64,000 nucleotides of DNA from NCBI GenBank assembly GCA_963558795.1, contig CAUWIH010000001.1, forward strand, positions 3,546 to 67,545, given 5' to 3'. Both the position numbers and the translations under genes were made by a program. Each line of letters starts with the position of its first letter. The first letter of the stretch is position 1. Below, piece by piece: positions 1-64,000 of the stretch. The stretch comes from an uncultured Megamonas sp. (lineage in GTDB: Bacteria > Bacillota > Negativicutes > Selenomonadales > Selenomonadaceae). Below the pieces are notes generated by a model. The model made no database searches. It was not told where the DNA came from and saw only the letters and a list, made by a program, of their open reading frames with translations.

Positions 1-97
1 AGAAAATAATAGCAGTGAAAAAAATGTTGTTGAAAGTGAAAATTGATATATAAAAAATAAACAAAAAGTGATAAGTATAAATGAAAGGGGCGTTTGT

Positions 98-1429
98 GTG
101 AAAAAAGTTATTATTGTAGGAGCAGGCATGGCTGGAAGTGAGGCTACTTGGCAAGTAGCTAACCGAGGTATAAAAGTAGATTTATATGAAATGCGACCAG
201 AAAAATCTACACCTGCACATAAAACTGCAAAATTTGCTGAATTGGTATGTAGTAATTCTTTACGTGGAGCAGGATTAGAAAATGCAGTAGGTGTATTAAA
301 AGAAGAAATGCGCCAACTAGGTTCTATTATTATGGAATCTGCAGACTATAACCGTGTACCAGCTGGGGGTGCTTTAGCTGTAGACAGAGAAGGATTTAGT
401 CAATATATTACAGATAAAGTAAAAAATCATCCAAATGTTACGGTAATTAATCGAGAAATAGAAGAAATTCCGCAAGAAGAAAATGCTATTACAATTATTG
501 CAAGTGGGCCGTTAACTTCAGAAACATTGGCAAAATCTATTGGGAATTTAACAGGTCAAGATTATTTTTATTTTTATGATGCAGCAGCCCCATTAATTAG
601 CAAAGATTCTATAGATATGAGCAAAGCATATCGTGCTTCTCGTTATAATAAAGGGACAGCTGATTATATAAATTGTCCAATGAATAAAGAAGAATATGAA
701 AAATTTTGGCAAGAATTAACTACAGCAGAACTTGCACCAATCAAAGAATTCGAAAAAGCAAAATTCTTTGAAGGTTGTATGCCTGTTGAAGAAATGGCTC
801 GTCGAGGTGTAGATACACTACTTTATGGACCATTAAAACCAGTAGGATTAGATGATCCAAATACGGGAAAAAGACCACATGCAGTAGTACAACTTCGTCA
901 AGATAATGCAGCAGATAGCCTCTATAATATAGTAGGTTTTCAAACACATTTGAAATGGCCAGAGCAAAAAAGAGTATTTGGTCTTATTCCAGGTCTTGAG
1001 AATGCTGAGTTTGTACGTTATGGTGTAATGCATAGAAATACTTTTATAAATTCACCAGAATTATTACGACCTACATTACAATATAAAGATAAAGATAATT
1101 TACTTTTTGCTGGACAAATGACCGGGGTTGAAGGTTATATTGAATCAGCGGCTTCTGGATTAGTAGCGGGGATAAATGCAGCTTATTTAGCAAAAGGTGA
1201 AAACCCAGTGATTTTCCCAGAAGAAACAGCACATGGCTCAATGTGCAAATATATTACCTCTGCAGTAGCAAAGCATTTTCAACCAATGAATGCTAATTTT
1301 GGATTAATGCCAAGTTTGGGCGAAAAAATTCGTGATAAAAAATTAAAAAAACAAAAAATAGCACATAGAGCATTAGAGTTTTTAACAAAATTTAAAGAAG
1401 ATGTATTGAAATTATCTGAGAAAAACTGA
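98..1429 (+). CDS. trmFO: FAD/folate-dependent tRNA (uracil-54-C5)-methyltransferase TrmFO (Gid)
   Basis: N-terminal [12 protein letters not shown] motif, ELVCSNS, GAVALDR-like and [10 protein letters not shown] motifs. Start moved to GTG at 98 after RBS AAAGGGG (ORF track starts at 68). Confidence 0.95.
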
Positions 1430-1464
1430 TAAGATGAATATAATCTATAAATGGAGATGATAAT

Positions 1465-2007
1465 ATGGATAGTTTTAAAGCGACCACAATTATAGCTGTA
1501 AAAAAAGATGGAAAAACTGCAATTGCAGGTGATGGACAAGTTACATTCGGACAGGCAGCTATTATGAAAGCTAATGCTAGAAAAGTACGTCGTTTATATA
1601 ATAATAAAGTTTTGGCAGGTTTTGCAGGTTCTGTAGCAGATGCATTTACTTTATTTGAAAAATTTGAAGCAAAATTAGTTGAATATCATGGTAATTTAGC
1701 ACGTGCAGCAGTAGAGCTTGCTAAAGATTGGCGTACAGATAGAGTACTTCGAAAATTAGAAGCATTATTACTTGTAGCAGATGAAAATACATTATTATTA
1801 ATTTCAGGTAATGGTGAAGTTATTGAACCAGATGGTAGTGTAGCAGCTATTGGTTCTGGCGGATTTTATGCTTTATCTGCTGGTAGAGCTTTAGCTAAAC
1901 ATTCAGATTTAACAGCAGCACAAATTGCAAAAGAAGCACTTACTATAGCGGCTGATATTTGTGTATATACAAATCATAATATTATAGTTGAAGAATTAGA
2001 TAAATAA
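1465..2007 (+). CDS. hslV: ATP-dependent protease peptidase subunit HslV/ClpQ
   Basis: Propeptide followed by TTIIAV (N-terminal Thr nucleophile), [17 protein letters not shown] and AIGSGG motifs. Confidence 0.96.
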
Positions 2008-2020
2008 AGGGGCTATTTTA

Positions 2021-3412
2021 ATGAAATTGAATGAACAAATTCCTCGTCAAGTTGTTGAAGAATTAGATAAATATATCGTAGGTCAATCTCAAGCAAAACG
2101 TTCCGTAGCAATTGCACTTCGTAATAGATGGCGCAGTCGTCATCTTCCTGAAGAAATGAGAGATGAAATTATTCCTAAAAATATTTTAATGATTGGTTCT
2201 ACAGGTGTTGGTAAAACTGAAATCGCTAGACGCTTAGCTAAATTAGTAAAAGCTCCGTTTGTAAAAGTTGAAGCAACTAAATTTACAGAAGTAGGCTATG
2301 TAGGTAGAGATGTAGAATCTATGGTTAGAGATTTAGCAGAATCTGCTGTACGTATGTTAAAACAAGAAAAATTAGAAGAAGTTCAAGATAAAGCAAAAGT
2401 AATGGCTGAAGAACGCATTTTAGATATTTATGTACCAGAACCAAAATCTAATGCAGTAAGTAATCCATTAAGTTCTATTTTTGGTGGAGCAGATAAAGAA
2501 GAAGAAACTCAAACTGTAGAACAACCAAAATATTCTGCTGGTCGTGAATGGTGTAGAAAACGTCTACAAAAAGGCGAATTAGAAAAAGATATTATTGAAA
2601 TTGATGTAGAACCAAAATCTTCTCCAGTAATTGGTATGTTTGCAGGCTCTGGAATGGAAGATATGAGCAATAATATTCAAGATATGATTGGTAATTTAAT
2701 GCCTAAAAAACGTAAAAAACGTAAAGTTACTGTAGCACAAGCTAGAGAAATTTTCACTAAAGAAGAAGCACAAAAATTATTAGATATGGAAGCTATTTCT
2801 CAAGAAGCAATTAAACTTGCAGAACGAAATGGTATCATTTTCTTAGATGAAATCGATAAAGTAGCAGTGAAAGGTTCTTCTTCTGGCCCAGATGTTTCTC
2901 GTGAAGGTGTACAGCGTGATATTTTACCTATCGTAGAAGGTTGCACTGTTAATACAAAATATGGACAAATGAAAACAGACCATATTTTATTTATTGCAGC
3001 AGGTGCTTTCCATATGGCAAAACCATCTGATTTAATTCCAGAATTACAAGGTCGTTTTCCTATTCGAGTGGAATTAACATCTTTAACAGAAGCAGATTTT
3101 AAACGCATTTTAACAGAACCAACAAATGCTCTTTTAAAACAATATAAAGCATTACTTGCTACAGAAGATGTTTCTATTGAATTTACAGAAGATGCAATTA
3201 GTCGTCTTGCACAAGTTGCTTGTGAAGTAAATGAACAAACTGAAAATATTGGTGCAAGAAGATTGCATACTATTATGGAAAAATTATTAGAAGATTTATC
3301 TTTTACAGCACCAGAATTAGAAGAAAAAAATGTAGTAATCGACGCCAAATATGTTGATGAAAAACTTGGTGGTATTATTAAAAATCGTGATTTGAGCCAG
3401 TTTATTTTATAA
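2021..3412 (+). CDS. hslU: ATP-dependent protease ATPase subunit HslU/ClpY
   Basis: Walker [21 protein letters not shown], Walker [26 protein letters not shown]; directly follows hslV. Confidence 0.96.
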
Positions 3413-3458
3413 TTGGAGGAATATTATACAAAATTCAAAAAAATGTAAAAATTTTTCT

Positions 3459-3486
3459 TTGAAATTGCGATTATATATGATAAAAT
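3459..3486 (+). promoter_or_regulatory. sigmaA-type promoter of codY
   Basis: TTGAAA (3459-3464), N16, extended -10 TGaTAAAAT (3478-3486). Confidence 0.6.
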
Positions 3487-3542
3487 AAAAAAAGGATAAG
3501 CTCAGCAGAAATATATTTTTCTGTGCAGGAAGGGGATAACAG

Positions 3543-4316
3543 ATGGTAACATTACTTGAAAAAACAAGAAAAATAAATAAATTATTACAAAAAGCAGAAG
3601 TCGTAGAATATGATAGTATTTCCCGCGTGCTTAGCAATGTTATTGAAGCAAATGTATATATTGTTAGTAAAACAGGCAAAATTTTCGGTTATGCATTCCG
3701 TGATGATTTTGAATGTGATACTATTATAGATAGAATTGTAAGCCAAGGCGAATTTCCAAAACACTATGTTAATTGGTTATTAAAAATGGATAGTACATCT
3801 TCTAACATTCAACAAAAAGAAACTTGTGCTTTCTTTGATAAAGCTGAATGCTCTGTAGAAGGCAAAATTACTACAATTGTGCCTATTTATGGTGTGGGTG
3901 AAAGAATTGGTACTTTAGTATTAGCTAAATTCAATGAAGACTTTGATGATGATGATTTATTGTTAGCTGAATATGGTGCAACTGTTGTTGGTATGGAAAT
4001 TTTACGTGATAATTCTCAAAAAATTGAAGTTGAAGCACGTAAAAAAGCTACTGTACAAATTGCCTTAGCAACACTTTCTTATTCTGAAATTGAAGCAGCT
4101 GTGAATATTTTAAGTGAATTAAATGGTACAGAAGGTTTACTTGTAGCATCTAAAATTGCTGACCGTGTAGGTATCACTCGTTCTGTAATCGTAAATGCTC
4201 TTCGCAAATTTGAATCTGCAGGTGTTATTGAATCTAAATCTCTTGGTATGAAAGGTACTTATATCAGAGTATTGAATGAACACTTATTAGATGAAATTCA
4301 AAAACTTAAAAGATAA
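3543..4316 (+). CDS. codY: GTP/branched-chain amino acid-sensing repressor CodY
   Basis: N-terminal [16 protein letters not shown] domain, C-terminal w[41 protein letters not shown]. Confidence 0.97.
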
Positions 4317-4424
4317 TAGTAAATAATTTGATTTTTATTTGATGACAGAGAAATAAATGCAGTAATAAATATTCGAAACGAAGAACTAAGAATATTAAGC
4401 ATAACTTAAATAACATATATAAAA

Positions 4425-4594
4425 ACCGTAGAAAACCTAGAAAATGAGTTCTAGTTAGAGAGTTGTTACTAGAAAACCTGCGATTTTAGTCGTGAAAGGT
4501 TTAGAAACTGATATATAACTATATTGGTAGAAACAGTAAAAGCAAATGAATAAATTAAAAAGAAAGAACGATGTTGTTATATCGTTCTTTTTTT
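4425..4594 (+). ncRNA. Candidate structured RNA or long codY 3' UTR (three hairpins separated by TAGAAA linkers, then a terminator)
   Basis: TAGAAA at 4429, 4438, 4470, 4502 and 4528, with hairpins between them; no ORF with a start codon. Confidence 0.3.
4558..4594 (+). terminator. Intrinsic terminator downstream of codY
   Basis: AAAGAACGAT...ATCGTTCTTT inverted repeat followed by a T run. Confidence 0.75.
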
Positions 4595-4618
4595 ATACGT
4601 TTATAAAATAAATATTTA

Positions 4619-4647
4619 TTGTATTTATAAAAAAATTATGCTATAAT
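4619..4647 (+). promoter_or_regulatory. sigmaA promoter of rpsB-tsf
   Basis: TTGTAT (4619-4624), N17, TGcTATAAT (4639-4647). Confidence 0.75.
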
Positions 4648-4659
4648 GCTTAACGGTGT

Positions 4660-4770
4660 AAAAAACGCACACATTCCGATTTTGTACTGTGCCTTTATTA
4701 GATATACCTTGTTGGTACGCTAAGAAGAATATTTAAAAAGGTTGAAACAAAGCTAAAGAATGTGGAGGAA
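4660..4770 (+). promoter_or_regulatory. rpsB (S2) 5' leader, probable autoregulatory RNA
   Basis: ~140-nt leader. 5' CACATTC can pair with 3' GAATGTG, which is followed by GAGG, as in described S2 leaders. Confidence 0.6.
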
Positions 4771-4794
4771 AAAAATAACAGGAGGTGCACCATC

Positions 4795-5529
4795 ATGGCA
4801 GTTATTTCCATGAAACAATTATTAGAAGCAGGCGTTCACTTTGGTCATCAGACTAGACGTTGGAACCCAAAAATGGCTCCATACATTTTTACAGAACGCA
4901 ATGGTATTTACATTATCGATTTACAGAAAACTGTAAAAAAAGTTGACGAAGCTTACGATTTCTTACGTAGCGTAGCTGAAGAAGGCAAAAGCATTCTTTT
5001 CGTTGGTACTAAAAAACAAGCTCAAGAAGCTGTTAAAGAAGAAGCTTTAAAATCCGGCATGTTCTATGTAAATGAAAGATGGCTTGGTGGTATGATGACT
5101 AACTTCGCTACTATCCGTAAAAGCATCAATCGTTTAAAAGAACTTGAAGCTATGGAAGAAGATGGAACATTTGAAGTTCTTAGCAAAAAAGAAGTTCTTT
5201 CTTTAAAACGTGAACAAGAAAAACTTGAAAAATCCCTCGGCGGTATTAAAGACATGGAAAAATTACCAGGCGCTTTATTCATCGTTGACCCACGTAAAGA
5301 AAGAATCGCTGTAGCTGAAGCTAAAAAACTTAATATTCCAATCGTTGCAATCGTTGATACAAACTGCGATCCAGATGAAATTGACTATGTAATTCCTGGT
5401 AACGATGACGCTATCCGTGCTGTTAAACTTTTAACTTCCCGTATGGCTGATGCTGTTATCGAAGGACGTCAAGGTGAAGCTGGCGAAGCTGAAGTAGCAG
5501 AAGAAGTTGCTACTGAAGATGCTGAATAA
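4795..5529 (+). CDS. rpsB: 30S ribosomal protein S2
   Basis: [27 protein letters not shown] and PGNDDAIRA motifs. ATG at 4795 after AGGAGG. Confidence 0.98.
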
Positions 5530-5615
5530 TTTTTAGCGGAATCTTAAATTTATATAACAATTAAAAAAGGTGAGGGTATATCCCTTGCCTTTTATTGACT
5601 AAGGAGGAAATATTA

Positions 5616-6263
5616 ATGGCTATTACTGCAGCATTAGTAAAAGAATTACGTGAAAAAACTGGTGCAGGTATGATGGACTGCAAAAAAGCTCTTTCTGCAA
5701 CTGACGGTGATATGGAAAAAGCAATTGACTTTTTAAGAGAAAAAGGTCTTGCTTCCGCAGCTAAAAAAGCTGGTCGTGTAGCAGCTGAAGGTGTAGTAAC
5801 ATCCTATATTCATGCTGGTGGACGTATCGGTGTATTAGTAGAAGTTAACTGTGAAACAGACTTCGTTGCTGGTACTCCTGAATTCCAAGATTTTGCACGT
5901 GATATCGCTATGCAGATTGCTGCTGCAAACCCAACTTGCGTACGTCGTGAAGAAGTAGATGCAGCTGCTATTGAACATGAACGTCAAGTTCTTCGTGAAC
6001 AAGCTCTTAACGAAGGCAAACCTGAAAAAATCGTTGAAAGAATGGTAGAAGGTCGCCTTGAAAAATATTATAAAGAAGTATGTCTTTTAGATCAGCCATA
6101 CATTAAAGATCCAGATGTTACAATTGCTGACCTTGTAAAAGGTAAAATTGCTAAAATCGGTGAAAATATCTCCATTCGTCGTTTCGTAAGATATCAACTT
6201 GGTGAAGGTATTGAAAAGAAAGCTGATAACTTTGTAGAAGAAGTTATGGCAGCTGTTAAATAA
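5616..6263 (+). CDS. tsf: Elongation factor Ts (short form)
   Basis: [19 protein letters not shown] and [10 protein letters not shown] motifs. ATG at 5616 after AAGGAGG. Confidence 0.97.
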
Positions 6264-6287
6264 TTTCATAAGTTTTATTATGATAAC

Positions 6288-6318
6288 AAAGAGAGAACAC
6301 CTAGGTGTTCTCTTTTTT
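6288..6318 (+). terminator. Intrinsic terminator after tsf
   Basis: GAGAACAC-ctag-GTGTTCTC followed by TTTTTT. Confidence 0.8.
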
Positions 6319-6404
6319 ATAGTAAAAATTCAGTAAAAGAAAATAGAATTATTTAGCATAGAAAAAAGTTATAATGTCTACCGTTTATTATAGATATATG
6401 ATAA

Positions 6405-7186
<782 letters not shown>

Positions 7187-7187
<1 letters not shown>

Positions 7188-7744
7188 TGGTAAAAGAAGT
7201 TATTGCAAATAATGAAGAGCGTATGAAAAAAACACTTAGTGCTGCAAAAGTAGAATTTGCTTCACTTCGTGCAGGTAGAGCGACTCCTGCATTATTAGAT
7301 AAAGTAATGGTAGAATATTATGGTTCACTTGTGCCTGTAAACCAAGTAGGTAATATTTCTGTACCAGAACCACGCATGATTTTAATTCAACCATGGGAAA
7401 AACCTATGCTTCATGAAATTGAAAAAGCAATTACTAGATCTGACCTTGGTCTTAGCCCAAATAACGATGGTACTGTAATTCGTTTAAATATTCCACAGCT
7501 TACAGAAGAGCGTCGTACAGACCTTGTAAAAACATTAAATAAACGTGCAGAAGAATCCAAAGTATCTATTCGTAATATTCGTCGTGATACTAATGAAGCT
7601 ATTAAAAAATTAGAAAAAGCAAAATCTATTACTGAAGATGATGCAAAAAAAGCTCAAGAAGATGTACAAAAAATTGTAGATAAATATATCAAACAAATTG
7701 ATGAAGCTAGAGCTGAAAAAGAAAAAGAAATAATGGAAGTTTAA
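7187..7744 (+). CDS. frr: Ribosome recycling factor
   Basis: LRAGRATP, DLGLSPNNDG, IRNIRRD motifs; TAATG coupling to pyrH. Confidence 0.97.
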
Positions 7745-7746
7745 TT

Positions 7747-7947
7747 ATGGAGTATTTAGGATTACCAGCTGTAGAGGCTATCGAAAGATTGAATGCTAGA
7801 AATATAAAGTTTAAAATGAATTATACTGTACCACTGAAGGGGTATTTTAAAGTAGATACAGATGCTTTATATATTGTTAGAGAAAAGATTTTAGATGGTG
7901 GTATTATTGAACTTACAGCTGCTGCTAAAATGCGAAAGGAGGTGTAA
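7747..7947 (+). CDS. Small hypothetical protein (66 aa; N-terminus loosely PASTA-like)
   Basis: Fills the gap between frr and the ferredoxin; its last codons carry the ferredoxin RBS (AAGGAGG). Confidence 0.55.
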   Translation: MEYLGLPAVEAIERLNARNIKFKMNYTVPLKGYFKVDTDALYIVREKILDGGIIELTAAAKMRKEV

Positions 7948-7949
7948 AG

Positions 7950-8117
7950 ATGGCTTATAAAATTACTGACGATTGCATTTCTTGCGGTGCTTGTGCAGGC
8001 ACTTGCCCAGTAGGTGCTATTTCTGAAGGCGAAAACCATTACGAAATTGATGCAGATATGTGTGTTGAATGTGGTGCATGTCAAGCTGGTTGCCCAGCTG
8101 GTGCTATTGAAGCATAA
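7950..8117 (+). CDS. Clostridial-type 2[4Fe-4S] ferredoxin (55 aa, absent from the ORF track)
   Basis: Manual translation MAYKITDDCISCGACAGTCPVGAISEGENHYEIDADMCVECGACQAGCPAGAIEA*, with two CxxCxxCxxxCP motifs and RBS AAGGAGG at 7936-7942. Confidence 0.95.
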   Translation: MAYKITDDCISCGACAGTCPVGAISEGENHYEIDADMCVECGACQAGCPAGAIEA

Positions 8118-8142
8118 TTAGGCTTTATAGTAAATCGCACTG

Positions 8143-8187
8143 AAAAAGCCCCTCTTATCGTATGGATATAAAGAGGGGCTTATTTCT
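8143..8187 (+). terminator. Intrinsic terminator after ferredoxin
   Basis: AAGCCCCTCTT...AAGAGGGGCTT inverted repeat followed by ATTTCTT. Confidence 0.65.
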
Positions 8188-8217
8188 TATATTTTATGTA
8201 GGAGGAGCTTTAAAAGT

Positions 8218-9003
8218 ATGCTCAAAAAAATATTTTCTTATAAACAAGAAAAGCAAGATATTTCTATAGAACAACAATTAGATTTAACAAGATTGCCACA
8301 ACATATTGGCATTATCATGGATGGAAATGGGCGTTGGGCTACTGGAAAAGGTTTAATTAGAACTTCTGGACATAAAGCCGGAGTAAATACATTAAAAAAA
8401 ATTCTTAAAACTTGTATAAAATATAATATCCCAATATTAACAGTATATGCTTTTTCTACAGAAAATTGGAAAAGACCAGTTACTGAAGTAGATTTTTTAA
8501 TGAAGCTATTTTCTAGCTTTTTAGCTGAACAAATTGATGAAATGTGTGAAGATAACGTACGTATTCACTTTATCGGTAGAGTTGATGAGTTACCAGGTAA
8601 TTTGCCAAAAGAGTTACATGAAGCAGAAGAACGTACTAAAGATAATACAGGTGTATGTTTTAATGTTGCTGTGAATTATGGTGGTAGAGATGAATTAGTA
8701 ACTGCAATAAGAAATATAGCTACTAAAGTAAAAAATGATGAATTGGCTATAGAAGACATAGACGATAAAGTAATCGACGATAATTTATATACTAAAAATT
8801 TACCACCAGTAGATTTAATGATTAGAACAAGTGGCGATATACGTTTAAGCAATTTCTTACTTTGGCAATCAGCTTATGCTGAATTTTGGTTTACTAAAAC
8901 TAATTGGCCAGATTTTTCAGATAAAGAATTTTTAAAAGCTATTGTAGATTTTCAAAAAAGAGATAGACGTTTTGGTGGACTTAGTAAAAATGACAAAAAA
9001 TAA
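8218..9003 (+). CDS. uppS: Undecaprenyl diphosphate synthase
   Basis: HIGIIMDGNGRWA, YAFSTENWKRP, NYGGRDE, RTSGDIRLSNFLLWQSAY motifs. Confidence 0.97.
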   Translation: MLKKIFSYKQEKQDISIEQQLDLTRLPQHIGIIMDGNGRWATGKGLIRTSGHKAGVNTLKKILKTCIKYNIPILTVYAFSTENWKRPVTEVDFLMKLFSSFLAEQIDEMCEDNVRIHFIGRVDELPGNLPKELHEAEERTKDNTGVCFNVAVNYGGRDELVTAIRNIATKVKNDELAIEDIDDKVIDDNLYTKNLPPVDLMIRTSGDIRLSNFLLWQSAYAEFWFTKTNWPDFSDKEFLKAIVDFQKRDRRFGGLSKNDKK

Positions 9004-9017
9004 TTAATTTTAGGGCG

Positions 9018-9851
9018 GTGGAGGTTTTGCTAACACGAATTATCAGTGGTATTATTGGTATGATAATAGCCACCGGTGTAATTCAAATGGGTGGAACAGT
9101 ATTTGTTGGAGTTTCATTGTTATTAGCTTGTCTTGCTTGGCGAGAATATGTAAATGCTTTTAAGCACAAAGAGTATAATATACCTTTATTTTGGGGTATA
9201 TTTATGATTGCGTTTATTATTTTAAGTGGATATTTGATGCAAAATGTAATGTTTGGCATTATAGTTGCCATTTTTGTATCATTTATGAATACAATTTTTA
9301 ATCATAAAAATTTCTCGATAATAGATGCGATTATTACTTTAGCGGGAACAGTATATATAGCAGTTCCATTTTATCATTTAGTAATGTTACGTATTATTGA
9401 AGATAATGTAATTTTAGCGTCAAATAGTATCTTGGGAGATTTTTCGGTGGGCTGTATTTTAATATGGTTAACATTTATTGGTACATGGGCTAGTGATAGC
9501 TTTGCTTATTTTGTTGGTTGTAGTATAGGTAAACATCGTTTATGTCCAGAAATTAGTCCCAAAAAGAGTATTGAAGGGTTTGTTGGTGGAATAATTGGTG
9601 CGATGCTTTGCGTAGGTGCTTTGGGAAGTTATTTTAATTTTGATTTAGTTATCATGTTAATAATGGGAGCACTTATTGCTATTATTGGTACTTTTGGTGA
9701 TTTAGTGGAATCTTGTATTAAACGCTATGTAGGTATTAAAGATTCAGGCACGTTAATTCCAGGTCATGGTGGTGTATTAGATAGATTTGATAGTTTATTA
9801 TTTACAGCACCGCTTGTTTATTATATAGCTATATTTTTGTTAGTTAGATAA
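9018..9851 (+). CDS. cdsA: Phosphatidate cytidylyltransferase
   Basis: Hydrophobic protein; SDSFAYFVG, ISPKKSIEG and KDSGTLIPGHGGVLDRFDS motifs. Confidence 0.95.
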   Translation: MEVLLTRIISGIIGMIIATGVIQMGGTVFVGVSLLLACLAWREYVNAFKHKEYNIPLFWGIFMIAFIILSGYLMQNVMFGIIVAIFVSFMNTIFNHKNFSIIDAIITLAGTVYIAVPFYHLVMLRIIEDNVILASNSILGDFSVGCILIWLTFIGTWASDSFAYFVGCSIGKHRLCPEISPKKSIEGFVGGIIGAMLCVGALGSYFNFDLVIMLIMGALIAIIGTFGDLVESCIKRYVGIKDSGTLIPGHGGVLDRFDSLLFTAPLVYYIAIFLLVR

Positions 9852-9882
9852 TAAGATATTCAGAGTAAAGGAATGTAATATA

Positions 9883-11031
9883 ATGAAAAAAATTGCAGTC
9901 TTAGGTTCAACTGGTTCTATTGGAACACAGACTTTAGATGTAGTGAGAAATCATAATGAGTTTTTGAAAGTTGAAGTTTTAGCAGCAAATAGTAATGATG
10001 AATTGTTAGAAGCACAAATTAAAGAATTTTGTCCTAGTATAGCAATTTTGAATGATAAAAATGCTTATGAACGTTTAAAAGCACGTTATATAGGTAAGAC
10101 AAAGCTTTATTATGGTGAAGAAGGCTTAATTGAAGGTGCGACTACTGATAAAATAGATACAGTAGTGACATCTTTAATGGGTTTTGCAGGTCTTCGCCCA
10201 ACAATGAAAGCCATTGAAGCTGGTAAAAACATTGCATTAGCCAATAAAGAAACTTTAGTTGTAGCTGGCGATTTGGTAATGCAAAAAGCTCGTGAAAAAA
10301 ATATAGAAATTATGCCAATTGATAGTGAACATGGTGCGTTATTTCAATGTTTACAGGGTGAAGATATAACAAAAGTAGATAAACTTTTACTTACTGCATC
10401 TGGTGGACCTTTTAGAGGAAAACATAAAGAAGATTTAGCAAAAGTATCAGTAAAACAATGTTTAAATCATCCTACATGGAAAATGGGAAGAAAAATTACT
10501 ATTGATAGTGCGTCATTAATGAATAAAGGTTTAGAAGTTATTGAAGCAAAACAATTATATAATATAGATTATGATAAAATTCAAGTTGTAGTACATCCAC
10601 AGAGTATAGTACATTCAATGGTACAATATGTAGATGGTTCAGTAATTGCACAATTAGGTTCAACGGATATGCGTTTACCTATTCAGTATGCATTAACTTA
10701 TCCAGAACGTATGATTTGTCCTGCAGAAAAATTAGATTTTTGGCAAATGCAGAATTTGACTTTTGAAAAACCAGATACAGATACTTTTAAAGGTTTAGCC
10801 TTAGCTTATGAAGCTGGTAAAATTGGTGGCTCAATGCCATGCGTAATGAATGCAGCTAATGAAATTGCAGTAGAAGCCTTTTTAAATGAACAAATTAGCT
10901 TTTTAGATATATATAATGTAATTGAAGAAGCTATGCAATCTCATGTAACTTTAGTTGACCCAGAACTTGAAGATTTATTTGAAATTGATAGCCAAGTTCG
11001 TCAGCAAACAAGGGAGAGGATTAAATGTTAA
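9883..11031 (+). CDS. dxr: 1-deoxy-D-xylulose-5-phosphate reductoisomerase
   Basis: LGSTGSIG, LANKETL, PIDSEH, TASGGPF, HPTWKMGRKITIDS motifs. Confidence 0.97.
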   Translation: MKKIAVLGSTGSIGTQTLDVVRNHNEFLKVEVLAANSNDELLEAQIKEFCPSIAILNDKNAYERLKARYIGKTKLYYGEEGLIEGATTDKIDTVVTSLMGFAGLRPTMKAIEAGKNIALANKETLVVAGDLVMQKAREKNIEIMPIDSEHGALFQCLQGEDITKVDKLLLTASGGPFRGKHKEDLAKVSVKQCLNHPTWKMGRKITIDSASLMNKGLEVIEAKQLYNIDYDKIQVVVHPQSIVHSMVQYVDGSVIAQLGSTDMRLPIQYALTYPERMICPAEKLDFWQMQNLTFEKPDTDTFKGLALAYEAGKIGGSMPCVMNAANEIAVEAFLNEQISFLDIYNVIEEAMQSHVTLVDPELEDLFEIDSQVRQQTRERIKC

Positions 11032-12059
11032 TTAGTACGGTTTCTATTGTGTTTGTTTTTGGGTTATTAGTACTTGTGCATGAATTTGGACATTTTATTA
11101 GTGCGAAAAAAACAGGCATGCGTGTAGATGAATTTGCTATAGGATTTGGCCCTAAAATATGGAGTATGCAAAAAGGTGAAACATTATATTCTATTCGTGC
11201 TATTCCACTTGGTGGTTTTAATCGAATCGCTGGTATGGAAAAAGGTATGGATGAAGATGCAGGACAAAGAGCATATTGGGCTCGTCCTGTGTGGGCAAGA
11301 ATGATAGTAATATTAGCTGGTTCAGTAATGAATTTTATATTGCCATTTTTGATTTTTGCTGGAGTATTTTTCTTTAGTGGAATACAAACTCCGTCAAATG
11401 AGCCAGTTATTGGTCAAGTTGTTTCTGGAGAAGCAGCAAGTCAAGCTGGCTTAAAAACTGGTGATAAAATTTTAAAAGTAAATGGTGAAGAAGTTACTTC
11501 CTGGACAAATTTTGTGCAAAAAGTACAAAATGCAGATGGTAAAATTTTAAAAGTAGATTTTATTCGCGATAATGAACCAATGGCTACATCAGTAGTGCCA
11601 AAATATGATGAACAAGCTAAACGTGCATTAATTGGTGTAACAGCACCGATGAATGTGAAGAAAGTAAGTTTTATTGATTCGATAACTTTAGCGTTTACTA
11701 CAGTAATTAGTATTGTTTATCAAATGTATAGTGGACTTATTGGTATGATAACAGGTACAGTATCAGCTGAATTATCTGGACCAGTAGGTGTGGCTCAAAT
11801 GACAAGTCAAGCAGCACATTTGGGATTAGTTCCATTATTACAATTTGCTGCATTATTGAGCTTAAATTTAGGGATAATAAACTTATTACCTATACCAGCA
11901 TTAGATGGCGGTCATTTTGTAGTGTTATTAGTAGAAGCTATTCGTGGTAAAGCTATTGAGGCTAAATATGTACGTGTAGTGCAAATGGCAGGTATAATTT
12001 TATTATTATCTTTGATGTTTTTTGCAACTGCACAAGATGTAAGTAGATTGTTTGGCTAA
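11025..12059 (+). CDS. rseP: RIP/S2P metalloprotease RseP/RasP with PDZ domain
   Basis: HEFGH, PDZ domain, NLLPIPALDGG. Confidence 0.94.
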   Translation: MLISTVSIVFVFGLLVLVHEFGHFISAKKTGMRVDEFAIGFGPKIWSMQKGETLYSIRAIPLGGFNRIAGMEKGMDEDAGQRAYWARPVWARMIVILAGSVMNFILPFLIFAGVFFFSGIQTPSNEPVIGQVVSGEAASQAGLKTGDKILKVNGEEVTSWTNFVQKVQNADGKILKVDFIRDNEPMATSVVPKYDEQAKRALIGVTAPMNVKKVSFIDSITLAFTTVISIVYQMYSGLIGMITGTVSAELSGPVGVAQMTSQAAHLGLVPLLQFAALLSLNLGIINLLPIPALDGGHFVVLLVEAIRGKAIEAKYVRVVQMAGIILLLSLMFFATAQDVSRLFG

Positions 12060-12089
12060 TAAATACAACATAAAAAGGTGTTGGATATA

Positions 12090-13148
12090 ATGATAAAAAG
12101 AAAAAATACACGTCAAATCAGTATCGGAAATGTAAAAATTGGCGGTGGAGCACCAATTTCAGTACAATCAATGACAAATACGAAAACGACTGATACAAAG
12201 AAAACAGTAGAGCAAATAAATGCTTTAGTACAAGCTGGTTGCGATATTGTACGTTTAGCAATGCCGGATATGGAGGCTGCGGAAAATATTTATAATATTA
12301 AAAGTCAAGTAAATGTTCCATTAGTTGCAGATATTCATTTTGATTATCGTTTAGCATTGAAGGCTATTGAACAAGGTATTGATGCTTTACGTATAAATCC
12401 AGGGAATATTGGTAGTAAAGATAAAGTACAAGCTGTTGTCAATGCAGCTAAAGCAAAACATATACCTATTCGTATTGGTGTAAATGCAGGTTCATTAGAT
12501 AAAAAATTATTAGCAAAATATGGTAAAGTAACGCCAGAGGCTTTAGTAGAAAGTGCATTAGAACATGTAAAAATCTTAGAAGAATTGGATTTTCATGATA
12601 TAAAAATTTCATTAAAAGCACATGATGTACCACTTACATTAGATGCTTATCGTTTAATGAGTGAAACAGTAGATTATCCACTACATTTAGGTATTACGGA
12701 AGCTGGCACAGTTAATACTGGAATTATAAAATCTGCTGTAGGTATTGGTGCTTTACTTGCCGAAGGAATTGGCGATACTTTTAGAATTTCACTTACAGGT
12801 GACCCTGTGAATGAAGTGAAAGTGGCCAATGAAATTTTAAAAGCTTTAGGCTTGAAAGAATATGGACCTACATTGATATCTTGTCCTACTTGTGGTCGTT
12901 GTAATATAGACTTACCAAGTATTGCTGAAAAAGTAGAAAAAAGATTAGTGGGTATAACTAAACCAATAAAAGTCGCTGTTATGGGGTGTGTAGTAAATGG
13001 ACCTGGAGAAGCACGTGATGCAGATATTGGCATTGCTGGCGGAAAAGGTGAAGGTTTGGTTTTTAGAAAAGGTGAAGTAATTAATAAAGTACCAGAAGAT
13101 AAATTAGTAGATGCTTTATTTGAAGAGTTAGATAAACTCATAAAATAA
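12090..13148 (+). CDS. ispG: HMBPP synthase IspG (GcpE)
   Basis: [28 protein letters not shown] and [10 protein letters not shown] Fe-S motifs. ATG at 12090 after AAAGGTG. Confidence 0.97.
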
Positions 13149-13149
13149 T

Positions 13150-13189
13150 AAAAATGCACATCAAGGAAATAGCTTTGATGTGCATTTTT
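13150..13189. terminator. Bidirectional terminator between ispG and bioC
   Basis: AAAAATGCACATCAA...TTGATGTGCATTTTT, 15-bp inverted repeat between convergent genes. Confidence 0.8.
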
Positions 13190-13229
13190 GCATATATATA
13201 AGGAAATTTAATTATTTTAGTTGTTATTT

Positions 13230-13898
13230 TTAACTTTTTGTAGCAAAAAAGCAAGCGCCTTTATAGGTTAAGGTAGTATCAGGAAAAGATTTTATTTTTT
13301 TTACACTGCTTGTAGTAGCAAATCCTGTAACACCTGTATTTTTTAAATGTTTTAAAGCATCAATAGGTGTATTGAAATTAAGTTTATATTCGTATTCTTG
13401 TGAGTGAATACAAGTATAATATTTTTTTAAAATGAATAAAATATCATTATGAGAAAGATATTTTAAAGAAACGTTAAAATGATTAGTAATTTCATAAAGA
13501 TTATCTTGAATATAAATGGAGAATGCTAAGTTTTTGCTATGGTTAGATAATTTATAGATTAATTTTTCGAAATCATTAATCCATTGAAAGACAGAACTAG
13601 AAACAATAATATCGGTATCAGGGATAGATAACTCTTCAATATTTCCTTGGAGAAATTCTGTATAGCAAATATCATCTAAATGGGCTTTAGAATTATAAAT
13701 ATCATTTAATATAATAATGGAAGGGCTATAAGTATTTAAAAATAATTGTGTAAAAATGCCAGTACCACAGCCAATTTCTAAGACACTATTATATGAACCA
13801 GCGTTATGTTTTTTTAAAATATCTAGTAAGTTTTGAGCCAATTTTTTTTGCACAAGTGCATTTTCGTTGTAAGTATTAAATTTATGATTAAAATTCAT
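13230..13898 (-). CDS. bioC: Malonyl-ACP O-methyltransferase BioC-like
   Basis: SAM motif VLEIGCGTG, IVSSSVFQW, HLKNTGV; coupled to the BioG-like gene below a BirA box. Confidence 0.8.
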   Translation of the reverse strand: MNFNHKFNTYNENALVQKKLAQNLLDILKKHNAGSYNSVLEIGCGTGIFTQLFLNTYSPSIIILNDIYNSKAHLDDICYTEFLQGNIEELSIPDTDIIVSSSVFQWINDFEKLIYKLSNHSKNLAFSIYIQDNLYEITNHFNVSLKYLSHNDILFILKKYYTCIHSQEYEYKLNFNTPIDALKHLKNTGVTGFATTSSVKKIKSFPDTTLTYKGACFFATKS

Positions 13899-14496
13899 TT
13901 GGTTGCGCCTCCCAAAGGTCCTGCCAAGAAGTAATTTTATGCCAAATATAATGACCGCAAGTCAAATTTATTATAGGCACATTATTTTTCTTGAAATATA
14001 ATTGTTGTTTGGCGGTAGGAATAATTTTATCATTAGTGGCAACAATAGCTTTAGTAAAAAGGTTTGGTAAATTATCAGTATAATTATCTTTAAAATATTG
14101 TAGTTCATTTAATATATCATTAAAATTTTTTTTAGGAGGTTGGAAATTTTCATCAATAGCCATATTATTATAAAATTTTAATAAATTTTCAGGTGTAAGA
14201 GTATTTAAGGTGAGATTTAGTATTTTAGGATGAATGCCGTATTTGCCAATAGTATTACTATGTCCATTAATAGCGATGATTTGTGTGCAAGTTAATGGGT
14301 TTTTTAGTAAATATTTAGTTAAGTAATAACAGCCAAAAGACCAACTAATAGCCATAATTTCGTCATAAGTATCAAGTGGAAAATTGATTTCATAAGGAAA
14401 GTTTATGATTTTTAATTCAAAATTATCCGGTATAGCTAGATTTTTAAAATTTGATTGATCCATGCCCCAACCATTGAAAAATAAGATACAATTCAT
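13888..14496 (-). CDS. bioG: Pimeloyl-ACP methyl ester esterase, BioG/DUF452 family
   Basis: LFFNGWGMD start typical of DUF452, nucleophile elbow SWSFG, D(KII)P and GHY triad candidates. Confidence 0.78.
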   Translation of the reverse strand: MNCILFFNGWGMDQSNFKNLAIPDNFELKIINFPYEINFPLDTYDEIMAISWSFGCYYLTKYLLKNPLTCTQIIAINGHSNTIGKYGIHPKILNLTLNTLTPENLLKFYNNMAIDENFQPPKKNFNDILNELQYFKDNYTDNLPNLFTKAIVATNDKIIPTAKQQLYFKKNNVPIINLTCGHYIWHKITSWQDLWEAQPNEF

Positions 14497-14533
14497 AAAT
14501 ATTACCTCGAATAAATTTTTATTAAATTGTGTT

Positions 14534-14567
14534 AATGTTAACTTTGAAAATAATTATGGTTAACATT
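14534..14567. promoter_or_regulatory. BirA operator upstream of bioG-bioC
   Basis: Perfect AATGTTAAC-N16-GTTAACATT palindrome, matching the BirA consensus TGTTAAC-N14-16-GTTAACA. Confidence 0.85.
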
Positions 14568-14728
14568 TTACAGTGAGTTATATCAAAAGTCAATAGCAGT
14601 ATATTTGCTGGATAATATAAAATCCTATTGCCAAAATACTTTTTATAGTATATATTTATTTTAGCTATTTACCAAAATTTTACATAATAGTAAATTTTAT
14701 ATAAGAAAAAAAGAAGGGACGGTTAAAT

Positions 14729-16423
14729 TTGTTAAATAAAGGATTTTTAGGCAAAATAACAAATTATTTGCAAAGAGTTTTTGATGAACATTTTATGTTT
14801 ATTTTAACTTTATTTATAATTAATAGTGTAACTACAGCGTGGTCTCTTTTTGCTGAGGATAAAGCTGAAGTAGCAATAGGATATATTTTTTCAGTATGGT
14901 TAGGTTCTTTTTTAATAACTTGCATTATTGATTTATTACCAAAAAGATTTTTGCAAAAAATAGTAAAAATAATATTATTAATACCTATTGGTATAGTGTT
15001 TATTGGTGAGTTTTTTACCATGTATTGTTATAAAGCTTTAATTGGTACAGGTATTATTAATTCTGCTTTAGAAACTAATATGCGTGAAGCTACAGAATTT
15101 TTATCTATGTATGTGGGTTTTTCAGGATTATTTACAATTGTAGCAATAATTGTAGCCGGAGTTTTATTATATAAATATAATCCGTTCAAAAAAATAAATA
15201 TAAGTTATAATACTAAGACAAAATTGGTTAGCGTCTTAGTGGTGGCAAGTTTATTTTATACAATAAGAATGTTTGCGGTATATACTGATTTTATTTGGGA
15301 CGATAAGGTGTTACCAATACAGAGAGTATATGCATCTACATCTGTTGCGGTGAAGAATATGCAAGCATATAAAGAGTTATCATCACAGGTAAATAGTAAG
15401 GTAGAACTTACAGAAAATAAGAGTGAAATAAAAAATATAGTATTTATTTTGGGTGAATCTACAAATAGAAATCATATGCATTTGTATGGATATTATTTAC
15501 CAAATACGCCAAACCTTGATGAATTAAATCAAAAAGGTGAATTAAGTGTTTTTCGTGATGTAGTAAGTCCACATTCAACGACGATTGCTGTTTTGAGTAA
15601 ATTATTTACTTTTTGCGATCATGAATCAGATAAGGAATGGTATAACTATAATAATTTAATTGATGTAATGAATGCAGCTGGTTATAAAACACATTGGCTT
15701 TCTAATCAAGAAACTTCTGGTGTTTGGGGTAATGTGGCACAAATTTATGCAGCACATAGTACTGTAAGTGCATTTACACGTATTCGTGATTCTCGTGAGG
15801 ATTATGGTATTGTAGATGGTGAATTATTCCCACTTATTGATGATGCTATTGCCAATAGAAGTGAAGATAAAAACTTTTATGTAGTACATCTCATGGGTGG
15901 TCATGGATTATATTATAATCGTTTCCCTTATAGTTTTAGTAAATTTAATAAAGATGATATAACTTTACCAATCAGTGATGGTAAAAGGGAGATTGTAGCT
16001 CAATATGATAATGCACTTTATTATAATGACTATATTGTAAGTAGTATTATTGATAAATTCCGTGATAGCGAAACATTAGTTATTTATGTACCGGATCATG
16101 GGGAAGCTGTATACGATGAAGGCGAAGACATGTCAGGTCATATAGAAGAAAATCCAACTCATCATATGATAGAGATACCAGTGATTATATGGGCGTCTGA
16201 TAAATTTAAAGCAAAATATCCTGAAAAATGGTCTGAAATAAAAGCAGCAGTAAATAGACCATATATGACAGATGATATGATTCATACAGTAATGGATATT
16301 GCAGATATAAAAACTGCAGAATTCGATCCAACAAGAAGTATTATAAATGCTAAATTTAATGATAAACGACCACGTATATTTGATGGTATGGATTATGATA
16401 AAGAAATAAAAGAAGTAAAATAA
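14729..16423 (+). CDS. Phosphoethanolamine transferase (EptA/CptA family)
   Basis: N-terminal transmembrane helices plus sulfatase-like domain: ILGESTNR, putative catalytic Thr in PHSTTI, HLMGGH, PDHGE. Confidence 0.85.
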   Translation: MLNKGFLGKITNYLQRVFDEHFMFILTLFIINSVTTAWSLFAEDKAEVAIGYIFSVWLGSFLITCIIDLLPKRFLQKIVKIILLIPIGIVFIGEFFTMYCYKALIGTGIINSALETNMREATEFLSMYVGFSGLFTIVAIIVAGVLLYKYNPFKKINISYNTKTKLVSVLVVASLFYTIRMFAVYTDFIWDDKVLPIQRVYASTSVAVKNMQAYKELSSQVNSKVELTENKSEIKNIVFILGESTNRNHMHLYGYYLPNTPNLDELNQKGELSVFRDVVSPHSTTIAVLSKLFTFCDHESDKEWYNYNNLIDVMNAAGYKTHWLSNQETSGVWGNVAQIYAAHSTVSAFTRIRDSREDYGIVDGELFPLIDDAIANRSEDKNFYVVHLMGGHGLYYNRFPYSFSKFNKDDITLPISDGKREIVAQYDNALYYNDYIVSSIIDKFRDSETLVIYVPDHGEAVYDEGEDMSGHIEENPTHHMIEIPVIIWASDKFKAKYPEKWSEIKAAVNRPYMTDDMIHTVMDIADIKTAEFDPTRSIINAKFNDKRPRIFDGMDYDKEIKEVK

Positions 16424-16427
16424 AAAA

Positions 16428-16461
16428 TAAGTCCCTTAAGTATTTACGCTTAAGGGACTTA
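16428..16461. terminator. Terminator-like hairpin between convergent genes
   Basis: TAAGTCCCTTAAG...CTTAAGGGACTTA perfect 13-bp inverted repeat. Confidence 0.7.
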
Positions 16462-16463
16462 AT

Positions 16464-16964
16464 TTATTTACTTAATAAAGCTTTTTGCCAAGATTCTTGG
16501 AGCATCGGTAAACGAAAACGTGCATTAGCTGGACTAGTGGAAGGCAAAGTATAAAATGTGAATTGGGGATTATTTAATAAATCTTTATTATATTTTTTAA
16601 AACATTGAAAAGATTTTCCACCATTAAAGCAAATAGTAGTTATTTTAGGATATTTATTAAAAAGTTCATTAAAATCATTAGATTTTTCGTCATAAATAGC
16701 ACTGTCTAAGCTACCTTTACGAATACAAGAGTCAATAGAATCCCATAAGGCAACATGATTTTTAAGGAGCATAGATAATTTTTCTTGATAATTTGTAGGT
16801 ACGATGCCTTGATTGAAAAATATTGACATTAAAGGCCAAAATCTGTTTTGTGGATGTGCATAATATTGTTGCTGTTCAAGGGATTTTACGCTGGGCATTG
16901 AGCCTAAAATAAGGATAGTACAATTTTCATCAATAGATGGTGAAAAACCGCTGAGTCGATTCAT
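16464..16964 (-). CDS. Uracil-DNA glycosylase superfamily, hypoxanthine-DNA glycosylase (family 6-like)
   Basis: LILGSMPSVKSL..QYYAHPQNRFW, LWDSI, FNG and LPSTSPAN motifs. Confidence 0.85.
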   Translation of the reverse strand: MNRLSGFSPSIDENCTILILGSMPSVKSLEQQQYYAHPQNRFWPLMSIFFNQGIVPTNYQEKLSMLLKNHVALWDSIDSCIRKGSLDSAIYDEKSNDFNELFNKYPKITTICFNGGKSFQCFKKYNKDLLNNPQFTFYTLPSTSPANARFRLPMLQESWQKALLSK

Positions 16965-17027
16965 AATATATTAACCTCACTAAGTTAATTTTAAAATTAA
17001 AATATTTAAAGGTATATAAGCTGAAAG

Positions 17028-17798
17028 TTATTCTTTGATAAATTGTTTTATTGTTTGTTCGACAAGGTCTAAATCAACTGTGGTATTATAACATGGGCCA
17101 TTAGGGCGAATATTTAAAACACCAGCAGCAGGCAGTGGATATACATCTTGAATACCGCTAGTCAAATCACGTTCACAAGCGATGGCTAAAATCATTTTAG
17201 GACGAAGTTCTTTGGCGATTTTTCTAGCTAGTGTACCACCTGTGGCTACGCGAAAATGAAAACCTAAACGTTCAGACATTTCGATAAGTGGTCCTACACT
17301 ACATCGATTACATCGTTTGCAATTTTTAATATCATGAGTTATTTTGTGCGGACAAGAGGCAAGCTGTAGACAATGAGGAGAAATAACTAATAAATCTTTT
17401 GCTAAAACTTTAATGTGACGGTTCGCTAAAATATAGTTGTTTAAAGCAATGAAAGAACGTTCAATTTCACGTCTTTTGATATGAAAGATTTTTCCCCATA
17501 AAATAATTAGCGGAAACAAAAGATTAATAAAGATAAAGATATATTTATCTAAAAACGAAAATATTCGTATATTGGCGACATTAAATACCATATTTAAAAT
17601 AAATAAAAAGCAAAGAATGAAAATAAGGCTAGAACATATTACTAAAAATTGAGCTAATAATGTTAAATCTAAACTAATTAATCTAGGATAACATAGCCAA
17701 AGAATAAGATATGTTAATAAAACAATACTAAATAAACTAAGCATGGATAGCTTGATAAATAATCGTTTTTTGGTAGTAGTTAAAATATTGTCGTGCAT
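17028..17798 (-). CDS. DUF116 domain membrane protein
   Basis: Two TM helices then PHCLQ..CPH..C.RC..C, ATGGTLAR and AIACERDL..G; typical neighbour of fmt. Confidence 0.85.
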   Translation of the reverse strand: MHDNILTTTKKRLFIKLSMLSLFSIVLLTYLILWLCYPRLISLDLTLLAQFLVICSSLIFILCFLFILNMVFNVANIRIFSFLDKYIFIFINLLFPLIILWGKIFHIKRREIERSFIALNNYILANRHIKVLAKDLLVISPHCLQLASCPHKITHDIKNCKRCNRCSVGPLIEMSERLGFHFRVATGGTLARKIAKELRPKMILAIACERDLTSGIQDVYPLPAAGVLNIRPNGPCYNTTVDLDLVEQTIKQFIKE

Positions 17799-17888
17799 AA
17801 TATAACCTAGTCTTTCATAAAATAATTAAATATTAAACGGAATAAGAAAGCGAAAATAGCAAATATATTTGCTACTTTCGCTTATATA

Positions 17889-18827
17889 CTAAATAAAAGC
17901 TATATTAGAGTCAATAAGTTCTTTTTTATGTCCATTTAAATAAGAACTTGTTGGCATTTTGGCTTTATTTGGTGGTTGGATTTCTAATAATTCAAGAGCA
18001 CCATTACCTGTAGCAACAATAATACTATGTTTAGTTAAGTCTAAAATAGTACCAGGTTTACCTGTACCTGTAGTTACTTTGGTTTGCCAGATTTTAAATT
18101 TTTTACCATTTAAAGTAGTATAAGCTACTGGCCAAGAGTTTAAACCGCGAACAAGATTATGAATTTCAGTAGCAGATTTTGTCCAATCGATACGACAATT
18201 ATCATTATTAAGCATTTTTGCATAGCAAGATAAATTATCGTCTTGTTTAGTGCGTGGAGCTGTATTATTTTCAATTTTTTGTACAGTTTCTAATAATAAA
18301 TTTGCACCTTGAAGCATTAATTTATCATGAAGCATTTCGGTAGTCATGTCAGGTGTGATAGGTGTAGTAGCTTTTAAAATCATATCACCAGTATCAAGGC
18401 CTACATCCATATACATAGTAGTAACACCTGTTTCTTGGTCACCATTAATGATTGACCAATGAATAGGTGCAGCGCCACGCCAACGAGGAAGTAAAGAAGC
18501 ATGTACATTTACACAACCTAAAGCAGGAATATCTAAAATTTCTTTAGATAAAATTTGTCCAAAAGCAACAACGATGATTAAATCGGGATTGAGTTCACGA
18601 AGTTGAGCTACGCATTCAGCTGTTTTGATTTTTTCTGGTTGAAAAACTGTTAAATTATGTTCAATAGCAAATTTTTTAACAGGGGACATAGCTAGTTTTT
18701 GCCCACGTCCTTTTGGTCTATCTGGTTGTGTATATACAGCACTAACGTGATAATGTTTGTGTAAAATTTCTAAACAAGGTACAGCAAAATCTGGAGTACC
18801 CATAAATACGATATTTTTTATAGACAT
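17889..18827 (-). CDS. fmt: Methionyl-tRNA formyltransferase
   Basis: FMGTPDFA, TQPDRPKGRG, NVHASLLPRWRGAAPI, DTGD motifs. Confidence 0.97.
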   Translation of the reverse strand: MSIKNIVFMGTPDFAVPCLEILHKHYHVSAVYTQPDRPKGRGQKLAMSPVKKFAIEHNLTVFQPEKIKTAECVAQLRELNPDLIIVVAFGQILSKEILDIPALGCVNVHASLLPRWRGAAPIHWSIINGDQETGVTTMYMDVGLDTGDMILKATTPITPDMTTEMLHDKLMLQGANLLLETVQKIENNTAPRTKQDDNLSCYAKMLNNDNCRIDWTKSATEIHNLVRGLNSWPVAYTTLNGKKFKIWQTKVTTGTGKPGTILDLTKHSIIVATGNGALELLEIQPPNKAKMPTSSYLNGHKKELIDSNIAFI

Positions 18828-18838
18828 AAAGATACCTC

Positions 18839-19297
18839 TTAGTTTTGTGCTTTGTGTAAATTAGTAGCAATATCAATAAATAATTGACCATGTAAATGAT
18901 CAATTTCGTGTTGAAGACAACGAGCAAGCAATCCTGTAGCAGTAATACGATGACGTTTACCACGGCGATTTAAATATTCAACACTTACTTTACTAGCACG
19001 TTCAACTTCACCATAAATATTAGGAACACTAAGACAACCTTCAGTGTCTGTAGCACTGCCTTCTTTACGAATAATTGTAGGATTGATAAGTTCTAAAAGA
19101 CCTTCGCCAACATCAATAACTACAACTTGAATAGATTTGCCAACTTGTGGAGCAGCAAGACCAACACCATTAGCTTTATACATAGTTTCTGCCATGTCGT
19201 CGAGTAAAGTACGAATGCTTTTATCAATTTTTTCAATTGCTTGTGCTTGTTGTTTTAAAACAGCGTCACCAGCTTTTGTTATATCTAAAATAGCCAT
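18839..19297 (-). CDS. def: Peptide deformylase
   Basis: GVGLAAPQ, EGCLS and QHEIDHL motifs. Confidence 0.97.
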   Translation of the reverse strand: MAILDITKAGDAVLKQQAQAIEKIDKSIRTLLDDMAETMYKANGVGLAAPQVGKSIQVVVIDVGEGLLELINPTIIRKEGSATDTEGCLSVPNIYGEVERASKVSVEYLNRRGKRHRITATGLLARCLQHEIDHLHGQLFIDIATNLHKAQN

Positions 19298-19440
19298 AAA
19301 AAACCTCCTAAAAAATCACTTAAATTCACTGATATAAATTTTAACATAACTGTAGTTTAAAATCCAATCGAAAGCAAAATAAATGATATTTATGCTATAA
19401 TATTAAATAACTAGGATAAATATATTTGGAGAGTAAAATT

Positions 19441-20001
19441 ATGAGAAGTAGAACCTATTTAACACCTAATAGACATGAAAAATATATGATTGTTGATGGA
19501 TATAATGTAATAAATGCTTGGACTGAATTAAAAAAAATAGCAAGTGAAGATTTAGAATTAGCTAGAGATAAATTAGTGCATTTATTAATGGAATATGGAC
19601 AATATGAAAAATATGATGTTACGGTAGTTTTTGATGCACAATATACAAGTGCAGAAGAAAATATTGAAGAAAAATCCAAACATTGTAAGGTAGTTTATAC
19701 TAAAGAAAAAGAGACAGCAGATAGTTATATTGAGCGAAGTGCGTATGAAGCAACTAGATATTATGGTAAAGAAGTATATGTAGTAACATCAGATGGTGCA
19801 GAGCAGTCATTGATATTAGGTGCGGGTGCATATCGTATAACAGCAAAAGAATTATTACGAAGTATAAAACATAGTAAAAAAGATATTCGTGATGAATATA
19901 CTAGTATTCATGCATTACCCTTAAAACGTAGTGAAATTGGTTCAAGGATAACCGATGAAGTAATGGAAAAGTTAGAACAAATGCGTAAAAGTAAAAAATA
20001 A
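19441..20001 (+). CDS. NYN-domain protein, YacP/Rae1-like endoribonuclease
   Basis: IVDGYN, VVFDA, TADSYIE and VVTSD...EQ acidic NYN motifs. ATG at 19441 after GGAG. Confidence 0.85.
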   Translation: MRSRTYLTPNRHEKYMIVDGYNVINAWTELKKIASEDLELARDKLVHLLMEYGQYEKYDVTVVFDAQYTSAEENIEEKSKHCKVVYTKEKETADSYIERSAYEATRYYGKEVYVVTSDGAEQSLILGAGAYRITAKELLRSIKHSKKDIRDEYTSIHALPLKRSEIGSRITDEVMEKLEQMRKSKK

Positions 20002-20020
20002 TATTTGGTAGTTGCAATTT

Positions 20021-20058
20021 AAACAAAATGGGGTATAAAAGATTTCCCCATTTTGTTT
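20021..20058 (+). terminator. Hairpin/terminator after the NYN gene
   Basis: AAACAAAATGGGG...CCCCATTTTGTTT inverted repeat. Confidence 0.6.
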
Positions 20059-20112
20059 AGATTTTTTGTTATAATCTAAATTATAGATAAACATTATTGG
20101 GGAGGTATCTTT

Positions 20113-21735
20113 ATGGATGGCCAAACAAAAATTTCTTTAATAGAACTTGCGCAAAAAGAGCAGAAAAATCATAAAAGTTTGATAACAGCAGTAAGAGTAA
20201 ATAATGTTGTTCGTGATTTACAAACTAATGTAAGTGATAAAGATAAGCTAGAATTTATCGATATGAGCACTGAAGACGGTATGCAGGCTTATCAACGTAG
20301 TGTATTATTTTTGATGATGTCGGCTGTAAATTTATTATATCCAGATAAAGATGTAGTAGTAGAACATTCAGTAAATAATGGTATTTATTGTGAATTATTG
20401 CCTAAAGGCGATTTAACAGCTGAAATGGTAGATAATATACGTGAAAAAATGTTAGAAATTGTAAATAAAGCCAAAGAAATAAGAAAAGGGTCTTTACCTC
20501 GTGAGGATGCTGTGGCATTGTTTAGAGAATCTCAACAAATTGCAAAAGCAAAATTAATAGAATCTTTACCACAAGAATCAGTGAGTTTATATTATTGTGG
20601 TGGATATTATGATTATCTTTATGGACCAATGGTATATAATACATCTTTGTTAGATAAATTTGCGATTGATTTTTATGAACCAGGATTAATTGTACGTACA
20701 CCATTAAAAACGAATCCAGTAGAAGTACCACCATCAATGAAGCAAAAAAAATTATCGATGATATTATCTGAAGCAGATAAATGGGCTAATATTTTAAAAT
20801 GTAATTATGTTACGAATTTAAATGAATATATTAATAAACATAATGTTAGTGAATTGATTCGTATATCAGAAGCGTTACATGAAAAGAAAATAGCACAAAT
20901 AGCAGACCATATTGTTGATGATATAAATAATTTACGTTTAATCTTGATAGCAGGTCCATCTTCTTCAGGAAAAACAACATTTGCGCAAAGATTACGTATT
21001 CAATTATTAGTAAATGGTATAAATCCGATATCAATTTCTTTAGATGATTATTTTTTAGATAGAGCACATACGCCAAAAACTCCTGAGGGAGAATATGATT
21101 TTGAATCGGTAAATGCTTTAGATATAGAGTTATTCAATCAACATATGGTAGCACTGTTAAATGGTGAAGAAGTAGAAATACCTGTATATAATTTTGTTAC
21201 AGGAACACGTGAATGGAAAGGTAATGTAGTAAAATTAGAGCCAAATCAACCAATTATTATTGAAGGTATTCATGGATTAAATGAAGAACTTACACGTGAT
21301 GTTCCAAGTGATAAAAAATATAAAATTTATATAAGTGCATTAACACAATTAGCAATTGATGGTCATAATCGCATACCAACAACAGCTGCTCGTCTTATTC
21401 GTCGTATTGTACGTGATAATCAATTTAGAGGAACACAAGCATTAGGCACAATAAAACAATGGCCAGATGTACGCAAAGGCGAAGAAAAAAATATTTTTCC
21501 ATATCAAGAAAATGCTGATATAATGTTCAATTCAGCATTAATATATGAACTTGGAGTATTAAGAAAATATGCAAGACCATTATTAATGAAAATAACTTCC
21601 GAAATACCAGAATATAGTATTTCTAAGCGTTTAACAGATTTTCTTGACTATTTTGAAGATATTACAAATGAAGAAGATATCCCGAATAATTCTATTTTAA
21701 GGGAATTTATCGGTGATTCATGTTTTTTTAAATAA
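20113..21735 (+). CDS. Nucleoside (uridine) kinase fused to an N-terminal ThrRS-like TGS/editing region
   Basis: N-terminus resembles ThrRS N1/N2 (AVRVNN, YQRS, NGIYCE). C-terminus has P-loop AGPSSSGKTT, ISLDDYF and EGIHGLN. Confidence 0.8.
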   Translation: MDGQTKISLIELAQKEQKNHKSLITAVRVNNVVRDLQTNVSDKDKLEFIDMSTEDGMQAYQRSVLFLMMSAVNLLYPDKDVVVEHSVNNGIYCELLPKGDLTAEMVDNIREKMLEIVNKAKEIRKGSLPREDAVALFRESQQIAKAKLIESLPQESVSLYYCGGYYDYLYGPMVYNTSLLDKFAIDFYEPGLIVRTPLKTNPVEVPPSMKQKKLSMILSEADKWANILKCNYVTNLNEYINKHNVSELIRISEALHEKKIAQIADHIVDDINNLRLILIAGPSSSGKTTFAQRLRIQLLVNGINPISISLDDYFLDRAHTPKTPEGEYDFESVNALDIELFNQHMVALLNGEEVEIPVYNFVTGTREWKGNVVKLEPNQPIIIEGIHGLNEELTRDVPSDKKYKIYISALTQLAIDGHNRIPTTAARLIRRIVRDNQFRGTQALGTIKQWPDVRKGEEKNIFPYQENADIMFNSALIYELGVLRKYARPLLMKITSEIPEYSISKRLTDFLDYFEDITNEEDIPNNSILREFIGDSCFFK

Positions 21736-21760
21736 GCTTAGAGTATAAAAATTATAAAAG

Positions 21761-21800
21761 ATAAAGCCCTATGAATTTATGAATTCATGGGGCTTTATTT
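21761..21800. terminator. Bidirectional terminator
   Basis: ATAAAGCCCTATGAATT...AATTCATGGGGCTTTAT inverted repeat between convergent genes. Confidence 0.75.
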
Positions 21801-21811
21801 ATAGTTTTAAA

Positions 21812-22687
21812 TTAATAACAATTTTTATTACAATTACTACAGCCATTGCAGATAATTTTACTAGCACACATATAGCATTTTTGTTTATATTGTTTTTGAT
21901 AATATTTATCCTCAGATATGTTTCGACCAAAATTATCGTATAATTTAAAATTAATTTTTTCACCTTGATAATTCATACCAGATTTAAAAGCCATTTTACT
22001 TTGCAATTCTTTATGTGGTAAGTGATATATTTTTTTATCTTTCATAAATATTGTACCTGTTTCCATAAAACAAAATGTAATATTTTCTTGTACACAATCT
22101 GCACGTAATTTTTTTATCCAATCAAAATTACAAATTCTAGCACCATTATAGTTTTCGCCACCACAAATTACTTGTTGTATCTGTTTAGTTTGTAAGTATT
22201 TTAAGATATTTATTTCACTTAGTATAGGAGCACAAATAATCCCTTTATGTTTAAATGGTAAATCTAATAGTATCGGAATACGTTCATCTGCTCGTTGTTG
22301 ATTTTCACAAGTTACATGTAAAAAAACATTTTCCCAACCATCATGCCAATTATTTGGTAAACATTTATAAATACGTTCAGCTCGTTTAGTTATGAGGATA
22401 AAAATAACATCAGGTCTAGAATGAATGATTTGCCAAGCCTCTTCTCGCCAATTATCAGCCTTGTCTAAGAAAAAATCAGAAGTCATACATACACGAATAG
22501 ATTCACCACTTTTTATTTTGTATTCGCCATGACGATTTTTAGCCAAAGGATAATAAAAATTATTTTTTACTTTATAGATATAGGCACCACTATTACCACG
22601 AATTTTATCAAGATAATACATATAGCAGTTTTTACAGCCTTCACTATATTTTATACAACCATGCCATGGATTCCAAATATCATGCAT
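21812..22687 (-). CDS. DUF5131 / phage Gp37-Gp68-like radical-SAM-like protein with Cys-rich tail
   Basis: WNPWHGC..SEGCKNCY (Cx6CxxC), MTSDFF, LITKR, VICGGE; C-terminal CYMC..IICNGCSNCNKNC. Confidence 0.75.
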   Translation of the reverse strand: MHDIWNPWHGCIKYSEGCKNCYMYYLDKIRGNSGAYIYKVKNNFYYPLAKNRHGEYKIKSGESIRVCMTSDFFLDKADNWREEAWQIIHSRPDVIFILITKRAERIYKCLPNNWHDGWENVFLHVTCENQQRADERIPILLDLPFKHKGIICAPILSEINILKYLQTKQIQQVICGGENYNGARICNFDWIKKLRADCVQENITFCFMETGTIFMKDKKIYHLPHKELQSKMAFKSGMNYQGEKINFKLYDNFGRNISEDKYYQKQYKQKCYMCASKIICNGCSNCNKNCY

Positions 22688-22855
22688 TTTTGTCTCCTAT
22701 TAAGATTAATCTAGATTTGTATAGTTAGATAAATTAATTTTATTTAGTATAGCATAATTTAAATAAAAAAATAATGAATAATCCAATAAGTTGCTACATA
22801 TACAAAAAAAGAGTAAAATCATTAGTAAGCGACTTTTTATATAAGAGGTGTTTTT

Positions 22856-23941
22856 GTGATAAATCTATTAGATAAAATAGAAGAAAAAATTTTAAATAAT
22901 CAACGTTTAACCAAAGAAGATGGATTGGCATTATTTGCGTCTAACGATCTTGCACGTATTGGTTATTTAGCTGATTTAGTACGTAAACGTATTAGTGGAG
23001 ATTATGTATATTATAATGTGAATTGTCATTTGAATTTGACGAATATTTGTACTGCACTTTGTGATTTTTGTGCTTTTGGTTGTGAAGCTACGGATAAAAA
23101 AGCTTACGCAATGACTATGGAGCAAATTTATAATAAAGTGGCTAATGCATGTAAAGACCCTAGCATGAGAAATTTGCATATTGTAAGTGGTCTACATCCA
23201 GATTGGCCATTTAGTTATTATGTAGATATTATAAAAATGCTAAAAAGAGAATTTCCGCATTTACATTTAAAAGGTTTTACAGGTGTAGAGATTACACATT
23301 TTGCTAAAATATCAGGAAAATCTATTCGTGAAGTGCTTACAGAGTTGAAAGAAGCAGGTATTGAGGCTATGCCTGGTGGTGGTGCAGAAATCTTAAACGA
23401 TAGAATTCGCCAAAAACTTTGTCCCAATAAAGCTACAGCAAAAGAATGGTTAGAAGTATCAAGAACTGCACATCAATTAGGTATAAAAACTAATGCGTCA
23501 ATGCTTTATGGTCATATTGAAACAATTGAAGAACGTGTCGACCATTTACTTACATTACGTGCTCTTCAAGATGAAACAGGCGGTATTCAGACATTCATTT
23601 GTTTCCCATTCCACCCAGCTAATACCAAATTAGGAAAAACAGTTGCACGTACAAATGTTTGGGATGATTTAAAAACAATGGCTATTTGTCGTTTAATGTT
23701 AGATAATATCCATAATATTAAGGCTTATTGGGTTATGCTTACTTTACCAATAGCACAATTGGCCTTGGGCTTTGGAGCTAATGATATTGATGGTACTATT
23801 AGCGAAGAAAAAATCATGCATGATGCAGGAGCAAATTCGCCAAAAGCAATGACTCAAGATAAATTAATAGATTTAATCAAACAAACAGGCAGAATTCCTG
23901 CTGAATGTGATTGTAATTTTAATATTATTAAAACTTATTAA
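22856..23941 (+). CDS. mqnE: Aminofutalosine synthase MqnE-like radical SAM enzyme, copy 1
   Basis: NLTNICTALCDFCAF (CxxxCxxC), MPGGGAEI, MLYGHIET, HPANT, NIKAYWVM, NDIDGT. Confidence 0.8.
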   Translation: MINLLDKIEEKILNNQRLTKEDGLALFASNDLARIGYLADLVRKRISGDYVYYNVNCHLNLTNICTALCDFCAFGCEATDKKAYAMTMEQIYNKVANACKDPSMRNLHIVSGLHPDWPFSYYVDIIKMLKREFPHLHLKGFTGVEITHFAKISGKSIREVLTELKEAGIEAMPGGGAEILNDRIRQKLCPNKATAKEWLEVSRTAHQLGIKTNASMLYGHIETIEERVDHLLTLRALQDETGGIQTFICFPFHPANTKLGKTVARTNVWDDLKTMAICRLMLDNIHNIKAYWVMLTLPIAQLALGFGANDIDGTISEEKIMHDAGANSPKAMTQDKLIDLIKQTGRIPAECDCNFNIIKTY

Positions 23942-23973
23942 TAGACTATTTTATTATTTTGGAGAAAAGTTTT

Positions 23974-25050
23974 ATGTTAATTGAACAACAAGCAATAAAT
24001 AAAGCTAAAAATGGCGAACGTCTTAATTTTGAAGAGGCACTATATTTATATGAAAATGCAAGTACTTTAGATTTAGCTACATGGGCGAGAACAGCAAAAG
24101 AACGTCATAGTGGTAAAGATGTTTTTTATAATATTAATCGTCATATCAATCTTTCTAATATTTGTACAGCAGATTGTCCATTGTGTGCATTTTCTTGTAA
24201 TGAAGGGGAAAGTCAAGGATTTGTATTGACTAAAGAAGATGTTGAACAAAAAATAAAAGATACTATTCAAGAAGTACAAGGGCTTACTGAAATTCATATT
24301 GTAAGTTCTTTACATCCAACAAATGATTTTAATTATTATGTAGAAATATTAGAGTCTATAAAAAAATTATTACCAAATGTGCATATTCAAGCATTTACTC
24401 CAGTAGAAATTGTGCATTTTAGTAAAATATCTGGATTGTCGATTAGTGAAGTATTGAAAAAACTACAAGAAGTAGGATTAGATTCGTTACCTGGTGGCGG
24501 TGCTGAAATTTTAGATGATAGCGTTCGTGCAAAAATTTGTCCTAATAAAGCCAATACTAAAGAATGGATTGAAGTAATTAAGACTGCTCACAAAATGGGT
24601 ATGAAAACTAATGCGTCGGAATTATATGGTCATGTTGAAAATATTAAGCAACGTTTAGCCCATTTATTTACGCTACGAGATATTCAAGATGAAACAGGAG
24701 GATTTCAAGCATTTATTTCATTTCCTTTTCACCCAGCGAATACAAAATTTCCTGATATAACGCCAGTAAGCTCTACTGAAAGTTTACGTTTTATTGCGAT
24801 TTCTCGTTTAGTTTTGGATAATTTTGCGCATATAAAAGCTTTTTGGATGATGCTTACTATGCCGATAGCTCAATTAGCCTTAGCTTTTGGTGCTGATGAT
24901 TTAGATGGAACAGTAGAAGAAGAGCAAATAATTCATGCTGCCGGAGCAAAAACTGGTCAAAAAATGACAATTACAAGGCTTGCCAAAATTATCAGCGAAA
25001 CAGGATATATTCCTGTACAGCGTGATTCTTTATATCATAAATTGAAATAA
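23974..25050 (+). CDS. mqnE: Aminofutalosine synthase MqnE-like radical SAM enzyme, copy 2
   Basis: NLSNICTADCPLCAF, LPGGGAEI, LYGHVE, HPANT, HIKAFWMM, DDLDGT. ATG at 23974 after GGAG. Confidence 0.75.
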   Translation: MLIEQQAINKAKNGERLNFEEALYLYENASTLDLATWARTAKERHSGKDVFYNINRHINLSNICTADCPLCAFSCNEGESQGFVLTKEDVEQKIKDTIQEVQGLTEIHIVSSLHPTNDFNYYVEILESIKKLLPNVHIQAFTPVEIVHFSKISGLSISEVLKKLQEVGLDSLPGGGAEILDDSVRAKICPNKANTKEWIEVIKTAHKMGMKTNASELYGHVENIKQRLAHLFTLRDIQDETGGFQAFISFPFHPANTKFPDITPVSSTESLRFIAISRLVLDNFAHIKAFWMMLTMPIAQLALAFGADDLDGTVEEEQIIHAAGAKTGQKMTITRLAKIISETGYIPVQRDSLYHKLK

Positions 25051-25091
25051 TAAATATAAAAAGTTAAATAAAATAAAATTTGAGGTGTAAA

Positions 25092-26123
25092 ATGAATAGA
25101 CTTTCTGATAAAGAAGCTATTGAACTTTTAAAATATGGCGATATTTTGACTTTAGGTCAAACAGCAAATGCAATTCGTCAAGAAAAACATCCAGGAAATA
25201 CTGTTACCTTTATTGTTGACCGTAATATAAATTATACGAATGTTTGCGTTAATGAATGTCGTTTTTGTGCATTTTTCCGTAGAGAAAATCATAAAGATGC
25301 ATATTTATTACCAATGGAAACTATTTTACAAAAAGTAAAAGAAACTAAAGAGGCAGGTGGTACTCAGATTATGCTCCAGGGTGGGTTACATCCATCATTG
25401 CCATTTAGTTACTATTTAGATATGATTAGCACTATAAAAAAAGAATTTCCAGAGATAGTGATACATTCGTTTTCGCCAGCTGAGATACTTCATTTTGCGA
25501 AGATTTCAGGTAAATCAATAAAAGATGTTTTATTAGATTTAAAATCAGCAGGACTTGCCTCACTTCCAGGTGGTGGAGCAGAAATTTTAGTTGACCGTGT
25601 ACGTAAAATCGTAAGTCCTAAAAAAATCATGACTGATGATTGGCTAAATGTTATGGATAATGCTCATTCCATTGGTATGGAAAGCACAGCAACTATGGTT
25701 TTAGGTCTAGGCGAAACAGTAGAAGAACGTATAGAGCATATGCGTCGTATCCGTGATTTACAAGATAAAACAGGTGGTTTTAGAGCATTTATTATGTGGA
25801 CATTTCAGCCAGGTAATACTGATTTAGGTGGCGAAAAATTTTCTTCATGGGAATATCTAAAAACTTTATCGGTAGCTCGTATGTATTTTGATAATGTAAG
25901 TCATATTCAAGGTTCTTGGGTAACACAAGGACAACAAATTGGACAAATTACTTTAGCTTTTGGTGCTGATGATTTGGGTAGTATTATGCTTGAAGAAAAT
26001 GTTGTACGTGCAGCAGGAACAGCTTATCAAATGTCTATCGATAAAATGGTAAATACTATAAATAAAGCTGGTTTTAAAGCAGCTCAACGTGATACAGAAT
26101 ACAATATTATTCGTCGTTTTTAA
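25092..26123 (+). CDS. mqnC: Cyclic dehypoxanthine futalosine synthase MqnC
   Basis: DRNINYTNVCVNECRFCAF, LQGGLHP, FIMWTFQ, HIQGSW, GSIMLEENV. ATG at 25092 after GAGGTG. Confidence 0.88.
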   Translation: MNRLSDKEAIELLKYGDILTLGQTANAIRQEKHPGNTVTFIVDRNINYTNVCVNECRFCAFFRRENHKDAYLLPMETILQKVKETKEAGGTQIMLQGGLHPSLPFSYYLDMISTIKKEFPEIVIHSFSPAEILHFAKISGKSIKDVLLDLKSAGLASLPGGGAEILVDRVRKIVSPKKIMTDDWLNVMDNAHSIGMESTATMVLGLGETVEERIEHMRRIRDLQDKTGGFRAFIMWTFQPGNTDLGGEKFSSWEYLKTLSVARMYFDNVSHIQGSWVTQGQQIGQITLAFGADDLGSIMLEENVVRAAGTAYQMSIDKMVNTINKAGFKAAQRDTEYNIIRRF

Positions 26124-26149
26124 ATAAATAAAAAATTAAGGAGTTTTTT

Positions 26150-26983
26150 ATGAATAAACAAATTATTCCACAAGCAGATTATGCAATTATTGGAGGCTCG
26201 GGGACTTTATCAAGTAATTTCCCTTTAGGTGCAAAATGTGATGATGTAAAAATTATTCAAGACCGTATGGTTTTTGATACACCTTATGGAAAAACTACAG
26301 AACTTCGTTTATTTGAAGTAGCTGGTATTCGCGTATTAACTTGTAAAATGCATGGTTGGCGTAGTGGTGTAAATCGTGCAGATGCATCTCGTCAATTATT
26401 TTGGACATTTCGTGAAGCAGGTGTAAAACGTATTTTCTCTGAAGGCGGAGTTGGTACAATTAATAAATTATTAGACCCAAGAGATTTTTTAATACCTGAT
26501 GATTATCTTGATATGTCTGTGCGAAAAGATGTAGGTCTTGAAGGTAAATATTTATTGGTTATGAGAGATGCACTTTGTCCGCAAATGCGTGAAGAATTAA
26601 TTAAGCAGACACGTAAACATTTTGATGGTAGAATTTTTACACGTGGAACTTATGCTAATACTGATGGTCGTCATTTTGAAAGCCCTGCAGAAATAGCTAT
26701 GCTTAATGGTCATGCAGATATTGTAGGTCAATCTATTTGTCCAGAAGTATATCTTGCTCGTGAAATTGGAGCTTGTTATGCGGGTCTTTATTATGTAGTA
26801 AATTATGGTGAAGGTATAAAAAAATGGTCACATCAAGTATTAGAAGATATCTTCTATGATGATGCTCCAATGATTAGTAAAATTTTATTAGACACTATTC
26901 GTTCTTTAGCTAAACAAGATAGAGAATGTGAATGTTTATCTTTACGCAAAGAAACTTTATTAAAAGGTATTTATGATGATTAA
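26150..26983 (+). CDS. MTAP/MTIP-fold nucleoside phosphorylase homologue with altered active site
   Basis: IIGGSG, PYG, HG, PDDYLD, FESPAE and PE..LAREIG.CYA identify the MTAP fold; several phosphate- and base-binding residues differ. Confidence 0.8.
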   Translation: MNKQIIPQADYAIIGGSGTLSSNFPLGAKCDDVKIIQDRMVFDTPYGKTTELRLFEVAGIRVLTCKMHGWRSGVNRADASRQLFWTFREAGVKRIFSEGGVGTINKLLDPRDFLIPDDYLDMSVRKDVGLEGKYLLVMRDALCPQMREELIKQTRKHFDGRIFTRGTYANTDGRHFESPAEIAMLNGHADIVGQSICPEVYLAREIGACYAGLYYVVNYGEGIKKWSHQVLEDIFYDDAPMISKILLDTIRSLAKQDRECECLSLRKETLLKGIYDD

Positions 26984-26995
26984 TAGATAAACTAG

Positions 26996-27046
26996 AAAAG
27001 CACATGAAAAGTTAAAATTATAATTAACTTTTCATGTGCTTTTTTT
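26996..27046 (+). terminator. Intrinsic terminator of the mqn operon
   Basis: AAAAGCACATGAAAAGTTAA...TTAACTTTTCATGTGCTTTT, 20-bp inverted repeat plus T run. Confidence 0.85.
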
Positions 27047-27149
27047 ATTAGTTATTTGTTTTAAATAGAAAATTTTAGCAAAGAAAATTTAAATAGTTTG
27101 CGATATTTTGTGATATAATAAAAATAATTTAAAAAATGGAGGAGAATTT

Positions 27150-27791
27150 ATGGTAAATATATATAAAATAGCTCTAGTTTGTTGTTTATTGATTGGTGTA
27201 TTTACAACAACTGCTTTAGCTAGTGTAGAAAGTGGTTATAAAGGTAATCAATCAAAAGGTTATAGTTTTGCTTATCCTATAGTAAATACAGAAGATAAGA
27301 AAGTGACTAAAGAGATAAATAACGACATTGAAAAACAAATGTTGGATTTAGAGAAAAAAATTAAAAATCATGTTTATAGTAAAGTCGATATGACATATTA
27401 TGAAAAATATGAAGATGACAATATTGTATCGTTGATGTTTTATGTAAATGCTAAAGCAAAATTTACAGAAGATGTAAAATTAAATGGCTATACGATTACG
27501 TATGATAAACATACAGGTGAACATGTGCCAATGAAAAAATATTTGAATATATCTTTAGAACAATTACAACAAGCCTTGAATAATAGTAGAGCATATGCTG
27601 TAGATGGCTTAGATAATGGTGTGAATTTAGCAAAAAAAATACCATATGTAAGTACAAATTATTTTATTTGTCATGATGGCTCAATTGGTCTTTTATACCA
27701 ACCAGGGGATTTGATGGATGTAAAAGATGGTGCTTGTAAAATAGTTATTTCACCAGAGACAATAAATGAAGTTAATCATTTAAATAATTAA
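27150..27791 (+). CDS. Secreted/periplasmic protein (DUF3298/RsiV-PdaC-like, tentative)
   Basis: Sec signal peptide ending TTALA; YP, INNDI, IVSL and TYDKHTGE pattern. Confidence 0.55.
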   Translation: MVNIYKIALVCCLLIGVFTTTALASVESGYKGNQSKGYSFAYPIVNTEDKKVTKEINNDIEKQMLDLEKKIKNHVYSKVDMTYYEKYEDDNIVSLMFYVNAKAKFTEDVKLNGYTITYDKHTGEHVPMKKYLNISLEQLQQALNNSRAYAVDGLDNGVNLAKKIPYVSTNYFICHDGSIGLLYQPGDLMDVKDGACKIVISPETINEVNHLNN

Positions 27792-27810
27792 TAAAAATGG
27801 TGGTGATACA

Positions 27811-29073
27811 ATGGAAAATTATGAGCCTTTGGCAATATTAGTTTTTATTGTATTTTTAGTAACAGTAGGATTAATTATTACCAAAAAAGTAGAGTTTGTA
27901 AGAGCATTGCCTGCTTTTGGGATAATTACAGCGATATTAGCAGGCGTACCTATTAGTGGTAGTGAAAACAGTATTGCTGATTTTGTGATTGTACAAGGGG
28001 CAACAAGCTTATCGGAAATAATGTTTATTTATATTTTAGCGATGATGTTTGCTTGCTTTTTATTAGATTGTGGTGTAGACAAAATCATTGATTATTTATT
28101 TATGCATTATTGTATAAATAATTTAAAATCAATTGTGTGGATAGTAAGTTTAATTGCAATATTATTATCTAGTGTTATAGCCAATTTAGGAGCTGTAATT
28201 TTAGTAGCGATAATATTTGTACCTATATTGTTAAAAATTGGTTTTAACAAGCAAAGTGCGGTAGCATTAATTTTATTATCAACATCTATAGGTAGTTGTT
28301 TAAATCCAGGATATCATTTGTTATATACTAAATTATTATTATGGGATATTGAACAGGTAAAAAATTATTATTATATCATGGCTACTTTTGGTATGATAGC
28401 GCTGATTACTTTTATTGGGATAAATATAAAATATGTAAATGGACAAAATTGTAATACTGTAGAAAAAATGAAAGTAAATTGGCCATTATTATTAGTTATT
28501 ATTATTCCAGTAGTTATAATGATGATATTTAATCTAAATATTGAATGTGCGATTATTTTAGCATTATCATATGGATTGTTAGTAAATGGCTCGAAAAATC
28601 CATTTATGGATATGTTAGAATTATTAAAATTAGCGATAGCACAATCAATAAATGTGATAATTTTATTAGCGTCAGTAGGGATTTTTATGCATGCCGTAAA
28701 GACTCCTGAAGTAATAAATTTAATGGCACCGTTACTTTTAAAATTAATGCCTAATACGCCAATACAATGTTTGTTATTTTTTACTGTTTTATCACCATTA
28801 GTACTCTATAAAGGCCCATTTAATTTACAAGGTATGGGTGCGGGATTAAGTTCTGTAATTATAGCATCAACTAGTATGAATCCGATGGTTCTTGCTATGG
28901 CTTTGTTATCGTTAAATAATTTACGAAAAATGATGGACCCTTTGGATACACAAAATATAGCTTTAATGCAATATGTAGAAGTAGATACAAATTTAGTAAT
29001 AAAGAAAATATTACCATATGCTTTGGGAATAAATTATTTTATGTTGTTTTATGCCTTAGTTGCAGTAATTTAA
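27811..29073 (+). CDS. Polytopic membrane transporter (ion-transporter superfamily, organic-acid permease-like)
   Basis: About 11-12 hydrophobic segments, SIGSCLNPG and PLVLYKGP; substrate unknown. Confidence 0.6.
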   Translation: MENYEPLAILVFIVFLVTVGLIITKKVEFVRALPAFGIITAILAGVPISGSENSIADFVIVQGATSLSEIMFIYILAMMFACFLLDCGVDKIIDYLFMHYCINNLKSIVWIVSLIAILLSSVIANLGAVILVAIIFVPILLKIGFNKQSAVALILLSTSIGSCLNPGYHLLYTKLLLWDIEQVKNYYYIMATFGMIALITFIGINIKYVNGQNCNTVEKMKVNWPLLLVIIIPVVIMMIFNLNIECAIILALSYGLLVNGSKNPFMDMLELLKLAIAQSINVIILLASVGIFMHAVKTPEVINLMAPLLLKLMPNTPIQCLLFFTVLSPLVLYKGPFNLQGMGAGLSSVIIASTSMNPMVLAMALLSLNNLRKMMDPLDTQNIALMQYVEVDTNLVIKKILPYALGINYFMLFYALVAVI

Positions 29074-29077
29074 TACA

Positions 29078-29119
29078 AAAAAAGCATTTTCTATAAATTC
29101 ATATAGAAAATGCTTTTTT
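29078..29119. terminator. Bidirectional terminator
   Basis: AAAAAAGCATTTTCTATA...TATAGAAAATGCTTTTTT perfect 18-bp inverted repeat. Confidence 0.85.
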
Positions 29120-29130
29120 ATTTTAGCTAA

Positions 29131-29820
29131 TTATTTTTTACTTACAGGTTCAATATCTTCTTTAACCCATAATTCATTATGTTCTTTAGCAATGTGCATA
29201 GCTAAACGACCATTACCAAACATACAGATAAATTCTTTCCAGTTATAAATACCGAGAGGAATATGACCAAATACGACACAAAGAGTAAGACCAATACCTA
29301 CTACTAAATGAATCATATCAGCCCAATAAGCGATTTGTTTTGGTACAAGTGGTAATGCGATATATAAAATTAGACCAGTTACAACAATGATGATAGTACC
29401 AAAGAATACCATAACACCCATCATTTTTTGTCCAGAGTTCATTTTACGCATTGGAGGAACAGGGATTTTTTTCCCTAAAAACATTTTCTGTGGATAACCG
29501 CCACCCACTTTGAGCCAGTCAACATCGCGTTTGCTCCAATCAAAGATTTCACGCCAGAAAGCAGCAACACGTTTTGGTTGGAAGAAGAAAAACCAAACAC
29601 AAGAAAGTGTTAAAATCCATGCACCGATAATATGAATTTGCATCACAAGATGCATAAAAGAATCACCTAAAGGGTAACCGAAAGAATATAAGAACGGACG
29701 TAAGAATAATACAATTCCAGTAAATGCGGCAGGCAAGAAGCCTAGAACAAGACACCAGTGAAATAATCTAGTCGCTAAGGAGTGTTTTAATACAATAGCG
29801 TTATTATCAAAATCTTGCAT
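29131..29820 (-). CDS. Di-heme cytochrome b membrane anchor (FdnI/HyaC-like) of the hydrogenase
   Basis: Four TM helices with His in RLFHW, QIHI, MIHL and FGHI; KMNSGQK loop. Confidence 0.85.
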   Translation of the reverse strand: MQDFDNNAIVLKHSLATRLFHWCLVLGFLPAAFTGIVLFLRPFLYSFGYPLGDSFMHLVMQIHIIGAWILTLSCVWFFFFQPKRVAAFWREIFDWSKRDVDWLKVGGGYPQKMFLGKKIPVPPMRKMNSGQKMMGVMVFFGTIIIVVTGLILYIALPLVPKQIAYWADMIHLVVGIGLTLCVVFGHIPLGIYNWKEFICMFGNGRLAMHIAKEHNELWVKEDIEPVSKK

Positions 29821-29840
29821 GATTGCCTCCTTGTATACAA

Positions 29841-30146
29841 TTAAATTTTAGTACGATCAATATATTTTGTATGGAATAACTGTTCAGCTAGAGGACTAAG
29901 TGGTTCTTTAGCAAGTTTATCATACATAGCTAATAAGCTTTTATTATGATGACTTTGTCTGAAGGCTTGTTTTTCGTCATCTTGATATAATCCAGCAGCA
30001 CGCATTTTGATATATTTATTACGGTCTTGAACAATATCAGTAACACTATAAGCACCAGTCCAAAGTATAGCAGTCAAAATACCTGCCATACCTAAAAATT
30101 CGCGTCGGGAAACAGTTATTGCCTTTTCAATATAATCATATTTCAT
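29841..30146 (-). CDS. hydB: [FeFe] hydrogenase small subunit with twin-arginine signal/anchor
   Basis: SRREFL Tat motif plus hydrophobic stretch; R..GLY..D, SHHN..L..MY and LFHT.Y small-subunit motifs. Confidence 0.88.
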   Translation of the reverse strand: MKYDYIEKAITVSRREFLGMAGILTAILWTGAYSVTDIVQDRNKYIKMRAAGLYQDDEKQAFRQSHHNKSLLAMYDKLAKEPLSPLAEQLFHTKYIDRTKI

Positions 30147-30172
30147 GTCAATATATACTCACTTTCGTAAAA

Positions 30173-31429
30173 TTACCATGGTAAGATAGCTTTGAATTTG
30201 TCAATCCAAGAAGTACCCATAGGATTGATAGGCTGACCACCGCCATTTACGCAACCACCAGGGCAGTTCATAACTTCGATGAAATGATATGGAGAAGTAC
30301 CGTTTTCCACTTCAGCTAATAATGGTTCTACGTTTTTAGTACCATGAACAACTGCTACATTTAAAGTAATTTCTTTATCGCTATTAGCTAATTTGATAGG
30401 AACTTGAGCAGTTTTTACTTTTTCTAGTCCACGAACAGGAGTGTAATTGAGATTAGGTAATTCAGTGCCAGTTAATTCAAAATAAGCTGTACGTAAAGCT
30501 GCTTCCATAACCCCACCAGTAGTACCGAAAATTGTACCTGCACCTGTATATTCAGCTAAAGGATTGTCTTTTTCTTCAGATGGCGTTACATTGCGTAAAT
30601 CAATGTTTAATTTTTTTAGTAATCTAGCTAAGTCTCTAGTAGTGAGAACAATATCAGTATCTTGATATGTAGCTGTATGACCATGTTGTTTCCAGTAATC
30701 AGCAGCAGATGTAAATTCTGGGCGAGATGCTTCGAATTTTTTAGCTGTACAAGGATAAACACCAACACAATAAATATTTTCAGGTTCTGTATGCCAAACT
30801 TCAGTAGCACCGTAAATTTTTACAACAGGGCCTGTCATACCTTGTGGAGATTTTGCAGAAGATAAATGATTGATAAGATTTGGGTGATATAATTCAACAT
30901 AGCGAACCCAAGATGGACAACAAGATGTGAACTGTGGTAATGGGCCTAATTCATGATGAGAAGGTTCATTTAATAAATATTTTTTAATTTTAGCAATAAG
31001 TTCAGTACCTTCTTCTAAAATAGTGTTGTCAGCAGCAAAATTTACATCCATAATTTTAAATCCTGCTTGTTTTAAAGCACCATATAATTGTTCAGTAACT
31101 AAAGAGCCTGGTTCCATATTGAACTCTTCACCTAAAGCTACACGAACAGCAGGTGCAACTGTAGCAACCACAGTTAATTGTTTGTTTTGGAGCTTTTCGA
31201 TTACAACGTCCACCGGATCAAAAGTATCTTCAATAGCACCAAATGGGCAGTTTACAAGACATTGTCCGCATTGTAAACATTTTGTGTTGTTGATGTGATG
31301 CGTAGCACCATAGCTACCCTCGATAGCATTAGTAGGACAAAATGATTTACATGAATCGCAACCTTTACATATTGATGGGTTAATATGGATAAGTTCGTTC
31401 AATTCATTCTGTTGATAAGTATTATTCAC
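30173..31429 (-). CDS. hydA: [FeFe] hydrogenase large subunit (2x[4Fe-4S] plus H-cluster domain)
   Basis: CKGCDSCKSFCP and CLQCGQCLVNCP; H-cluster motifs FTSCCPSW, YPCTAKKFE, EVMNCPGGCVNGGGQP. GTG start after AAAGGAGG. Confidence 0.95.
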   Translation of the reverse strand: MNNTYQQNELNELIHINPSICKGCDSCKSFCPTNAIEGSYGATHHINNTKCLQCGQCLVNCPFGAIEDTFDPVDVVIEKLQNKQLTVVATVAPAVRVALGEEFNMEPGSLVTEQLYGALKQAGFKIMDVNFAADNTILEEGTELIAKIKKYLLNEPSHHELGPLPQFTSCCPSWVRYVELYHPNLINHLSSAKSPQGMTGPVVKIYGATEVWHTEPENIYCVGVYPCTAKKFEASRPEFTSAADYWKQHGHTATYQDTDIVLTTRDLARLLKKLNIDLRNVTPSEEKDNPLAEYTGAGTIFGTTGGVMEAALRTAYFELTGTELPNLNYTPVRGLEKVKTAQVPIKLANSDKEITLNVAVVHGTKNVEPLLAEVENGTSPYHFIEVMNCPGGCVNGGGQPINPMGTSWIDKFKAILPW

Positions 31430-31719
31430 ATATATAACCTCCTTTGTAATTTATTAGCTATATTTATTATACTAGAAGATATATGCACGAACAAACCCCG
31501 TGGGGGGATATTTTTTACAAAATGTAAATATAAATATAAAGATATATTAATATAAGATAATAATTATTAATTAATAAACAAAAAAATTAACAATATTGAT
31601 TAATTGCATACATAGTTGAACAGTGGGATTGTACAAAGTTGTATTATTTGTGTAAAAATGATGTAAAAAAGTGTTAATTTTAAAAATATAGGGTAGAGGG
31701 ATGAGGTATGAAAAAACAA

Positions 31720-31759
31720 AAAAAGCACTGATTAAAAAATAAAATAATCAGTGCTTTTT
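31720..31759 (-). terminator. Terminator of the aminopeptidase gene
   Basis: AAAAAGCACTGATT...AATCAGTGCTTTTT inverted repeat. Confidence 0.75.
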
Positions 31760-31779
31760 ATATATTTTAAATGTGAAAA

Positions 31780-33198
31780 TTAAGCATCTTTTAAGAATGC
31801 ACTATAACCTTTTTTAGTTTCATAAATGTCAACTTTGCTAGTAACTTCCCATGGAGAGTGCATATTGAGTACAGCTACACCACTATCGATTACTTGCATA
31901 CCATAAAGTGCCATGATATAAGCGATAGTACCGCCACCACCTAAATCTACACGACCAAGTTCAGAAAATTGAATGGCAACATTATTTTTTTCCATGATAG
32001 CACGAATATTACCAAGATATTCAGCATTAGCATCATTAGAGCCAGATTTTCCACGAGCACCTGTAAATTTGTTAAATGCCATACCATGACCTAAAAATGC
32101 AATATTTTTCATATCAAAAGCAGATTTATATAAAGCATCATAAGCAGAAGTTACATCGGAAGAAAGCATTTTGCAGTTAGCAAGACAACGTCTAAGTGTA
32201 AGGTCATTATATTGTCCAAGTAAATTTAATACTTCGGCAACAGCATTTTCAAAGAAACGAGATTGCATTCCAGTAGCGCCCACAGAGCCAATTTCTTCTT
32301 TATCGACAAGTAAGCAACAAGCAGTGCGTGCTACATCTTTAGTTTCAAGCATAGCCACTAATGAAGTATACGCACAAACTCTATCATCTTGACCATAAGA
32401 AATAATCATACTACGGTCAAAGCCTGCTTCTCTAGCACGACCAGCAGGAACAACTTCAAGCTCAGCAGAAAGGAAATCTTCTTCTTCAATATCATATTTT
32501 TTAGCGATTATTTTTAAAACATTAGCTTTTACAGCATCTTTTTCACTGCTATCTAAAGGAATAGAGCCTACTAAAATATCAAGATTTTCACCTTCAACAA
32601 CTTTAGCTGCATTTTTTTGCATTTGTTCTTGTGCCAAATGAATTAATAAATCCGTTACACAAAAAACAGGGTCATTATCATCTTCTCCGACACAGATATT
32701 TACAATAGAACCGTCTTTTTTGGCTACAACACCATGGATAGCAAGAGGTACTGTTACCCATTGATATTTTTTGATACCACCATAATAGTGAGTATCCATA
32801 TAAGCAAGACCGCCATCTTCATATAGTGGATTTTGTTTAATATCAAGACGAGGACTATCAATATGTGCACCTAAAATATTCATACCTTGTTCAAGAGGTT
32901 CACTACCAATATTAAATAGAGCAATAGATTTTTTCATACATACAGAGTATACTTTATCGCCAGCTGTTAGTGTTTCATTGTTTTTAATAATATCAGCTAA
33001 ATCTTTATAGCCAGCTTTTTTTGCCTGAGCAATAATTTCTGTGATACATTCACGTTCTGTTTTACATTCACTTAAAAAATTACGATAATTCAAGCAAAGT
33101 TTTTCTAAAGATTTTTTTTCACTAGCGGAATAATTATTCCATACATCTTTTTTTGTTGTATTTTTTAAGGCTTTTTTGTCTTTTTTTTCTTTAGCCAT
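31780..33198 (-). CDS. M18 family aminopeptidase (ApeA-like)
   Basis: GAHIDSPRLD, HYYGGIKKYQW, GQDDR, DKEEIGS, SSDV, MHSP. ATG at 33198 after GAGGTG. Confidence 0.92.
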   Translation of the reverse strand: MAKEKKDKKALKNTTKKDVWNNYSASEKKSLEKLCLNYRNFLSECKTERECITEIIAQAKKAGYKDLADIIKNNETLTAGDKVYSVCMKKSIALFNIGSEPLEQGMNILGAHIDSPRLDIKQNPLYEDGGLAYMDTHYYGGIKKYQWVTVPLAIHGVVAKKDGSIVNICVGEDDNDPVFCVTDLLIHLAQEQMQKNAAKVVEGENLDILVGSIPLDSSEKDAVKANVLKIIAKKYDIEEEDFLSAELEVVPAGRAREAGFDRSMIISYGQDDRVCAYTSLVAMLETKDVARTACCLLVDKEEIGSVGATGMQSRFFENAVAEVLNLLGQYNDLTLRRCLANCKMLSSDVTSAYDALYKSAFDMKNIAFLGHGMAFNKFTGARGKSGSNDANAEYLGNIRAIMEKNNVAIQFSELGRVDLGGGGTIAYIMALYGMQVIDSGVAVLNMHSPWEVTSKVDIYETKKGYSAFLKDA

Positions 33199-33301
33199 AA
33201 CTAGCACCTCATATCTATAAATCTTGTAATATATTTATTATAACAAAATTATGGCAAATAAAAAAATAAATATATTGATAAGATTAATATACATGAAACG
33301 A

Positions 33302-33349
33302 TTAGAGAATATGGAGATAGTTCTCTAAATTGGTTATTTATGCTATACT
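33302..33349 (+). promoter_or_regulatory. hslO promoter with an overlapping palindrome
   Basis: TGcTATACT (33341-33349); TTAGAGAAt-N9-gTTCTCTAA (33302-33328) over the -35 region. Confidence 0.45.
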
Positions 33350-33400
33350 ATTATTCAATTTATAATTAAAATATGTATTTTATGGAGGATAAATATAAAA

Positions 33401-34303
33401 ATGAAAGACCATTTAATAAAAGCCGTAGCAGATGGCGTTCGTGTACATGCTGCTGTTACAACTAATTTAGTAAATGAGGCAGTTTCTCGCCATGATTGTT
33501 ATCCAGTAGCTGCAGCTGCACTTGGTCGTACCATGACAGGTGCATTACTTATGGCGGCAAATCTTAAAAATAAAGAATGTATCACTATAAAATTTAATGG
33601 TAATGGTCCATTAGGCTCAGTAGTGGCTGATGCTAATCAAGAGGGTTTTGTGCGTGGTTATATCAATAATCCACATGTGAATTTACCATTAAATGCAAAA
33701 GGTAAATTAGATGTAGGTGGCGGTGTAGGTGCTGGTATTTTATCGGTTACTCGTTTTACAGGATTGAAAGATCCGATTACTGGTAGTTGTGAAATAGTAT
33801 CTGGTGAAATTGCCGAAGACCTTACAAATTATTTATATACATCAGAACAAACAGCTTCAAGTGTGGGTCTTGGGGTATTGGTTAATCCAGATTTAAAAGT
33901 AGTAGCGGCTGGCGGATTTATTTTGCAATTATTACCAGATGCGTCTGAAGAAACTATTGCTAAATTAGAACAAAATCTTTCTCAAATAAAACCTGTTTCC
34001 ACTATGGTAAATGAAGGTCTTGACGCTCGTGGTATTATAGCTCAATTACTTCAAGGTTTTGATAAAGTAGATTATTTAACAACAACAGATTTAGCATTTA
34101 AATGTCAGTGTTCAAAAGAACGTATTGAAGATGTATTAATTAGCTTAAATGAGCATGATTTACAATCTTTAGTAGATGATGGTAAAGCAGAAGTATGTTG
34201 TCATTTCTGTGGAGCGAAATATCAATTTAATAAAGATGAACTTACTGCTATTTTGCATGTAGCTCAAAAATTAAATCAACATCAAGTAAAAAAAGCTGAA
34301 TAA
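33401..34303 (+). CDS. hslO: Redox-regulated chaperone Hsp33
   Basis: LGRTMTG, GEIAEDL..Y..TSEQ, GGFILQLLP; Zn switch CQCS...CHFC. Confidence 0.95.
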   Translation: MKDHLIKAVADGVRVHAAVTTNLVNEAVSRHDCYPVAAAALGRTMTGALLMAANLKNKECITIKFNGNGPLGSVVADANQEGFVRGYINNPHVNLPLNAKGKLDVGGGVGAGILSVTRFTGLKDPITGSCEIVSGEIAEDLTNYLYTSEQTASSVGLGVLVNPDLKVVAAGGFILQLLPDASEETIAKLEQNLSQIKPVSTMVNEGLDARGIIAQLLQGFDKVDYLTTTDLAFKCQCSKERIEDVLISLNEHDLQSLVDDGKAEVCCHFCGAKYQFNKDELTAILHVAQKLNQHQVKKAE

Positions 34304-34310
34304 TATTATA

Positions 34311-34354
34311 AAAAAAGCTAACTATTTAAAATTAATTAGATAGTTAGCTTTTTT
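34311..34354. terminator. Bidirectional terminator hslO/ligA
   Basis: AAAAAAGCTAACTAT...ATAGTTAGCTTTTTT inverted repeat. Confidence 0.8.
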
Positions 34355-34367
34355 ATTGAAGAAAATA

Positions 34368-36386
<2,019 letters not shown>

Positions 36387-36534
36387 TTATAAAATTAAAT
36401 TGATTTTGCTTTAATCTATTAAGTATAAAATTTTTATCTTGTATAAAAAAACCAGCTATTACAATATTATTTTAATAATAGCTGGCGTATCTTTTATATT
36501 ATAACAAATTTTTAGGTGAAGTTAAATTCTTTAT

Positions 36535-38805
36535 TTATACTTTACTAATTGGTGCGTATTTTTGCATTAAGGCTTTAATACCTTGTCCAGGAAAAGCAAT
36601 TTTTAATTCTACCTCTTCACCGCTACCTTTTACAGAAACAATAGTGCCAATGCCCCATTTATTATGTTTGGCTTTGTCGCCTACCTTCCATTTGATAGAT
36701 AAGTCAGGACGAATTACATTTCCTGCAGGTTTAGTAGTTTTTGCTTTATCGAAAAGACTACCGCCGAGTAAATTTGGTTTACTAGCAGTTGAATTATTAT
36801 ATTTTGTTGTTGAATATTGGTTACCAAAATGATTATAAGAACTACCCATGGAGCTACTTGTGCCAAATAATGGTTTGATTTTGGCTTCACGTTCTTCTAA
36901 ATATTGGCTTGGAATTTCACTGATAAAACGAGATGGTTCATAGCTTACTGTTCTACCAAATAGCATACGACCTTTAGCATTAGTGATATATAATTTTCTT
37001 TCAGCACGAGTAATACCTACATAGCAAGTACGACGTTCTTCTTCAATTTCTGTTTCATTCATTAATGTACGAGAATGAGGGAATAAACCTTCTTCCATAC
37101 CTGCCAAAAATACTACCGGAAATTCTAGACCTTTAGCAGAATGCATAGTCATAAGTGTTACACGGTCATCTTCAATATCAGCATTATCGATATCAGAAAC
37201 AAGAGAAACTGTACTTAAAAAGTTTTCTAAAGTTGGTTCATCGGTTGTTTTTTCGAAGTCTTTAGCTACACTTAATAATTCTTTGATATTTTCGATACGT
37301 GTTTGATTTTCGACAGTATTTTCTTTTTCTAAATCAGCTTTATAACCTGATTTGTCGATTACTTTTTCAATTAAATCATGTACAGAAAGTTCTGTGGATA
37401 AATTAATCATTTCAATGACAAATTCAGCAAAATTAGCTAAAGATTGTTTGGCTTTTGGTGTGATAGGAGCTGTTTCAGGTGCAGAGACAGCATCAAATAA
37501 AGTCATATTATACATTTCAGCAAATTGAGCTAATTTATCTATTGTTACAGCACCTAAAGAGCGTTTTGGTACATTAATTATACGTTTTAAGCTGATAGTA
37601 TCTTCGGGATTGTAGATAAGGCGTAAGTAAGCTAAAATATCTTTGATTTCTTTACGGTCATAGAATTTTAATCCGCCAACCATAGTATAAGGAACACCAG
37701 CACGCATAAAACCTTCTTCTAAAGCACGAGATTGAGCATTGGTACGATAAAGTACAGCCATATCACCATAAGAAACATTAAATAAAGTTTTTTGTTTTAT
37801 TGCTTCTTCAGTGATAAATTTTGCTTCATCACGTTCATCATTTGCGGTATAATGAATGATTTTTTCGCCTTGTGGATTATCTGTCCATAATTTTTTGGGC
37901 TTACGGTCAATATTATGTTCGATAACCATATTAGCAGCATTTAAAATAGTTTTTGTGGAACGATAATTTTGTTCAAGCTTTATTACCGTAGCTTCAGGAT
38001 AATCTTTTTCAAAATCCATGATATTACGAATATCAGCACCACGCCAACCATAAATAGACTGGTCAGCATCACCAACAACGCAAAGATTGCGATACATACC
38101 TGCAAGTAAGCTAGTAAGTTGATATTGAGCACCATTAGTATCTTGATATTCGTCTACTAAGATATATTTAAAACGTTCTTGATATTTTTGGCGAATATCT
38201 GTATGTTCCTGTAATACTTTTACGGCAAGCATTAACAAGTCATCAAAATCTAAAGCATTATTTTCAATTAAATTTGCTTGATACATATTATAAATTTCAG
38301 ATATTTTTTTAGCAAAAAAATCACTAGCTTCATTGGCAAAATCAGCAGGTGTCATCATCATATTTTTGGCATTAGAAATAGTAGATTGCACAGCATATGG
38401 AGAATATTGTTTTTCATCTAGATTTAATTCTTTTAGACAATTTTTGATTAATGTTTGTGCATCTTGTGTATCATAGATAACAAAATTCTTTTTATAAATG
38501 CCAAGAGCTTCGATTTCAAAGCGTAAAAATTTAGCACAAAAGGAGTGGAAAGTACTAAGCCATACATATTTGGCTTTTTCACCAATCATGCGATCAACAC
38601 GTTCACGCATTTCAGTTGCAGCTTTGTTAGTGAAAGTAATAGCTAAGATATTATATGGAGATACACCATTATCTAATAAATTAGCAATTTTACAAGTTAA
38701 AACTTTAGTTTTACCAGAACCGGCACCAGCCATAATTAATAAAGGCCCATTAATATGAGCAACAGCTTGTGCTTGAGCGGGATTTAAACCGTCATATATA
38801 TTCAA
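36535..38805 (-). CDS. pcrA: ATP-dependent DNA helicase PcrA
   Basis: AGAGSGKT, TFTNKAA, VDEYQDTN, GDADQSIY, MHSAKGLEF, C-terminal Tudor-like domain. Confidence 0.97.
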   Translation of the reverse strand: MNIYDGLNPAQAQAVAHINGPLLIMAGAGSGKTKVLTCKIANLLDNGVSPYNILAITFTNKAATEMRERVDRMIGEKAKYVWLSTFHSFCAKFLRFEIEALGIYKKNFVIYDTQDAQTLIKNCLKELNLDEKQYSPYAVQSTISNAKNMMMTPADFANEASDFFAKKISEIYNMYQANLIENNALDFDDLLMLAVKVLQEHTDIRQKYQERFKYILVDEYQDTNGAQYQLTSLLAGMYRNLCVVGDADQSIYGWRGADIRNIMDFEKDYPEATVIKLEQNYRSTKTILNAANMVIEHNIDRKPKKLWTDNPQGEKIIHYTANDERDEAKFITEEAIKQKTLFNVSYGDMAVLYRTNAQSRALEEGFMRAGVPYTMVGGLKFYDRKEIKDILAYLRLIYNPEDTISLKRIINVPKRSLGAVTIDKLAQFAEMYNMTLFDAVSAPETAPITPKAKQSLANFAEFVIEMINLSTELSVHDLIEKVIDKSGYKADLEKENTVENQTRIENIKELLSVAKDFEKTTDEPTLENFLSTVSLVSDIDNADIEDDRVTLMTMHSAKGLEFPVVFLAGMEEGLFPHSRTLMNETEIEEERRTCYVGITRAERKLYITNAKGRMLFGRTVSYEPSRFISEIPSQYLEEREAKIKPLFGTSSSMGSSYNHFGNQYSTTKYNNSTASKPNLLGGSLFDKAKTTKPAGNVIRPDLSIKWKVGDKAKHNKWGIGTIVSVKGSGEEVELKIAFPGQGIKALMQKYAPISKV

Positions 38806-38891
38806 AAGAAAATCCTCCTATAACAAAAATAACAATAATATTTGAGTGTATATATTATTGTAGCATATAAAGATTAAAATAAATGCTTGAT

Positions 38892-39959
38892 TTAAAATTT
38901 AAATTTAAATTTTGCATTGGCCTTTAGATATGGTAATAAAATTAAATCATAAGGTAAAAGTTTGGCAATAGTATTAATTTTATTATCTTGAGGTAAAGTA
39001 GTGGTAATAATTTGTAATTCACCTATATAACGAGCATAAAAAATATTATCTAAAGTGATATCGCCAATATTTCGTGAAGTAATATATTCAGGAGAAATAT
39101 GCACATTTTTAAATAACATACGACTTTCTTGAGTACGAATAGCCGTATCTGCTTCATCAATACGAACAGTAAATTTATTTTGGGCTAAAATATCTAAAAT
39201 ATCTTGATTTTGAGTGAGTGTTTTTATATTCAAAAGTGTATAATCTTCATTTAAATAAGAAAAAGCCGTGAATTCTTCTTTTGTAGGTAGGCTATCGCCA
39301 ATAAAAATAGAGTCAATGCCTAGTAATTTTAGATGTTGCATAGCTACACTTGCAGGTAAATAGCGATGACATTCTAAGCTAGGTAAGCCACGTTTAAATG
39401 GCGAACGCGGTTTATTATAACTAGGAACAAAAGCACCGATAGAGATATTATATTGGCGTAACAATTTATTTTGTGTGATAAATTTTTCAATACTTAGCCC
39501 TGTACCTTCACGTGGATAAAAATTATGCAAAGCATCAATTTGGTTGAAATTTGTGTGATAAAATTTTAATTCTTCAAGAAAATCCGCAGTAATTGTGGAG
39601 GCATTGAATTGAAGTTTTATATCTTGATTGCTTAATTTGGCAATTTCTTGAGCAGTATAGCCAAAGTCTAAGCGAAGTGTAGTAATACCTAAAGAGCGTA
39701 GTTTTGCTATATTTAATTTATCCATATTTAAGATAGTCAAAGTATTAGGAGAAATATCAGAGATAACTTCCATATCATATTTTCTAGCCAAAGCTAAAAT
39801 TTGTGCTAAATTTTCTTTAAAGGAACTTAAATTTGTTTCAGGTATATGCAAAGAAGTAAAAATTCTTTTTATATGATATTGATGAGCTAGATTAATTAAA
39901 TTTAAATTTTCTTCAAGGGTATTATCAAGGCCTACATAAATAGAAATACCAAATTGCAT
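38892..39959 (-). CDS. mupG: 6-phospho-N-acetylmuramidase MupG (DUF871)
   Basis: FGISIY, IFTSLHIPE, RLDFG, HNFYPR..TGL, GLPSLECHR; downstream of murP/murQ. ATG at 39959. Confidence 0.85.
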   Translation of the reverse strand: MQFGISIYVGLDNTLEENLNLINLAHQYHIKRIFTSLHIPETNLSSFKENLAQILALARKYDMEVISDISPNTLTILNMDKLNIAKLRSLGITTLRLDFGYTAQEIAKLSNQDIKLQFNASTITADFLEELKFYHTNFNQIDALHNFYPREGTGLSIEKFITQNKLLRQYNISIGAFVPSYNKPRSPFKRGLPSLECHRYLPASVAMQHLKLLGIDSIFIGDSLPTKEEFTAFSYLNEDYTLLNIKTLTQNQDILDILAQNKFTVRIDEADTAIRTQESRMLFKNVHISPEYITSRNIGDITLDNIFYARYIGELQIITTTLPQDNKINTIAKLLPYDLILLPYLKANAKFKFKF

Positions 39960-39963
39960 AAAA

Positions 39964-41316
39964 TCACTCCTTAGGGTCGTTGAAACCAATAATATACGTA
40001 GCAATAAAACCAAAAATATAAGCAGTAATTAAGCCTATTAAATAACAACCAATATTATCAGTACTAGCAGTAAGTGGTAAACCAGACAAACCGATCGAAG
40101 TAGCACCAACATGAAAATAAGCTTGCACTGCACCACCAAAAGCACCGCCAATACAAGCCCCCATGAATGGTTTTCCAAGTGGTAAAGTAACACCATAAAT
40201 CAAAGGCTCGCCAATTCCCATAAATCCAACAGGTAAAGCAGAAATAATGGTTTGTTTTAATTTTTTATTTTTAGTTTTTAAATAAACAGCAATAGATGAG
40301 CCGACTTGTCCTGCTCCAGCCATTGCTAAAATAGGCAATAAAATAGTAATACCGTATTGATTTAGTAGCTCAGCATGAATAGGTGTAAGACCTTGATGAA
40401 GTCCAGTCATAACTAATGGTAAAAACACTCCACCAATAACAAAACCAGTGATTGCACCACCAGAATTAATCGCTGAAGTAACAATTAGTCCAATATTTTC
40501 AGCAATGATACCACCTAGTGGTTGTAAAATAAATAATGCAGGGAAGGTAGCAAGCAAAATTACAAGTAGTGGTGTTAAAAACAAATCTAAAATTTGGGGC
40601 ACAATTTTGTGTAGTTTATTTTCAAGCCAAGAAGAAAATGCTACAACAAGTAAAACAGCAACAATACCACCACGATCAGCTAATAAATCAATGTTAAATA
40701 AACTAATATTATTTAACATAGGATGTGTGATAATTACAGCCATAGTACCACCAAGCATAGGTGAGGCATGAAATTCTTTGGCGGTATTTACCCCAACAAA
40801 AATATTTAATCCCCAAAAAACAGCATTACCAGCAATTTGTAAAACTTGAATAGCAGGATATTGACTAAGTGTAGGGTCGAATTTAAAAGCAATATTTAAA
40901 AGACCAGTAATTAAACCACAAGCAATAAAAGCCGGAATTAAAGGCATGAAAATATTAGAAATACGTTTGAGCATTAATTTAAATGGTGTAGCATTTTTTT
41001 GACGAATTTCTTGATGAAGTTTTTCTGCTTGACCAAAATTACTTGCTTGATTTTTAGATTTTTGCTTATTTTTATTTAATAATAATTTAAATTGAGCAGT
41101 TACTTCATTTACTTTTCCTGGACCTAAAATAATTTGTAATTCATTACCATTTAGATTTACCCCAAGAACATTATTTATATTTTTTAGTTCAGTAAGAGGT
41201 AAATTTTCTGTATTAGTTAAATTTAAACGTAATCGTGTCATGCAATTATGAACTTTAGTAATTTCAAAATTTTGCATGAGTGTATATATTTCTTGAGCAG
41301 TTTGTTGTAAATTCAT
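39964..41316 (-). CDS. murP: PTS EIIBC, N-acetylmuramic acid family (MurP-like)
   Basis: EIIB HNCMTRLRL, QIILGPG; EIIC GLHQ, MAGAGQVG and GIGEPLIYG. Confidence 0.85.
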   Translation of the reverse strand: MNLQQTAQEIYTLMQNFEITKVHNCMTRLRLNLTNTENLPLTELKNINNVLGVNLNGNELQIILGPGKVNEVTAQFKLLLNKNKQKSKNQASNFGQAEKLHQEIRQKNATPFKLMLKRISNIFMPLIPAFIACGLITGLLNIAFKFDPTLSQYPAIQVLQIAGNAVFWGLNIFVGVNTAKEFHASPMLGGTMAVIITHPMLNNISLFNIDLLADRGGIVAVLLVVAFSSWLENKLHKIVPQILDLFLTPLLVILLATFPALFILQPLGGIIAENIGLIVTSAINSGGAITGFVIGGVFLPLVMTGLHQGLTPIHAELLNQYGITILLPILAMAGAGQVGSSIAVYLKTKNKKLKQTIISALPVGFMGIGEPLIYGVTLPLGKPFMGACIGGAFGGAVQAYFHVGATSIGLSGLPLTASTDNIGCYLIGLITAYIFGFIATYIIGFNDPKE

Positions 41317-41335
41317 ATCAACCTCATAAATAAAT

Positions 41336-42232
41336 TTATTTATTTGCTAATGCCTTGGCGATAAAACCTTGATTAGCATTTAATTTATCCATTGCTTGTG
41401 TATAGTTTAAATTAGCTAAAATCATTAAAATAGCAGGTTTTACTTGACCATTTGTTTCTTTTAATACAGCAATAGCAGTATCTTCAGTGCAATCAGTTGC
41501 TTCCATAACAATTTTTCTAGCACGAGCAACAAGTTTTTCATTAGAGGCTTTTACATCAACCATTAAATTACCATAGACTTTACCGAGTTTTATCATGGTA
41601 CAAGTAGATAACATATTCAGTATCATTTTTTGAGCAGTGCCGGCTTTCATACGAGTACTACCTGTGATAGCTTCTGGCCCTGTTAATGCTTCAAGAGCAA
41701 TATCAGCATGATGACTGATTTTACTATTGGGAGAACAGCTAATAGCAATAGTTAATGCACCAATATCATGAGCAAAATCCAATCCACCAATAACATAAGG
41801 TGTTCTACCACTAGCGGCGATACCGACAACACAATCTTTATTTGTTAAATGTTTATTAGACAAATCATCCTGAGCTAAAGTAAAAGAATCCTCTGCGCCT
41901 TCTTGTGCTTTAAAGATAGCATTATAACCACCAGCAATAATGCCTTGTACCATTTCAGGGTCGGTGCTATAAGTTGGGGGACATTCTACAGCATCTAAAA
42001 TACCAAGTCTACCCGAAGTACCTGCGCCAATATAAAATAAACGACCACCATTTTGTAGGCGAAGAGTGATTTCATCAATAGCTTTAGCAATTTGTGGTAA
42101 AATATTACGTATAGCGATAGCTACGCTCTTATCTTCTTCATTTAAAAGCATACACATTTCTAGTGTAGAAACAGTATCTATATTTATAGTATAAGGATTA
42201 CGTTGTTCCGTTAATAAATTATTAAGTAACAT
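41336..42232 (-). CDS. murQ: N-acetylmuramic acid 6-phosphate etherase
   Basis: GAGTSGRLG, DAVECPPTY, GAEDS, GIAASGRTP, GSTRMKAGTAQK. Confidence 0.95.
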   Translation of the reverse strand: MLLNNLLTEQRNPYTINIDTVSTLEMCMLLNEEDKSVAIAIRNILPQIAKAIDEITLRLQNGGRLFYIGAGTSGRLGILDAVECPPTYSTDPEMVQGIIAGGYNAIFKAQEGAEDSFTLAQDDLSNKHLTNKDCVVGIAASGRTPYVIGGLDFAHDIGALTIAISCSPNSKISHHADIALEALTGPEAITGSTRMKAGTAQKMILNMLSTCTMIKLGKVYGNLMVDVKASNEKLVARARKIVMEATDCTEDTAIAVLKETNGQVKPAILMILANLNYTQAMDKLNANQGFIAKALANK

Positions 42233-42400
42233 AAAAAAGCCTCCAAATCATTAATTTTTAAGAGAATATGTAATTAATTATATGTATAGATAAGCTAAAT
42301 AACAAGTTTTAATAAACTTTAAATTCTATTTTAAAGAAAATTTAATCTTTAGATGATATATTAAAGACAAATAAAAAATAAGACAAAAGGTCGTGTTAAT

Positions 42401-42691
42401 ATGTTAAAATTATTAAAAGGAAAAATGAAAAACGTTGTTTCTATTATAGCATTAGCTTGCTTTTTGAGTACTCCATTAACTTATCTAGCTCAACCAGCTA
42501 CAGCAGATGCTGCTATCTTCCATAGAGATAGAGGACATCATCACGGTTGGCACAAAGATCATTGGGATGATGACCGCTGGGATGATGATCGTTGGGATCA
42601 TGATGATGATAAAGATTTTGATAAAGGCGATATAGCAGCTGCCGTTGTAATTGGTGGAGTTGTTGGAGCTGTAATTGCAAATAATACTTGA
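42401..42691 (+). CDS. Secreted His/Trp/Asp-rich small protein with C-terminal glycine-zipper-like segment (paralogue 1)
   Basis: Signal peptide ending ATADA; HHHGWHKDHW(DDDRW)x2; tail DKGDIAAAVVIGGVVGAVIANNT. Alternative start ATG 42425. Confidence 0.75.
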   Translation: MLKLLKGKMKNVVSIIALACFLSTPLTYLAQPATADAAIFHRDRGHHHGWHKDHWDDDRWDDDRWDHDDDKDFDKGDIAAAVVIGGVVGAVIANNT

Positions 42692-42717
42692 TTTGGATAA
42701 ACATGGGAGGAAGTAAA

Positions 42718-43209
42718 ATGAGAGAATTATTTTCCAAAAGAGCAAAAAAAATAATTTGTGGTATATCTCTTTCCTGTTTTTTATGTAGTCCTGTAAGTTA
42801 TGTTTTTGGTATGCAAAAAGCAGCTGCAGCGGCATTAGATAATAATGTAGTTTATGAAAATAATTTTGATGTAACACAATTTGATGATAAAAAATGGGAT
42901 AGAGATCATAAGCGCCCTCATTGGACTAAAGACAGATGGGATGATGATAAATGGGATAAAGACCATAATAAAAGACCACATCGTCCACATTGGGACAAAG
43001 ATGATAAATGGGATGATGATGATTGGTGGGATAGAGACCACAAACGTCCTCATCGACCACATCGTCCACATTGGGATAAAGACAGATGGGATGATGATGA
43101 CTGGTGGGAAGATCGCAAAGATGATGACAAAGACTATGATAGAGGCGATGTAACAGCTGCTGTATTAATTGGTGGTGTTATCGGTGCGATTATTGCAAAA
43201 AATACTTAA
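42718..43209 (+). CDS. Secreted Trp/Asp/Arg-Pro-His repeat protein with C-terminal glycine-zipper-like segment (paralogue 2)
   Basis: RBS GGGAGG then ATG 42718; signal ending KAAAAA; tail DRGDVTAAVLIGGVIGAIIAKNT, nearly identical to paralogue 1. Confidence 0.8.
   Translation: MRELFSKRAKKIICGISLSCFLCSPVSYVFGMQKAAAAALDNNVVYENNFDVTQFDDKKWDRDHKRPHWTKDRWDDDKWDKDHNKRPHRPHWDKDDKWDDDDWWDRDHKRPHRPHRPHWDKDRWDDDDWWEDRKDDDKDYDRGDVTAAVLIGGVIGAIIAKNT
42895..43107 (+). repeat. Three coding repeat units WD(R/K)DH(N)K-(RPH)n-W(T/D)KD..WDDD with n = 1, 2, 3
   Basis: Read directly from the translation; synonymous codons vary between copies. Confidence 0.9.
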
Positions 43210-43240
43210 TAACTATCAAATTGAATATCAAATAAATGAA

Positions 43241-43280
43241 ATAAAAGCTAGATTAGTATATACTAATCTAGCTTTTTTAT
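43241..43280. terminator. Bidirectional terminator
   Basis: AAAAGCTAGATTAGTA..TACTAATCTAGCTTTT inverted repeat between convergent genes. Confidence 0.8.
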
Positions 43281-43282
43281 TT

Positions 43283-45199
43283 TTAGAAATTATATTCTAT
43301 ACCTAAAAGAACAGTTCTACCATTGGCTGGACAATATCCGTCAATAATAGAGCCTATTTTTTCATAAGATTCATTAGTTAAGTTTGCTAATTTTAGATAA
43401 GTAGACCAATTATCATTAATTTTATAGTTAAAGTTAGCGTCAATAATAAAATAGCTACTATCATAATAACTATGATCACGACCAGATACACCAGTGAATA
43501 ATAAATTATTATGCCAAATATCGTCATGATAACTAAAGCGCATTTTATAGCTATTAGGAGCTACTGCATTGACATCAGTTTGCTCATGATTACCAAAATC
43601 AGTTTTAGTGCTAGTATGAGCATAGCTAAGTGTCATATCATATTTTGGACTAAATTCTTGAGTATAATCTAATTGGAAACCTTGTTTTTTCTGGTCAGCA
43701 AAATTTATTGCATGAAATTTTTTATCATTAAGATTGTATTGCCAGCCGATAGGGTCATCAATTTTTTCTAAAAATACATTAAAATTGAGCATACTTTTTT
43801 CAGATAATTTATGACGAATACCGAGGCTACCTTTATAACCGGTTTCAGGTTCGAGGTTTGGATTACCCTTGATATAATCATTATTAAAATAAAGTTCATC
43901 TAAAAATGGTGTAGCATAGATTTCTTGAAGTGAAGCATAAATAGTAGTTTTATCATCAGCTTGATAATTTAAAGCACCATTGGAAACATATTTACCACCA
44001 AATTCACTATTGCTGTTATATAAAGACGTTCCAGTAAGAATTAATTTATCAAAACGGCGAGTAGATTGAAAATAAATAGAAGTATTATCGATACTTTCAT
44101 TATAATTTGCACTAAATGGTTCAGAGTAAGAATTATTTATATTATCTACATTGGTATGACGATAAATTAAACCAGCAGATAAAATATGGTCTTTACTTAT
44201 TTGCCAAGCATCATGCCAATCAATACCACTTGCAGTATTTTCCCAGCGATTATAACTAGGTTCATTTTCTTGTTCAACAAAACCAGTTGGAATATAGCTA
44301 TCTCCTTGTGTATAGTTATGATAAATTGTAACGTAAGCAGGAGTATTAGTTTTTTCTTTATAATTATAAGTCAAATCAAAATGATTGATTAATTTTTCAT
44401 AATTATAATTTTGAGGATAATTTGCAAAAATCCATGTTCCTGTATCATTACTTAAATGGCTATAGTTGAAGGTAAGTGAAGAATCATCTGTTAATTGTTT
44501 ATCAATACGATAAGACATTTCACGACGATTTTTTTCAGAGTTTGGTAATTCGTGATCATCGCCATCTATACCGTGATATTTTTGATAATCAATATTATCA
44601 AAGCCACCAGTAGCGACCCAAGACCAATCTTTGATACTACCGCTAGTTATGGCTTTAGTTTTCCATTGACCATGCTGACCACCAGCGATATCAATAGTAG
44701 TTTCACGATTAGTTCCCTTTTTGGTAATAATATTAATAGCACCGCCAGGTGTATCATAATTTAAAGCATTTGCGCCTACAGCACCATGAACGATTTCAAT
44801 ACGTTCAACATTCATAATAGAAGGTAATAAATCTAAATCGTAAGAGGCACGCCCATTAGTTAAGCCTTTATCCATATTTAAACGACGACCATCAATGAAA
44901 AATGCTACACGGTCATCACCATCGATACGAATAACAGTATTAGCCGTATTGATAGAGCCTGGATTTACGATAACACCATTAGCATAGGTAAGTGCTTCTG
45001 CAACATTTTGGTAATGATTATCGTGAATTTCTTGAGCGGTAATAATTGTAGTATAAGCTGGGGTTGTAACTAAAGCATTATTGTCGATAATACTATGTAC
45101 ATTGGGATAAGGTGCTTCGTTTGCATATGAATTGTTTGGGAAAAGCAACGAGCAACTAGCTAAACCTAAAATTAATAAAGTAGATTGATGTTTATTCAT
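43283..45199 (-). CDS. TonB-dependent outer-membrane receptor
   Basis: Signal peptide; plug motifs IITAQEI..VAEAL..ANGV, IDGRR, ERIEIVHG, GGAINIITK; NPNLEPE; C-terminal GIEYNF beta-signal. Confidence 0.9.
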   Translation of the reverse strand: MNKHQSTLLILGLASCSLLFPNNSYANEAPYPNVHSIIDNNALVTTPAYTTIITAQEIHDNHYQNVAEALTYANGVIVNPGSINTANTVIRIDGDDRVAFFIDGRRLNMDKGLTNGRASYDLDLLPSIMNVERIEIVHGAVGANALNYDTPGGAINIITKKGTNRETTIDIAGGQHGQWKTKAITSGSIKDWSWVATGGFDNIDYQKYHGIDGDDHELPNSEKNRREMSYRIDKQLTDDSSLTFNYSHLSNDTGTWIFANYPQNYNYEKLINHFDLTYNYKEKTNTPAYVTIYHNYTQGDSYIPTGFVEQENEPSYNRWENTASGIDWHDAWQISKDHILSAGLIYRHTNVDNINNSYSEPFSANYNESIDNTSIYFQSTRRFDKLILTGTSLYNSNSEFGGKYVSNGALNYQADDKTTIYASLQEIYATPFLDELYFNNDYIKGNPNLEPETGYKGSLGIRHKLSEKSMLNFNVFLEKIDDPIGWQYNLNDKKFHAINFADQKKQGFQLDYTQEFSPKYDMTLSYAHTSTKTDFGNHEQTDVNAVAPNSYKMRFSYHDDIWHNNLLFTGVSGRDHSYYDSSYFIIDANFNYKINDNWSTYLKLANLTNESYEKIGSIIDGYCPANGRTVLLGIEYNF

Positions 45200-46124
45200 T
45201 GTGAAAATAATCCTTTCCTAAATCTGTATATTTAATTTTTAAATAAATAGTGATAGCAATAAAAAAGTTACAAATATTTTTTAATAAAAATAGTAAATTT
45301 ATAATAAGATAGGTACGTAGAGTAGTTAAAATTCTAGATATTTTAGCATAAATTAAAATAAAAATAAATAAAAATATATTTATTGTAGAATGTTGACGAT
45401 GTTTTTTTACCTTAGTGTACAGTTTTAATAATAAAGTATTGATTGCTTTGCCTATAAGATTACCCAATTGAGAAGTAAGCAAACTCAAAAAAGCAATGAT
45501 TAATAAACTAATATCTACCCCAATAAAATAGATAGCGCCAATACTTAAAAAAGGAATGATTAGTAAAAATAAGATTTTTAAACAGATTAAATTGAAAAGC
45601 ATAATAATAATGTTTCTCAGTAATCGTTTAAACATTAAGGTATGGGTAATGATGAAATTTTTTAAACGAAAAATAGCATTACTAAGTGGCCATAATGATT
45701 TACAAAAAATTTTAAGGTCAGTTAATCTTTGGCGTAAATGGTCAAAAAATTGTAACCAAAATTGACGAAAATCAGTAGGTATTTGACGGATAATTTGGAT
45801 TAAATTATTTGGAGAAAAATTCATTAATAATGATTTAATGAAACGTGAGATATCATTAAATGAAGGAATAAGATTATTAAAACTATGAGCTATTTGACGA
45901 ATGGAAGATAAAATATCTTTAAACGAATTAAAAGATAAATTTATATTCATTAAATGTTGAAGAAAATTACTAAGTGGTAAAGGTAAAATAGTAAAAAATA
46001 AACAAATAATAATACCTAAAAATCGAAATAAAATAACAAAAAATAAATATCTTAAAAATAAAAATGGTTGACGTTTAAAAGCCAAATATTTGATATACAG
46101 TTGGCGTTTTAGCTTAGAAAACAT
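45192..46124 (-). CDS. Hypothetical basic, hydrophobic membrane protein (ORFan-like)
   Basis: 310 stop-free codons in very AT-rich DNA, RBS GAGGTG, 8-nt overlap with the receptor start; no recognisable family motif. Confidence 0.55.
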   Translation of the reverse strand: MFSKLKRQLYIKYLAFKRQPFLFLRYLFFVILFRFLGIIICLFFTILPLPLSNFLQHLMNINLSFNSFKDILSSIRQIAHSFNNLIPSFNDISRFIKSLLMNFSPNNLIQIIRQIPTDFRQFWLQFFDHLRQRLTDLKIFCKSLWPLSNAIFRLKNFIITHTLMFKRLLRNIIIMLFNLICLKILFLLIIPFLSIGAIYFIGVDISLLIIAFLSLLTSQLGNLIGKAINTLLLKLYTKVKKHRQHSTINIFLFIFILIYAKISRILTTLRTYLIINLLFLLKNICNFFIAITIYLKIKYTDLGKDYFHNE

Positions 46125-46184
46125 AAAAACACCTCAAATGAAATATATAACTGCCTATAGTATATAGTCATTTGAGGTGTTTTT
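46125..46184 (-). terminator. 17-bp inverted repeat after bioA; its downstream arm contains the RBS of the next gene
   Basis: AAAAACACCTCAAATGA (46125-46141) / TCATTTGAGGTGTTTTT (46168-46184). Confidence 0.7.
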
Positions 46185-46197
46185 TCAAGAGTGGATT

Positions 46198-47550
46198 TTA
46201 AATATGGAGTGTTTCGTTGATAGAGCTATAACAAAGGTCAATAGCTTTATCTAAAGTTTCTTTGTCTATATTTAATGGAGGATTAAAATATAAAACATCA
46301 CCTAATGGTCGAAGTAATAAGCCTTTAGTTAAGGCTAATTTATAAATTTGATAACCTAGACGTTTATCACTAGCAAAAGCTTGTTTAGTGTCTTTATTTT
46401 GAACTAATTCAATAGCATTTATTAAACCAAGATGACGAATTTCACCAACATTAGGATGATTTTCAAAAACATCTTGAAGTTTTGCATGTAAATATTTAGC
46501 AGTATCTTGAGCTTTTTCTAAAATATGTTCTTCACGTAATATTTTTTGAACAGCAAGAGCTGCAGTACAGCCAAGAGGGTTACCACTATAAGTATGACTG
46601 TGCATAAAGGCTTTACCTTCACTGTAATCAGCATAAAAAGCATCATAAATTTTTTGTGTAGTAATAGTTATAGCCATTGGCATATAACCACCAGTTAAGC
46701 CTTTGGAGATAGTCATAATATCAGGAGAAACATTTGTATAATCAAAAGCAAACATTTTACCAGTACGACCAAAACCAGTAGCAATTTCATCAGCGATTAA
46801 AATAACATTATATTCATCGCAAAGTTTACGTAATTTTTCAAGATAAAGTGGTGGATACATACGCATACCTGCACTACCTTGAATAAGTGGTTCAACAATA
46901 ACAGCAGCAAGTTCATTACCGTATTTGGCAAAATCTTCCTCAGCATGAACAAAACATTCACATTTACAAGTATCACGATTTAAGCCATAAGGGCAACGAT
47001 AACAATCAGGAGCTTGAGTATGCACTGCATTCATAAGCATTGGTTTATAAATTTTAGCATATAAATCCATACTACCAACGGATAAAGCACCAATAGTTTC
47101 ACCATGATAACCTTCAGATAAACACATAAAACGTTGTTTTTGTGGATTGCCTGTTTGATAATGATATTGGAAAGCCATTTTTAAAGCACATTCTACAGAG
47201 GCAGAACCATTATCACTAAAGTTGAATTTACATAATCCTTTTGGCACTATTTTTATCAATTCTTGACAAAGTTTAATAGCTGGCTTATGAGAAAGATTAG
47301 CAAAGATAACATGTTCAAGAGTATCTAATTGTTTTTTTAGTGCTTCATTAATTGTAGGATTAGCATGACCTAAAAGATTACACCACCAAGAACTAATGAT
47401 ATCTATATATTCTTTGCCATTAATGTCATATAAATAACTACCTTTACCATGGTCAATGACAATAGGTTTTAATTCTTCATAGTCTTTCATTTGTGAGCAA
47501 GGATGCCAGATATATTTTAAATCTTCGTCAACCCAATTTGTATTACACAT
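46198..47550 (-). CDS. bioA: Adenosylmethionine-8-amino-7-oxononanoate aminotransferase
   Basis: IWHPCSQM, SSWWCNLLGH, SDNGSASVE.ALKMA, YHGET, DEIATGFGRTG, SKGLTGG, HSHTYSGNP. Confidence 0.95.
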   Translation of the reverse strand: MCNTNWVDEDLKYIWHPCSQMKDYEELKPIVIDHGKGSYLYDINGKEYIDIISSWWCNLLGHANPTINEALKKQLDTLEHVIFANLSHKPAIKLCQELIKIVPKGLCKFNFSDNGSASVECALKMAFQYHYQTGNPQKQRFMCLSEGYHGETIGALSVGSMDLYAKIYKPMLMNAVHTQAPDCYRCPYGLNRDTCKCECFVHAEEDFAKYGNELAAVIVEPLIQGSAGMRMYPPLYLEKLRKLCDEYNVILIADEIATGFGRTGKMFAFDYTNVSPDIMTISKGLTGGYMPMAITITTQKIYDAFYADYSEGKAFMHSHTYSGNPLGCTAALAVQKILREEHILEKAQDTAKYLHAKLQDVFENHPNVGEIRHLGLINAIELVQNKDTKQAFASDKRLGYQIYKLALTKGLLLRPLGDVLYFNPPLNIDKETLDKAIDLCYSSINETLHI

Positions 47551-47580
47551 AATAATCCATTCCTTATTTTCTTAAATTTA

Positions 47581-48249
47581 TTATAAATATAATTCTTTTA
47601 AAACATTAACATCAATATCAATATCAGTGTCATTTGGTTTTACAAGAGCAAGAACTTTATAATTAGTGAGTTCTTCAATCATTTTAATATTATCATCTTG
47701 CATAATACCACCAGTATAATTATTTAAAATGATACCTTGAATTTTAATATTTTGTTGTTTTAAATATTCAATAGTAAGAACTACAGAATTTATAGTACCA
47801 AGACCAGCATCAGCAATAATTAATGCTGGTAAATCTAACCAATGAATAATATCAGTAAGAAAATATTTAGCTTCATCATCATAACGAATAGGACAAATAA
47901 TGCCGCCACTACCTTCAACAGTGACAAAATCATATTTTTGTTGGACAGTGTGATAATCTTTAATAACTACATTTTTTTCTACAGGATTACCTTCAAGTTG
48001 ACTAGCTAAATGAGGAGAAACAGCATGTTTATATAAATAAGATAGTAAAGTTTTTTCTTCTTGATGAATATCAGCTATTTTATTGACATAGCCAGCATCA
48101 CTATTAGTGATATCATTTGCACCACTTAAAGCTGCTTTATAATAACCAGCATTTAAATTAGCTTCACGTAATTTTTTTACAAGTAAAGCAGTTACATAAG
48201 TTTTACCAATATCTGTACCAGTTGCAGTAATAAATAAACCTTTACTCAT
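47581..48249 (-). CDS. bioD: Dethiobiotin synthetase
   Basis: FITATGTDIGKT, YYKAALSG, SPHLA, VEGSGG, LGTIN. Confidence 0.95.
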   Translation of the reverse strand: MSKGLFITATGTDIGKTYVTALLVKKLREANLNAGYYKAALSGANDITNSDAGYVNKIADIHQEEKTLLSYLYKHAVSPHLASQLEGNPVEKNVVIKDYHTVQQKYDFVTVEGSGGIICPIRYDDEAKYFLTDIIHWLDLPALIIADAGLGTINSVVLTIEYLKQQNIKIQGIILNNYTGGIMQDDNIKMIEELTNYKVLALVKPNDTDIDIDVNVLKELYL

Positions 48250-48269
48250 AGGACATCTCTTTTCTTAAA

Positions 48270-48836
48270 TTAATTATAATATCTTAAATTAGGTATTAGT
48301 TTTTTACCTAAAATAGCAGCAATGATACAAAGAACAATATCTCCAGGTACAGCTAGTAAGAAACAATATAAAAATAAAGGCCATACACCAATTGGAGTAT
48401 TTAAATAAAAATTATTGATGATATAAACATAAATCATGCCAAATCCATAAACAAAGAATAGATTTACAAAATTTACAAAGATTAAATAAGTATAAGATAA
48501 ATGTTGACGTTTTTCCGTTAATTTGCCAGCAAAATAAGCACCAACAGCAAAACCGATTAAATAACCAAATGTTGGCTGGAGAATATATCCAGGACCACCG
48601 CCTTCAGTGAAGATTGGTATACCAATTAAACCAATAATGATATATGTAAATACACTAATAAATCCAAGATTTGCACCCAATAGTAATCCTGCCAAAGTAG
48701 TAAATAATAATTGCAAAGTAAAAGGACAGACAGGAACAGGAATTTTTATGAATGCACCAATAGCAATTAAGGCTACGAATAAAGCACATAAAATCATGTT
48801 TTTAGTAGTTAAAGTTTTTTGGGAATTAGTTGACAT
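48270..48836 (-). CDS. bioY: Biotin ECF transporter S component
   Basis: VPVCPFTLQ, GLIGIPIFTEGGG, PTFGYLIGF, PGD motifs. Confidence 0.92.
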   Translation of the reverse strand: MSTNSQKTLTTKNMILCALFVALIAIGAFIKIPVPVCPFTLQLLFTTLAGLLLGANLGFISVFTYIIIGLIGIPIFTEGGGPGYILQPTFGYLIGFAVGAYFAGKLTEKRQHLSYTYLIFVNFVNLFFVYGFGMIYVYIINNFYLNTPIGVWPLFLYCFLLAVPGDIVLCIIAAILGKKLIPNLRYYN

Positions 48837-48888
48837 AAATAATCACCTTATTTGTATTTTTATAGTTATTAAAGCATATATACACCAT

Positions 48889-48921
48889 ATTGTCAACTAA
48901 AAAAAAGATATGGTTAACCTT
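48889..48921. promoter_or_regulatory. BirA operator upstream of bioY-bioD-bioA
   Basis: ATTGTCAAC-N15-GTTAACC (half-sites at 48891-48897 and 48913-48919). Confidence 0.75.
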
Positions 48922-48927
48922 GTGGAT

Positions 48928-48958
48928 AAAAAAAAACAGCCAATAAAATGGCTGTTTT
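48928..48958 (-). terminator. Terminator of the sorbitol operon
   Basis: CAGCCA-N6-TGGCTG with a long T tract on the minus strand. Confidence 0.65.
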
Positions 48959-48985
48959 AAATTTAGATAGGGATAAGATAGGTTC

Positions 48986-49014
48986 TTGACAGGATAAACT
49001 CTTTATCATATGCT
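48986..49014 (+). promoter_or_regulatory. Orphan sigmaA promoter pointing into the srlD 3' UTR
   Basis: TTGACA (48986-48991), N17, TATGCT (49009-49014); the spacer carries a GATAA-N5-TTATC palindrome. Confidence 0.6.
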
Positions 49015-49020
49015 TGTATT

Positions 49021-49088
49021 AACCTTGATGTGTGCAAATATCAGGTTCTAAGTCACTATGAAACGGCAATTTCGTAGTGGCTTTTTTT
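49021..49088 (+). ncRNA. Candidate ~68-nt two-hairpin small RNA
   Basis: Promoter immediately upstream, hairpin 49021-49047, 13-bp terminator stem 49051-49082 with two G.U pairs that form only on the + strand, then a T run. Confidence 0.55.
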
Positions 49089-49119
49089 ATTAAGCATATG
49101 TATTTTTTCATAATTGTAA

Positions 49120-49935
49120 TTAACCTCTAGTTTTTCCACCAGCTACATTGAATGTAACACCATGAACATAAGAAGCACGATGGCTACTTAAAAACATTAC
49201 CATATCAGCAACTTCGGAAAGTTTACCATCACGACCAAGTGGTGTGGTTTTTGTACTTGTATAATCGGCACGAAGTTGTTCAACTGTTATACCACGAGTA
49301 TACGATAAAGCTTCTTCATAATTTAATGTGCGAAGACCAGTAGCTTCTAAAATACCAGGGGCAACGCCGACAACACGCACATTATATTTTCCTAATTCTT
49401 TTGCCCAAGAACGAGTGAAAGAATTTACAGCGTTTTTAGTTGCAGCATAAATACTTTGTCCTTCAGAGCCTTCAAGACCACTTTCAGAAGACATGTTGAT
49501 GATAACACCTTTGCCATTTTGAACAAATTCATGACCTAAAGCTTGAGCACAAAGATATACACCTTTGATATTTACTGCAGAAACTTTATCAAATACAGCA
49601 TCATCTAATTCATATTTACCATACGGATCATTTTTATCAACTAAAAGACGAGGAATATTAATACCAGCATTATTTACTAAAATGTCTAATTTACCAAATT
49701 TAGCTTTAGCGGCATTGACCATATTTTTTACGCTTTCGGATTTAGTTACATCAGTAATTACATAAAGAAATTCTCCACTACCTTCATGTAAATCATATTC
49801 TGGAGTTTGTGGATTCATATCACAAACTACTACATTTGCACCATTATCCAAGAATGCTTGAACTACAGCTTTACCAATACCTGATGCACCACCAGTAACT
49901 ACAGCTGTTTTACCTTCAAGATCTAACCATGACAT
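49120..49935 (-). CDS. srlD: Sorbitol-6-phosphate 2-dehydrogenase (SDR)
   Basis: TGGASGIG, NNAGINIPRLLVD, SSESGLEGSEGQS.YAATK; last gene of the glucitol PTS operon. Confidence 0.92.
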   Translation of the reverse strand: MSWLDLEGKTAVVTGGASGIGKAVVQAFLDNGANVVVCDMNPQTPEYDLHEGSGEFLYVITDVTKSESVKNMVNAAKAKFGKLDILVNNAGINIPRLLVDKNDPYGKYELDDAVFDKVSAVNIKGVYLCAQALGHEFVQNGKGVIINMSSESGLEGSEGQSIYAATKNAVNSFTRSWAKELGKYNVRVVGVAPGILEATGLRTLNYEEALSYTRGITVEQLRADYTSTKTTPLGRDGKLSEVADMVMFLSSHRASYVHGVTFNVAGGKTRG

Positions 49936-49973
49936 ATAAAATCACTCCAATTAAAATTTTAAAAAAATTATAT

Positions 49974-50342
49974 TTAAGCTTTGAAAATAGCTATTTCTGT
50001 TCCAACTTCTGGAAGTGAAATAGATTTATCTTCAAGATATAAGCTACCTTCTAGAGATTCACCATCTTCGTTACTATTAAAACGTAAGGCGATATGACCT
50101 AAATTAGCAAGATTTTTTTGAACTTCAGAGCCAACGGCTACAATTTTATATTCAATATTATTAATTTGTAAAATATCACCGATTTCAATAGTATCAGTTA
50201 GATTATTACCTTTATGAATTAAACAAAATTCAGCAAGTTCAGCTGGGACATTTTCATTAAAGAGAATAATCATTTTTTCTCCAATGAAATCTTCAGCCAT
50301 AGGACCTAAATTTTTTACAATAGTAGAATAAATTTTTTGCAT
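49974..50342 (-). CDS. srlB: PTS glucitol/sorbitol EIIA
   Basis: IILFNENVP.ELAEFCLIH and NL.NLGH.ALRF motifs. Confidence 0.92.
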   Translation of the reverse strand: MQKIYSTIVKNLGPMAEDFIGEKMIILFNENVPAELAEFCLIHKGNNLTDTIEIGDILQINNIEYKIVAVGSEVQKNLANLGHIALRFNSNEDGESLEGSLYLEDKSISLPEVGTEIAIFKA

Positions 50343-50406
50343 AATATGTTTTCTCCTTAATAAAATCAGTTATTGATAATATAATATTATAAACTATAGT
50401 AAAATA

Positions 50407-51411
50407 TTAGCTTTCATATAAACCAAAGCTAGCAAGCCATGCAAGTACAACGTTGATTGGACCAGTGATGAAACGAGAATATAATACAGATGGAACACCT
50501 ACTTCAACTGTTTGAGGTTCAGCTTCAGCAAGACCAAGACCTACAGGAATAAAGTCACATGCTGCTTGAGCATTAATGGCAAATAAAGCAGGAAGTGCAA
50601 GGCTTGGAGGAATATTACCTTTACCAATTTCAACCCCAATTAATACACCAATAACTTGGGCAATAACAGCACCAGGTCCGAGGAATGGAGATAAAAATGG
50701 GAAAGAGCAAATTAATGCTAGAATAACAAGACCGATAACAGAGCCAGCAAGAGGAGTAAGAACATGAGCAATGATATCACCAATACCACTTGCCAATATG
50801 ACACCAATGAGCATGGATACAAATGCCATAAAAGGTAAAATTGTTTTTATAATAGTATCAATAGTATCACGGCCAGCTTGATATAAAGTAGCAGTGATAT
50901 ATCCCATAAATTTACCAACTTTAGCCATAAAACCTACATCAGTTTGTTCGGTGATTTTTTTGCTAGTATCGTATGTAGATTTTACATTGTCAGGTGTTTT
51001 TTCAGATTCAGCAGGTGCTACATTTGGAGTAGCTGTTGAATTGCTTAATTTAATACAATCTTCTTTTACCGCAGATACATAAATATCTTCTTTTATAAAT
51101 TTAGCCATAGGGCCACTGGCACCTGTTGGATTTAAGTTAATAGTGAAAATACGTTTTTTAGGATAAATTCCGCAACGAAGAGTACCACCGCAATCAATGA
51201 TTACACAAAGAATTTCATCTTCAGGTACGCTAGTTTTGAATCCATCAATGAGTTCACAACCTGTCATTTCAGCAATTTTTTGAGAAACTGGAGAAATAAC
51301 ACCACCTGTGATATTAACTACTTTATTCTTTTTATCATCTGGAACTAAAGTAAGCGGACCGCCGAATCCACCAGCACCAGCATTAACAACAACACTATTA
51401 TATTTAGCCAT
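50407..51411 (-). CDS. srlE: PTS glucitol/sorbitol EIIBC
   Basis: [39 protein letters not shown]. Confidence 0.94.
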
Positions 51412-51442
51412 GATAGATATCTCCTTTTATAGATAAAATAAA

Positions 51443-52000
51443 TTAAGCTTGATGAGTAGTTTTTACTTTATCGCTAAGAACTACGCCTTGTTGTTTAGAA
51501 ACATATGCAGTAGTGAAATCAGTTACTACACCGCCAATAAAGTTGATTAAAATACCGATTAAAAAATAACGAAGAGCCAAATCAACAGTAGAAAATCCAA
51601 GTTGAGTAATACCATTAGCGATACCTAAAAATACGAATAATTCACCAGGATTTACATGAGGAAATAAACCGTTTAAAGTATGACATGAACGAGATGCTGC
51701 TGCATAATAAGATGGTTTATATCTTTCTGGCATAAATTTACCTAAAGATAATGTCATTGGATTACAAAAGAAGAAAGTACCAATAACCGGTAAAATCATG
51801 TAACGAGAAAATATGTTACCAGCACAAAGATGAGCAAATTTTTCTACTTTGTCAGTACCTACAAACAATATAAGCGCATTCATAGCAACCAATAAACAAA
51901 TGAGTGTAGGTACGATGCCAGTAACAAGGCCAATAAATGTTTCACCACCCTTATTAAACATACCAATAAAACCTTGAGCCAATAATACTAAAGTGTCCAT
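51443..52000 (-). CDS. srlA: PTS glucitol/sorbitol EIIC
   Basis: [17 protein letters not shown] and [12 protein letters not shown]. Confidence 0.94.
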
Positions 52001-52033
52001 AAACTTCTCTCCTTTAATTATAAAATTTTTAAA

Positions 52034-52441
52034 TTATTGTGATGTATTATTCATACATGTGGACGCTTCTTGTTGTTGAGTATATTGCTTATATTCGTCG
52101 ACAGCAGATAAAATGGCCAATTTTGTCTGCTTATCGAAATTAAGACAATCATTTTCGGTAATATCTGGTAAATAAAGACCATTTAAATCATCAAAATTTT
52201 TGAAATTGGCAAAAGTAGTAACGCCTTGTAATTTTTTACCTTTAATGATTTTACAATTTTCGTCTATACATAATAATAATAAGCAGCCTGCTTTAAATCG
52301 TCCTCTGGCTTTGCCAATAGCAACTCGGCCAGATTGTTGAAGCTTTTTTAATTCTTTATTAAATTTTTTTAATTGAAATATATTTAATAAACCTTGAAGA
52401 AGCCACATGACAATACCTAGAACAATAAAAGTCCAAAACAA
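52034..52441 (-). CDS. gutM: Glucitol operon activator GutM/SrlM
   Basis: N-terminal TM W.LQ.LL..FQLK.F, GRVAIG and G.TTFA.F; operon position. Confidence 0.85.
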   Translation of the reverse strand: MFWTFIVLGIVMWLLQGLLNIFQLKKFNKELKKLQQSGRVAIGKARGRFKAGCLLLLCIDENCKIIKGKKLQGVTTFANFKNFDDLNGLYLPDITENDCLNFDKQTKLAILSAVDEYKQYTQQQEASTCMNNTSQ

Positions 52442-52447
52442 AGGGCA

Positions 52448-53419
52448 TCACTCCTTACAGTCATCAAATTTTAATAATTTTTTAGCAGTTGTTTCATCTG
52501 TAATTAAGATATTGATTAATTTTCCTTTTAAAGCACTATAAATAGCAGGGATTTTTTCATCAAAAGCAGCAACACCAATAACATATTTTACATTATGCAA
52601 TTGAGCAAAAGGTATAGCTATAGTTCTATTTACAACTTCAGTAGGAACTTCATTACCATTTTTATCATAAAAGCGAGTACATGTTTCGCCAATAATAGCA
52701 TTACCAAAGGTAGACGTAATATATTCGGATTTTATACCATTAGTCCAAATTACATTGGAAGCAAGTGTTGGAGAACCAATACCCACAAAAGCAATATCTA
52801 AATTATCCCAAAGTTTTTGGATATTTTGATAATTTGTATCATTGATAATAGCTTGTTTCGTAGCAGGGGTTTTAGTGATTGCAGGTGCATATAAATAATG
52901 GCTTCTGGATTTGAAAGCATTGGCAACTTTATAACAAATAGTATTAGCATGAAGTTCAATATTAAGATGTTCTAAATTACCGACTTTTTCAGCACCACCA
53001 ACTAAAGGAACAAAGTCAGCTTCGACTTTAGGAAAATCTTCCAATGCTGCTTGAGCACCAATAGCGCCCATAGTACGTCCCCAGTTAAAACCAATTACCA
53101 TATTGTTTTTTATTAAACGTTTTAACATTAATAAACCGGCTTTACCCAAGTTAGAATAAACTTCATCAGGATTATTACTAGATGGAACAATGAAAACTTC
53201 TTTTAAATTAAATTTTTCTTCCAAAGCGGATTCTAAAGTTTCATAAGAATCTTGAGCGATGAATATTTTTACAATACCAGTGTCTTTGGCACGTTTTAAA
53301 TATTTACTAACAGTACTTCGGTCAATACCTAATTTTTGAGCAATTTCGCTCTGTTTCATATCGGCTTCATAATACATGTGAGATACTTTTACAAGAATTC
53401 TTCGAGATATAGGTTGCAT
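52448..53419 (-). CDS. SorC/DeoR-family sugar-binding transcriptional regulator
   Basis: MYYEADMKQSEIAQKLGIDRSTVSKYL HTH, WGRTM, GIGS, L.TDE.TA. Confidence 0.9.
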   Translation of the reverse strand: MQPISRRILVKVSHMYYEADMKQSEIAQKLGIDRSTVSKYLKRAKDTGIVKIFIAQDSYETLESALEEKFNLKEVFIVPSSNNPDEVYSNLGKAGLLMLKRLIKNNMVIGFNWGRTMGAIGAQAALEDFPKVEADFVPLVGGAEKVGNLEHLNIELHANTICYKVANAFKSRSHYLYAPAITKTPATKQAIINDTNYQNIQKLWDNLDIAFVGIGSPTLASNVIWTNGIKSEYITSTFGNAIIGETCTRFYDKNGNEVPTEVVNRTIAIPFAQLHNVKYVIGVAAFDEKIPAIYSALKGKLINILITDETTAKKLLKFDDCKE

Positions 53420-53486
53420 GATAAAAACCTCTTTCGTTTTAATAATATTTATTATTTTTATTATAAGATAAAGTAGAGAATCAAGC

Positions 53487-53561
53487 TATCGTCACATATG
53501 TGAAGATATATCTCATTTGTTCCGGCAAACATATAATAACACTAATGAAAAATACTGTCAA
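53487..53561 (-). promoter_or_regulatory. Sorbitol operon promoter and downstream palindromic operator
   Basis: Minus strand TTGACA (53561-53556), N17, TGtTATTAT (-10 at 53538-53533); TATCgTCACATATGTGAaGATA at 53487-53508. Confidence 0.7.
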
Positions 53562-53738
53562 TAAAAAATACAAAAAAACACATTAAATAAAAAATTTTGA
53601 AAATTTTAAAATAATAAAGCATATAATAAAGAAATATGTACGATTAATGCTATTCTTGACATGAAAAAATTGATGTCGTATATTATAATTAATTGTAGTT
53701 TTATTAACTAAAGTGTTAAAGTAAACGGAGTGTTTTTT

Positions 53739-54029
53739 ATGATAAATCCAAAATTAAAAGATTCATTAAATGATCAATTATGTAAAGCGGTATTAAAATT
53801 AGAAACTGTTGATGAATGTTATCAATTTTTTGAAGATATTTGTACAGTAAATGAACTAAAATCTTTAGCGCAACGTTTAGAAGTGGCAAGAATGCTTCGT
53901 GCGGGACATACTTATGAAGAAGTAGTGGAAGGTACAGGGGCTAGTACAGCTACTATTAGTAGAGTAAAACGTTGTTTAAATTATGGTGCTGATGGCTATG
54001 ACACGGTATTAAATCGTTTAGAAGAATAA
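53739..54029 (+). CDS. yerC: YerC/YecD TrpR-like DNA-binding protein
   Basis: ECYQFFEDICT..EL..LAQRL.VA.ML..G.TY..V...TGASTATISRV.RCL.YG. Promoter TTGACA-N17-TATATT at 53656-53684. Confidence 0.9.
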   Translation: MINPKLKDSLNDQLCKAVLKLETVDECYQFFEDICTVNELKSLAQRLEVARMLRAGHTYEEVVEGTGASTATISRVKRCLNYGADGYDTVLNRLEE

Positions 54030-54049
54030 AATAAAGAGACAATGAATTT

Positions 54050-54601
54050 ATGTGGCAAAGAATTATTCAGTTTTGGCGAGCAATTAATGCTAAGATAAAC
54101 TTTGAAGATAAACTTTTTATTGAAAAATATTTAAACGAGCAAGAACAAGATTTATTTTTTGCAATGCGAATATATGACCAAAGACATGTACTGAATGTAG
54201 CATATACTGCTCAAAAAATAATAAAAACAGAGCATATATTAGATATAGATGAAAGATTATTGATAAAAGCTTGTCTTTTACATGATGTAGGAAGAACAGC
54301 TCAAGATATTTGTTTATTTGATAAAATTATGAATGTGCTTTTAGGAAAATTTTTACCTCAAAAAAGTAAACAATGGAGCGAAAAAGCACAAAAATTACAA
54401 AGTGTCTTTCCTAGAAGTTTTTGGCAAAGAAGAAGATTTGCGATGTTTGTTTATTATAATCATGCTCAACTTGGTGCAAAAAAATTAGAAACAATAGGTT
54501 TAGTAGAAATCGCTAATATTATAAAATATCATCATAGTCCTTTTAATGATAATATGAAAAAGGAATTACAGATACTTTGTAGAGCTGATAGTTTAAATTA
54601 A
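54050..54601 (+). CDS. HD-domain metal-dependent phosphohydrolase
   Basis: H..NV, LLHDVG, H...GA, HH and AD motifs. Confidence 0.85.
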   Translation: MWQRIIQFWRAINAKINFEDKLFIEKYLNEQEQDLFFAMRIYDQRHVLNVAYTAQKIIKTEHILDIDERLLIKACLLHDVGRTAQDICLFDKIMNVLLGKFLPQKSKQWSEKAQKLQSVFPRSFWQRRRFAMFVYYNHAQLGAKKLETIGLVEIANIIKYHHSPFNDNMKKELQILCRADSLN

Positions 54602-54638
54602 TAATGTGATATAATATTATTTGAGAGAAAATTAAGAG

Positions 54639-55715
54639 GTGAAAATTTTGGCGAAATTAAAATATAGAGCAGGTTTAAAAGATATGCCTACATATCATGT
54701 AACAAGTAGAGATTGGAATGTAAAAGTAAATGAAAATGAATCTAATTTAAATTTACCACCACTTGTAGAAGAGCGTTTAATGGCGAGATTATCTTATATG
54801 GCATTTAATCGTTATCCTACAGAATCAGTAGAGTTACTAAGAGAACAGATTGCGGATAATTTTCGTTTGAGTAAAGATAATGTATTACTTGCTAATGGTT
54901 CAAATGAAATTTTACAAAAATTGTTTTTTGCTTTTGGTGGTAGAGCTAGAAAAGTAGTTTATCCAAATCCATCATTTTCTTTATATGAAGTACATGCCAA
55001 ATTAAGTGGTTCAACGATTGTTACGGTAGACTTAAAAGATGATTATACTTTTGATTCAGGTCGTTTCGTAGATGCTGTAAAAGAAAATAAAGCTTCTCTT
55101 GCAGTCATTTGCTCTCCGAATAATCCTACAGGTACCAAAATTCCTTTAGGTGATATTGAATATGTAGCGAGAAATATAGATTGTGCATTAGTTATAGATG
55201 AAGCTTATGTGGAATTTTCTGGTGAATCAGCAATGTGCTTTTTACAAAAATATCCACATTTAATGATAACAAGAACCTTTTCCAAAGCATATGGTTTGGC
55301 TAGTGCTAGAATAGGATATTTACTTGCTGATAAAAAGGTCATTGATATGGTAAGTAAAGCTATATTGCCGTACCATGTAAATGCTTTATCTGCTATTAGT
55401 GCAGATGTAGTATATCAATTAAGAGATGAATATATTCCACGTATTCAAATGACAATAGCTGAAAGAAAACGTCTAAGTGAGCAATTAGCTAAAATTTCAG
55501 GTGTAAAAGTATATCCGTCTGTAACAAATTTTGTGCTAATTAATTATAAAAAAGCTAAAGCTTTAAATGAGTATTTAGAAAATATTGGAATAGGTGTATG
55601 CTCTTTTGATGAAAATGCTCGTTTAGAAAATTGTTTACGTATTACAGTAGGTACAAGACAAGAGAATGATATGATTTTTAAAGCTATTGACGATTTTGTT
55701 AAATCACAAAAATAA
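54639..55715 (+). CDS. hisC: Histidinol-phosphate aminotransferase-like PLP enzyme
   Basis: NRYP, NGSNE, PNNPTG, DEAY, RTFSKAYGLASARIGY, LRITVG. Real start may be TTG 54648. Confidence 0.8.
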   Translation: MKILAKLKYRAGLKDMPTYHVTSRDWNVKVNENESNLNLPPLVEERLMARLSYMAFNRYPTESVELLREQIADNFRLSKDNVLLANGSNEILQKLFFAFGGRARKVVYPNPSFSLYEVHAKLSGSTIVTVDLKDDYTFDSGRFVDAVKENKASLAVICSPNNPTGTKIPLGDIEYVARNIDCALVIDEAYVEFSGESAMCFLQKYPHLMITRTFSKAYGLASARIGYLLADKKVIDMVSKAILPYHVNALSAISADVVYQLRDEYIPRIQMTIAERKRLSEQLAKISGVKVYPSVTNFVLINYKKAKALNEYLENIGIGVCSFDENARLENCLRITVGTRQENDMIFKAIDDFVKSQK

Positions 55716-55859
55716 TAAAAGCTAAAAGTAAAAAAAGTAAGCTATAAATTCATAGTTATGTATATTTGGTGCTTTACAAATTAATAAGTATTACAATTAG
55801 TTATTAAATATTTATCAAACTTACTTTAAGCAAGCTGATAGTTTGGGGGTTAGATTAAA

Positions 55860-56561
55860 ATGATAGATATTAATGAAATAAAATTCAACGAAAAAGGTTT
55901 AGTTCCAGTTATTGTACAAGAAGTTAACGGTGAAGTATTAATGCTCGATTATATGAATAAAGAGGCTTTACAAAAAACGATAGATACTGGAAATACTTGG
56001 TTTTATGATTGCTTGCGTAATAAGCTTTGGCAAAAAGGAACAATTTCAGGTAATAAACAAATAATTAGTGAAATTTTTTATGATTGTGATAAAAATGCTT
56101 TATTAGTAAAAGTACATCAAAATGGCGTAGCTTGTAAAACAGGAACATATAGTTGTTTTACTAATCGTAGATTATTCCCAGATGAAAAAGATTTAATTCC
56201 AGTGGCACAAGGTCAAGATAATACAGCTATTGCAAAAATATTGAACGAATTATATCAAAGAATCAAAGATTGTCAAATTCATCAAGTAAAAGGTTCGTAT
56301 ACTTATAATTTATTTAGTGAAGGACAAGACTCTGTTTTAGCTAAATTGGGAATGCAAGCGACAAAATCTGTAGTTGCCTCTAAAAATTTGGATAGAGATG
56401 AAATCCTTAGTGAAATGGGTGATTTGTGGTATCATTGTTTGATATTACTTGCATATCATAATATTACTCCTGAAGAATTACTTGCTGAACTTATGCAACA
56501 ACGACATGGTGGGAAATATCACGATTTAGATAAGCATGAATTAAAAAAATACATGGATTAA
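55860..56561 (+). CDS. hisIE: HisIE-like fusion with degenerate catalytic motifs (probable pseudoenzyme)
   Basis: Fold-level match (GLVP.IVQ, YMNKEAL, W.KG..SG, DCD, C.TG..SCF, GSYT, DL.YH) but SRSR, DxDxD, CHTG and GEEAxE are altered. Confidence 0.75.
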   Translation: MIDINEIKFNEKGLVPVIVQEVNGEVLMLDYMNKEALQKTIDTGNTWFYDCLRNKLWQKGTISGNKQIISEIFYDCDKNALLVKVHQNGVACKTGTYSCFTNRRLFPDEKDLIPVAQGQDNTAIAKILNELYQRIKDCQIHQVKGSYTYNLFSEGQDSVLAKLGMQATKSVVASKNLDRDEILSEMGDLWYHCLILLAYHNITPEELLAELMQQRHGGKYHDLDKHELKKYMD

Positions 56562-56605
56562 AATTTAGATTAAAAAGATAAATAAGTAAATAAGGTGGAT
56601 TAGTA

Positions 56606-57328
56606 ATGAGTAATGCAAGAATAGAATATATGAAAGAATCTGCATGGAAACGTGGCATGGGTAAAAAAGTGGAAAAAATACCACCTTTTGAATTACCATA
56701 TGCCAAAGATGCAGTATTGGTAGACCTTGTAGAACCAGATATTTTACCAGATAAAAATATAAATTTTTTGGAAATGGTAGAAGTTCGTTCTACAATTCGT
56801 CAATATGATGATGAGAAAGAATTAACTAATAAAGAATTATCATATTTACTTTGGTGTACTCAAGGTCTAAAAATGGTCATGCAGACAAAAACTATTCGTA
56901 ATGTACCATCAGCTGGCGGAAGAAATGCTTTAGAAACTTTCTTATATATTCGTCGTGTTGAAGGCATTAAACCGGGGTTATATCGCTTTTTACCATTAGA
57001 ACATAAGTTATTATTAGTATCTGATGCAGATGATATTGAAGAAAAAATTTGTGGTCAATTTTCTACAATTGGTGTTGCAAATAATTCTGCAGTAGTATTT
57101 TTATGGACTGCTGTATATGAAAGAATGGCTTGTATGTTTGGTGAACGTGCATATCGTTATATTTATTTAGATGCAGGTCATGTTTGTCAGAATTTATATT
57201 TAGCAGCACAGACAATGCATATAAAAGTATGTGCATTAGGTGCTTTTGATGATGAAATTTTAAATCAAAATCTTGGTTTTGATGGAGAAAATCAATTTGT
57301 TGTTTATGGTGCAGGTGTAGGAAAATAG
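56606..57328 (+). CDS. SagB/ThcOx-like nitroreductase-family oxidoreductase
   Basis: R.TIRQY, LS.LLW.TQG, R.VPSAGGR..LE, RAYRY..LDAGH..QNLYL, GAFDD. Confidence 0.85.
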   Translation: MSNARIEYMKESAWKRGMGKKVEKIPPFELPYAKDAVLVDLVEPDILPDKNINFLEMVEVRSTIRQYDDEKELTNKELSYLLWCTQGLKMVMQTKTIRNVPSAGGRNALETFLYIRRVEGIKPGLYRFLPLEHKLLLVSDADDIEEKICGQFSTIGVANNSAVVFLWTAVYERMACMFGERAYRYIYLDAGHVCQNLYLAAQTMHIKVCALGAFDDEILNQNLGFDGENQFVVYGAGVGK

Positions 57329-57341
57329 AATAAGCTAGAGT

Positions 57342-57393
57342 AAAAGAACTCAATTAAGTGATACTTATGAGTGTTACTTAATTGAGTTCTTTT
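57342..57393 (+). terminator. Intrinsic terminator
   Basis: AAAAGAACTCAATTAAGT...ACTTAATTGAGTTCTTTT, 18-bp inverted repeat. Confidence 0.8.
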
Positions 57394-57409
57394 TGTATAT
57401 AATTTAAAT

Positions 57410-57488
57410 TTTCCGCATAAAAATATAATGAGGAAATTTTTATAATATTTAAAATAAAATACAAAAATATTTCCGCATGTTGCGGAAA
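57410..57488. promoter_or_regulatory. LicR/MtlR-type PRD regulator binding sites
   Basis: TTTCCGCA-tgt-TGCGGAAA (57470-57488) and TTTCCGCA-N11-TGAGGAAA (57410-57436). Confidence 0.6.
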
Positions 57489-57553
57489 ACAATCAATCTA
57501 TGATGGATTGCTAATTTTTGATACAATTTAATCAAGTTAAGGGAGTATTGAAA

Positions 57554-59479
57554 ATGGCAAAGATTAATAAACGAAGAAAGAAAATATTTGATATGTTAAA
57601 AGAACATCAAACAGGATTGAGTGGAGAATTTATGTCTCAACAGTTAGGTGTTTCTTCAAGAACAATACGTTCAGATATAAAAGCTTTACAAGAATATTTA
57701 GTTGAATATGATATACGAATAATTTCTAGCCCTAATAAGGGATATCGCTTTAATAAATTTGAGCAACTTGATACTGCTGAACAAAATTTGTTTCAAGAAG
57801 GTGTTAGTAATTTAGAAACAGCAAAACAAAGGATAAATTATATATTGTATAGACTGTTAGAAAATACTTTTAAAGATATTGTTATTACACAAAATGATTT
57901 AGCAGAAGAAATGTATATAAGTTTATCTACATTAAAGATGCATTTAAATGAAGTAAAAGATATCTTACAAAAATATGATTTAAAAGTTACACAATATAAA
58001 ACAAAGGGTATAAAGGTTATTGGTGAAGAAGTTAAGATACGTTATTGCATAGTAGATATGATAAATACATGTAGTACAGAAAAATTTTTCCAGAAGATTT
58101 TAGCAAATGTAGATATTGAGTTATTAGATAAAATAATAAAAGAAACATTAAGTTATAAAAAAATACAATTAGCAGATAGATCTAAAGAAAAATTTTGTCT
58201 ACATATAGCAATAGGCATGCAACGTTCTAATTGTAATAAATTTGTATCCTATCCGTCTAGTATTGCTAATAAAATAGAAAATACTTTTGAATATAATGTA
58301 GCTAAAGAGTTAATAGATAATATATTAAAAAAGATGAATATAGATATAGCTTGTTCAGAAGTATATTATATTGCTCAATGCTTATTAGCTAGCAAGAAAT
58401 TAACAGATATTAGTGAATCAATGGACAAAAAACATGTAAAAAAATTAGTAAATATAATTTTAAAAGAAATTCATGAAAAGTTATCTATTGATTTTACTAA
58501 CGATGAATATTTGATTGATGGTTTAACATTACATTTAAACATAGCATTAACAAGAATTCAATTTCAGATGAATATCAGAAATGAATTGTTAGAAACTATA
58601 AAAAATGATTATCCGTTAGCATTTCAAATGGGGGTAATTGCTGGTAAAATTGTTGAACAATATGACAACATAAAAATTAATGAGAATGAAATTGGTTATA
58701 TAGCTTTACATTTTGGTGCAGCATTAAGTAGAAATGGTATAAAAGAAAATATTCAGGCTAAAAATATAATAATAGTATGCTCTTCAGGATTAGGGATATC
58801 TGTATTACTAAAGGCGAAAGTTGAAGAATATTTTCATAATAGATTAAATGTAGTAAAAGTTTTACCAGGTTATGAAGTTAATGAGAAAACACTAGAAAAT
58901 ATAGATTATATATTATCTACAGTTCCATTAAAAAATATTGCTTCAGATAAAATAATTAAAATTAATCGTATGTTACAAAAAGAAGATGTAGAAAATATTG
59001 AAAATAAGATTTTTCACAAAATAGATACAGATTTAATAGAAATTACAACTTTTTTTAATAAAGATAATTTTTATATTGATAAAGATTTTGAAACAAAAGA
59101 AGAGTGTATAAATTTTTTAGCGGATGAGGCTATAAAAAAAGATTTAATGGATGAAATGTCTAAAGAATCTATTTTTGAAAGAGAAGAGATATCATCTACA
59201 TCAATAGGTGATTTAACAGCAATACCACATCCAATATCAACAGATACAAAAAAATCTTTTATCTCTATTTTAGTATTAAATAAACCTATAATGTGGGGAG
59301 ATTTTTTAGTACAGGTTGTATTTCTATTAAATATAGAAAAATCAAAAGCTAATTTATGGGAGCCTATGTTTTTAAAATTGTATAACTATATAAAAGAAAA
59401 AAATGGAATAAATTCATTATTAAAAAATAAATCATATGATATGTTTTTAAAAGAATTTATAAGTTTTTCTCAAATATAA
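57554..59479 (+). CDS. PRD-containing PTS regulator (BglG/LicR/MtlR-like: HTH-Mga-PRD-EIIB-EIIA)
   Basis: LGVSSRTIRSDI HTH, YISLSTL, PRD His in LTLHL and IALHF, EIIB VCSSGLG, EIIA AIPHP. ATG at 57554. Confidence 0.9.
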   Translation: MAKINKRRKKIFDMLKEHQTGLSGEFMSQQLGVSSRTIRSDIKALQEYLVEYDIRIISSPNKGYRFNKFEQLDTAEQNLFQEGVSNLETAKQRINYILYRLLENTFKDIVITQNDLAEEMYISLSTLKMHLNEVKDILQKYDLKVTQYKTKGIKVIGEEVKIRYCIVDMINTCSTEKFFQKILANVDIELLDKIIKETLSYKKIQLADRSKEKFCLHIAIGMQRSNCNKFVSYPSSIANKIENTFEYNVAKELIDNILKKMNIDIACSEVYYIAQCLLASKKLTDISESMDKKHVKKLVNIILKEIHEKLSIDFTNDEYLIDGLTLHLNIALTRIQFQMNIRNELLETIKNDYPLAFQMGVIAGKIVEQYDNIKINENEIGYIALHFGAALSRNGIKENIQAKNIIIVCSSGLGISVLLKAKVEEYFHNRLNVVKVLPGYEVNEKTLENIDYILSTVPLKNIASDKIIKINRMLQKEDVENIENKIFHKIDTDLIEITTFFNKDNFYIDKDFETKEECINFLADEAIKKDLMDEMSKESIFEREEISSTSIGDLTAIPHPISTDTKKSFISILVLNKPIMWGDFLVQVVFLLNIEKSKANLWEPMFLKLYNYIKEKNGINSLLKNKSYDMFLKEFISFSQI

Positions 59480-59495
59480 GTAGGTGCATATTTTT

Positions 59496-60158
59496 ATGGA
59501 AAAAAATATAGAAATAAAAAAAGAAGTAGTATTTTATGCTAAGTTATTAGATAAAAAAGGTTTAGTTAATCCATTAGAAGGTAATATATCAATTTATGAT
59601 AGAGATAGTAATAAGTTATACATTACACCATCAGGAACAAGAAAATCTTTATTAACGGAAAGTGCTATAGCTGTTTTACAAAATGGAAAACAAATAGAAG
59701 GATATTTAAAACGTTCTAGTGAGTATTTATTACATGAAGCTGCACTAAAAGCTAGACCAGATTGTAATGCAGTAGTGCATACACATGCGCCATATTTAAC
59801 AGCTTTTGCATATTGTAATAAAGATATAAAATTACGTTGTTCATCGACATTTGCTTTATTGTTTGAAGAGATTCCATGTTTACCATATGGGCAGCCAGGA
59901 ACAAAAGATATAGCAAATGGAATTGAAGAAGCTATAAAAGAGCATGATTTGATATTACTAGGAAATCATGGTTGTTTAACAGTAGCACCCACTTTAGAAA
60001 AAGCTATAGCTATTTTAGAAGCTGGTGAAGAAGTTATGAAAATATATACAATAGCTAGCTCTATAGGAACAATAAAAGATATAGCTAATGATAAATGGGA
60101 AAAAATGTGTAATGAACATCTTGGTAGTAAAAGAAATAGGTATAAGAGAAGGGAGTGA
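59496..60158 (+). CDS. Class II aldolase/adducin-family sugar-phosphate aldolase or epimerase
   Basis: EGNIS, ITPSG, SSE..LH, HTH and NHG metal motifs. ATG at 59496. Confidence 0.85.
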   Translation: MEKNIEIKKEVVFYAKLLDKKGLVNPLEGNISIYDRDSNKLYITPSGTRKSLLTESAIAVLQNGKQIEGYLKRSSEYLLHEAALKARPDCNAVVHTHAPYLTAFAYCNKDIKLRCSSTFALLFEEIPCLPYGQPGTKDIANGIEEAIKEHDLILLGNHGCLTVAPTLEKAIAILEAGEEVMKIYTIASSIGTIKDIANDKWEKMCNEHLGSKRNRYKRRE

Positions 60159-61204
60159 AGAGAATGCAGGCTGCTATTATGTATGGACCAAATGATATAA
60201 GGGTAGAGAATATAGAAAAACCAAAGTGTCCACCAAATGGTCTAATTTTAAAAGTTTTATCAATAGGTTTATGTGGTTCAGATATTAGAAATATGACAAC
60301 AGATTCATGTAAAGGAAAATATCCACATATATTTGGTCATGAAATAGTAGGTATGGTTGATGAAATAGATATAAATACACCAAAATATAAAGTTGGAGAT
60401 AAATTATATATTTATCCTGAGGATCATTGTTTAAAATGTGATGAATGTAGAGCTGGTCATAGTGAAAATTGCTTAAATCCAGGTGATTATATTGCTAGAC
60501 AAGGTGGTTTTGCTGATTTTGTTGTTGTGACGAATAAGCAAATTAATAGAGATGCAGTCTTTAAATTACCTGAAAACATAAATTTAGATAATGCTACGCT
60601 TAGTGAACCATTATCATCAGTATATGCTTGTCAAGAAAATATTAATATTACACTAGGAGATAGTGTGGTTATTATTGGAGCAGGGCCTATAGGCTGTTTT
60701 CATGCGCAAATGGCAAAAATAAGAGGAGCTAAATGCGTTATTATGGTTGAAATTAATGATAAACGATTGGAAATGGCAAAACAGTTTGGTGTTGATTATA
60801 CTATCAATAGTTTAAAAGAAAATCCTGTAGCTAAAATAAAACAGATTACAAATAATAAAGGTGCTGATAAAGTAATATCAGCTAATCCATCAAGTAATGC
60901 TCAGGCGCAAAGTATTTTTATGGCGAAAGCTGGAGGAATAGTAGTATTTTTTGGTGGTGTTCCTAAAGGGACACTAGTTAGTTTGGATACAAATTACATT
61001 CATTATAATAATTTATGGATTTATGGTCATTTTGGAGCTAATAGTATACAAGTACAAAAAGCGTTTGAATTGGCTATTAGTAAAAATTTTCCAGCAGAAA
61101 AATTTATTACTCATGTATTGCCATTAAAAGATATTAATAAAGGTATAGAGTTAACAAAATCAGGAGAGGCTATAAAAGTAGTTTTACATCCTAATTTAAA
61201 TTAA
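60155..61204 (+). CDS. Zn-dependent polyol(-phosphate) dehydrogenase (MDR)
   Basis: GLCGSD, GHE, C..C..C.......C structural Zn, LSEP, GAGPIG. Confidence 0.88.
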   Translation: MKRMQAAIMYGPNDIRVENIEKPKCPPNGLILKVLSIGLCGSDIRNMTTDSCKGKYPHIFGHEIVGMVDEIDINTPKYKVGDKLYIYPEDHCLKCDECRAGHSENCLNPGDYIARQGGFADFVVVTNKQINRDAVFKLPENINLDNATLSEPLSSVYACQENINITLGDSVVIIGAGPIGCFHAQMAKIRGAKCVIMVEINDKRLEMAKQFGVDYTINSLKENPVAKIKQITNNKGADKVISANPSSNAQAQSIFMAKAGGIVVFFGGVPKGTLVSLDTNYIHYNNLWIYGHFGANSIQVQKAFELAISKNFPAEKFITHVLPLKDINKGIELTKSGEAIKVVLHPNLN

Positions 61205-61238
61205 TAAAAATTATAAATATTTTGAGGAGGAATTTAAA

Positions 61239-61532
61239 ATGATTAAAGGATTAGTTGCATGCGGTAGCGGAATTGCTACATCAACAGTTGCTCAGCAGGC
61301 AGTAAAAAAAATATTGGCAGATGCAGGTATTGAAGCTGATATTAGTAAAGGAAATATCACAGAAATTCCAGTAAAACAGAACACTGTAGATATTATTTTT
61401 ACAACATCTAATTATACACAACCTACAAAAGTTCCTGTAATAAAAGTTTTTGGTTTAATTTCTGGAATTGGAAAAGATAAAATTAAAGATGAAATTATTG
61501 CAGCTTGTTTAGAAATTGAAAAAAATAAATAA
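61239..61532 (+). CDS. PTS EIIB, galactitol/ascorbate family
   Basis: VACGSGIATS phospho-Cys loop. Confidence 0.88.
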   Translation: MIKGLVACGSGIATSTVAQQAVKKILADAGIEADISKGNITEIPVKQNTVDIIFTTSNYTQPTKVPVIKVFGLISGIGKDKIKDEIIAACLEIEKNK

Positions 61533-61621
61533 ATTTTTTATTTAATTATCTGAGAAGCGTTAGTTATCAAAATATTTGTTTTTTTTGAAAATTAACGCTT
61601 CTTGAAGAAAGGTTGAAGAAT

Positions 61622-62881
61622 ATGGATACGTTATTAAACATTGTTCAAACAATATTAGGTATGGGTGCTGTTGTAATATTACCTATTATGATATTTATAC
61701 TTGGACTTATTTTTAGAATGAAAATTGGTGCAGCTATTCAAGCTGGCTTAATGATTGGTATCGGTTTTCAGGGGTTATTGTTAGTTATTAATTTATTAAT
61801 GGCATCTATTGATCCTGTTGTTAAATATTATCAAAGTATGGGTAGTGGTTTTACTACTGTAGATATTGGTTGGGCTGCTTTGGGAGCAATTTCATGGACA
61901 GCACCATTTGCCCCACTTGCAGTACCACTTATTATTTTAGCTAATGTTATTTTAATAAAAGTTGGCTTAACAAAAGTAATGAACGTAGATATGTGGAACT
62001 ATATTCATTTCTTAATTCCAGGTGCAGTAGCTTATGCTTTATTTGATAGTGTTATTTTAGGATTAGTTATTACAGTTGGTTTATCTATTTTAGCTTTATT
62101 TATTGCTGAAAAAGTAGCTCCTCATTGGGAAAAAGTTTTTGGTTTAGAAGGTACAACTTGTACTTGTATGTCATTCATTAGTTATATGTGGCCATTATCA
62201 ATAATTATTAATAAAATTATTGATTGTATTCCAGGGTTAAATAAATTTGATTTAGATTTGACAAAATTACAATCTAAAATTGGATTTTTTGGTAATCCAG
62301 CATTTATAGGGTTAATTGTAGGTATTTTATTAGGTATTATAACAGAACAACCAATTACAACAATTACTACTATTGCAATGGGTCTTGCTAGTGTACTTTT
62401 ATTAATCCCAAGAATGGTTGCAGTAATGATGGAAGGTTTATCTTCTATTGGTACAGCTGCAAATGATTTTATGCAAAAACATATTGCTAAAGACGCACAA
62501 TTATGGATTGGTATGGATGTATGTTTAGGTTTAGGTCATCCAACTTGTATCGTATGTACTGCACTTTGTATTCCATTTACAATTTTATTAGCATTTATTA
62601 TTCCTGGAATGACATTTTTCCCAATCGGTTTATTAACAAGTATTTGTTATATAACTGTTATGTGTGTAATGGCAAGTAATGGTAACTTAGTTCGTTCATT
62701 AATTTGTTCAATGGTAAGTATTGTTTTAATTACTTGGGCAGCAAATACTTTTGCGCCAGAGGCAACAATGATGTTAAAAGCATTAGGTGTTCCAGTTGAA
62801 GGTATGATAACAGAAGGTGGACATTTTGGTTTTAATTTACCAGTAGTTATTATAAGTGCTATTTCTAGAATTTTAGGATAA
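61622..62881 (+). CDS. PTS EIIC, galactitol (GatC) family
   Basis: IGIGF.G, VDIGW, NVDMWNY.H, EG.T, IGMD...GLGHP motifs. ATG at 61622. Confidence 0.88.
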   Translation: MDTLLNIVQTILGMGAVVILPIMIFILGLIFRMKIGAAIQAGLMIGIGFQGLLLVINLLMASIDPVVKYYQSMGSGFTTVDIGWAALGAISWTAPFAPLAVPLIILANVILIKVGLTKVMNVDMWNYIHFLIPGAVAYALFDSVILGLVITVGLSILALFIAEKVAPHWEKVFGLEGTTCTCMSFISYMWPLSIIINKIIDCIPGLNKFDLDLTKLQSKIGFFGNPAFIGLIVGILLGIITEQPITTITTIAMGLASVLLLIPRMVAVMMEGLSSIGTAANDFMQKHIAKDAQLWIGMDVCLGLGHPTCIVCTALCIPFTILLAFIIPGMTFFPIGLLTSICYITVMCVMASNGNLVRSLICSMVSIVLITWAANTFAPEATMMLKALGVPVEGMITEGGHFGFNLPVVIISAISRILG

Positions 62882-62934
62882 TAAAATTTTTTATAGGCTA
62901 ATAGTTTTAAGTCTATTATGTGAGGTTTATATGA

Positions 62935-63381
62935 ATGGATAATTCAAAAAAATATATAGCTATAGAAGCAGATGCACAAAATTGGGAAGAAGCAATAAAA
63001 CTTTGTGGAGAAGCTTTAATTGCTAATAATTGTATAGGACAAGGTTTTGTAACAGCTTGTATAGAAAGAGAAAAATCATTTCCAACTGGGTTACCAACTG
63101 TAATACCTGTAGCTATACCACATGCAGCTTCTGATGAAGTTAATATAACATCAGTATGTATATTGAAGTTAAAAAATCCAGTAGAATTTAAACGAATGGA
63201 TGATTCTAGCGAATCTATTAGAGCAAGATTAGTCTTTAATTTAGCAATAAAAGGACATAATGAACATCTTGATTATTTACAAAATTTAATTGCATTTGTT
63301 ATGGACGAAGAAAAAGTGAAAAAATGTTTATCTTTGTCATTAGGTGAAATACCTAATTATTTGGAAAATAATATGTCTTAA
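62935..63381 (+). CDS. PTS EIIA, fructose/mannitol/galactitol type
   Basis: REKSFPTGL and VAIPH phospho-His motif. Confidence 0.88.
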   Translation: MDNSKKYIAIEADAQNWEEAIKLCGEALIANNCIGQGFVTACIEREKSFPTGLPTVIPVAIPHAASDEVNITSVCILKLKNPVEFKRMDDSSESIRARLVFNLAIKGHNEHLDYLQNLIAFVMDEEKVKKCLSLSLGEIPNYLENNMS

Positions 63382-63410
63382 TGATGTAAAAAATAAGTGA
63401 GGTGTTCTTG

Positions 63411-64000
63411 ATGAATAATAATATAAAAATATTACCATCATTATTTGCAGCAGATATTTTTGATTTAAAAAGTCAAATAAAGATATTAGAGAGATGTAAA
63501 GTTGATTTATTGCATATCGATGTTATGGATGGAAATTTTGTAAGTCGAATGGCATTTGGCGCAGAGCATATACAAATGATAAAAAAATATACAAAGATAC
63601 CTTTAGATGTACATTTGATGGTTAAATATCCAGAGAAACATATCAGTGATATTTTAGAAGCTGGAGCAGATATTATTACAATTCATCAAGAATCTACATT
63701 ATGTTTATATCATTGCTTAGAAATGATACAAAGAAAAGGGAGAATGGCTGGAGTAGTCTTAAGTCCAGCCACTCCAGTTCAAAATATAAAATATATTTTA
63801 TCTTTAATTGATATGGTATTGATAATGACAGTAAATCCTGGTGAAAAAAATCAAGTATTTTTGTTTGATATGATAAATAAAATTAAAGAGGTATCAGAAT
63901 TATTAAAAGACAAGAATATTGATATAGAAGTTGATGGTAGTATTGATGATAAAACAGCAGTATTATGTCAAGCTGCAGGAGCAAATATTTTTGTATCTGG
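63411..64000 (+). CDS. Ribulose-phosphate 3-epimerase family protein (Rpe/AlsE-like), truncated by the window end; absent from the ORF track
   Basis: Manual translation MNNNIKILPSLFAAD...HIDVMDG...DVHLM...MTVNPG...EVDG; RBS GAGGTG. Confidence 0.88.
   Translation, partial: MNNNIKILPSLFAADIFDLKSQIKILERCKVDLLHIDVMDGNFVSRMAFGAEHIQMIKKYTKIPLDVHLMVKYPEKHISDILEAGADIITIHQESTLCLYHCLEMIQRKGRMAGVVLSPATPVQNIKYILSLIDMVLIMTVNPGEKNQVFLFDMINKIKEVSELLKDKNIDIEVDGSIDDKTAVLCQAAGANIFVS

What the first reader, a model, noticed from the sequence alone, without database searches (positions are those of the whole stretch)
55860..56561. HisIE with both active sites dismantled but the ORF intact: candidate pseudoenzyme or sensor
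Cyclohydrolase half: YSRSR is YDCLR, KGETSG is KGTISG, the Mg-binding DxDxD is DCDKN and CHTG is CKTG, while the three Zn cysteines remain. Pyrophosphohydrolase half: the metal-binding K-GEEA-E is K-GMQA-K and DRK is DCQ. Hydrophobic core positions, length and RBS are preserved with no frameshift. Changes concentrated at catalytic positions suggest a repurposed protein, for example a PR-ATP/PR-AMP or Zn sensor partnering YerC, rather than random decay (inference).
Basis: partly seen in the sequence, partly recalled or inferred. Interest (0 to 1): 0.7.

Follow-up and report, generated by a model that had tools for sequence, protein, structure and literature searches.

The report
Dead HisIE kept in eroded operon
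A gut Megamonas bacterium has deleted seven of its histidine-synthesis genes but kept, expressed and conserved a copy of the HisIE enzyme whose catalytic residues are gone, so the protein very probably has a new, non-catalytic job that is not yet known.

Summary
ORF 55860-56561 (233 aa) is a full-length HisIE homologue. It differs from the family at nine near-invariant functional positions: SRS→DCL, D79N, general-base His→Lys, R138C, and EE..E→MQ..K. The three Zn cysteines, W57/K59 and E185/D188 remain.

Context explains the origin. The window comes from a Megamonas lineage whose ancestral operon, hisR-hisZ-HD-hisG-D-C-B-H-A-F-IE-nitroreductase, lost hisZ, hisGD and hisBHAF by three clean deletions. 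What remains is hisR(yerC)-HD-hisC-hisIE*-nitroreductase behind the old promoter.

It is not a decaying pseudogene. Two lineages about 80% identical in DNA share the changes. Omega in this clade is 0.086, and omega=1 is rejected at p=3e-33. A neutral simulation gives P(no stop)=0.009. There are no indels, and metatranscriptome contigs cover the gene.

A similar dead HisIE sits next to hisC in Phascolarctobacterium-like and other Negativicutes contigs.

Best reading: a pseudoenzyme relic with a conserved scaffold, possibly a partner of HisC. Its actual function is unknown.

The parts
53656..53684 (+). Sigma-70-like promoter (TTGACA-17-TATATT) of the remnant operon
   Evidence: Consensus scan, 11/12 match. 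The -35 hexamer is invariant in remnant and canonical Megamonas loci. A metatranscriptome contig starts at 53706, with no coverage at 53541-53681.
53696..53715 (+). Candidate HisR (YerC) operator TAGTTTTATTAACTAAAGTG
   Evidence: Positional homologue of the HisR site aattttcgtaagttaaagtg predicted upstream of hisR in three Megamonas genomes (PMC9413887 supplement). The right half-site TAAAGTG is invariant in all six aligned loci. Unique in the window. The degenerate motif alone is not above chance, so this is inferred.
53739..54029 (+). hisR / yerC, TrpR-family histidine repressor (96 aa; the ORF listing also gives an upstream GTG at 53730)
   Evidence: Pfam Trp_repressor 109 bits; TIGR02531 YerC/YecD 146.6 bits. 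87% identical to L016 HisR. 100% identical in DNA to lineage 2.
54031..54067 (.). Junction where hisZ (about 1.2 kb in canonical Megamonas) is missing
   Evidence: blastn blocks of window against L016. Contigs of the remnant form skip L018 6206->7656. No hisZ match in the window.
54050..54601 (+). HD-domain phosphohydrolase, the unnamed '?' gene of Selenomonadaceae his operons
   Evidence: Pfam HD 49 bits. Sits between hisZ and hisG in L010, L012, L016 and L018. 64% identical to L016. Pairwise omega about 0.2.
54605..54627 (.). 23-nt filler where hisG-hisD (about 2.0 kb) is missing
   Evidence: blastn blocks. Read laying joint 7979->9981 with the letters TGTGATATAATATTATTTGAGAG in between, in three runs. 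Those letters are read in the window.
54648..55715 (+). hisC, histidinol-phosphate/aromatic-type aminotransferase, apparently intact (355 aa from TTG 54648; GTG 54639 is also possible)
   Evidence: TIGR01141 hisC 299 bits against a cutoff of 276.55. The PLP-lysine motif FSKAYGLA is present. Pairwise omega 0.025.
55716..55840 (.). 125-nt spacer where hisB-hisH-hisA-hisF (about 2.75 kb) is missing. Its 3' part is about 40 nt identical between lineages.
   Evidence: blastn blocks: homology to L016 resumes 19 nt upstream of the hisIE start. Spacer alignment shows a 25-nt indel and a conserved 3' part. No terminator is predicted here.
55860..56561 (+). hisIE*, a catalytically degenerate HisIE. PRA-CH half is residues 1-105, linker 106-125, PRA-PH half 126-233.
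   Evidence: as set out in the observation check and the full report.
56606..57328 (+). SagB-type nitroreductase-family protein, conserved last gene of Selenomonadaceae his operons
   Evidence: Pfam Nitroreductase 82 bits; TIGR03605 131 bits. Downstream of hisIE in L008, L010, L012, L016 and L019. 89% identical to L016. Pairwise omega 0.04.
57345..57390 (+). Intrinsic-terminator-like hairpin (20-bp stem) followed by a T-run, closing the five-gene unit

Best explanation
ORF 55860-56561 is the HisIE gene of a Megamonas lineage whose histidine operon has eroded.

**Origin.** Three gene-precise deletions removed hisZ, hisG-hisD and hisB-hisH-hisA-hisF. Left behind is hisR(yerC)-HD-hisC-hisIE*-nitroreductase, behind the ancestral promoter and probable HisR operator.

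**Loss of catalysis.** With no substrate supply and no use for its product, HisIE lost the residues that carry out both reactions:
- the general base, His→Lys;
- the N1-phosphoribosyl site, SRS→DCL;
- one Mg ligand;
- Arg138;
- the first-helix Glu ligands of the pyrophosphatase metal site.

**Retention.** The protein did not then decay. Its dimeric two-domain scaffold, including the Cys3 Zn site, has been kept by purifying selection through the split of two lineages that are now about 80% identical in DNA. It is co-transcribed with hisC and the nitroreductase.

**Conclusion.** It therefore acts as a pseudoenzyme: a folded, expressed, non-catalytic HisIE. Its remaining function depends on its structure, meaning binding a partner or a small ligand, not on PR-ATP/PR-AMP turnover. 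My preferred but unproven sub-hypothesis is that it is a structural or regulatory partner of HisC, the gene it is repeatedly retained with.

**What is shown and what is inferred.** Shown: homology, residue changes, deletions, selection, transcription. Inferred: loss of activity, HisR control, and the nature of the remaining function.
For: **Homology and fold.**

**Residue changes.**
- Changes are shared by window, P0001 and P0002 and absent from 56-66% identical Selenomonadaceae HisIE.
- The family-wide near-invariance of those positions is shown.
- Residue roles come from the MtHISN2 structure paper (PMC8102479): SRS and WTKGETS are phosphate sites; D125/127/129 bind Mg; C126/142/149 bind Zn; H143 is the general base and H143E is inactive; E214/E234/D237 form the PRA-PH metal site.

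**Operon erosion.**
- The canonical order is seen in L010, L012, L016, L018 and L019 and in three named Megamonas species (PMC9413887 supplement).
- The remnant order is seen in the window and L001-L007, L026-L028.
- The bioA-bioD-bioY flank is the same.
- Deletion borders are mapped.
- No other his gene lies in the 64 kb.
- Run X5 holds the remnant at depth 55-65 and no Megamonas-type hisZ/G/D at 80% identity or more.

**Selection.**
- Branch-model omega is 0.014 in the background, 0.086 in the degenerate clade and 0.16 on the stem.
- Omega=1 is rejected in the clade (2dlnL=144, p=3e-33) and in each half separately (p=7e-10 and 9e-25).
- Pairwise NG86 omega is 0.12 at dS 0.77.
- P(no stop) under neutrality is 0.009.
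- All 20 listed cluster members are 233 aa.
- There are no indels in the ORF, while the adjacent spacer has a 25-nt indel.

**Expression.** Metatranscriptome contigs span hisC-hisIE*-nitroreductase.

**Recurrence.** Other dead HisIE genes sit next to hisC in L030/L031 (hisR-hisC-hisIE*) and L032 (hisD-hisC-hisIE*).
Against: - No biochemical data. Loss of activity is inferred from residues only.
- I could not scan the whole genome, so a foreign (xenologous) his operon elsewhere is not excluded.
- Omega in the clade is about six times the canonical background, so constraint is relaxed as well as retained.
- In L032 the neighbouring HisC has itself lost its PLP lysine. This fits 'slow joint decay' at least as well as 'HisC partner'.
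- Recurrence with hisC is subject to ascertainment: lineages that lost hisIE are invisible to my search.
- The HisR operator is inferred from positional homology only.
- No partner or ligand is identified.
Confidence: 0.6

Rival explanations
1. Neofunctionalised enzyme. The retained Cys3-Zn site, W57/K59 adenine contacts and newly fixed residues (D50, C51, T61, I62, K93, C138) form a new active site. It would act on a different purine or nucleotide substrate that lacks the N1-phosphoribosyl group.
For: - The Zn cysteines and the adenine/N9-side contacts are kept, while the N1-phosphoribosyl side (SRS, Mg site) is the part rebuilt.
- The new residues in the HisI half are invariant across both lineages.
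- There was a burst of amino-acid change on the stem (dN 0.19), followed by constraint.
Against: - The general base is gone, and H143E abolishes activity in MtHISN2.
- Stem omega is 0.16. It is not above 1, and it is not distinguishable from the clade value.
- The independent relics P0217 and P0213 lost the Zn cysteines altogether yet are retained in the same context.
- The former HisE metal positions vary between lineages, as expected for relaxed sites.
Confidence: 0.15
2. Ordinary pseudogene: a neutral relic of the lost pathway that has simply not yet been disrupted.
For: - The pathway genes around it are deleted.
- Catalytic residues are lost.
- Omega is six times the canonical background.
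- In L032 the neighbouring hisC has also lost its catalytic lysine.
Against: - Omega=1 is rejected at p=3e-33.
- P(no stop | neutral) is 0.009 within the clade and 0.0009 since the canonical relative.
- No indel in 702 nt, while the adjacent spacer has one.
- 20 of 20 listed variants are full length.
- Conserved structural positions are almost untouched, 1 of 21.
- The gene is transcribed.
Confidence: 0.05
3. One reading: a PR-ATP/PR-AMP (or Zn) sensor that works with YerC.
For: - It is co-transcribed with yerC/hisR.
- The Zn site and the adenine contacts are retained.
- AMP is known to bind both domains of a plant HisIE as a regulator.
Against: - hisG and hisZ are deleted, so PR-ATP and PR-AMP should not be made.
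- The phosphate-binding SRS became acidic/hydrophobic DCL.
- For HisR, histidine was the most effective of the effectors tested (PMC9413887).
- Relics in other lineages lost the Zn ligands.
Confidence: 0.05
4. The reading frame is kept for cis reasons only. It would avoid polarity on the downstream nitroreductase, or preserve embedded DNA signals such as the perfect antisense promoter at 56249-56276.
For: - The gene lies between hisC and a strongly conserved nitroreductase, with no terminator in between.
- A 12/12 antisense promoter motif lies inside it. It was improved by the very codon changes R138C and D130E.
Against: Cis constraints would forbid stops but not missense changes. The observed omega of 0.05-0.11 in both halves shows that the amino-acid sequence itself is constrained along the whole gene.
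Confidence: 0.05
5. Still an active HisIE with unusual residues, serving a his pathway encoded elsewhere.
For: - It scores above the NCBIfam HisIE equivalog cutoff.
- Purifying selection is present.
- The whole genome could not be inspected.
Against: - Nine near-invariant functional residues are replaced, including the general base.
- Seven pathway genes are deleted from the ancestral locus.
- No Megamonas-type hisZ/G/D is found in a metagenome where the organism has depth of about 60.
Confidence: 0.03

Closest known systems
Bifunctional HisIE (NCBIfam NF002747; structures 6J22/6J2L of Shigella flexneri, 7BGM/7BGN of Medicago HISN2)
   Same: Same two-domain architecture, length and predicted fold. 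Same Cys3 Zn site, W/K adenine contacts and second-helix E..D metal ligands. Orthologous by synteny to the HisIE of other Megamonas (66% identity).
   Different: The general-base His, the SRS phosphate site, one Mg ligand, Arg138 and the E-E..E metal ligands are replaced. The substrate-producing and product-consuming genes are deleted. Evolution is about six times faster at non-synonymous sites.
HisZ, the catalytically dead HisRS paralogue that regulates ATP-phosphoribosyltransferase (established knowledge)
   Same: An enzyme-derived protein of the histidine system, kept for a non-catalytic role and encoded in the his operon.
   Different: HisZ is an ancient paralogue with a known partner (HisG) in a working pathway. 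This is an orthologue that lost catalysis recently, inside a genus, after the pathway itself was deleted. Its partner, if any, is unknown.
HisR (YerC) regulons of histidine auxotrophs (PMC9413887)
   Same: hisR is retained and probably autoregulated in a genome without the biosynthetic operon. hisR-hisC operons are described there for Synergistetes.
   Different: That work lists hisXYZ* and hisR as the regulon of auxotrophs. A retained, degenerate hisIE is not mentioned there, and the three Megamonas genomes it analysed have the full operon.
Relic genes of eroding pathways in host-associated bacteria (general pseudogene decay)
   Same: The origin is the same: loss of a biosynthetic pathway in a gut-associated lineage, with the catalytic residues mutated.
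   Different: Typical relics show stops, frameshifts and omega near 1. This one has omega 0.086 and no stop or indel across lineages about 80% identical in DNA, and it is transcribed.

Membership tests
HisIE (functional phosphoribosyl-AMP cyclohydrolase / phosphoribosyl-ATP pyrophosphatase) | PRA-CH + PRA-PH domain architecture and fold | tested here: met
   Pfam PF01502 at 94 bits and PF01503 at 49 bits. NF002747 at 210.9 bits against a cutoff of 187. Foldseek top hits are 6J22, 7BGM, 1ZPS and 1YVW.
HisIE (functional phosphoribosyl-AMP cyclohydrolase / phosphoribosyl-ATP pyrophosphatase) | Three Zn-binding cysteines of the cyclohydrolase | tested here: met
   C76, C92 and C99 are present and invariant in the clade.
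HisIE (functional phosphoribosyl-AMP cyclohydrolase / phosphoribosyl-ATP pyrophosphatase) | General-base histidine next to the second Zn cysteine (CHTG; H143 of MtHISN2, H143E inactive) | tested here: not met
   K93 in the window. His is found in 145/149 representatives.
HisIE (functional phosphoribosyl-AMP cyclohydrolase / phosphoribosyl-ATP pyrophosphatase) | Mg-binding Asp triad DxDxD | tested here: not met
   D75, D77 and N79 in the window (N75/D77/N79 or D79 in relatives). The third Asp is D in 143/149 of the family.
HisIE (functional phosphoribosyl-AMP cyclohydrolase / phosphoribosyl-ATP pyrophosphatase) | SRS phosphate-binding motif for the phosphoribosyl group | tested here: not met
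   DCL (DCS in lineage 2), against S 144/148, R 143/147 and S 128/148.
HisIE (functional phosphoribosyl-AMP cyclohydrolase / phosphoribosyl-ATP pyrophosphatase) | PRA-PH metal ligands: E-E..E on the first helix plus E..D on the second | tested here: not met
   M165, Q166 and K169 replace three Glu (each 95% or more conserved). E185 and D188 are kept.
HisIE (functional phosphoribosyl-AMP cyclohydrolase / phosphoribosyl-ATP pyrophosphatase) | Pathway context: hisG upstream supply, hisA/hisF downstream use | tested here: not met
   These genes are deleted from the ancestral locus and absent from the 64 kb. No Megamonas-type copies are found in run X5. The whole genome was not inspected.
HisIE (functional phosphoribosyl-AMP cyclohydrolase / phosphoribosyl-ATP pyrophosphatase) | Catalytic activity on PR-ATP / PR-AMP | not testable with these tools
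   Needs an enzyme assay or complementation.
Pseudoenzyme (catalytically dead homologue kept for another role) | Clear homology to an enzyme with loss of essential catalytic residues | tested here: met
Pseudoenzyme (catalytically dead homologue kept for another role) | Purifying selection after the loss of the catalytic residues | tested here: met
   Omega is 0.086 in the clade that shares the changes. Omega=1 is rejected at p=3e-33.
Pseudoenzyme (catalytically dead homologue kept for another role) | Expression | tested here: met
   Contigs of metatranscriptomic runs X27 and X30 cover the gene at 95-99% identity or more. One contig spans hisC to the nitroreductase. DNA carry-over cannot be fully excluded, and no protein-level evidence exists.
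Pseudoenzyme (catalytically dead homologue kept for another role) | A demonstrated non-catalytic function (partner or ligand) | not testable with these tools
   No interaction or binding data. Co-retention with hisC in three contexts is only suggestive.
Pseudogene | Disrupted frame, or omega near 1 | tested here: not met
   No stop or indel. Omega=1 is rejected. Neutral P(no stop)=0.009.

The most novel reading that the evidence does not exclude
Gut Negativicutes that give up histidine synthesis repeatedly keep a HisR-controlled pair, hisC plus a catalytically dead hisIE. This is seen in Megamonas, in a Phascolarctobacterium-like lineage, and probably in others.

The reading is that the HisIE scaffold has a second, structure-based role that predates pathway loss, for example stabilising or regulating HisC, which the cell still needs. 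That would make HisIE a moonlighting protein whose hidden function only shows once catalysis becomes dispensable.
Probability: 0.25. Interest if true: 0.75.

Novelty: new variant of a known kind. Interest (0 to 1): 0.6.

Why it matters
Automatic annotation will call this protein an active HisIE, because it passes the NCBIfam equivalog cutoff. That would wrongly score these Megamonas as histidine prototrophs in metabolic models of the gut microbiome.

Biologically, it is a clean natural experiment. Catalysis was made useless by deletion of the rest of the pathway, yet the protein stayed under selection. That points to an unrecognised non-catalytic role of the HisIE scaffold, one that can be tested directly (partners, ligands, knock-out).

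The recurrence next to hisC in other Negativicutes suggests the effect is general, not a curiosity of one strain.

Tried and rejected
1. **Searching GTDB genome contigs for the window's own species.** I used HisIE*, the three-sequence alignment, HisC, HisF and RecA as queries. The species itself never appeared; the closest were an uncultured Megamonas sp. and M. hypermegale.
2. **Laying runs on the M. hypermegale operon L019 at 80% identity.** This gave only short, noisy matches from other taxa. I replaced it with the AT-rich Megamonas locus L018.
4. **YN00 in Biopython.** It failed on most pairs. I used NG86, LWL85, pairwise ML and my own GY94-F3x4 branch model instead.
5. **Rfam scan of 52000-58000.** It found no T-box, riboswitch or leader, only sub-threshold chance hits.
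6. **Metagenome scan for DNA of the second degenerate clade (P0217/P0303/P0304).** It returned no close relatives, and L030 and L031 are identical in the gene. No dN/dS could be computed for that clade.
7. **An apparent 'divergent island' in the 3' half of hisIE* between the two lineages.** This turned out to be the normal baseline divergence between them (about 80%). It is the flanks that were homogenised by recombination.
8. **Literature searches** for a HisIE pseudoenzyme or for Megamonas histidine auxotrophy found nothing relevant beyond PMC9413887.
Full report
**1. The object.** The window has an ORF at 55860-56561 on the + strand: ATG start, 233 codons, a GGGGG ribosome-binding site about 10 nt upstream. 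It matches Pfam PRA-CH (94 bits) and PRA-PH (49 bits). It also passes the NCBIfam equivalog model for bifunctional HisIE, at 210.9 bits against a cutoff of 187. An AlphaFold model built on 121 homologues (mean pLDDT 78) finds HisIE 6J22/6J2L, plant HISN2 7BGM/7BGN, HisI 1ZPS and HisE 1YVW as its best PDB matches.

**2. The residue changes.** I aligned the protein with its nearest database relatives. The window protein, P0001 (97% identical) and P0002 (83%) share a set of substitutions. These are absent from the next relatives, which are ordinary Selenomonadaceae HisIE at 56-66% identity.

I then compared with 150 representatives of the whole family, from an exhaustive HMMER search. The window differs at nine near-invariant positions:

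| Window | Family residue (count) |
|---|---|
| D50 | S (144/148) |
| C51 | R (143/147) |
| L52 | S (128/148) |
| N79 | D (143/149) |
| K93 | H (145/149) |
| C138 | R (142/150) |
| M165 | E (140/146) |
| Q166 | E (139/146) |
| K169 | E (141/144) |

The structure paper on Medicago HISN2 (PMC8102479) assigns the roles:
- SRS and WTKGETS bind the two phosphoribosyl groups.
- The Asp triad binds Mg.
- Three Cys bind the catalytic Zn.
- The His after the second Cys is the general base; H143E has no detectable activity.
- E214, E234 and D237 (with E217) form the relevant pyrophosphatase metal site.

By that map, the window protein has lost the general base, the SRS site, one Mg ligand and the first-helix Glu ligands. 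It keeps the Zn cysteines (C76, C92, C99), W57/K59/G60/S63 and E185/D188.

E61 is only 112/147 in the family, and it is Ala in the closest active Megamonas enzymes. Position 78 is not conserved.

Counting fixed differences between the degenerate clade and canonical relatives gives 6 of 19 conserved functional positions changed, against 1 of 21 other conserved positions (Fisher p=0.04). The claim that changes are concentrated at catalytic positions is therefore supported, but modestly. The clearer statement is that functional positions now change as freely as average positions (24% of the remaining positions changed), while structural positions stay fixed.

**3. Where it comes from.** The neighbours are a TrpR-family YerC protein, an HD-domain protein, HisC and a SagB-type nitroreductase.

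Contigs carrying canonical relatives show the ancestral Selenomonadaceae operon: yerC-hisZ-HD-hisG-hisD-hisC-hisB-hisH-hisA-hisF-hisIE-nitroreductase. This is seen in L010, L012, L016, L018 and L019. The closest of these, L016, has the same bioA-bioD-bioY left flank as the window lineage.

HisC of the window is 75% identical to an uncultured Megamonas sp. and 72% to M. hypermegale. The supplement of PMC9413887 lists the full operon hisR-hisZ-?-GDCBHAF(IE) for M. funiformis, M. hypermegale and M. rupellensis. The window therefore comes from another Megamonas lineage.

blastn of the window against L016 gives four collinear blocks: yerC, HD, hisC, and hisIE plus nitroreductase. They are separated by short fillers where genes are missing:
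- 54031-54067, where hisZ was;
- 54605-54627, where hisG-hisD was;
- 55716-55840, where hisB-hisH-hisA-hisF was.

Homology resumes about 20 nt upstream of each retained start codon, so each survivor kept its ribosome-binding site. Public assemblies show the same thing independently. Contigs of the remnant form 'skip' 1449 and 2001 bases of the canonical Megamonas locus, and the 23 letters between are exactly those of the window.

No other his gene is detectable anywhere in the 64 kb. The rest of the window is ordinary core chromosome.

**4. Is the pathway elsewhere in the genome?** I could not read the whole genome. The species never appeared in the genome collection.

The indirect evidence comes from read depth in public runs:
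- Run X5 has the remnant form at depth 55-65, and no contig matches Megamonas-type hisZ, hisG or hisD at 80% identity or more.
- Run X12 has the remnant at 14.9 and a canonical Megamonas at about 3.
- Run X15 has both at about 100.

The two forms therefore belong to different genomes that sometimes co-occur. A foreign, more divergent his operon cannot be excluded.

**5. Selection.** The remnant occurs in two lineages: lineage 1 (window, L005, L027) and lineage 2 (L001, L026). Where recombination has not homogenised them, they are only about 80% identical in DNA. Both share the deletions and the active-site changes, so everything since their split is evolution after inactivation.

Results:
- Pairwise NG86 gives dN 0.089, dS 0.77 and omega 0.12 for hisIE*. 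Both halves are constrained.
- My own GY94-F3x4 branch model on nine sequences (best topology puts the degenerate clade as sister to the L008/L016 Megamonas) gives omega 0.014 for canonical branches, 0.086 within the degenerate clade and 0.16 on the stem (dN 0.19).
- Omega=1 in the clade is rejected with 2dlnL=144 (p=3e-33). It is also rejected for the HisI half alone (p=7e-10) and the HisE half alone (p=9e-25).
- The stem cannot be distinguished from 1 (p=0.053) or from the clade value.
- Placing the observed 111 differences at random gives a 0.009 chance of no internal stop. The chance is 0.0009 for the 184 differences from L016.
- There is no indel in the ORF, while the adjacent spacer has a 25-nt indel.
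- All 20 listed members of the two protein clusters are 233 aa.

It is not ordinary pseudogenisation. Constraint is nevertheless about six times weaker than in active HisIE.

**6. Expression and regulation.** A consensus-like promoter (TTGACA-17-TATATT, 53656-53684) precedes yerC. A strong terminator-like hairpin (57345-57390) follows the nitroreductase. No terminator is predicted between hisC and hisIE*.

In metatranscriptomic run X27, one contig begins at 53706, just after the predicted -10, with no coverage immediately upstream. Another contig runs from inside hisC through hisIE* and the nitroreductase. Run X30 has contigs inside hisIE*. Contigs cannot exclude DNA carry-over, so I treat this as good but not final evidence of transcription as one unit.

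YerC is HisR, the histidine-responsive repressor of Firmicutes (PMC9413887). Its predicted site in Megamonas is aattttcgtaagttaaagtg. The window has TAGTTTTATTAACTAAAGTG at the homologous place (53696-53715), and the right half-site is invariant in all loci. The degenerate motif is not enriched in the window, so HisR control of the remnant is an inference.

**7. The same thing elsewhere.** Among the 150 family representatives, a few others have many changed functional positions.
- P0217 has lost the Zn cysteines, the KGxxSG loop and the Glu ligands, with in-frame deletions. With its relatives P0303 and P0304 (75-76% identical, all about 203 aa), it is nearest to canonical Phascolarctobacterium HisIE at 57%. 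It lies in hisR-hisC-hisIE* (L030, L031).
- P0213 lies in hisD-hisC-hisIE* (L032). There the HisC has itself lost the PLP lysine, FSAAY instead of FSKAY.
- P0155 is a further degenerate Selenomonadaceae protein on a short contig.
- P0264 has a dead HisI half and an intact HisE half, and sits next to purine-salvage genes.

The Megamonas and Phascolarctobacterium-like cases are independent. They nest in different families and have different synteny.

Caveats: lineages that lost hisIE entirely are invisible to this search, and I could obtain no DNA to compute dN/dS for the second clade.

**8. Interpretation.** The sequence of events is clear:
1. The pathway was lost by deletion.
2. The catalytic residues of the now useless HisIE were replaced during a burst of amino-acid change.
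3. The fold, the dimer-forming N-terminal strands, the Zn site and the C-terminal helices were then held by selection.

That is the signature of a pseudoenzyme. What it does is not shown.

A new catalytic activity using the retained Zn is possible. It is weakened by the loss of the general base and by the Zn-less relics in other lineages. Cis-only explanations (polarity, embedded signals) do not account for constraint on missense changes.

The repeated pairing with hisC and hisR suggests a role tied to HisC. In the window, HisC is intact and strongly constrained (omega 0.025). But the dead HisC of L032 shows this cannot be the whole story. I put 0.6 on 'selected, non-catalytic HisIE relic' and about 0.25 on the specific HisC-partner version.

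**9. Novelty and verdict.** Literature searches found no report of a degenerate HisIE or of this Megamonas operon erosion. Pseudoenzymes and pathway erosion are known kinds of things, so this is a new variant, not a new category.

It matters in practice because annotation pipelines will name it an active HisIE. It matters conceptually because it exposes a probable hidden function of the HisIE scaffold. Interest 0.6.

Noticed in passing
window 56249-56276, minus strand (inside hisIE*): A perfect sigma-70 consensus on the antisense strand: TTGACA, 16-nt spacer with TG, TATAAT (12/12). Canonical Megamonas have TTGACG ... TATAAA here. The codon changes R138C (CGT→TGT) and D130E (GAT→GAA) are what make it perfect. 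TTGACA is kept in both degenerate lineages.
   Followed up: partly
window 54050-54601 (HD-domain gene); also L010 3550-4095, L016 3584-4135: An HD-domain phosphohydrolase sits between hisZ and hisG in all Selenomonadaceae his operons seen (the '?' of PMC9413887). No histidinol-phosphate phosphatase gene is evident in those operons, so it is a candidate for that missing step. It is retained in the remnant with omega of about 0.2.
   Followed up: no
window 56606-57328; L010 10818-11558; L016 10715-11440: A 240-aa SagB-type nitroreductase-family gene is the conserved last gene of the his operon across Selenomonadaceae. It stays under strong constraint in the remnant (omega 0.04, 89% identical to L016). 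Its link to histidine metabolism is unexplained.
   Followed up: no
window about 55786-55830 (3' part of the hisC-hisIE* spacer): About 40 nt (GTATTACAATTAGTTATTAAATATTTATCAAACTTAC) are identical between lineages whose baseline DNA identity is about 80%. The stretch contains TACAAT and the palindrome TAAATATTTA. It may be an internal promoter or operator created after the hisB-F deletion.
   Followed up: no
window 53739-57328 compared with L001 7905-11448: DNA identity between the two remnant-bearing lineages is mosaic: 100% over yerC and most of HD, 87-96% in hisC, 79-81% in the 3' two-thirds of hisIE*, 93-100% in the nitroreductase, and 63-83% downstream. The remnant operon has been exchanged by recombination between otherwise divergent lineages. 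P0130 is a protein-level recombinant.
   Followed up: partly
window 49120-53419 (minus strand) and 57518-63381: A glucitol/sorbitol PTS operon (GutM, EII-GUT, SDR dehydrogenase) lies between bioY and yerC in the window, L005, L026 and canonical L018, but not in L001 or L016. A PRD/Mga-type regulator with PTS EIIB/EIIC/EIIA genes follows the nitroreductase in the window, L001 and L026, but not in L005 or L027, where rpe-tal-recA follow directly. The flanks of the remnant are variable islands.
   Followed up: no
L005 11578-12272 compared with L027 4578-5273: The ribulose-phosphate 3-epimerase downstream of the nitroreductase is split into two ORFs (93 + 128 aa) in L005, L006 and L007, but is one 231-aa ORF in L027 and L028. 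This is a likely frameshift pseudogene in some strains, and a contrast to the always-intact hisIE*.
   Followed up: no
L032 549-1850: The HisC-like gene next to the degenerate HisIE P0213 has lost the PLP Schiff-base lysine (FSAAY) and the NPxNPTG motif (NPHNLLG), yet is an intact 433-aa ORF. This is a second apparently dead enzyme in the same relic.
   Followed up: partly
L033 3911-4546 (P0264): A HisIE homologue with a degenerate cyclohydrolase half (SRS→DKE, His→Lys as in the window) but a canonical pyrophosphatase half. It is encoded after a phosphoribosyltransferase and a GMP-synthase-like gene, not in a his operon.
   Followed up: no
Proteins P0003, P0140-P0152 (canonical Megamonas cluster); L016 10001-10702: The closest active-looking Megamonas HisIE, in a full operon, has KGATSG or KGVTSG instead of KGETSG. 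One variant seen on five contigs (P0142) is frameshifted at residue about 162. This may be early erosion in that species too.
   Followed up: no
window 22856-26123: Three tandem radical-SAM genes of the CofH/MqnC type, likely futalosine-pathway menaquinone genes. This is ordinary, but the triple arrangement was not examined.
   Followed up: no

What the first reader, a model, noticed from the sequence alone, without database searches (positions are those of the whole stretch)
57554..64000. Galactitol-family PTS operon with an unusual enzyme set: probable undescribed polyol pathway
The order is regulator, class II aldolase/epimerase, Zn dehydrogenase, EIIB, EIIC, EIIA, Rpe-family epimerase. It lacks the tagatose-6-P kinase and GatYZ of galactitol use, at least within the window. 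The epimerase has altered substrate and phosphate loops (NPGEKNQ versus NPGFGGQ; DGS versus DGG). A route of polyol-P to ketose-P to epimerised ketose-P to aldol cleavage or 4-epimerisation fits a pentitol, tetritol or rare hexitol (inference).
Basis: partly seen in the sequence, partly recalled or inferred. Interest (0 to 1): 0.6.

Follow-up and report, generated by a model that had tools for sequence, protein, structure and literature searches.

The report
Mosaic sugar-alcohol PTS operon, pentose-phosphate tail
This is a real 15-gene operon of a gut Selenomonadaceae bacterium that imports a sugar alcohol, most likely one or more five-carbon ones, and feeds it into the pentose-phosphate pathway; its layout resembles known Listeria and Bacillus pentitol operons, but its front-end five-gene cassette has no studied member and its substrate is unknown.

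Summary
The seven genes in the window begin a 15-gene, 13.6-kb operon. The order is MtlR/LicR-type regulator, class II aldolase-fold enzyme (AldII), Zn dehydrogenase DH1, EIIB, EIIC, EIIA, Rpe1, PHI, GatD-like DH2, Rpe2, RpiB, transketolase, Rpe3, Rpe4 and FSA/transaldolase. Hairpin terminators bound it on both sides.

It is not the galactitol operon. A canonical gat operon with GatY and a hexose kinase lies on contig C57.

AldII-DH1-IIB-IIC-IIA is a conserved cassette, found patchily in about 20 species of Negativicutes, Lachnospiraceae, Erysipelotrichaceae, Tissierellales and Collinsella. It often stands alone.

A sister species has the same regulator and the same RpiB-Tkt-Rpe3-Rpe4 tail at this locus. 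Its middle is a different IIA-IIB-IIC-dehydrogenase module, so the middle has been swapped.

AldII matches neither FucA nor AraD fully. The altered Rpe1 loops are conserved in its orthologues.

My best reading is a pentitol-type PTS operon with an uncharacterised front end. A rare hexitol or a tetritol is not excluded.

Other orphan Gat-family cassettes were noted on other genomes.

The parts
57345..57390 (+). Intrinsic terminator of the upstream nitroreductase gene; left boundary of the operon
   Evidence: 20-bp stem followed by a T-run (inverted repeat I1); the upstream ORF 56606-57328 is Nitroreductase PF00881
57410..57488 (+). Candidate operator: TTTCCGCAT repeated 60 bp apart, the second copy inside the perfect palindrome TTTCCGCA-TGT-TGCGGAAA (57470-57488), between AT-rich -10-like boxes and the regulator's RBS
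   Evidence: this stretch is 99-100% identical in nucleotides in sister species G001. Its function is inferred, not tested.
57554..59479 (+). MtlR/LicR-type PTS-controlled transcription activator (HTH_11, Mga HTH, two PRDs, EIIB-Gat-like and EIIA-Mtl/Fru-like domains)
   Evidence: Pfam hits; ATG 57554 with RBS. Residues 1-405 are 99-100% identical to the G001 regulator, the EIIB domain 87% and the EIIA domain 76%.
59496..60158 (+). AldII: class II aldolase/adducin-fold metalloenzyme of an uncharacterised subfamily (ORF from GTG 59484; likely ATG 59496)
   Evidence: PF00596 at 143 bits, with no NCBIfam model above its cut-off. Alignment with E. coli FucA, AraD, UlaF, SgbE, RhaD and YgbL. AlphaFold2 pLDDT 92.8; best folds are DrdA 6BTG/6BTD and FucA at TM 0.82-0.88, against AraD at 0.79.
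60164..61204 (+). DH1: Zn-dependent MDR dehydrogenase (sorbitol-DH/Tdh-like), inferred polyol-phosphate dehydrogenase; its RBS AGGGAG lies inside the last codons of AldII, 5 nt after the AldII stop
   Evidence: orthologues of 63-85% identity are always beside AldII
61239..61532 (+). PTS EIIB, galactitol family
   Evidence: PF02302; NF007643 at 46.5 bits, below its cut-off of 95
61613..62881 (+). PTS EIIC, galactitol family (PF03611)
   Evidence: PF03611 at 204.6 bits; TIGR00827 at 290 bits, below its cut-off of 542. 78% identical to Anaerosinus, at most 38% to EIICs of the same genus.
62935..63381 (+). PTS EIIA (Mtl/Fru/Gat type)
   Evidence: PF00359 at 97.8 bits
63402..64000 (+). Rpe1: Rpe-family 3-epimerase with remodelled phosphate loops; runs off the window and ends at window-equivalent 64082 (L001 6948-7628)
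   Evidence: the loops NPGE[KG][NK]Q, EVDGS and SGGY are shared by the Anaerosinus and Pectinatus orthologues

Best explanation
This is one PTS-dependent sugar-alcohol operon of 15 genes, and it is a mosaic. A Gat-family EIIB/EIIC/EIIA, fed by the genome's EI and HPr, takes up one or more polyols and phosphorylates them. The substrate is most likely one or more pentitols. Two NAD-type Zn dehydrogenases (DH1 and the GatD-like DH2) oxidise the polyol phosphates to ketose phosphates. AldII, the non-canonical epimerases Rpe1, Rpe2 and Rpe4, the PHI-type isomerase and RpiB then convert 'wrong' stereoisomers into D-xylulose-5-P, D-ribulose-5-P or fructose-6-P. Transketolase, the canonical Rpe3 and FSA/transaldolase carry these into glycolysis. 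AldII and DH1 act in sequence, DH1 first. AldII most likely performs a metal-dependent retro-aldol-type step on the DH1 product. That step could be a 4-epimerisation (for example L-ribulose-5-P to D-xylulose-5-P, coming from ribitol or L-arabitol). It could instead be cleavage of a ketose-1-P to DHAP plus an aldehyde. The MtlR/LicR-type regulator activates the operon and is itself controlled by PTS phosphorylation. SHOWN: gene content, operon boundaries, family assignments, conservation of the cassette, the cassette swap, and a separate canonical gat operon. INFERRED: the substrate class, the order of the enzyme steps, the chemistry of AldII, and activation by the regulator.
For: The operon extends to a full non-oxidative pentose-phosphate set. 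These models are above their curated cut-offs: RpiB TIGR01120 161.9 against 138.65; Tkt TIGR00232 904 against 682; Rpe3 TIGR01163 235.9 against 212.6; FSA/Tal NF009299 310.6 against 214; PHI TIGR03127 203.9 against 160. These copies are additional to copies elsewhere in the genome: an Rpe on C23, a Tkt on C52, RpiB on C42 and C8, and a Tal on C8. Terminator hairpins flank the 15 genes and none was predicted on the + strand between genes. EI and HPr are present. Sister species G001 carries, at the same locus, Reg (92% identity), IIA, IIB, IIC, one dehydrogenase, RpiB (97%), Tkt (95%), Rpe3 (85%) and Rpe4 (73%). From my memory of Kentache 2016, that is the layout of the Listeria D-arabitol/xylitol operon. 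Published precedent exists: Gat-family PTS plus MDR pentitol-phosphate dehydrogenases giving pentose phosphates in L. monocytogenes, E. avium and B. methanolicus (PMC6685057; PMC13082608), and six Rpe paralogues in L. monocytogenes (bioRxiv 10.1101/2022.03.04.482958). The canonical galactitol genes are elsewhere: GatY 489.5 against 383 and hexose kinase 308.9 against 216.4 on C57. The AldII-DH1 adjacency is kept in 16 of the 20 fetched loci with at least 48% AldII identity, and the two genes are translationally coupled here. DH1 and DH2 have the full Zn-ligand sets and an acidic residue after beta-2, which indicates NAD.
Against: No substrate has been tested, and no sequence comparison with the characterised Listeria, E. 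avium or B. methanolicus enzymes was possible with these tools. Rpe2 and Rpe4 carry AlsE-like DG[AS]C/DGN and GTS motifs and group weakly with E. coli AlsE (79/93 support). A true PHI is present, but no HPS or UlaD homologue was found. Both points fit hexulose-6-phosphates. In most species the AldII-DH1-PTS cassette stands alone without pentose-phosphate genes, so the pentose-phosphate tail says little about that branch. AldII is nearer to FucA/DrdA aldolases than to AraD epimerases in sequence and in fold, and it lacks AraD's Asp76, Asp120 and insert. An erythritol or threitol route to erythrose-4-P would use the same pentose-phosphate enzymes.
Confidence: 0.5

Rival explanations
1. Rare-hexitol or rare-hexose funnel. 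The PTS takes allitol, D-altritol/D-talitol or a related hexitol. The dehydrogenases make D-psicose-6-P, D-tagatose-6-P or a 3-hexulose-6-P. The AlsE-like Rpe2 and Rpe4, Rpe1 with PHI, RpiB acting as allose-6-P isomerase, and AldII acting as a C4 epimerase then convert these to fructose-6-P.
For: Rpe2 and Rpe4 share AlsE-type motifs (DGAC/DGN, GTS[AG]LF) and group with AlsE, though weakly. PHI passes the HxlB cut-off, yet no HPS/KGPDC homologue was found in a 99.99% complete genome, so a 3-hexulose-6-P would have to come from a dehydrogenase. E. coli RpiB is also an allose-6-P isomerase (annotation).
Against: Transketolase, a canonical Rpe and FSA/Tal are not needed if the product is fructose-6-P. 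The sister species' simpler variant at the same locus is pentitol-like. No Rpe paralogue reaches the AlsE cut-off: the best is 188.5 against 271.
Confidence: 0.2
2. AldII is a true aldolase. DH1 makes a ketose-1-phosphate from a polyol-1-phosphate (for example D-ribulose-1-P from ribitol-1-P, or L-fuculose-1-P from L-fucitol-1-P). AldII cleaves it to DHAP plus glycolaldehyde or lactaldehyde, and an Fe-ADH reduces the aldehyde, which re-oxidises the NADH made by DH1. This concerns the AldII branch only and can coexist with the main reading.
For: AldII keeps the FucA-type Glu (SSE), the three Zn histidines and the phosphate pocket (GN, TPSG, SS). Its best sequence and fold matches are DHAP-dependent aldolases, DrdA 6BTD/6BTG and FucA. 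G1PDH/glycerol-DH-like Fe-ADH genes sit next to the cassette in Pectinatus, Anaerostipes, Absicoccus and possibly Anaerosinus. The genome has a FucO homologue of 58% identity.
Against: FucA's Tyr113 is not conserved; the equivalent stretch reads CS[ST]TF. Known MDR polyol-phosphate dehydrogenases oxidise the end distal to the phosphate and so give ketose-5-P or ketose-6-P, not ketose-1-P (established for GatD and arabitol-phosphate dehydrogenase; from my own knowledge). G000 has no Fe-ADH in the operon, and its FucO is accounted for by a rhamnose pathway (RhaD on C61, RhaB on C38).
Confidence: 0.3
3. Tetritol (erythritol or threitol) operon. The PTS makes a tetritol-4-P and a dehydrogenase makes erythrulose-4-P. 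Rpe-like, AldII or PHI enzymes correct the stereochemistry or the carbonyl position. RpiB, acting as D-erythrulose-4-P isomerase, gives erythrose-4-P, which transketolase and transaldolase assimilate.
For: RpiB-family enzymes are the D-erythrulose-4-P isomerases of the Brucella and Mycobacterium tetritol pathways (from my own knowledge). Assimilating E4P needs exactly Tkt, Tal, Rpi and Rpe, and all four are in the operon.
Against: RpiB scores 93.8 against the 240 cut-off of the D-erythrulose-4-P isomerase model, but passes the RpiB model. No EryC-type or TIM-type tetrulose isomerase is present. An AraD/FucA-type C3-C4 retro-aldol step has no sensible tetrulose substrate (inference).
Confidence: 0.07
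4. Second galactitol route. A dehydrogenase makes D-tagatose-6-P and AldII epimerises it at C4 to fructose-6-P, bypassing the kinase and GatYZ.
For: DH2 is the closest paralogue of E. coli GatD in the operon (4A2C at 201.7 bits; 34% identity). Tag6P and F6P are C4 epimers. A tagatose-6-P 4-epimerase exists in another protein family in Agrobacterium (from my own knowledge).
Against: The same genome has a complete canonical gat-type operon on C57. AldII is paired with DH1, not with DH2, in every genome examined. DH1 is only 24% identical to GatD.
Confidence: 0.05

Closest known systems
Listeria monocytogenes PTS-Axl pentitol operon lmo2659-lmo2668 (Kentache et al. 2016, PMID 27553222; not held in the library, cited through PMC13082608, PMC6685057 and bioRxiv 10.1101/2022.03.04.482958) and its paralogue lmo0498-lmo0508
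   Same: MtlR/LicR-type activator, Gat-family EIIA/B/C, two MDR polyol-phosphate dehydrogenases, and RpiB, transketolase and several Rpe paralogues in one operon. The lmo0498-0508 operon also has a SIS-type isomerase and a transaldolase (gene lists from my memory). The sister species' variant has nearly the same gene order.
   Different: The operon here adds a class II aldolase-fold enzyme, a PHI that passes the HxlB cut-off, and four Rpe paralogues of which three are non-canonical. The PTS gene order is B-C-A. No sequence-level orthology test against the Listeria proteins was possible. The substrate is untested.
Bacillus methanolicus atlABCD arabitol operon and Enterococcus avium D-arabitol-phosphate dehydrogenase (PMC6685057)
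   Same: A Gat-family PTS annotated 'galactitol' that in fact serves D-arabitol; sorbitol-DH-like and GatD-like MDR dehydrogenases; a BglG/MtlR-type regulator.
   Different: That operon has no aldolase-fold enzyme, no Rpe paralogues and no pentose-phosphate tail.
E. coli galactitol system gatYZABCD (PTS Gat family, TC 4.A.5; GatD structure 4A2C)
   Same: EIIA, EIIB and EIIC families; a Zn-MDR dehydrogenase acting on the PTS product.
   Different: No GatY/GatZ and no tagatose-6-P kinase in this operon; they sit in a separate operon on contig C57. All Gat-specific NCBIfam equivalogs are far below their cut-offs.
L-ribulose-5-P 4-epimerases AraD/UlaF/SgbE, L-fuculose-1-P aldolase FucA, and DrdA (PDB 1JDI, 1FUA, 6BTD)
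   Same: The fold (TM 0.79-0.88), the three Zn histidines, and the phosphate pocket Asn/Thr-Gly/Ser-Ser.
   Different: AldII has Glu like FucA, not Asp like AraD. It lacks FucA's Tyr113. It lacks AraD's Asp120 and the EINGEYE insert. It has its own invariant motifs (LEGNISI, SSEYLLHEAA, PDCNAV, C-S-x-T-F, C-terminal RNRY).
E. coli AlsE (D-allulose-6-P 3-epimerase), SgcE of the orphan sgc Gat-family PTS operon, and canonical Rpe
   Same: All four paralogues keep the Rpe barrel and its catalytic His/Asp residues. Rpe2 and Rpe4 share AlsE-like loop motifs. SgcE shows that Rpe homologues occur in Gat-family PTS operons.
   Different: Identities to AlsE, Rpe and SgcE are only 20-38%. The Rpe1 loop NPGExxQ is in none of the three references.

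Membership tests
E. coli-type galactitol operon (gatYZABCD) | Gat-family EIIC (PF03611) with EIIB and EIIA | tested here: met
   PF03611 204.6 bits, PF02302 48 bits, PF00359 97.8 bits
E. coli-type galactitol operon (gatYZABCD) | Galactitol-1-P 5-dehydrogenase equivalog (NF007642, cut-off 550) | tested here: not met
   DH2 255.3 bits and DH1 116.7 bits; 34% and 24% identity to E. coli GatD
E. coli-type galactitol operon (gatYZABCD) | Tagatose-bisphosphate aldolase GatY(Z) and a tagatose-6-P kinase in the operon | tested here: not met
   None among the 15 genes. GatY (489.5 against 383) and a hexose kinase (308.9 against 216.4) are on contig C57 with their own Gat PTS.
Listeria/Bacillus-type pentitol PTS operon (PTS-Axl, atlABCD) | MtlR/LicR-type activator with HTH, two PRDs, EIIB and EIIA domains | tested here: met
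   HTH_11, Mga, PRD (two stretches), PTS_IIB (22.5 bits, just under the 23.6 cut-off) and PTS_EIIA_2
Listeria/Bacillus-type pentitol PTS operon (PTS-Axl, atlABCD) | MDR polyol-phosphate dehydrogenase(s) next to a Gat-family PTS, with RpiB, Rpe and Tkt in the same operon | tested here: met
   operon boundaries
Listeria/Bacillus-type pentitol PTS operon (PTS-Axl, atlABCD) | Orthology of the EIIC and dehydrogenases to Lmo2663-2665, AtlC/D or E. avium APDH | not tested
Listeria/Bacillus-type pentitol PTS operon (PTS-Axl, atlABCD) | Growth on, or induction by, D-arabitol or xylitol | not testable with these tools
   Needs culture work
L-ribulose-5-P 4-epimerase (AraD/UlaF/SgbE) | Asp76 metal ligand (SSD), Asp120, the EINGEYE insert, the C-terminal YYGQ Tyr229, and the TIGR00760 cut-off of 389 | tested here: not met
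   AldII reads SSE, has Ala at the Asp120 position and has no insert; TIGR00760 54.7 bits. A true AraD in Anaerostipes locus L020 scores 382 bits, just under the TIGR00760 cut-off but above NF006047's cut-off of 257 (382.3 bits).
L-fuculose-1-P aldolase (FucA) | Glu73, His92/94/155 and the phosphate pocket | tested here: met
   SSE, HTH, NHG, GN and TPSG are aligned and invariant in 15 orthologues
L-fuculose-1-P aldolase (FucA) | Tyr113 and the curated cut-offs (NF005302 264; TIGR01086 400) | tested here: not met
   Ser/Thr at the Tyr113 position; 120.1 and 89.6 bits
Ribulose-phosphate 3-epimerase (TIGR01163, cut-off 212.6) | Score above the cut-off and the canonical phosphate loops PGFGGQ / DGG / G[SA] | tested here: inconclusive
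   Rpe3 scores 235.9 and has canonical loops. Rpe1 scores 216.4, marginally above, but its loops read NPGEKNQ / DGS / SGG. Rpe2 (206.2) and Rpe4 (149.1) are below the cut-off.
6-phospho-3-hexuloisomerase (HxlB, TIGR03127, cut-off 160) | Score above the cut-off; partner hexulose-phosphate synthase present | tested here: inconclusive
   203.9 bits. No homologue of UlaD (an HPS-family protein) was found in the genome by tblastn.

The most novel reading that the evidence does not exclude
AldII and DH1 together form an undescribed two-enzyme route that takes a PTS-made polyol phosphate straight to a central metabolite. On this reading AldII is a new activity of the class II aldolase fold, for example a Glu-type ketose-phosphate 4-epimerase or a new ketose-phosphate aldolase. 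The route is carried on a mobile five-gene cassette shared by gut Negativicutes, Lachnospiraceae, Erysipelotrichaceae, Tissierellales and Collinsella. In addition, Rpe1, Rpe2 and Rpe4 would be three new ketose-phosphate epimerase specificities.
Probability: 0.35. Interest if true: 0.6.

Novelty: new variant of a known kind. Interest (0 to 1): 0.45.

Why it matters
Sugar alcohols such as xylitol, erythritol, arabitol and ribitol reach the colon in quantity as sweeteners and as plant and fungal metabolites. Which gut anaerobes use them, and by what routes, is poorly mapped. This locus offers three things.

1. A conserved five-gene cassette with no characterised member, whose aldolase-fold enzyme fits neither the aldolase nor the epimerase signature.
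2. Three conserved non-canonical Rpe clades.
3. A natural experiment. Two sister species share the regulator and the pentose-phosphate tail but carry different uptake and oxidation modules. The crossover lies inside the regulator, just before the domains that communicate with the PTS. This makes substrate assignment by comparative growth and RNA-seq straightforward.

It is an incremental gain in pathway annotation, not a new kind of system.

Tried and rejected
1. Gene-fusion evidence. Hit P0108 (553 aa, Aldolase_II plus ADH Pfam domains) looked like an AldII-DH1 fusion. BLAST shows AldII residues 7-171 and DH1 residues 33-347 joined by about 68 unrelated residues. It is probably a chimeric or mis-called gene, so I did not use it.

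2. Direct comparison with the Listeria, E. avium and B. methanolicus enzymes. Kentache 2016 is not held. No paper in the library lists lmo2659-2664. The control genomes of the genome search do not include Listeria. No tool could supply the sequences.

3. Organism name. The exact-sequence look-up returned no names.

4. Literature searches for Megamonas, Anaerostipes or Pectinatus combined with polyols, and for this enzyme combination, found nothing that characterises the cassette.

5. A dihydroxyacetone-releasing (FSA-like) role for AldII. It is unlikely in this genome, which has no DhaK (Dak1) homologue at 99.99% completeness.

6. Fold search of the AldII model. It separates FucA/DrdA (TM 0.82-0.88) from AraD (0.79) only slightly and does not decide the chemistry.

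7. The Rpe tree, which uses only E. coli references. The grouping of Rpe2 and Rpe4 with AlsE is weak (79/93).

Full report
OBSERVATION. Pfam and NCBIfam give the following.
- Regulator: HTH_11, Mga-HTH, two PRDs, a PTS_IIB-like domain and a PTS_EIIA_2 domain.
- Aldolase_II protein: 143.5 bits.
- Zn-MDR dehydrogenase.
- PTS_IIB.
- EIIC-GAT: 204.6 bits.
- PTS_EIIA_2.
- An Rpe-family protein that runs off the window.

The dehydrogenase's RBS lies inside the last codons of the aldolase-fold gene. The quoted Rpe motifs are real: TVNPGEKNQ and EVDGS, against TVNPGFGGQ and EVDGG in S. pyogenes Rpe 2FLI, with the catalytic residues kept.

FULL EXTENT. The window is G000:C1:3546-67545. I read on in L001, where window position = L001 position + 56454. 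The operon continues with eight more genes.

| Gene | L001 coordinates | Key score against cut-off |
|---|---|---|
| Rpe1 (end) | to 7628 | TIGR01163 216.4 / 212.6 |
| 6-phospho-3-hexuloisomerase (PHI) | 7639-8184 | TIGR03127 203.9 / 160 |
| GatD-like Zn dehydrogenase DH2 | 8220-9272 | GatD model NF007642 255.3 / 550 |
| Rpe2 | 9289-9948 | TIGR01163 206.2 / 212.6 |
| RpiB | 9965-10414 | TIGR01120 161.9 / 138.65 |
| Transketolase | 10494-12479 | TIGR00232 904 / 682 |
| Rpe3 | 12579-13268 | TIGR01163 235.9 / 212.6 |
| Rpe4 | 13299-13994 | TIGR01163 149.1 / 212.6 |
| FSA/TalC-type aldolase | 14026-14703 | NF009299 310.6 / 214 |

recA follows. A strong terminator closes the upstream nitroreductase gene (window 57345-57390). 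A hairpin with a T-run follows the last gene (L001 about 14719-14770). The scan found no + strand terminator between genes. The unit is therefore 15 genes and 13.6 kb. Upstream of the regulator lies a perfect palindrome, TTTCCGCA-TGT-TGCGGAAA, with a half-site 60 bp before it. This is a candidate operator (inference).

THE REST OF THE GENOME. The genome is 2.14 Mb, 30.9% GC and 99.99% complete. It has EI and HPr. It has a fifth, canonical Rpe on C23, further RpiB, Tkt and Tal genes elsewhere, and four PF03611 EIICs.

Contig C57 carries a textbook galactitol-type operon: a GatD-like dehydrogenase, an MtlR-type regulator, IIA, IIB, IIC, GatY (489.5 against 383) and a 1-PFK/LacC-type hexose kinase (308.9 against 216.4). 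So the missing kinase and aldolase exist, but in a different operon with its own transporter. This argues that the C1 operon serves another substrate.

AldII is one of only two Aldolase_II genes in the genome; the other is RhaD on C61. No DhaK and no UlaD/HPS homologue was found.

COMPARATIVE GENOMICS. None of six genomes of the same genus has an EIIC more than 38% identical to this one. The best match, at 78%, is in another family of the class. That genome is Anaerosinus massiliensis, judged by its contig length. There the order is Reg-AldII-DH1-IIB-IIC-IIA-Rpe1-PHI-DH2-Rpe2-RpiB-Rpe4, at 52-78% identity.

DH1 has many orthologues of 63-85% identity, all with generic names. A scan of 185,579 species genomes with an AldII profile gave 20 loci with at least 48% AldII identity. 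They come from Pectinatus frisingensis, Pelosinus, Propionispira, Anaerostipes hominis and MAGs, Lachnospiraceae, Eubacterium and Oscillospiraceae MAGs, Collinsella vaginalis, Absicoccus and Erysipelotrichaceae MAGs.

In 16 of these 20 loci DH1 lies beside AldII, and in 15 the block AldII-DH1-IIB-IIC-IIA is intact. It usually has an MtlR-type regulator and nothing else from this operon. The same holds in a Tissierellales genome. Within Negativicutes, AldII was found in 7 of 301 genomes and 6 of 93 genera. The extension Rpe1-PHI-DH2-(Rpe2)-RpiB occurs only in G000, Anaerosinus, Pectinatus and G052. G1PDH-like Fe-ADH and HAD-IIA phosphatase genes often sit beside the cassette, but not in G000.

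CASSETTE SWAP. Sister species G001 has the nitroreductase flank at 87% nucleotide identity. Directly after it come Reg (92% aa), IIA (35%), IIB (39%), IIC (38%), one MDR dehydrogenase (34% to DH2), RpiB (97%), Tkt (95%), Rpe3 (85%), Rpe4 (73%) and then a TnpB gene.

BLASTN gives two colinear blocks, L001 118-3004 and 9955-13966. Between them, 6.95 kb in G000 (AldII to Rpe2) stands where G001 has 3.3 kb. The promoter region and the first 1.2 kb of the regulator gene are 99-100% identical in nucleotides, while the flanks are 85-88% identical. Identity then decays through the regulator's EIIB domain (87% aa) and EIIA domain (76% aa).

The left crossover therefore lies just before the regulator domains that are expected to exchange phosphate with the PTS. 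The operon is modular: regulator, then a swappable uptake-and-oxidation module, then a pentose-phosphate tail. Which variant is ancestral is not settled. The gene order shared with Anaerosinus and Pectinatus favours the G000 type.

THE ENZYMES.

AldII. It aligns with E. coli FucA, AraD, UlaF, SgbE, RhaD and YgbL. It keeps the FucA-type Glu (SSE), the three Zn histidines and the phosphate pocket. It lacks FucA's Tyr113. It lacks AraD's Asp76, Asp120 and insert. It has its own invariant motifs. No NCBIfam model is above its cut-off; the best is the FucA model NF005302 at 120.1 against 264. The AlphaFold2 model has pLDDT 92.8. It is closest to DrdA and FucA (TM 0.82-0.88), with AraD at 0.79.

DH1 and DH2. 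Both have the catalytic and structural Zn ligands and NAD-type Rossmann motifs. They are 33% identical to each other and 24% and 34% identical to GatD.

Rpe paralogues. Rpe1's altered loops are shared by its orthologues as NPGE[KG][NK]Q, EVDGS and SGGY, so they are under selection. Rpe2 and Rpe4 have AlsE-like DGAC/DGN and GTS motifs. Rpe3 and the C23 copy are canonical.

MECHANISM. The steps shown and the steps inferred are separated in Best explanation.

The pentose-phosphate tail, the pentitol-like sister variant and the published Listeria, E. avium and B. methanolicus systems make a pentitol-type substrate most likely (PMC6685057; PMC13082608; bioRxiv 10.1101/2022.03.04.482958).

A stereochemical scheme uses all the parts. 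D-arabitol-P, xylitol-5-P and D-ribitol-5-P give D-Xu5P or D-Ru5P. The 'L' phosphates of ribitol, L-arabitol or xylitol give L-Ru5P or L-Xu5P, which need 3- and 4-epimerisation. This scheme is inference.

The stand-alone cassette must reach a central metabolite with only DH1 and AldII. That points to a 4-epimerisation (L-Ru5P to D-Xu5P, or Tag6P to F6P) or to cleavage of a ketose-1-P. The evidence does not decide between them.

The hexitol reading rests on the AlsE-like epimerases and on a PHI without an HPS. The tetritol reading also remains open.

NOVELTY. The architecture is a known kind. The AldII-DH1 cassette, the three Rpe clades and the module swap are new details. I found no paper that characterises them. 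The library lacks most subscription journals, so this is not proof of absence.

By words, other orphan Gat-family cassettes with different enzyme sets were noted on other genomes.

LIMITS. No expression or growth data were available. There is no orthology test against the characterised pentitol enzymes. The Listeria gene lists come from my memory. The genus name Megamonas comes from earlier notes and I did not verify it.

Noticed in passing
L001:14704-14770 (just past the operon's last gene; G000:C1:74703-74769): The terminator hairpin after the FSA/Tal gene belongs to a roughly 60-nt repeat family. The same element matches at about 80% identity at 19 places in sister genome G003 and 9 places in G001. 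It looks like a REP-like intergenic hairpin repeat.
   Followed up: partly
window 57455-58650 (L001 1001-2200) against L069 (G001): A 1.2-kb tract covering the operon's promoter and the 5' two-thirds of the regulator gene is 99-100% identical in nucleotides between two species whose flanks are 85-88% identical. This indicates a recent recombination between the species at this locus.
   Followed up: partly
G000 contig C57 (L071:100-7241, minus strand; xylulokinase at 9971-11497): A complete canonical galactitol/tagatose-type operon: GatD-like dehydrogenase, MtlR-type regulator, IIA, IIB, IIC, GatY and a LacC/1-PFK-type hexose kinase. A XylB-type xylulokinase lies nearby.
   Followed up: yes
L020:515-9079 (Anaerostipes MAG JAQVEG010000008.1): Directly upstream of that genome's AldII-DH1 cassette lies a second Gat-family PTS operon with a G1PDH-like Fe-ADH, a true AraD (382 bits), a HAD-IIA phosphatase and a second G1PDH-like gene. 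This echoes araD-araL-araM of B. subtilis (gene names from my memory) and suggests that G1PDH-like enzymes act as polyol-phosphate dehydrogenases.
   Followed up: partly
L069:11079-12209 (G001): An IS200/IS605-type TnpB gene sits directly after Rpe4 in the sister species, where G000 has the FSA/Tal gene and then recA. recA lies about 494 kb away in G001, so the right end of the operon is a synteny break.
   Followed up: no
G000 contig C42:368-6511: Another sugar-phosphate cluster: a split transketolase (N and C halves), a G1PDH-like Fe-ADH (35% identical to the Pectinatus gene next to the cassette) and a third RpiB.
   Followed up: no
L016 (Anaerobium acetethylicum FMKA01000022.1): A DH1 orthologue of 64% identity occurs without a PTS. 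It sits beside a XylB-like FGGY kinase, an Mga/PRD regulator, a Cof-type HAD phosphatase and a different class II aldolase-fold gene. This looks like a kinase-based variant of the same route.
   Followed up: partly
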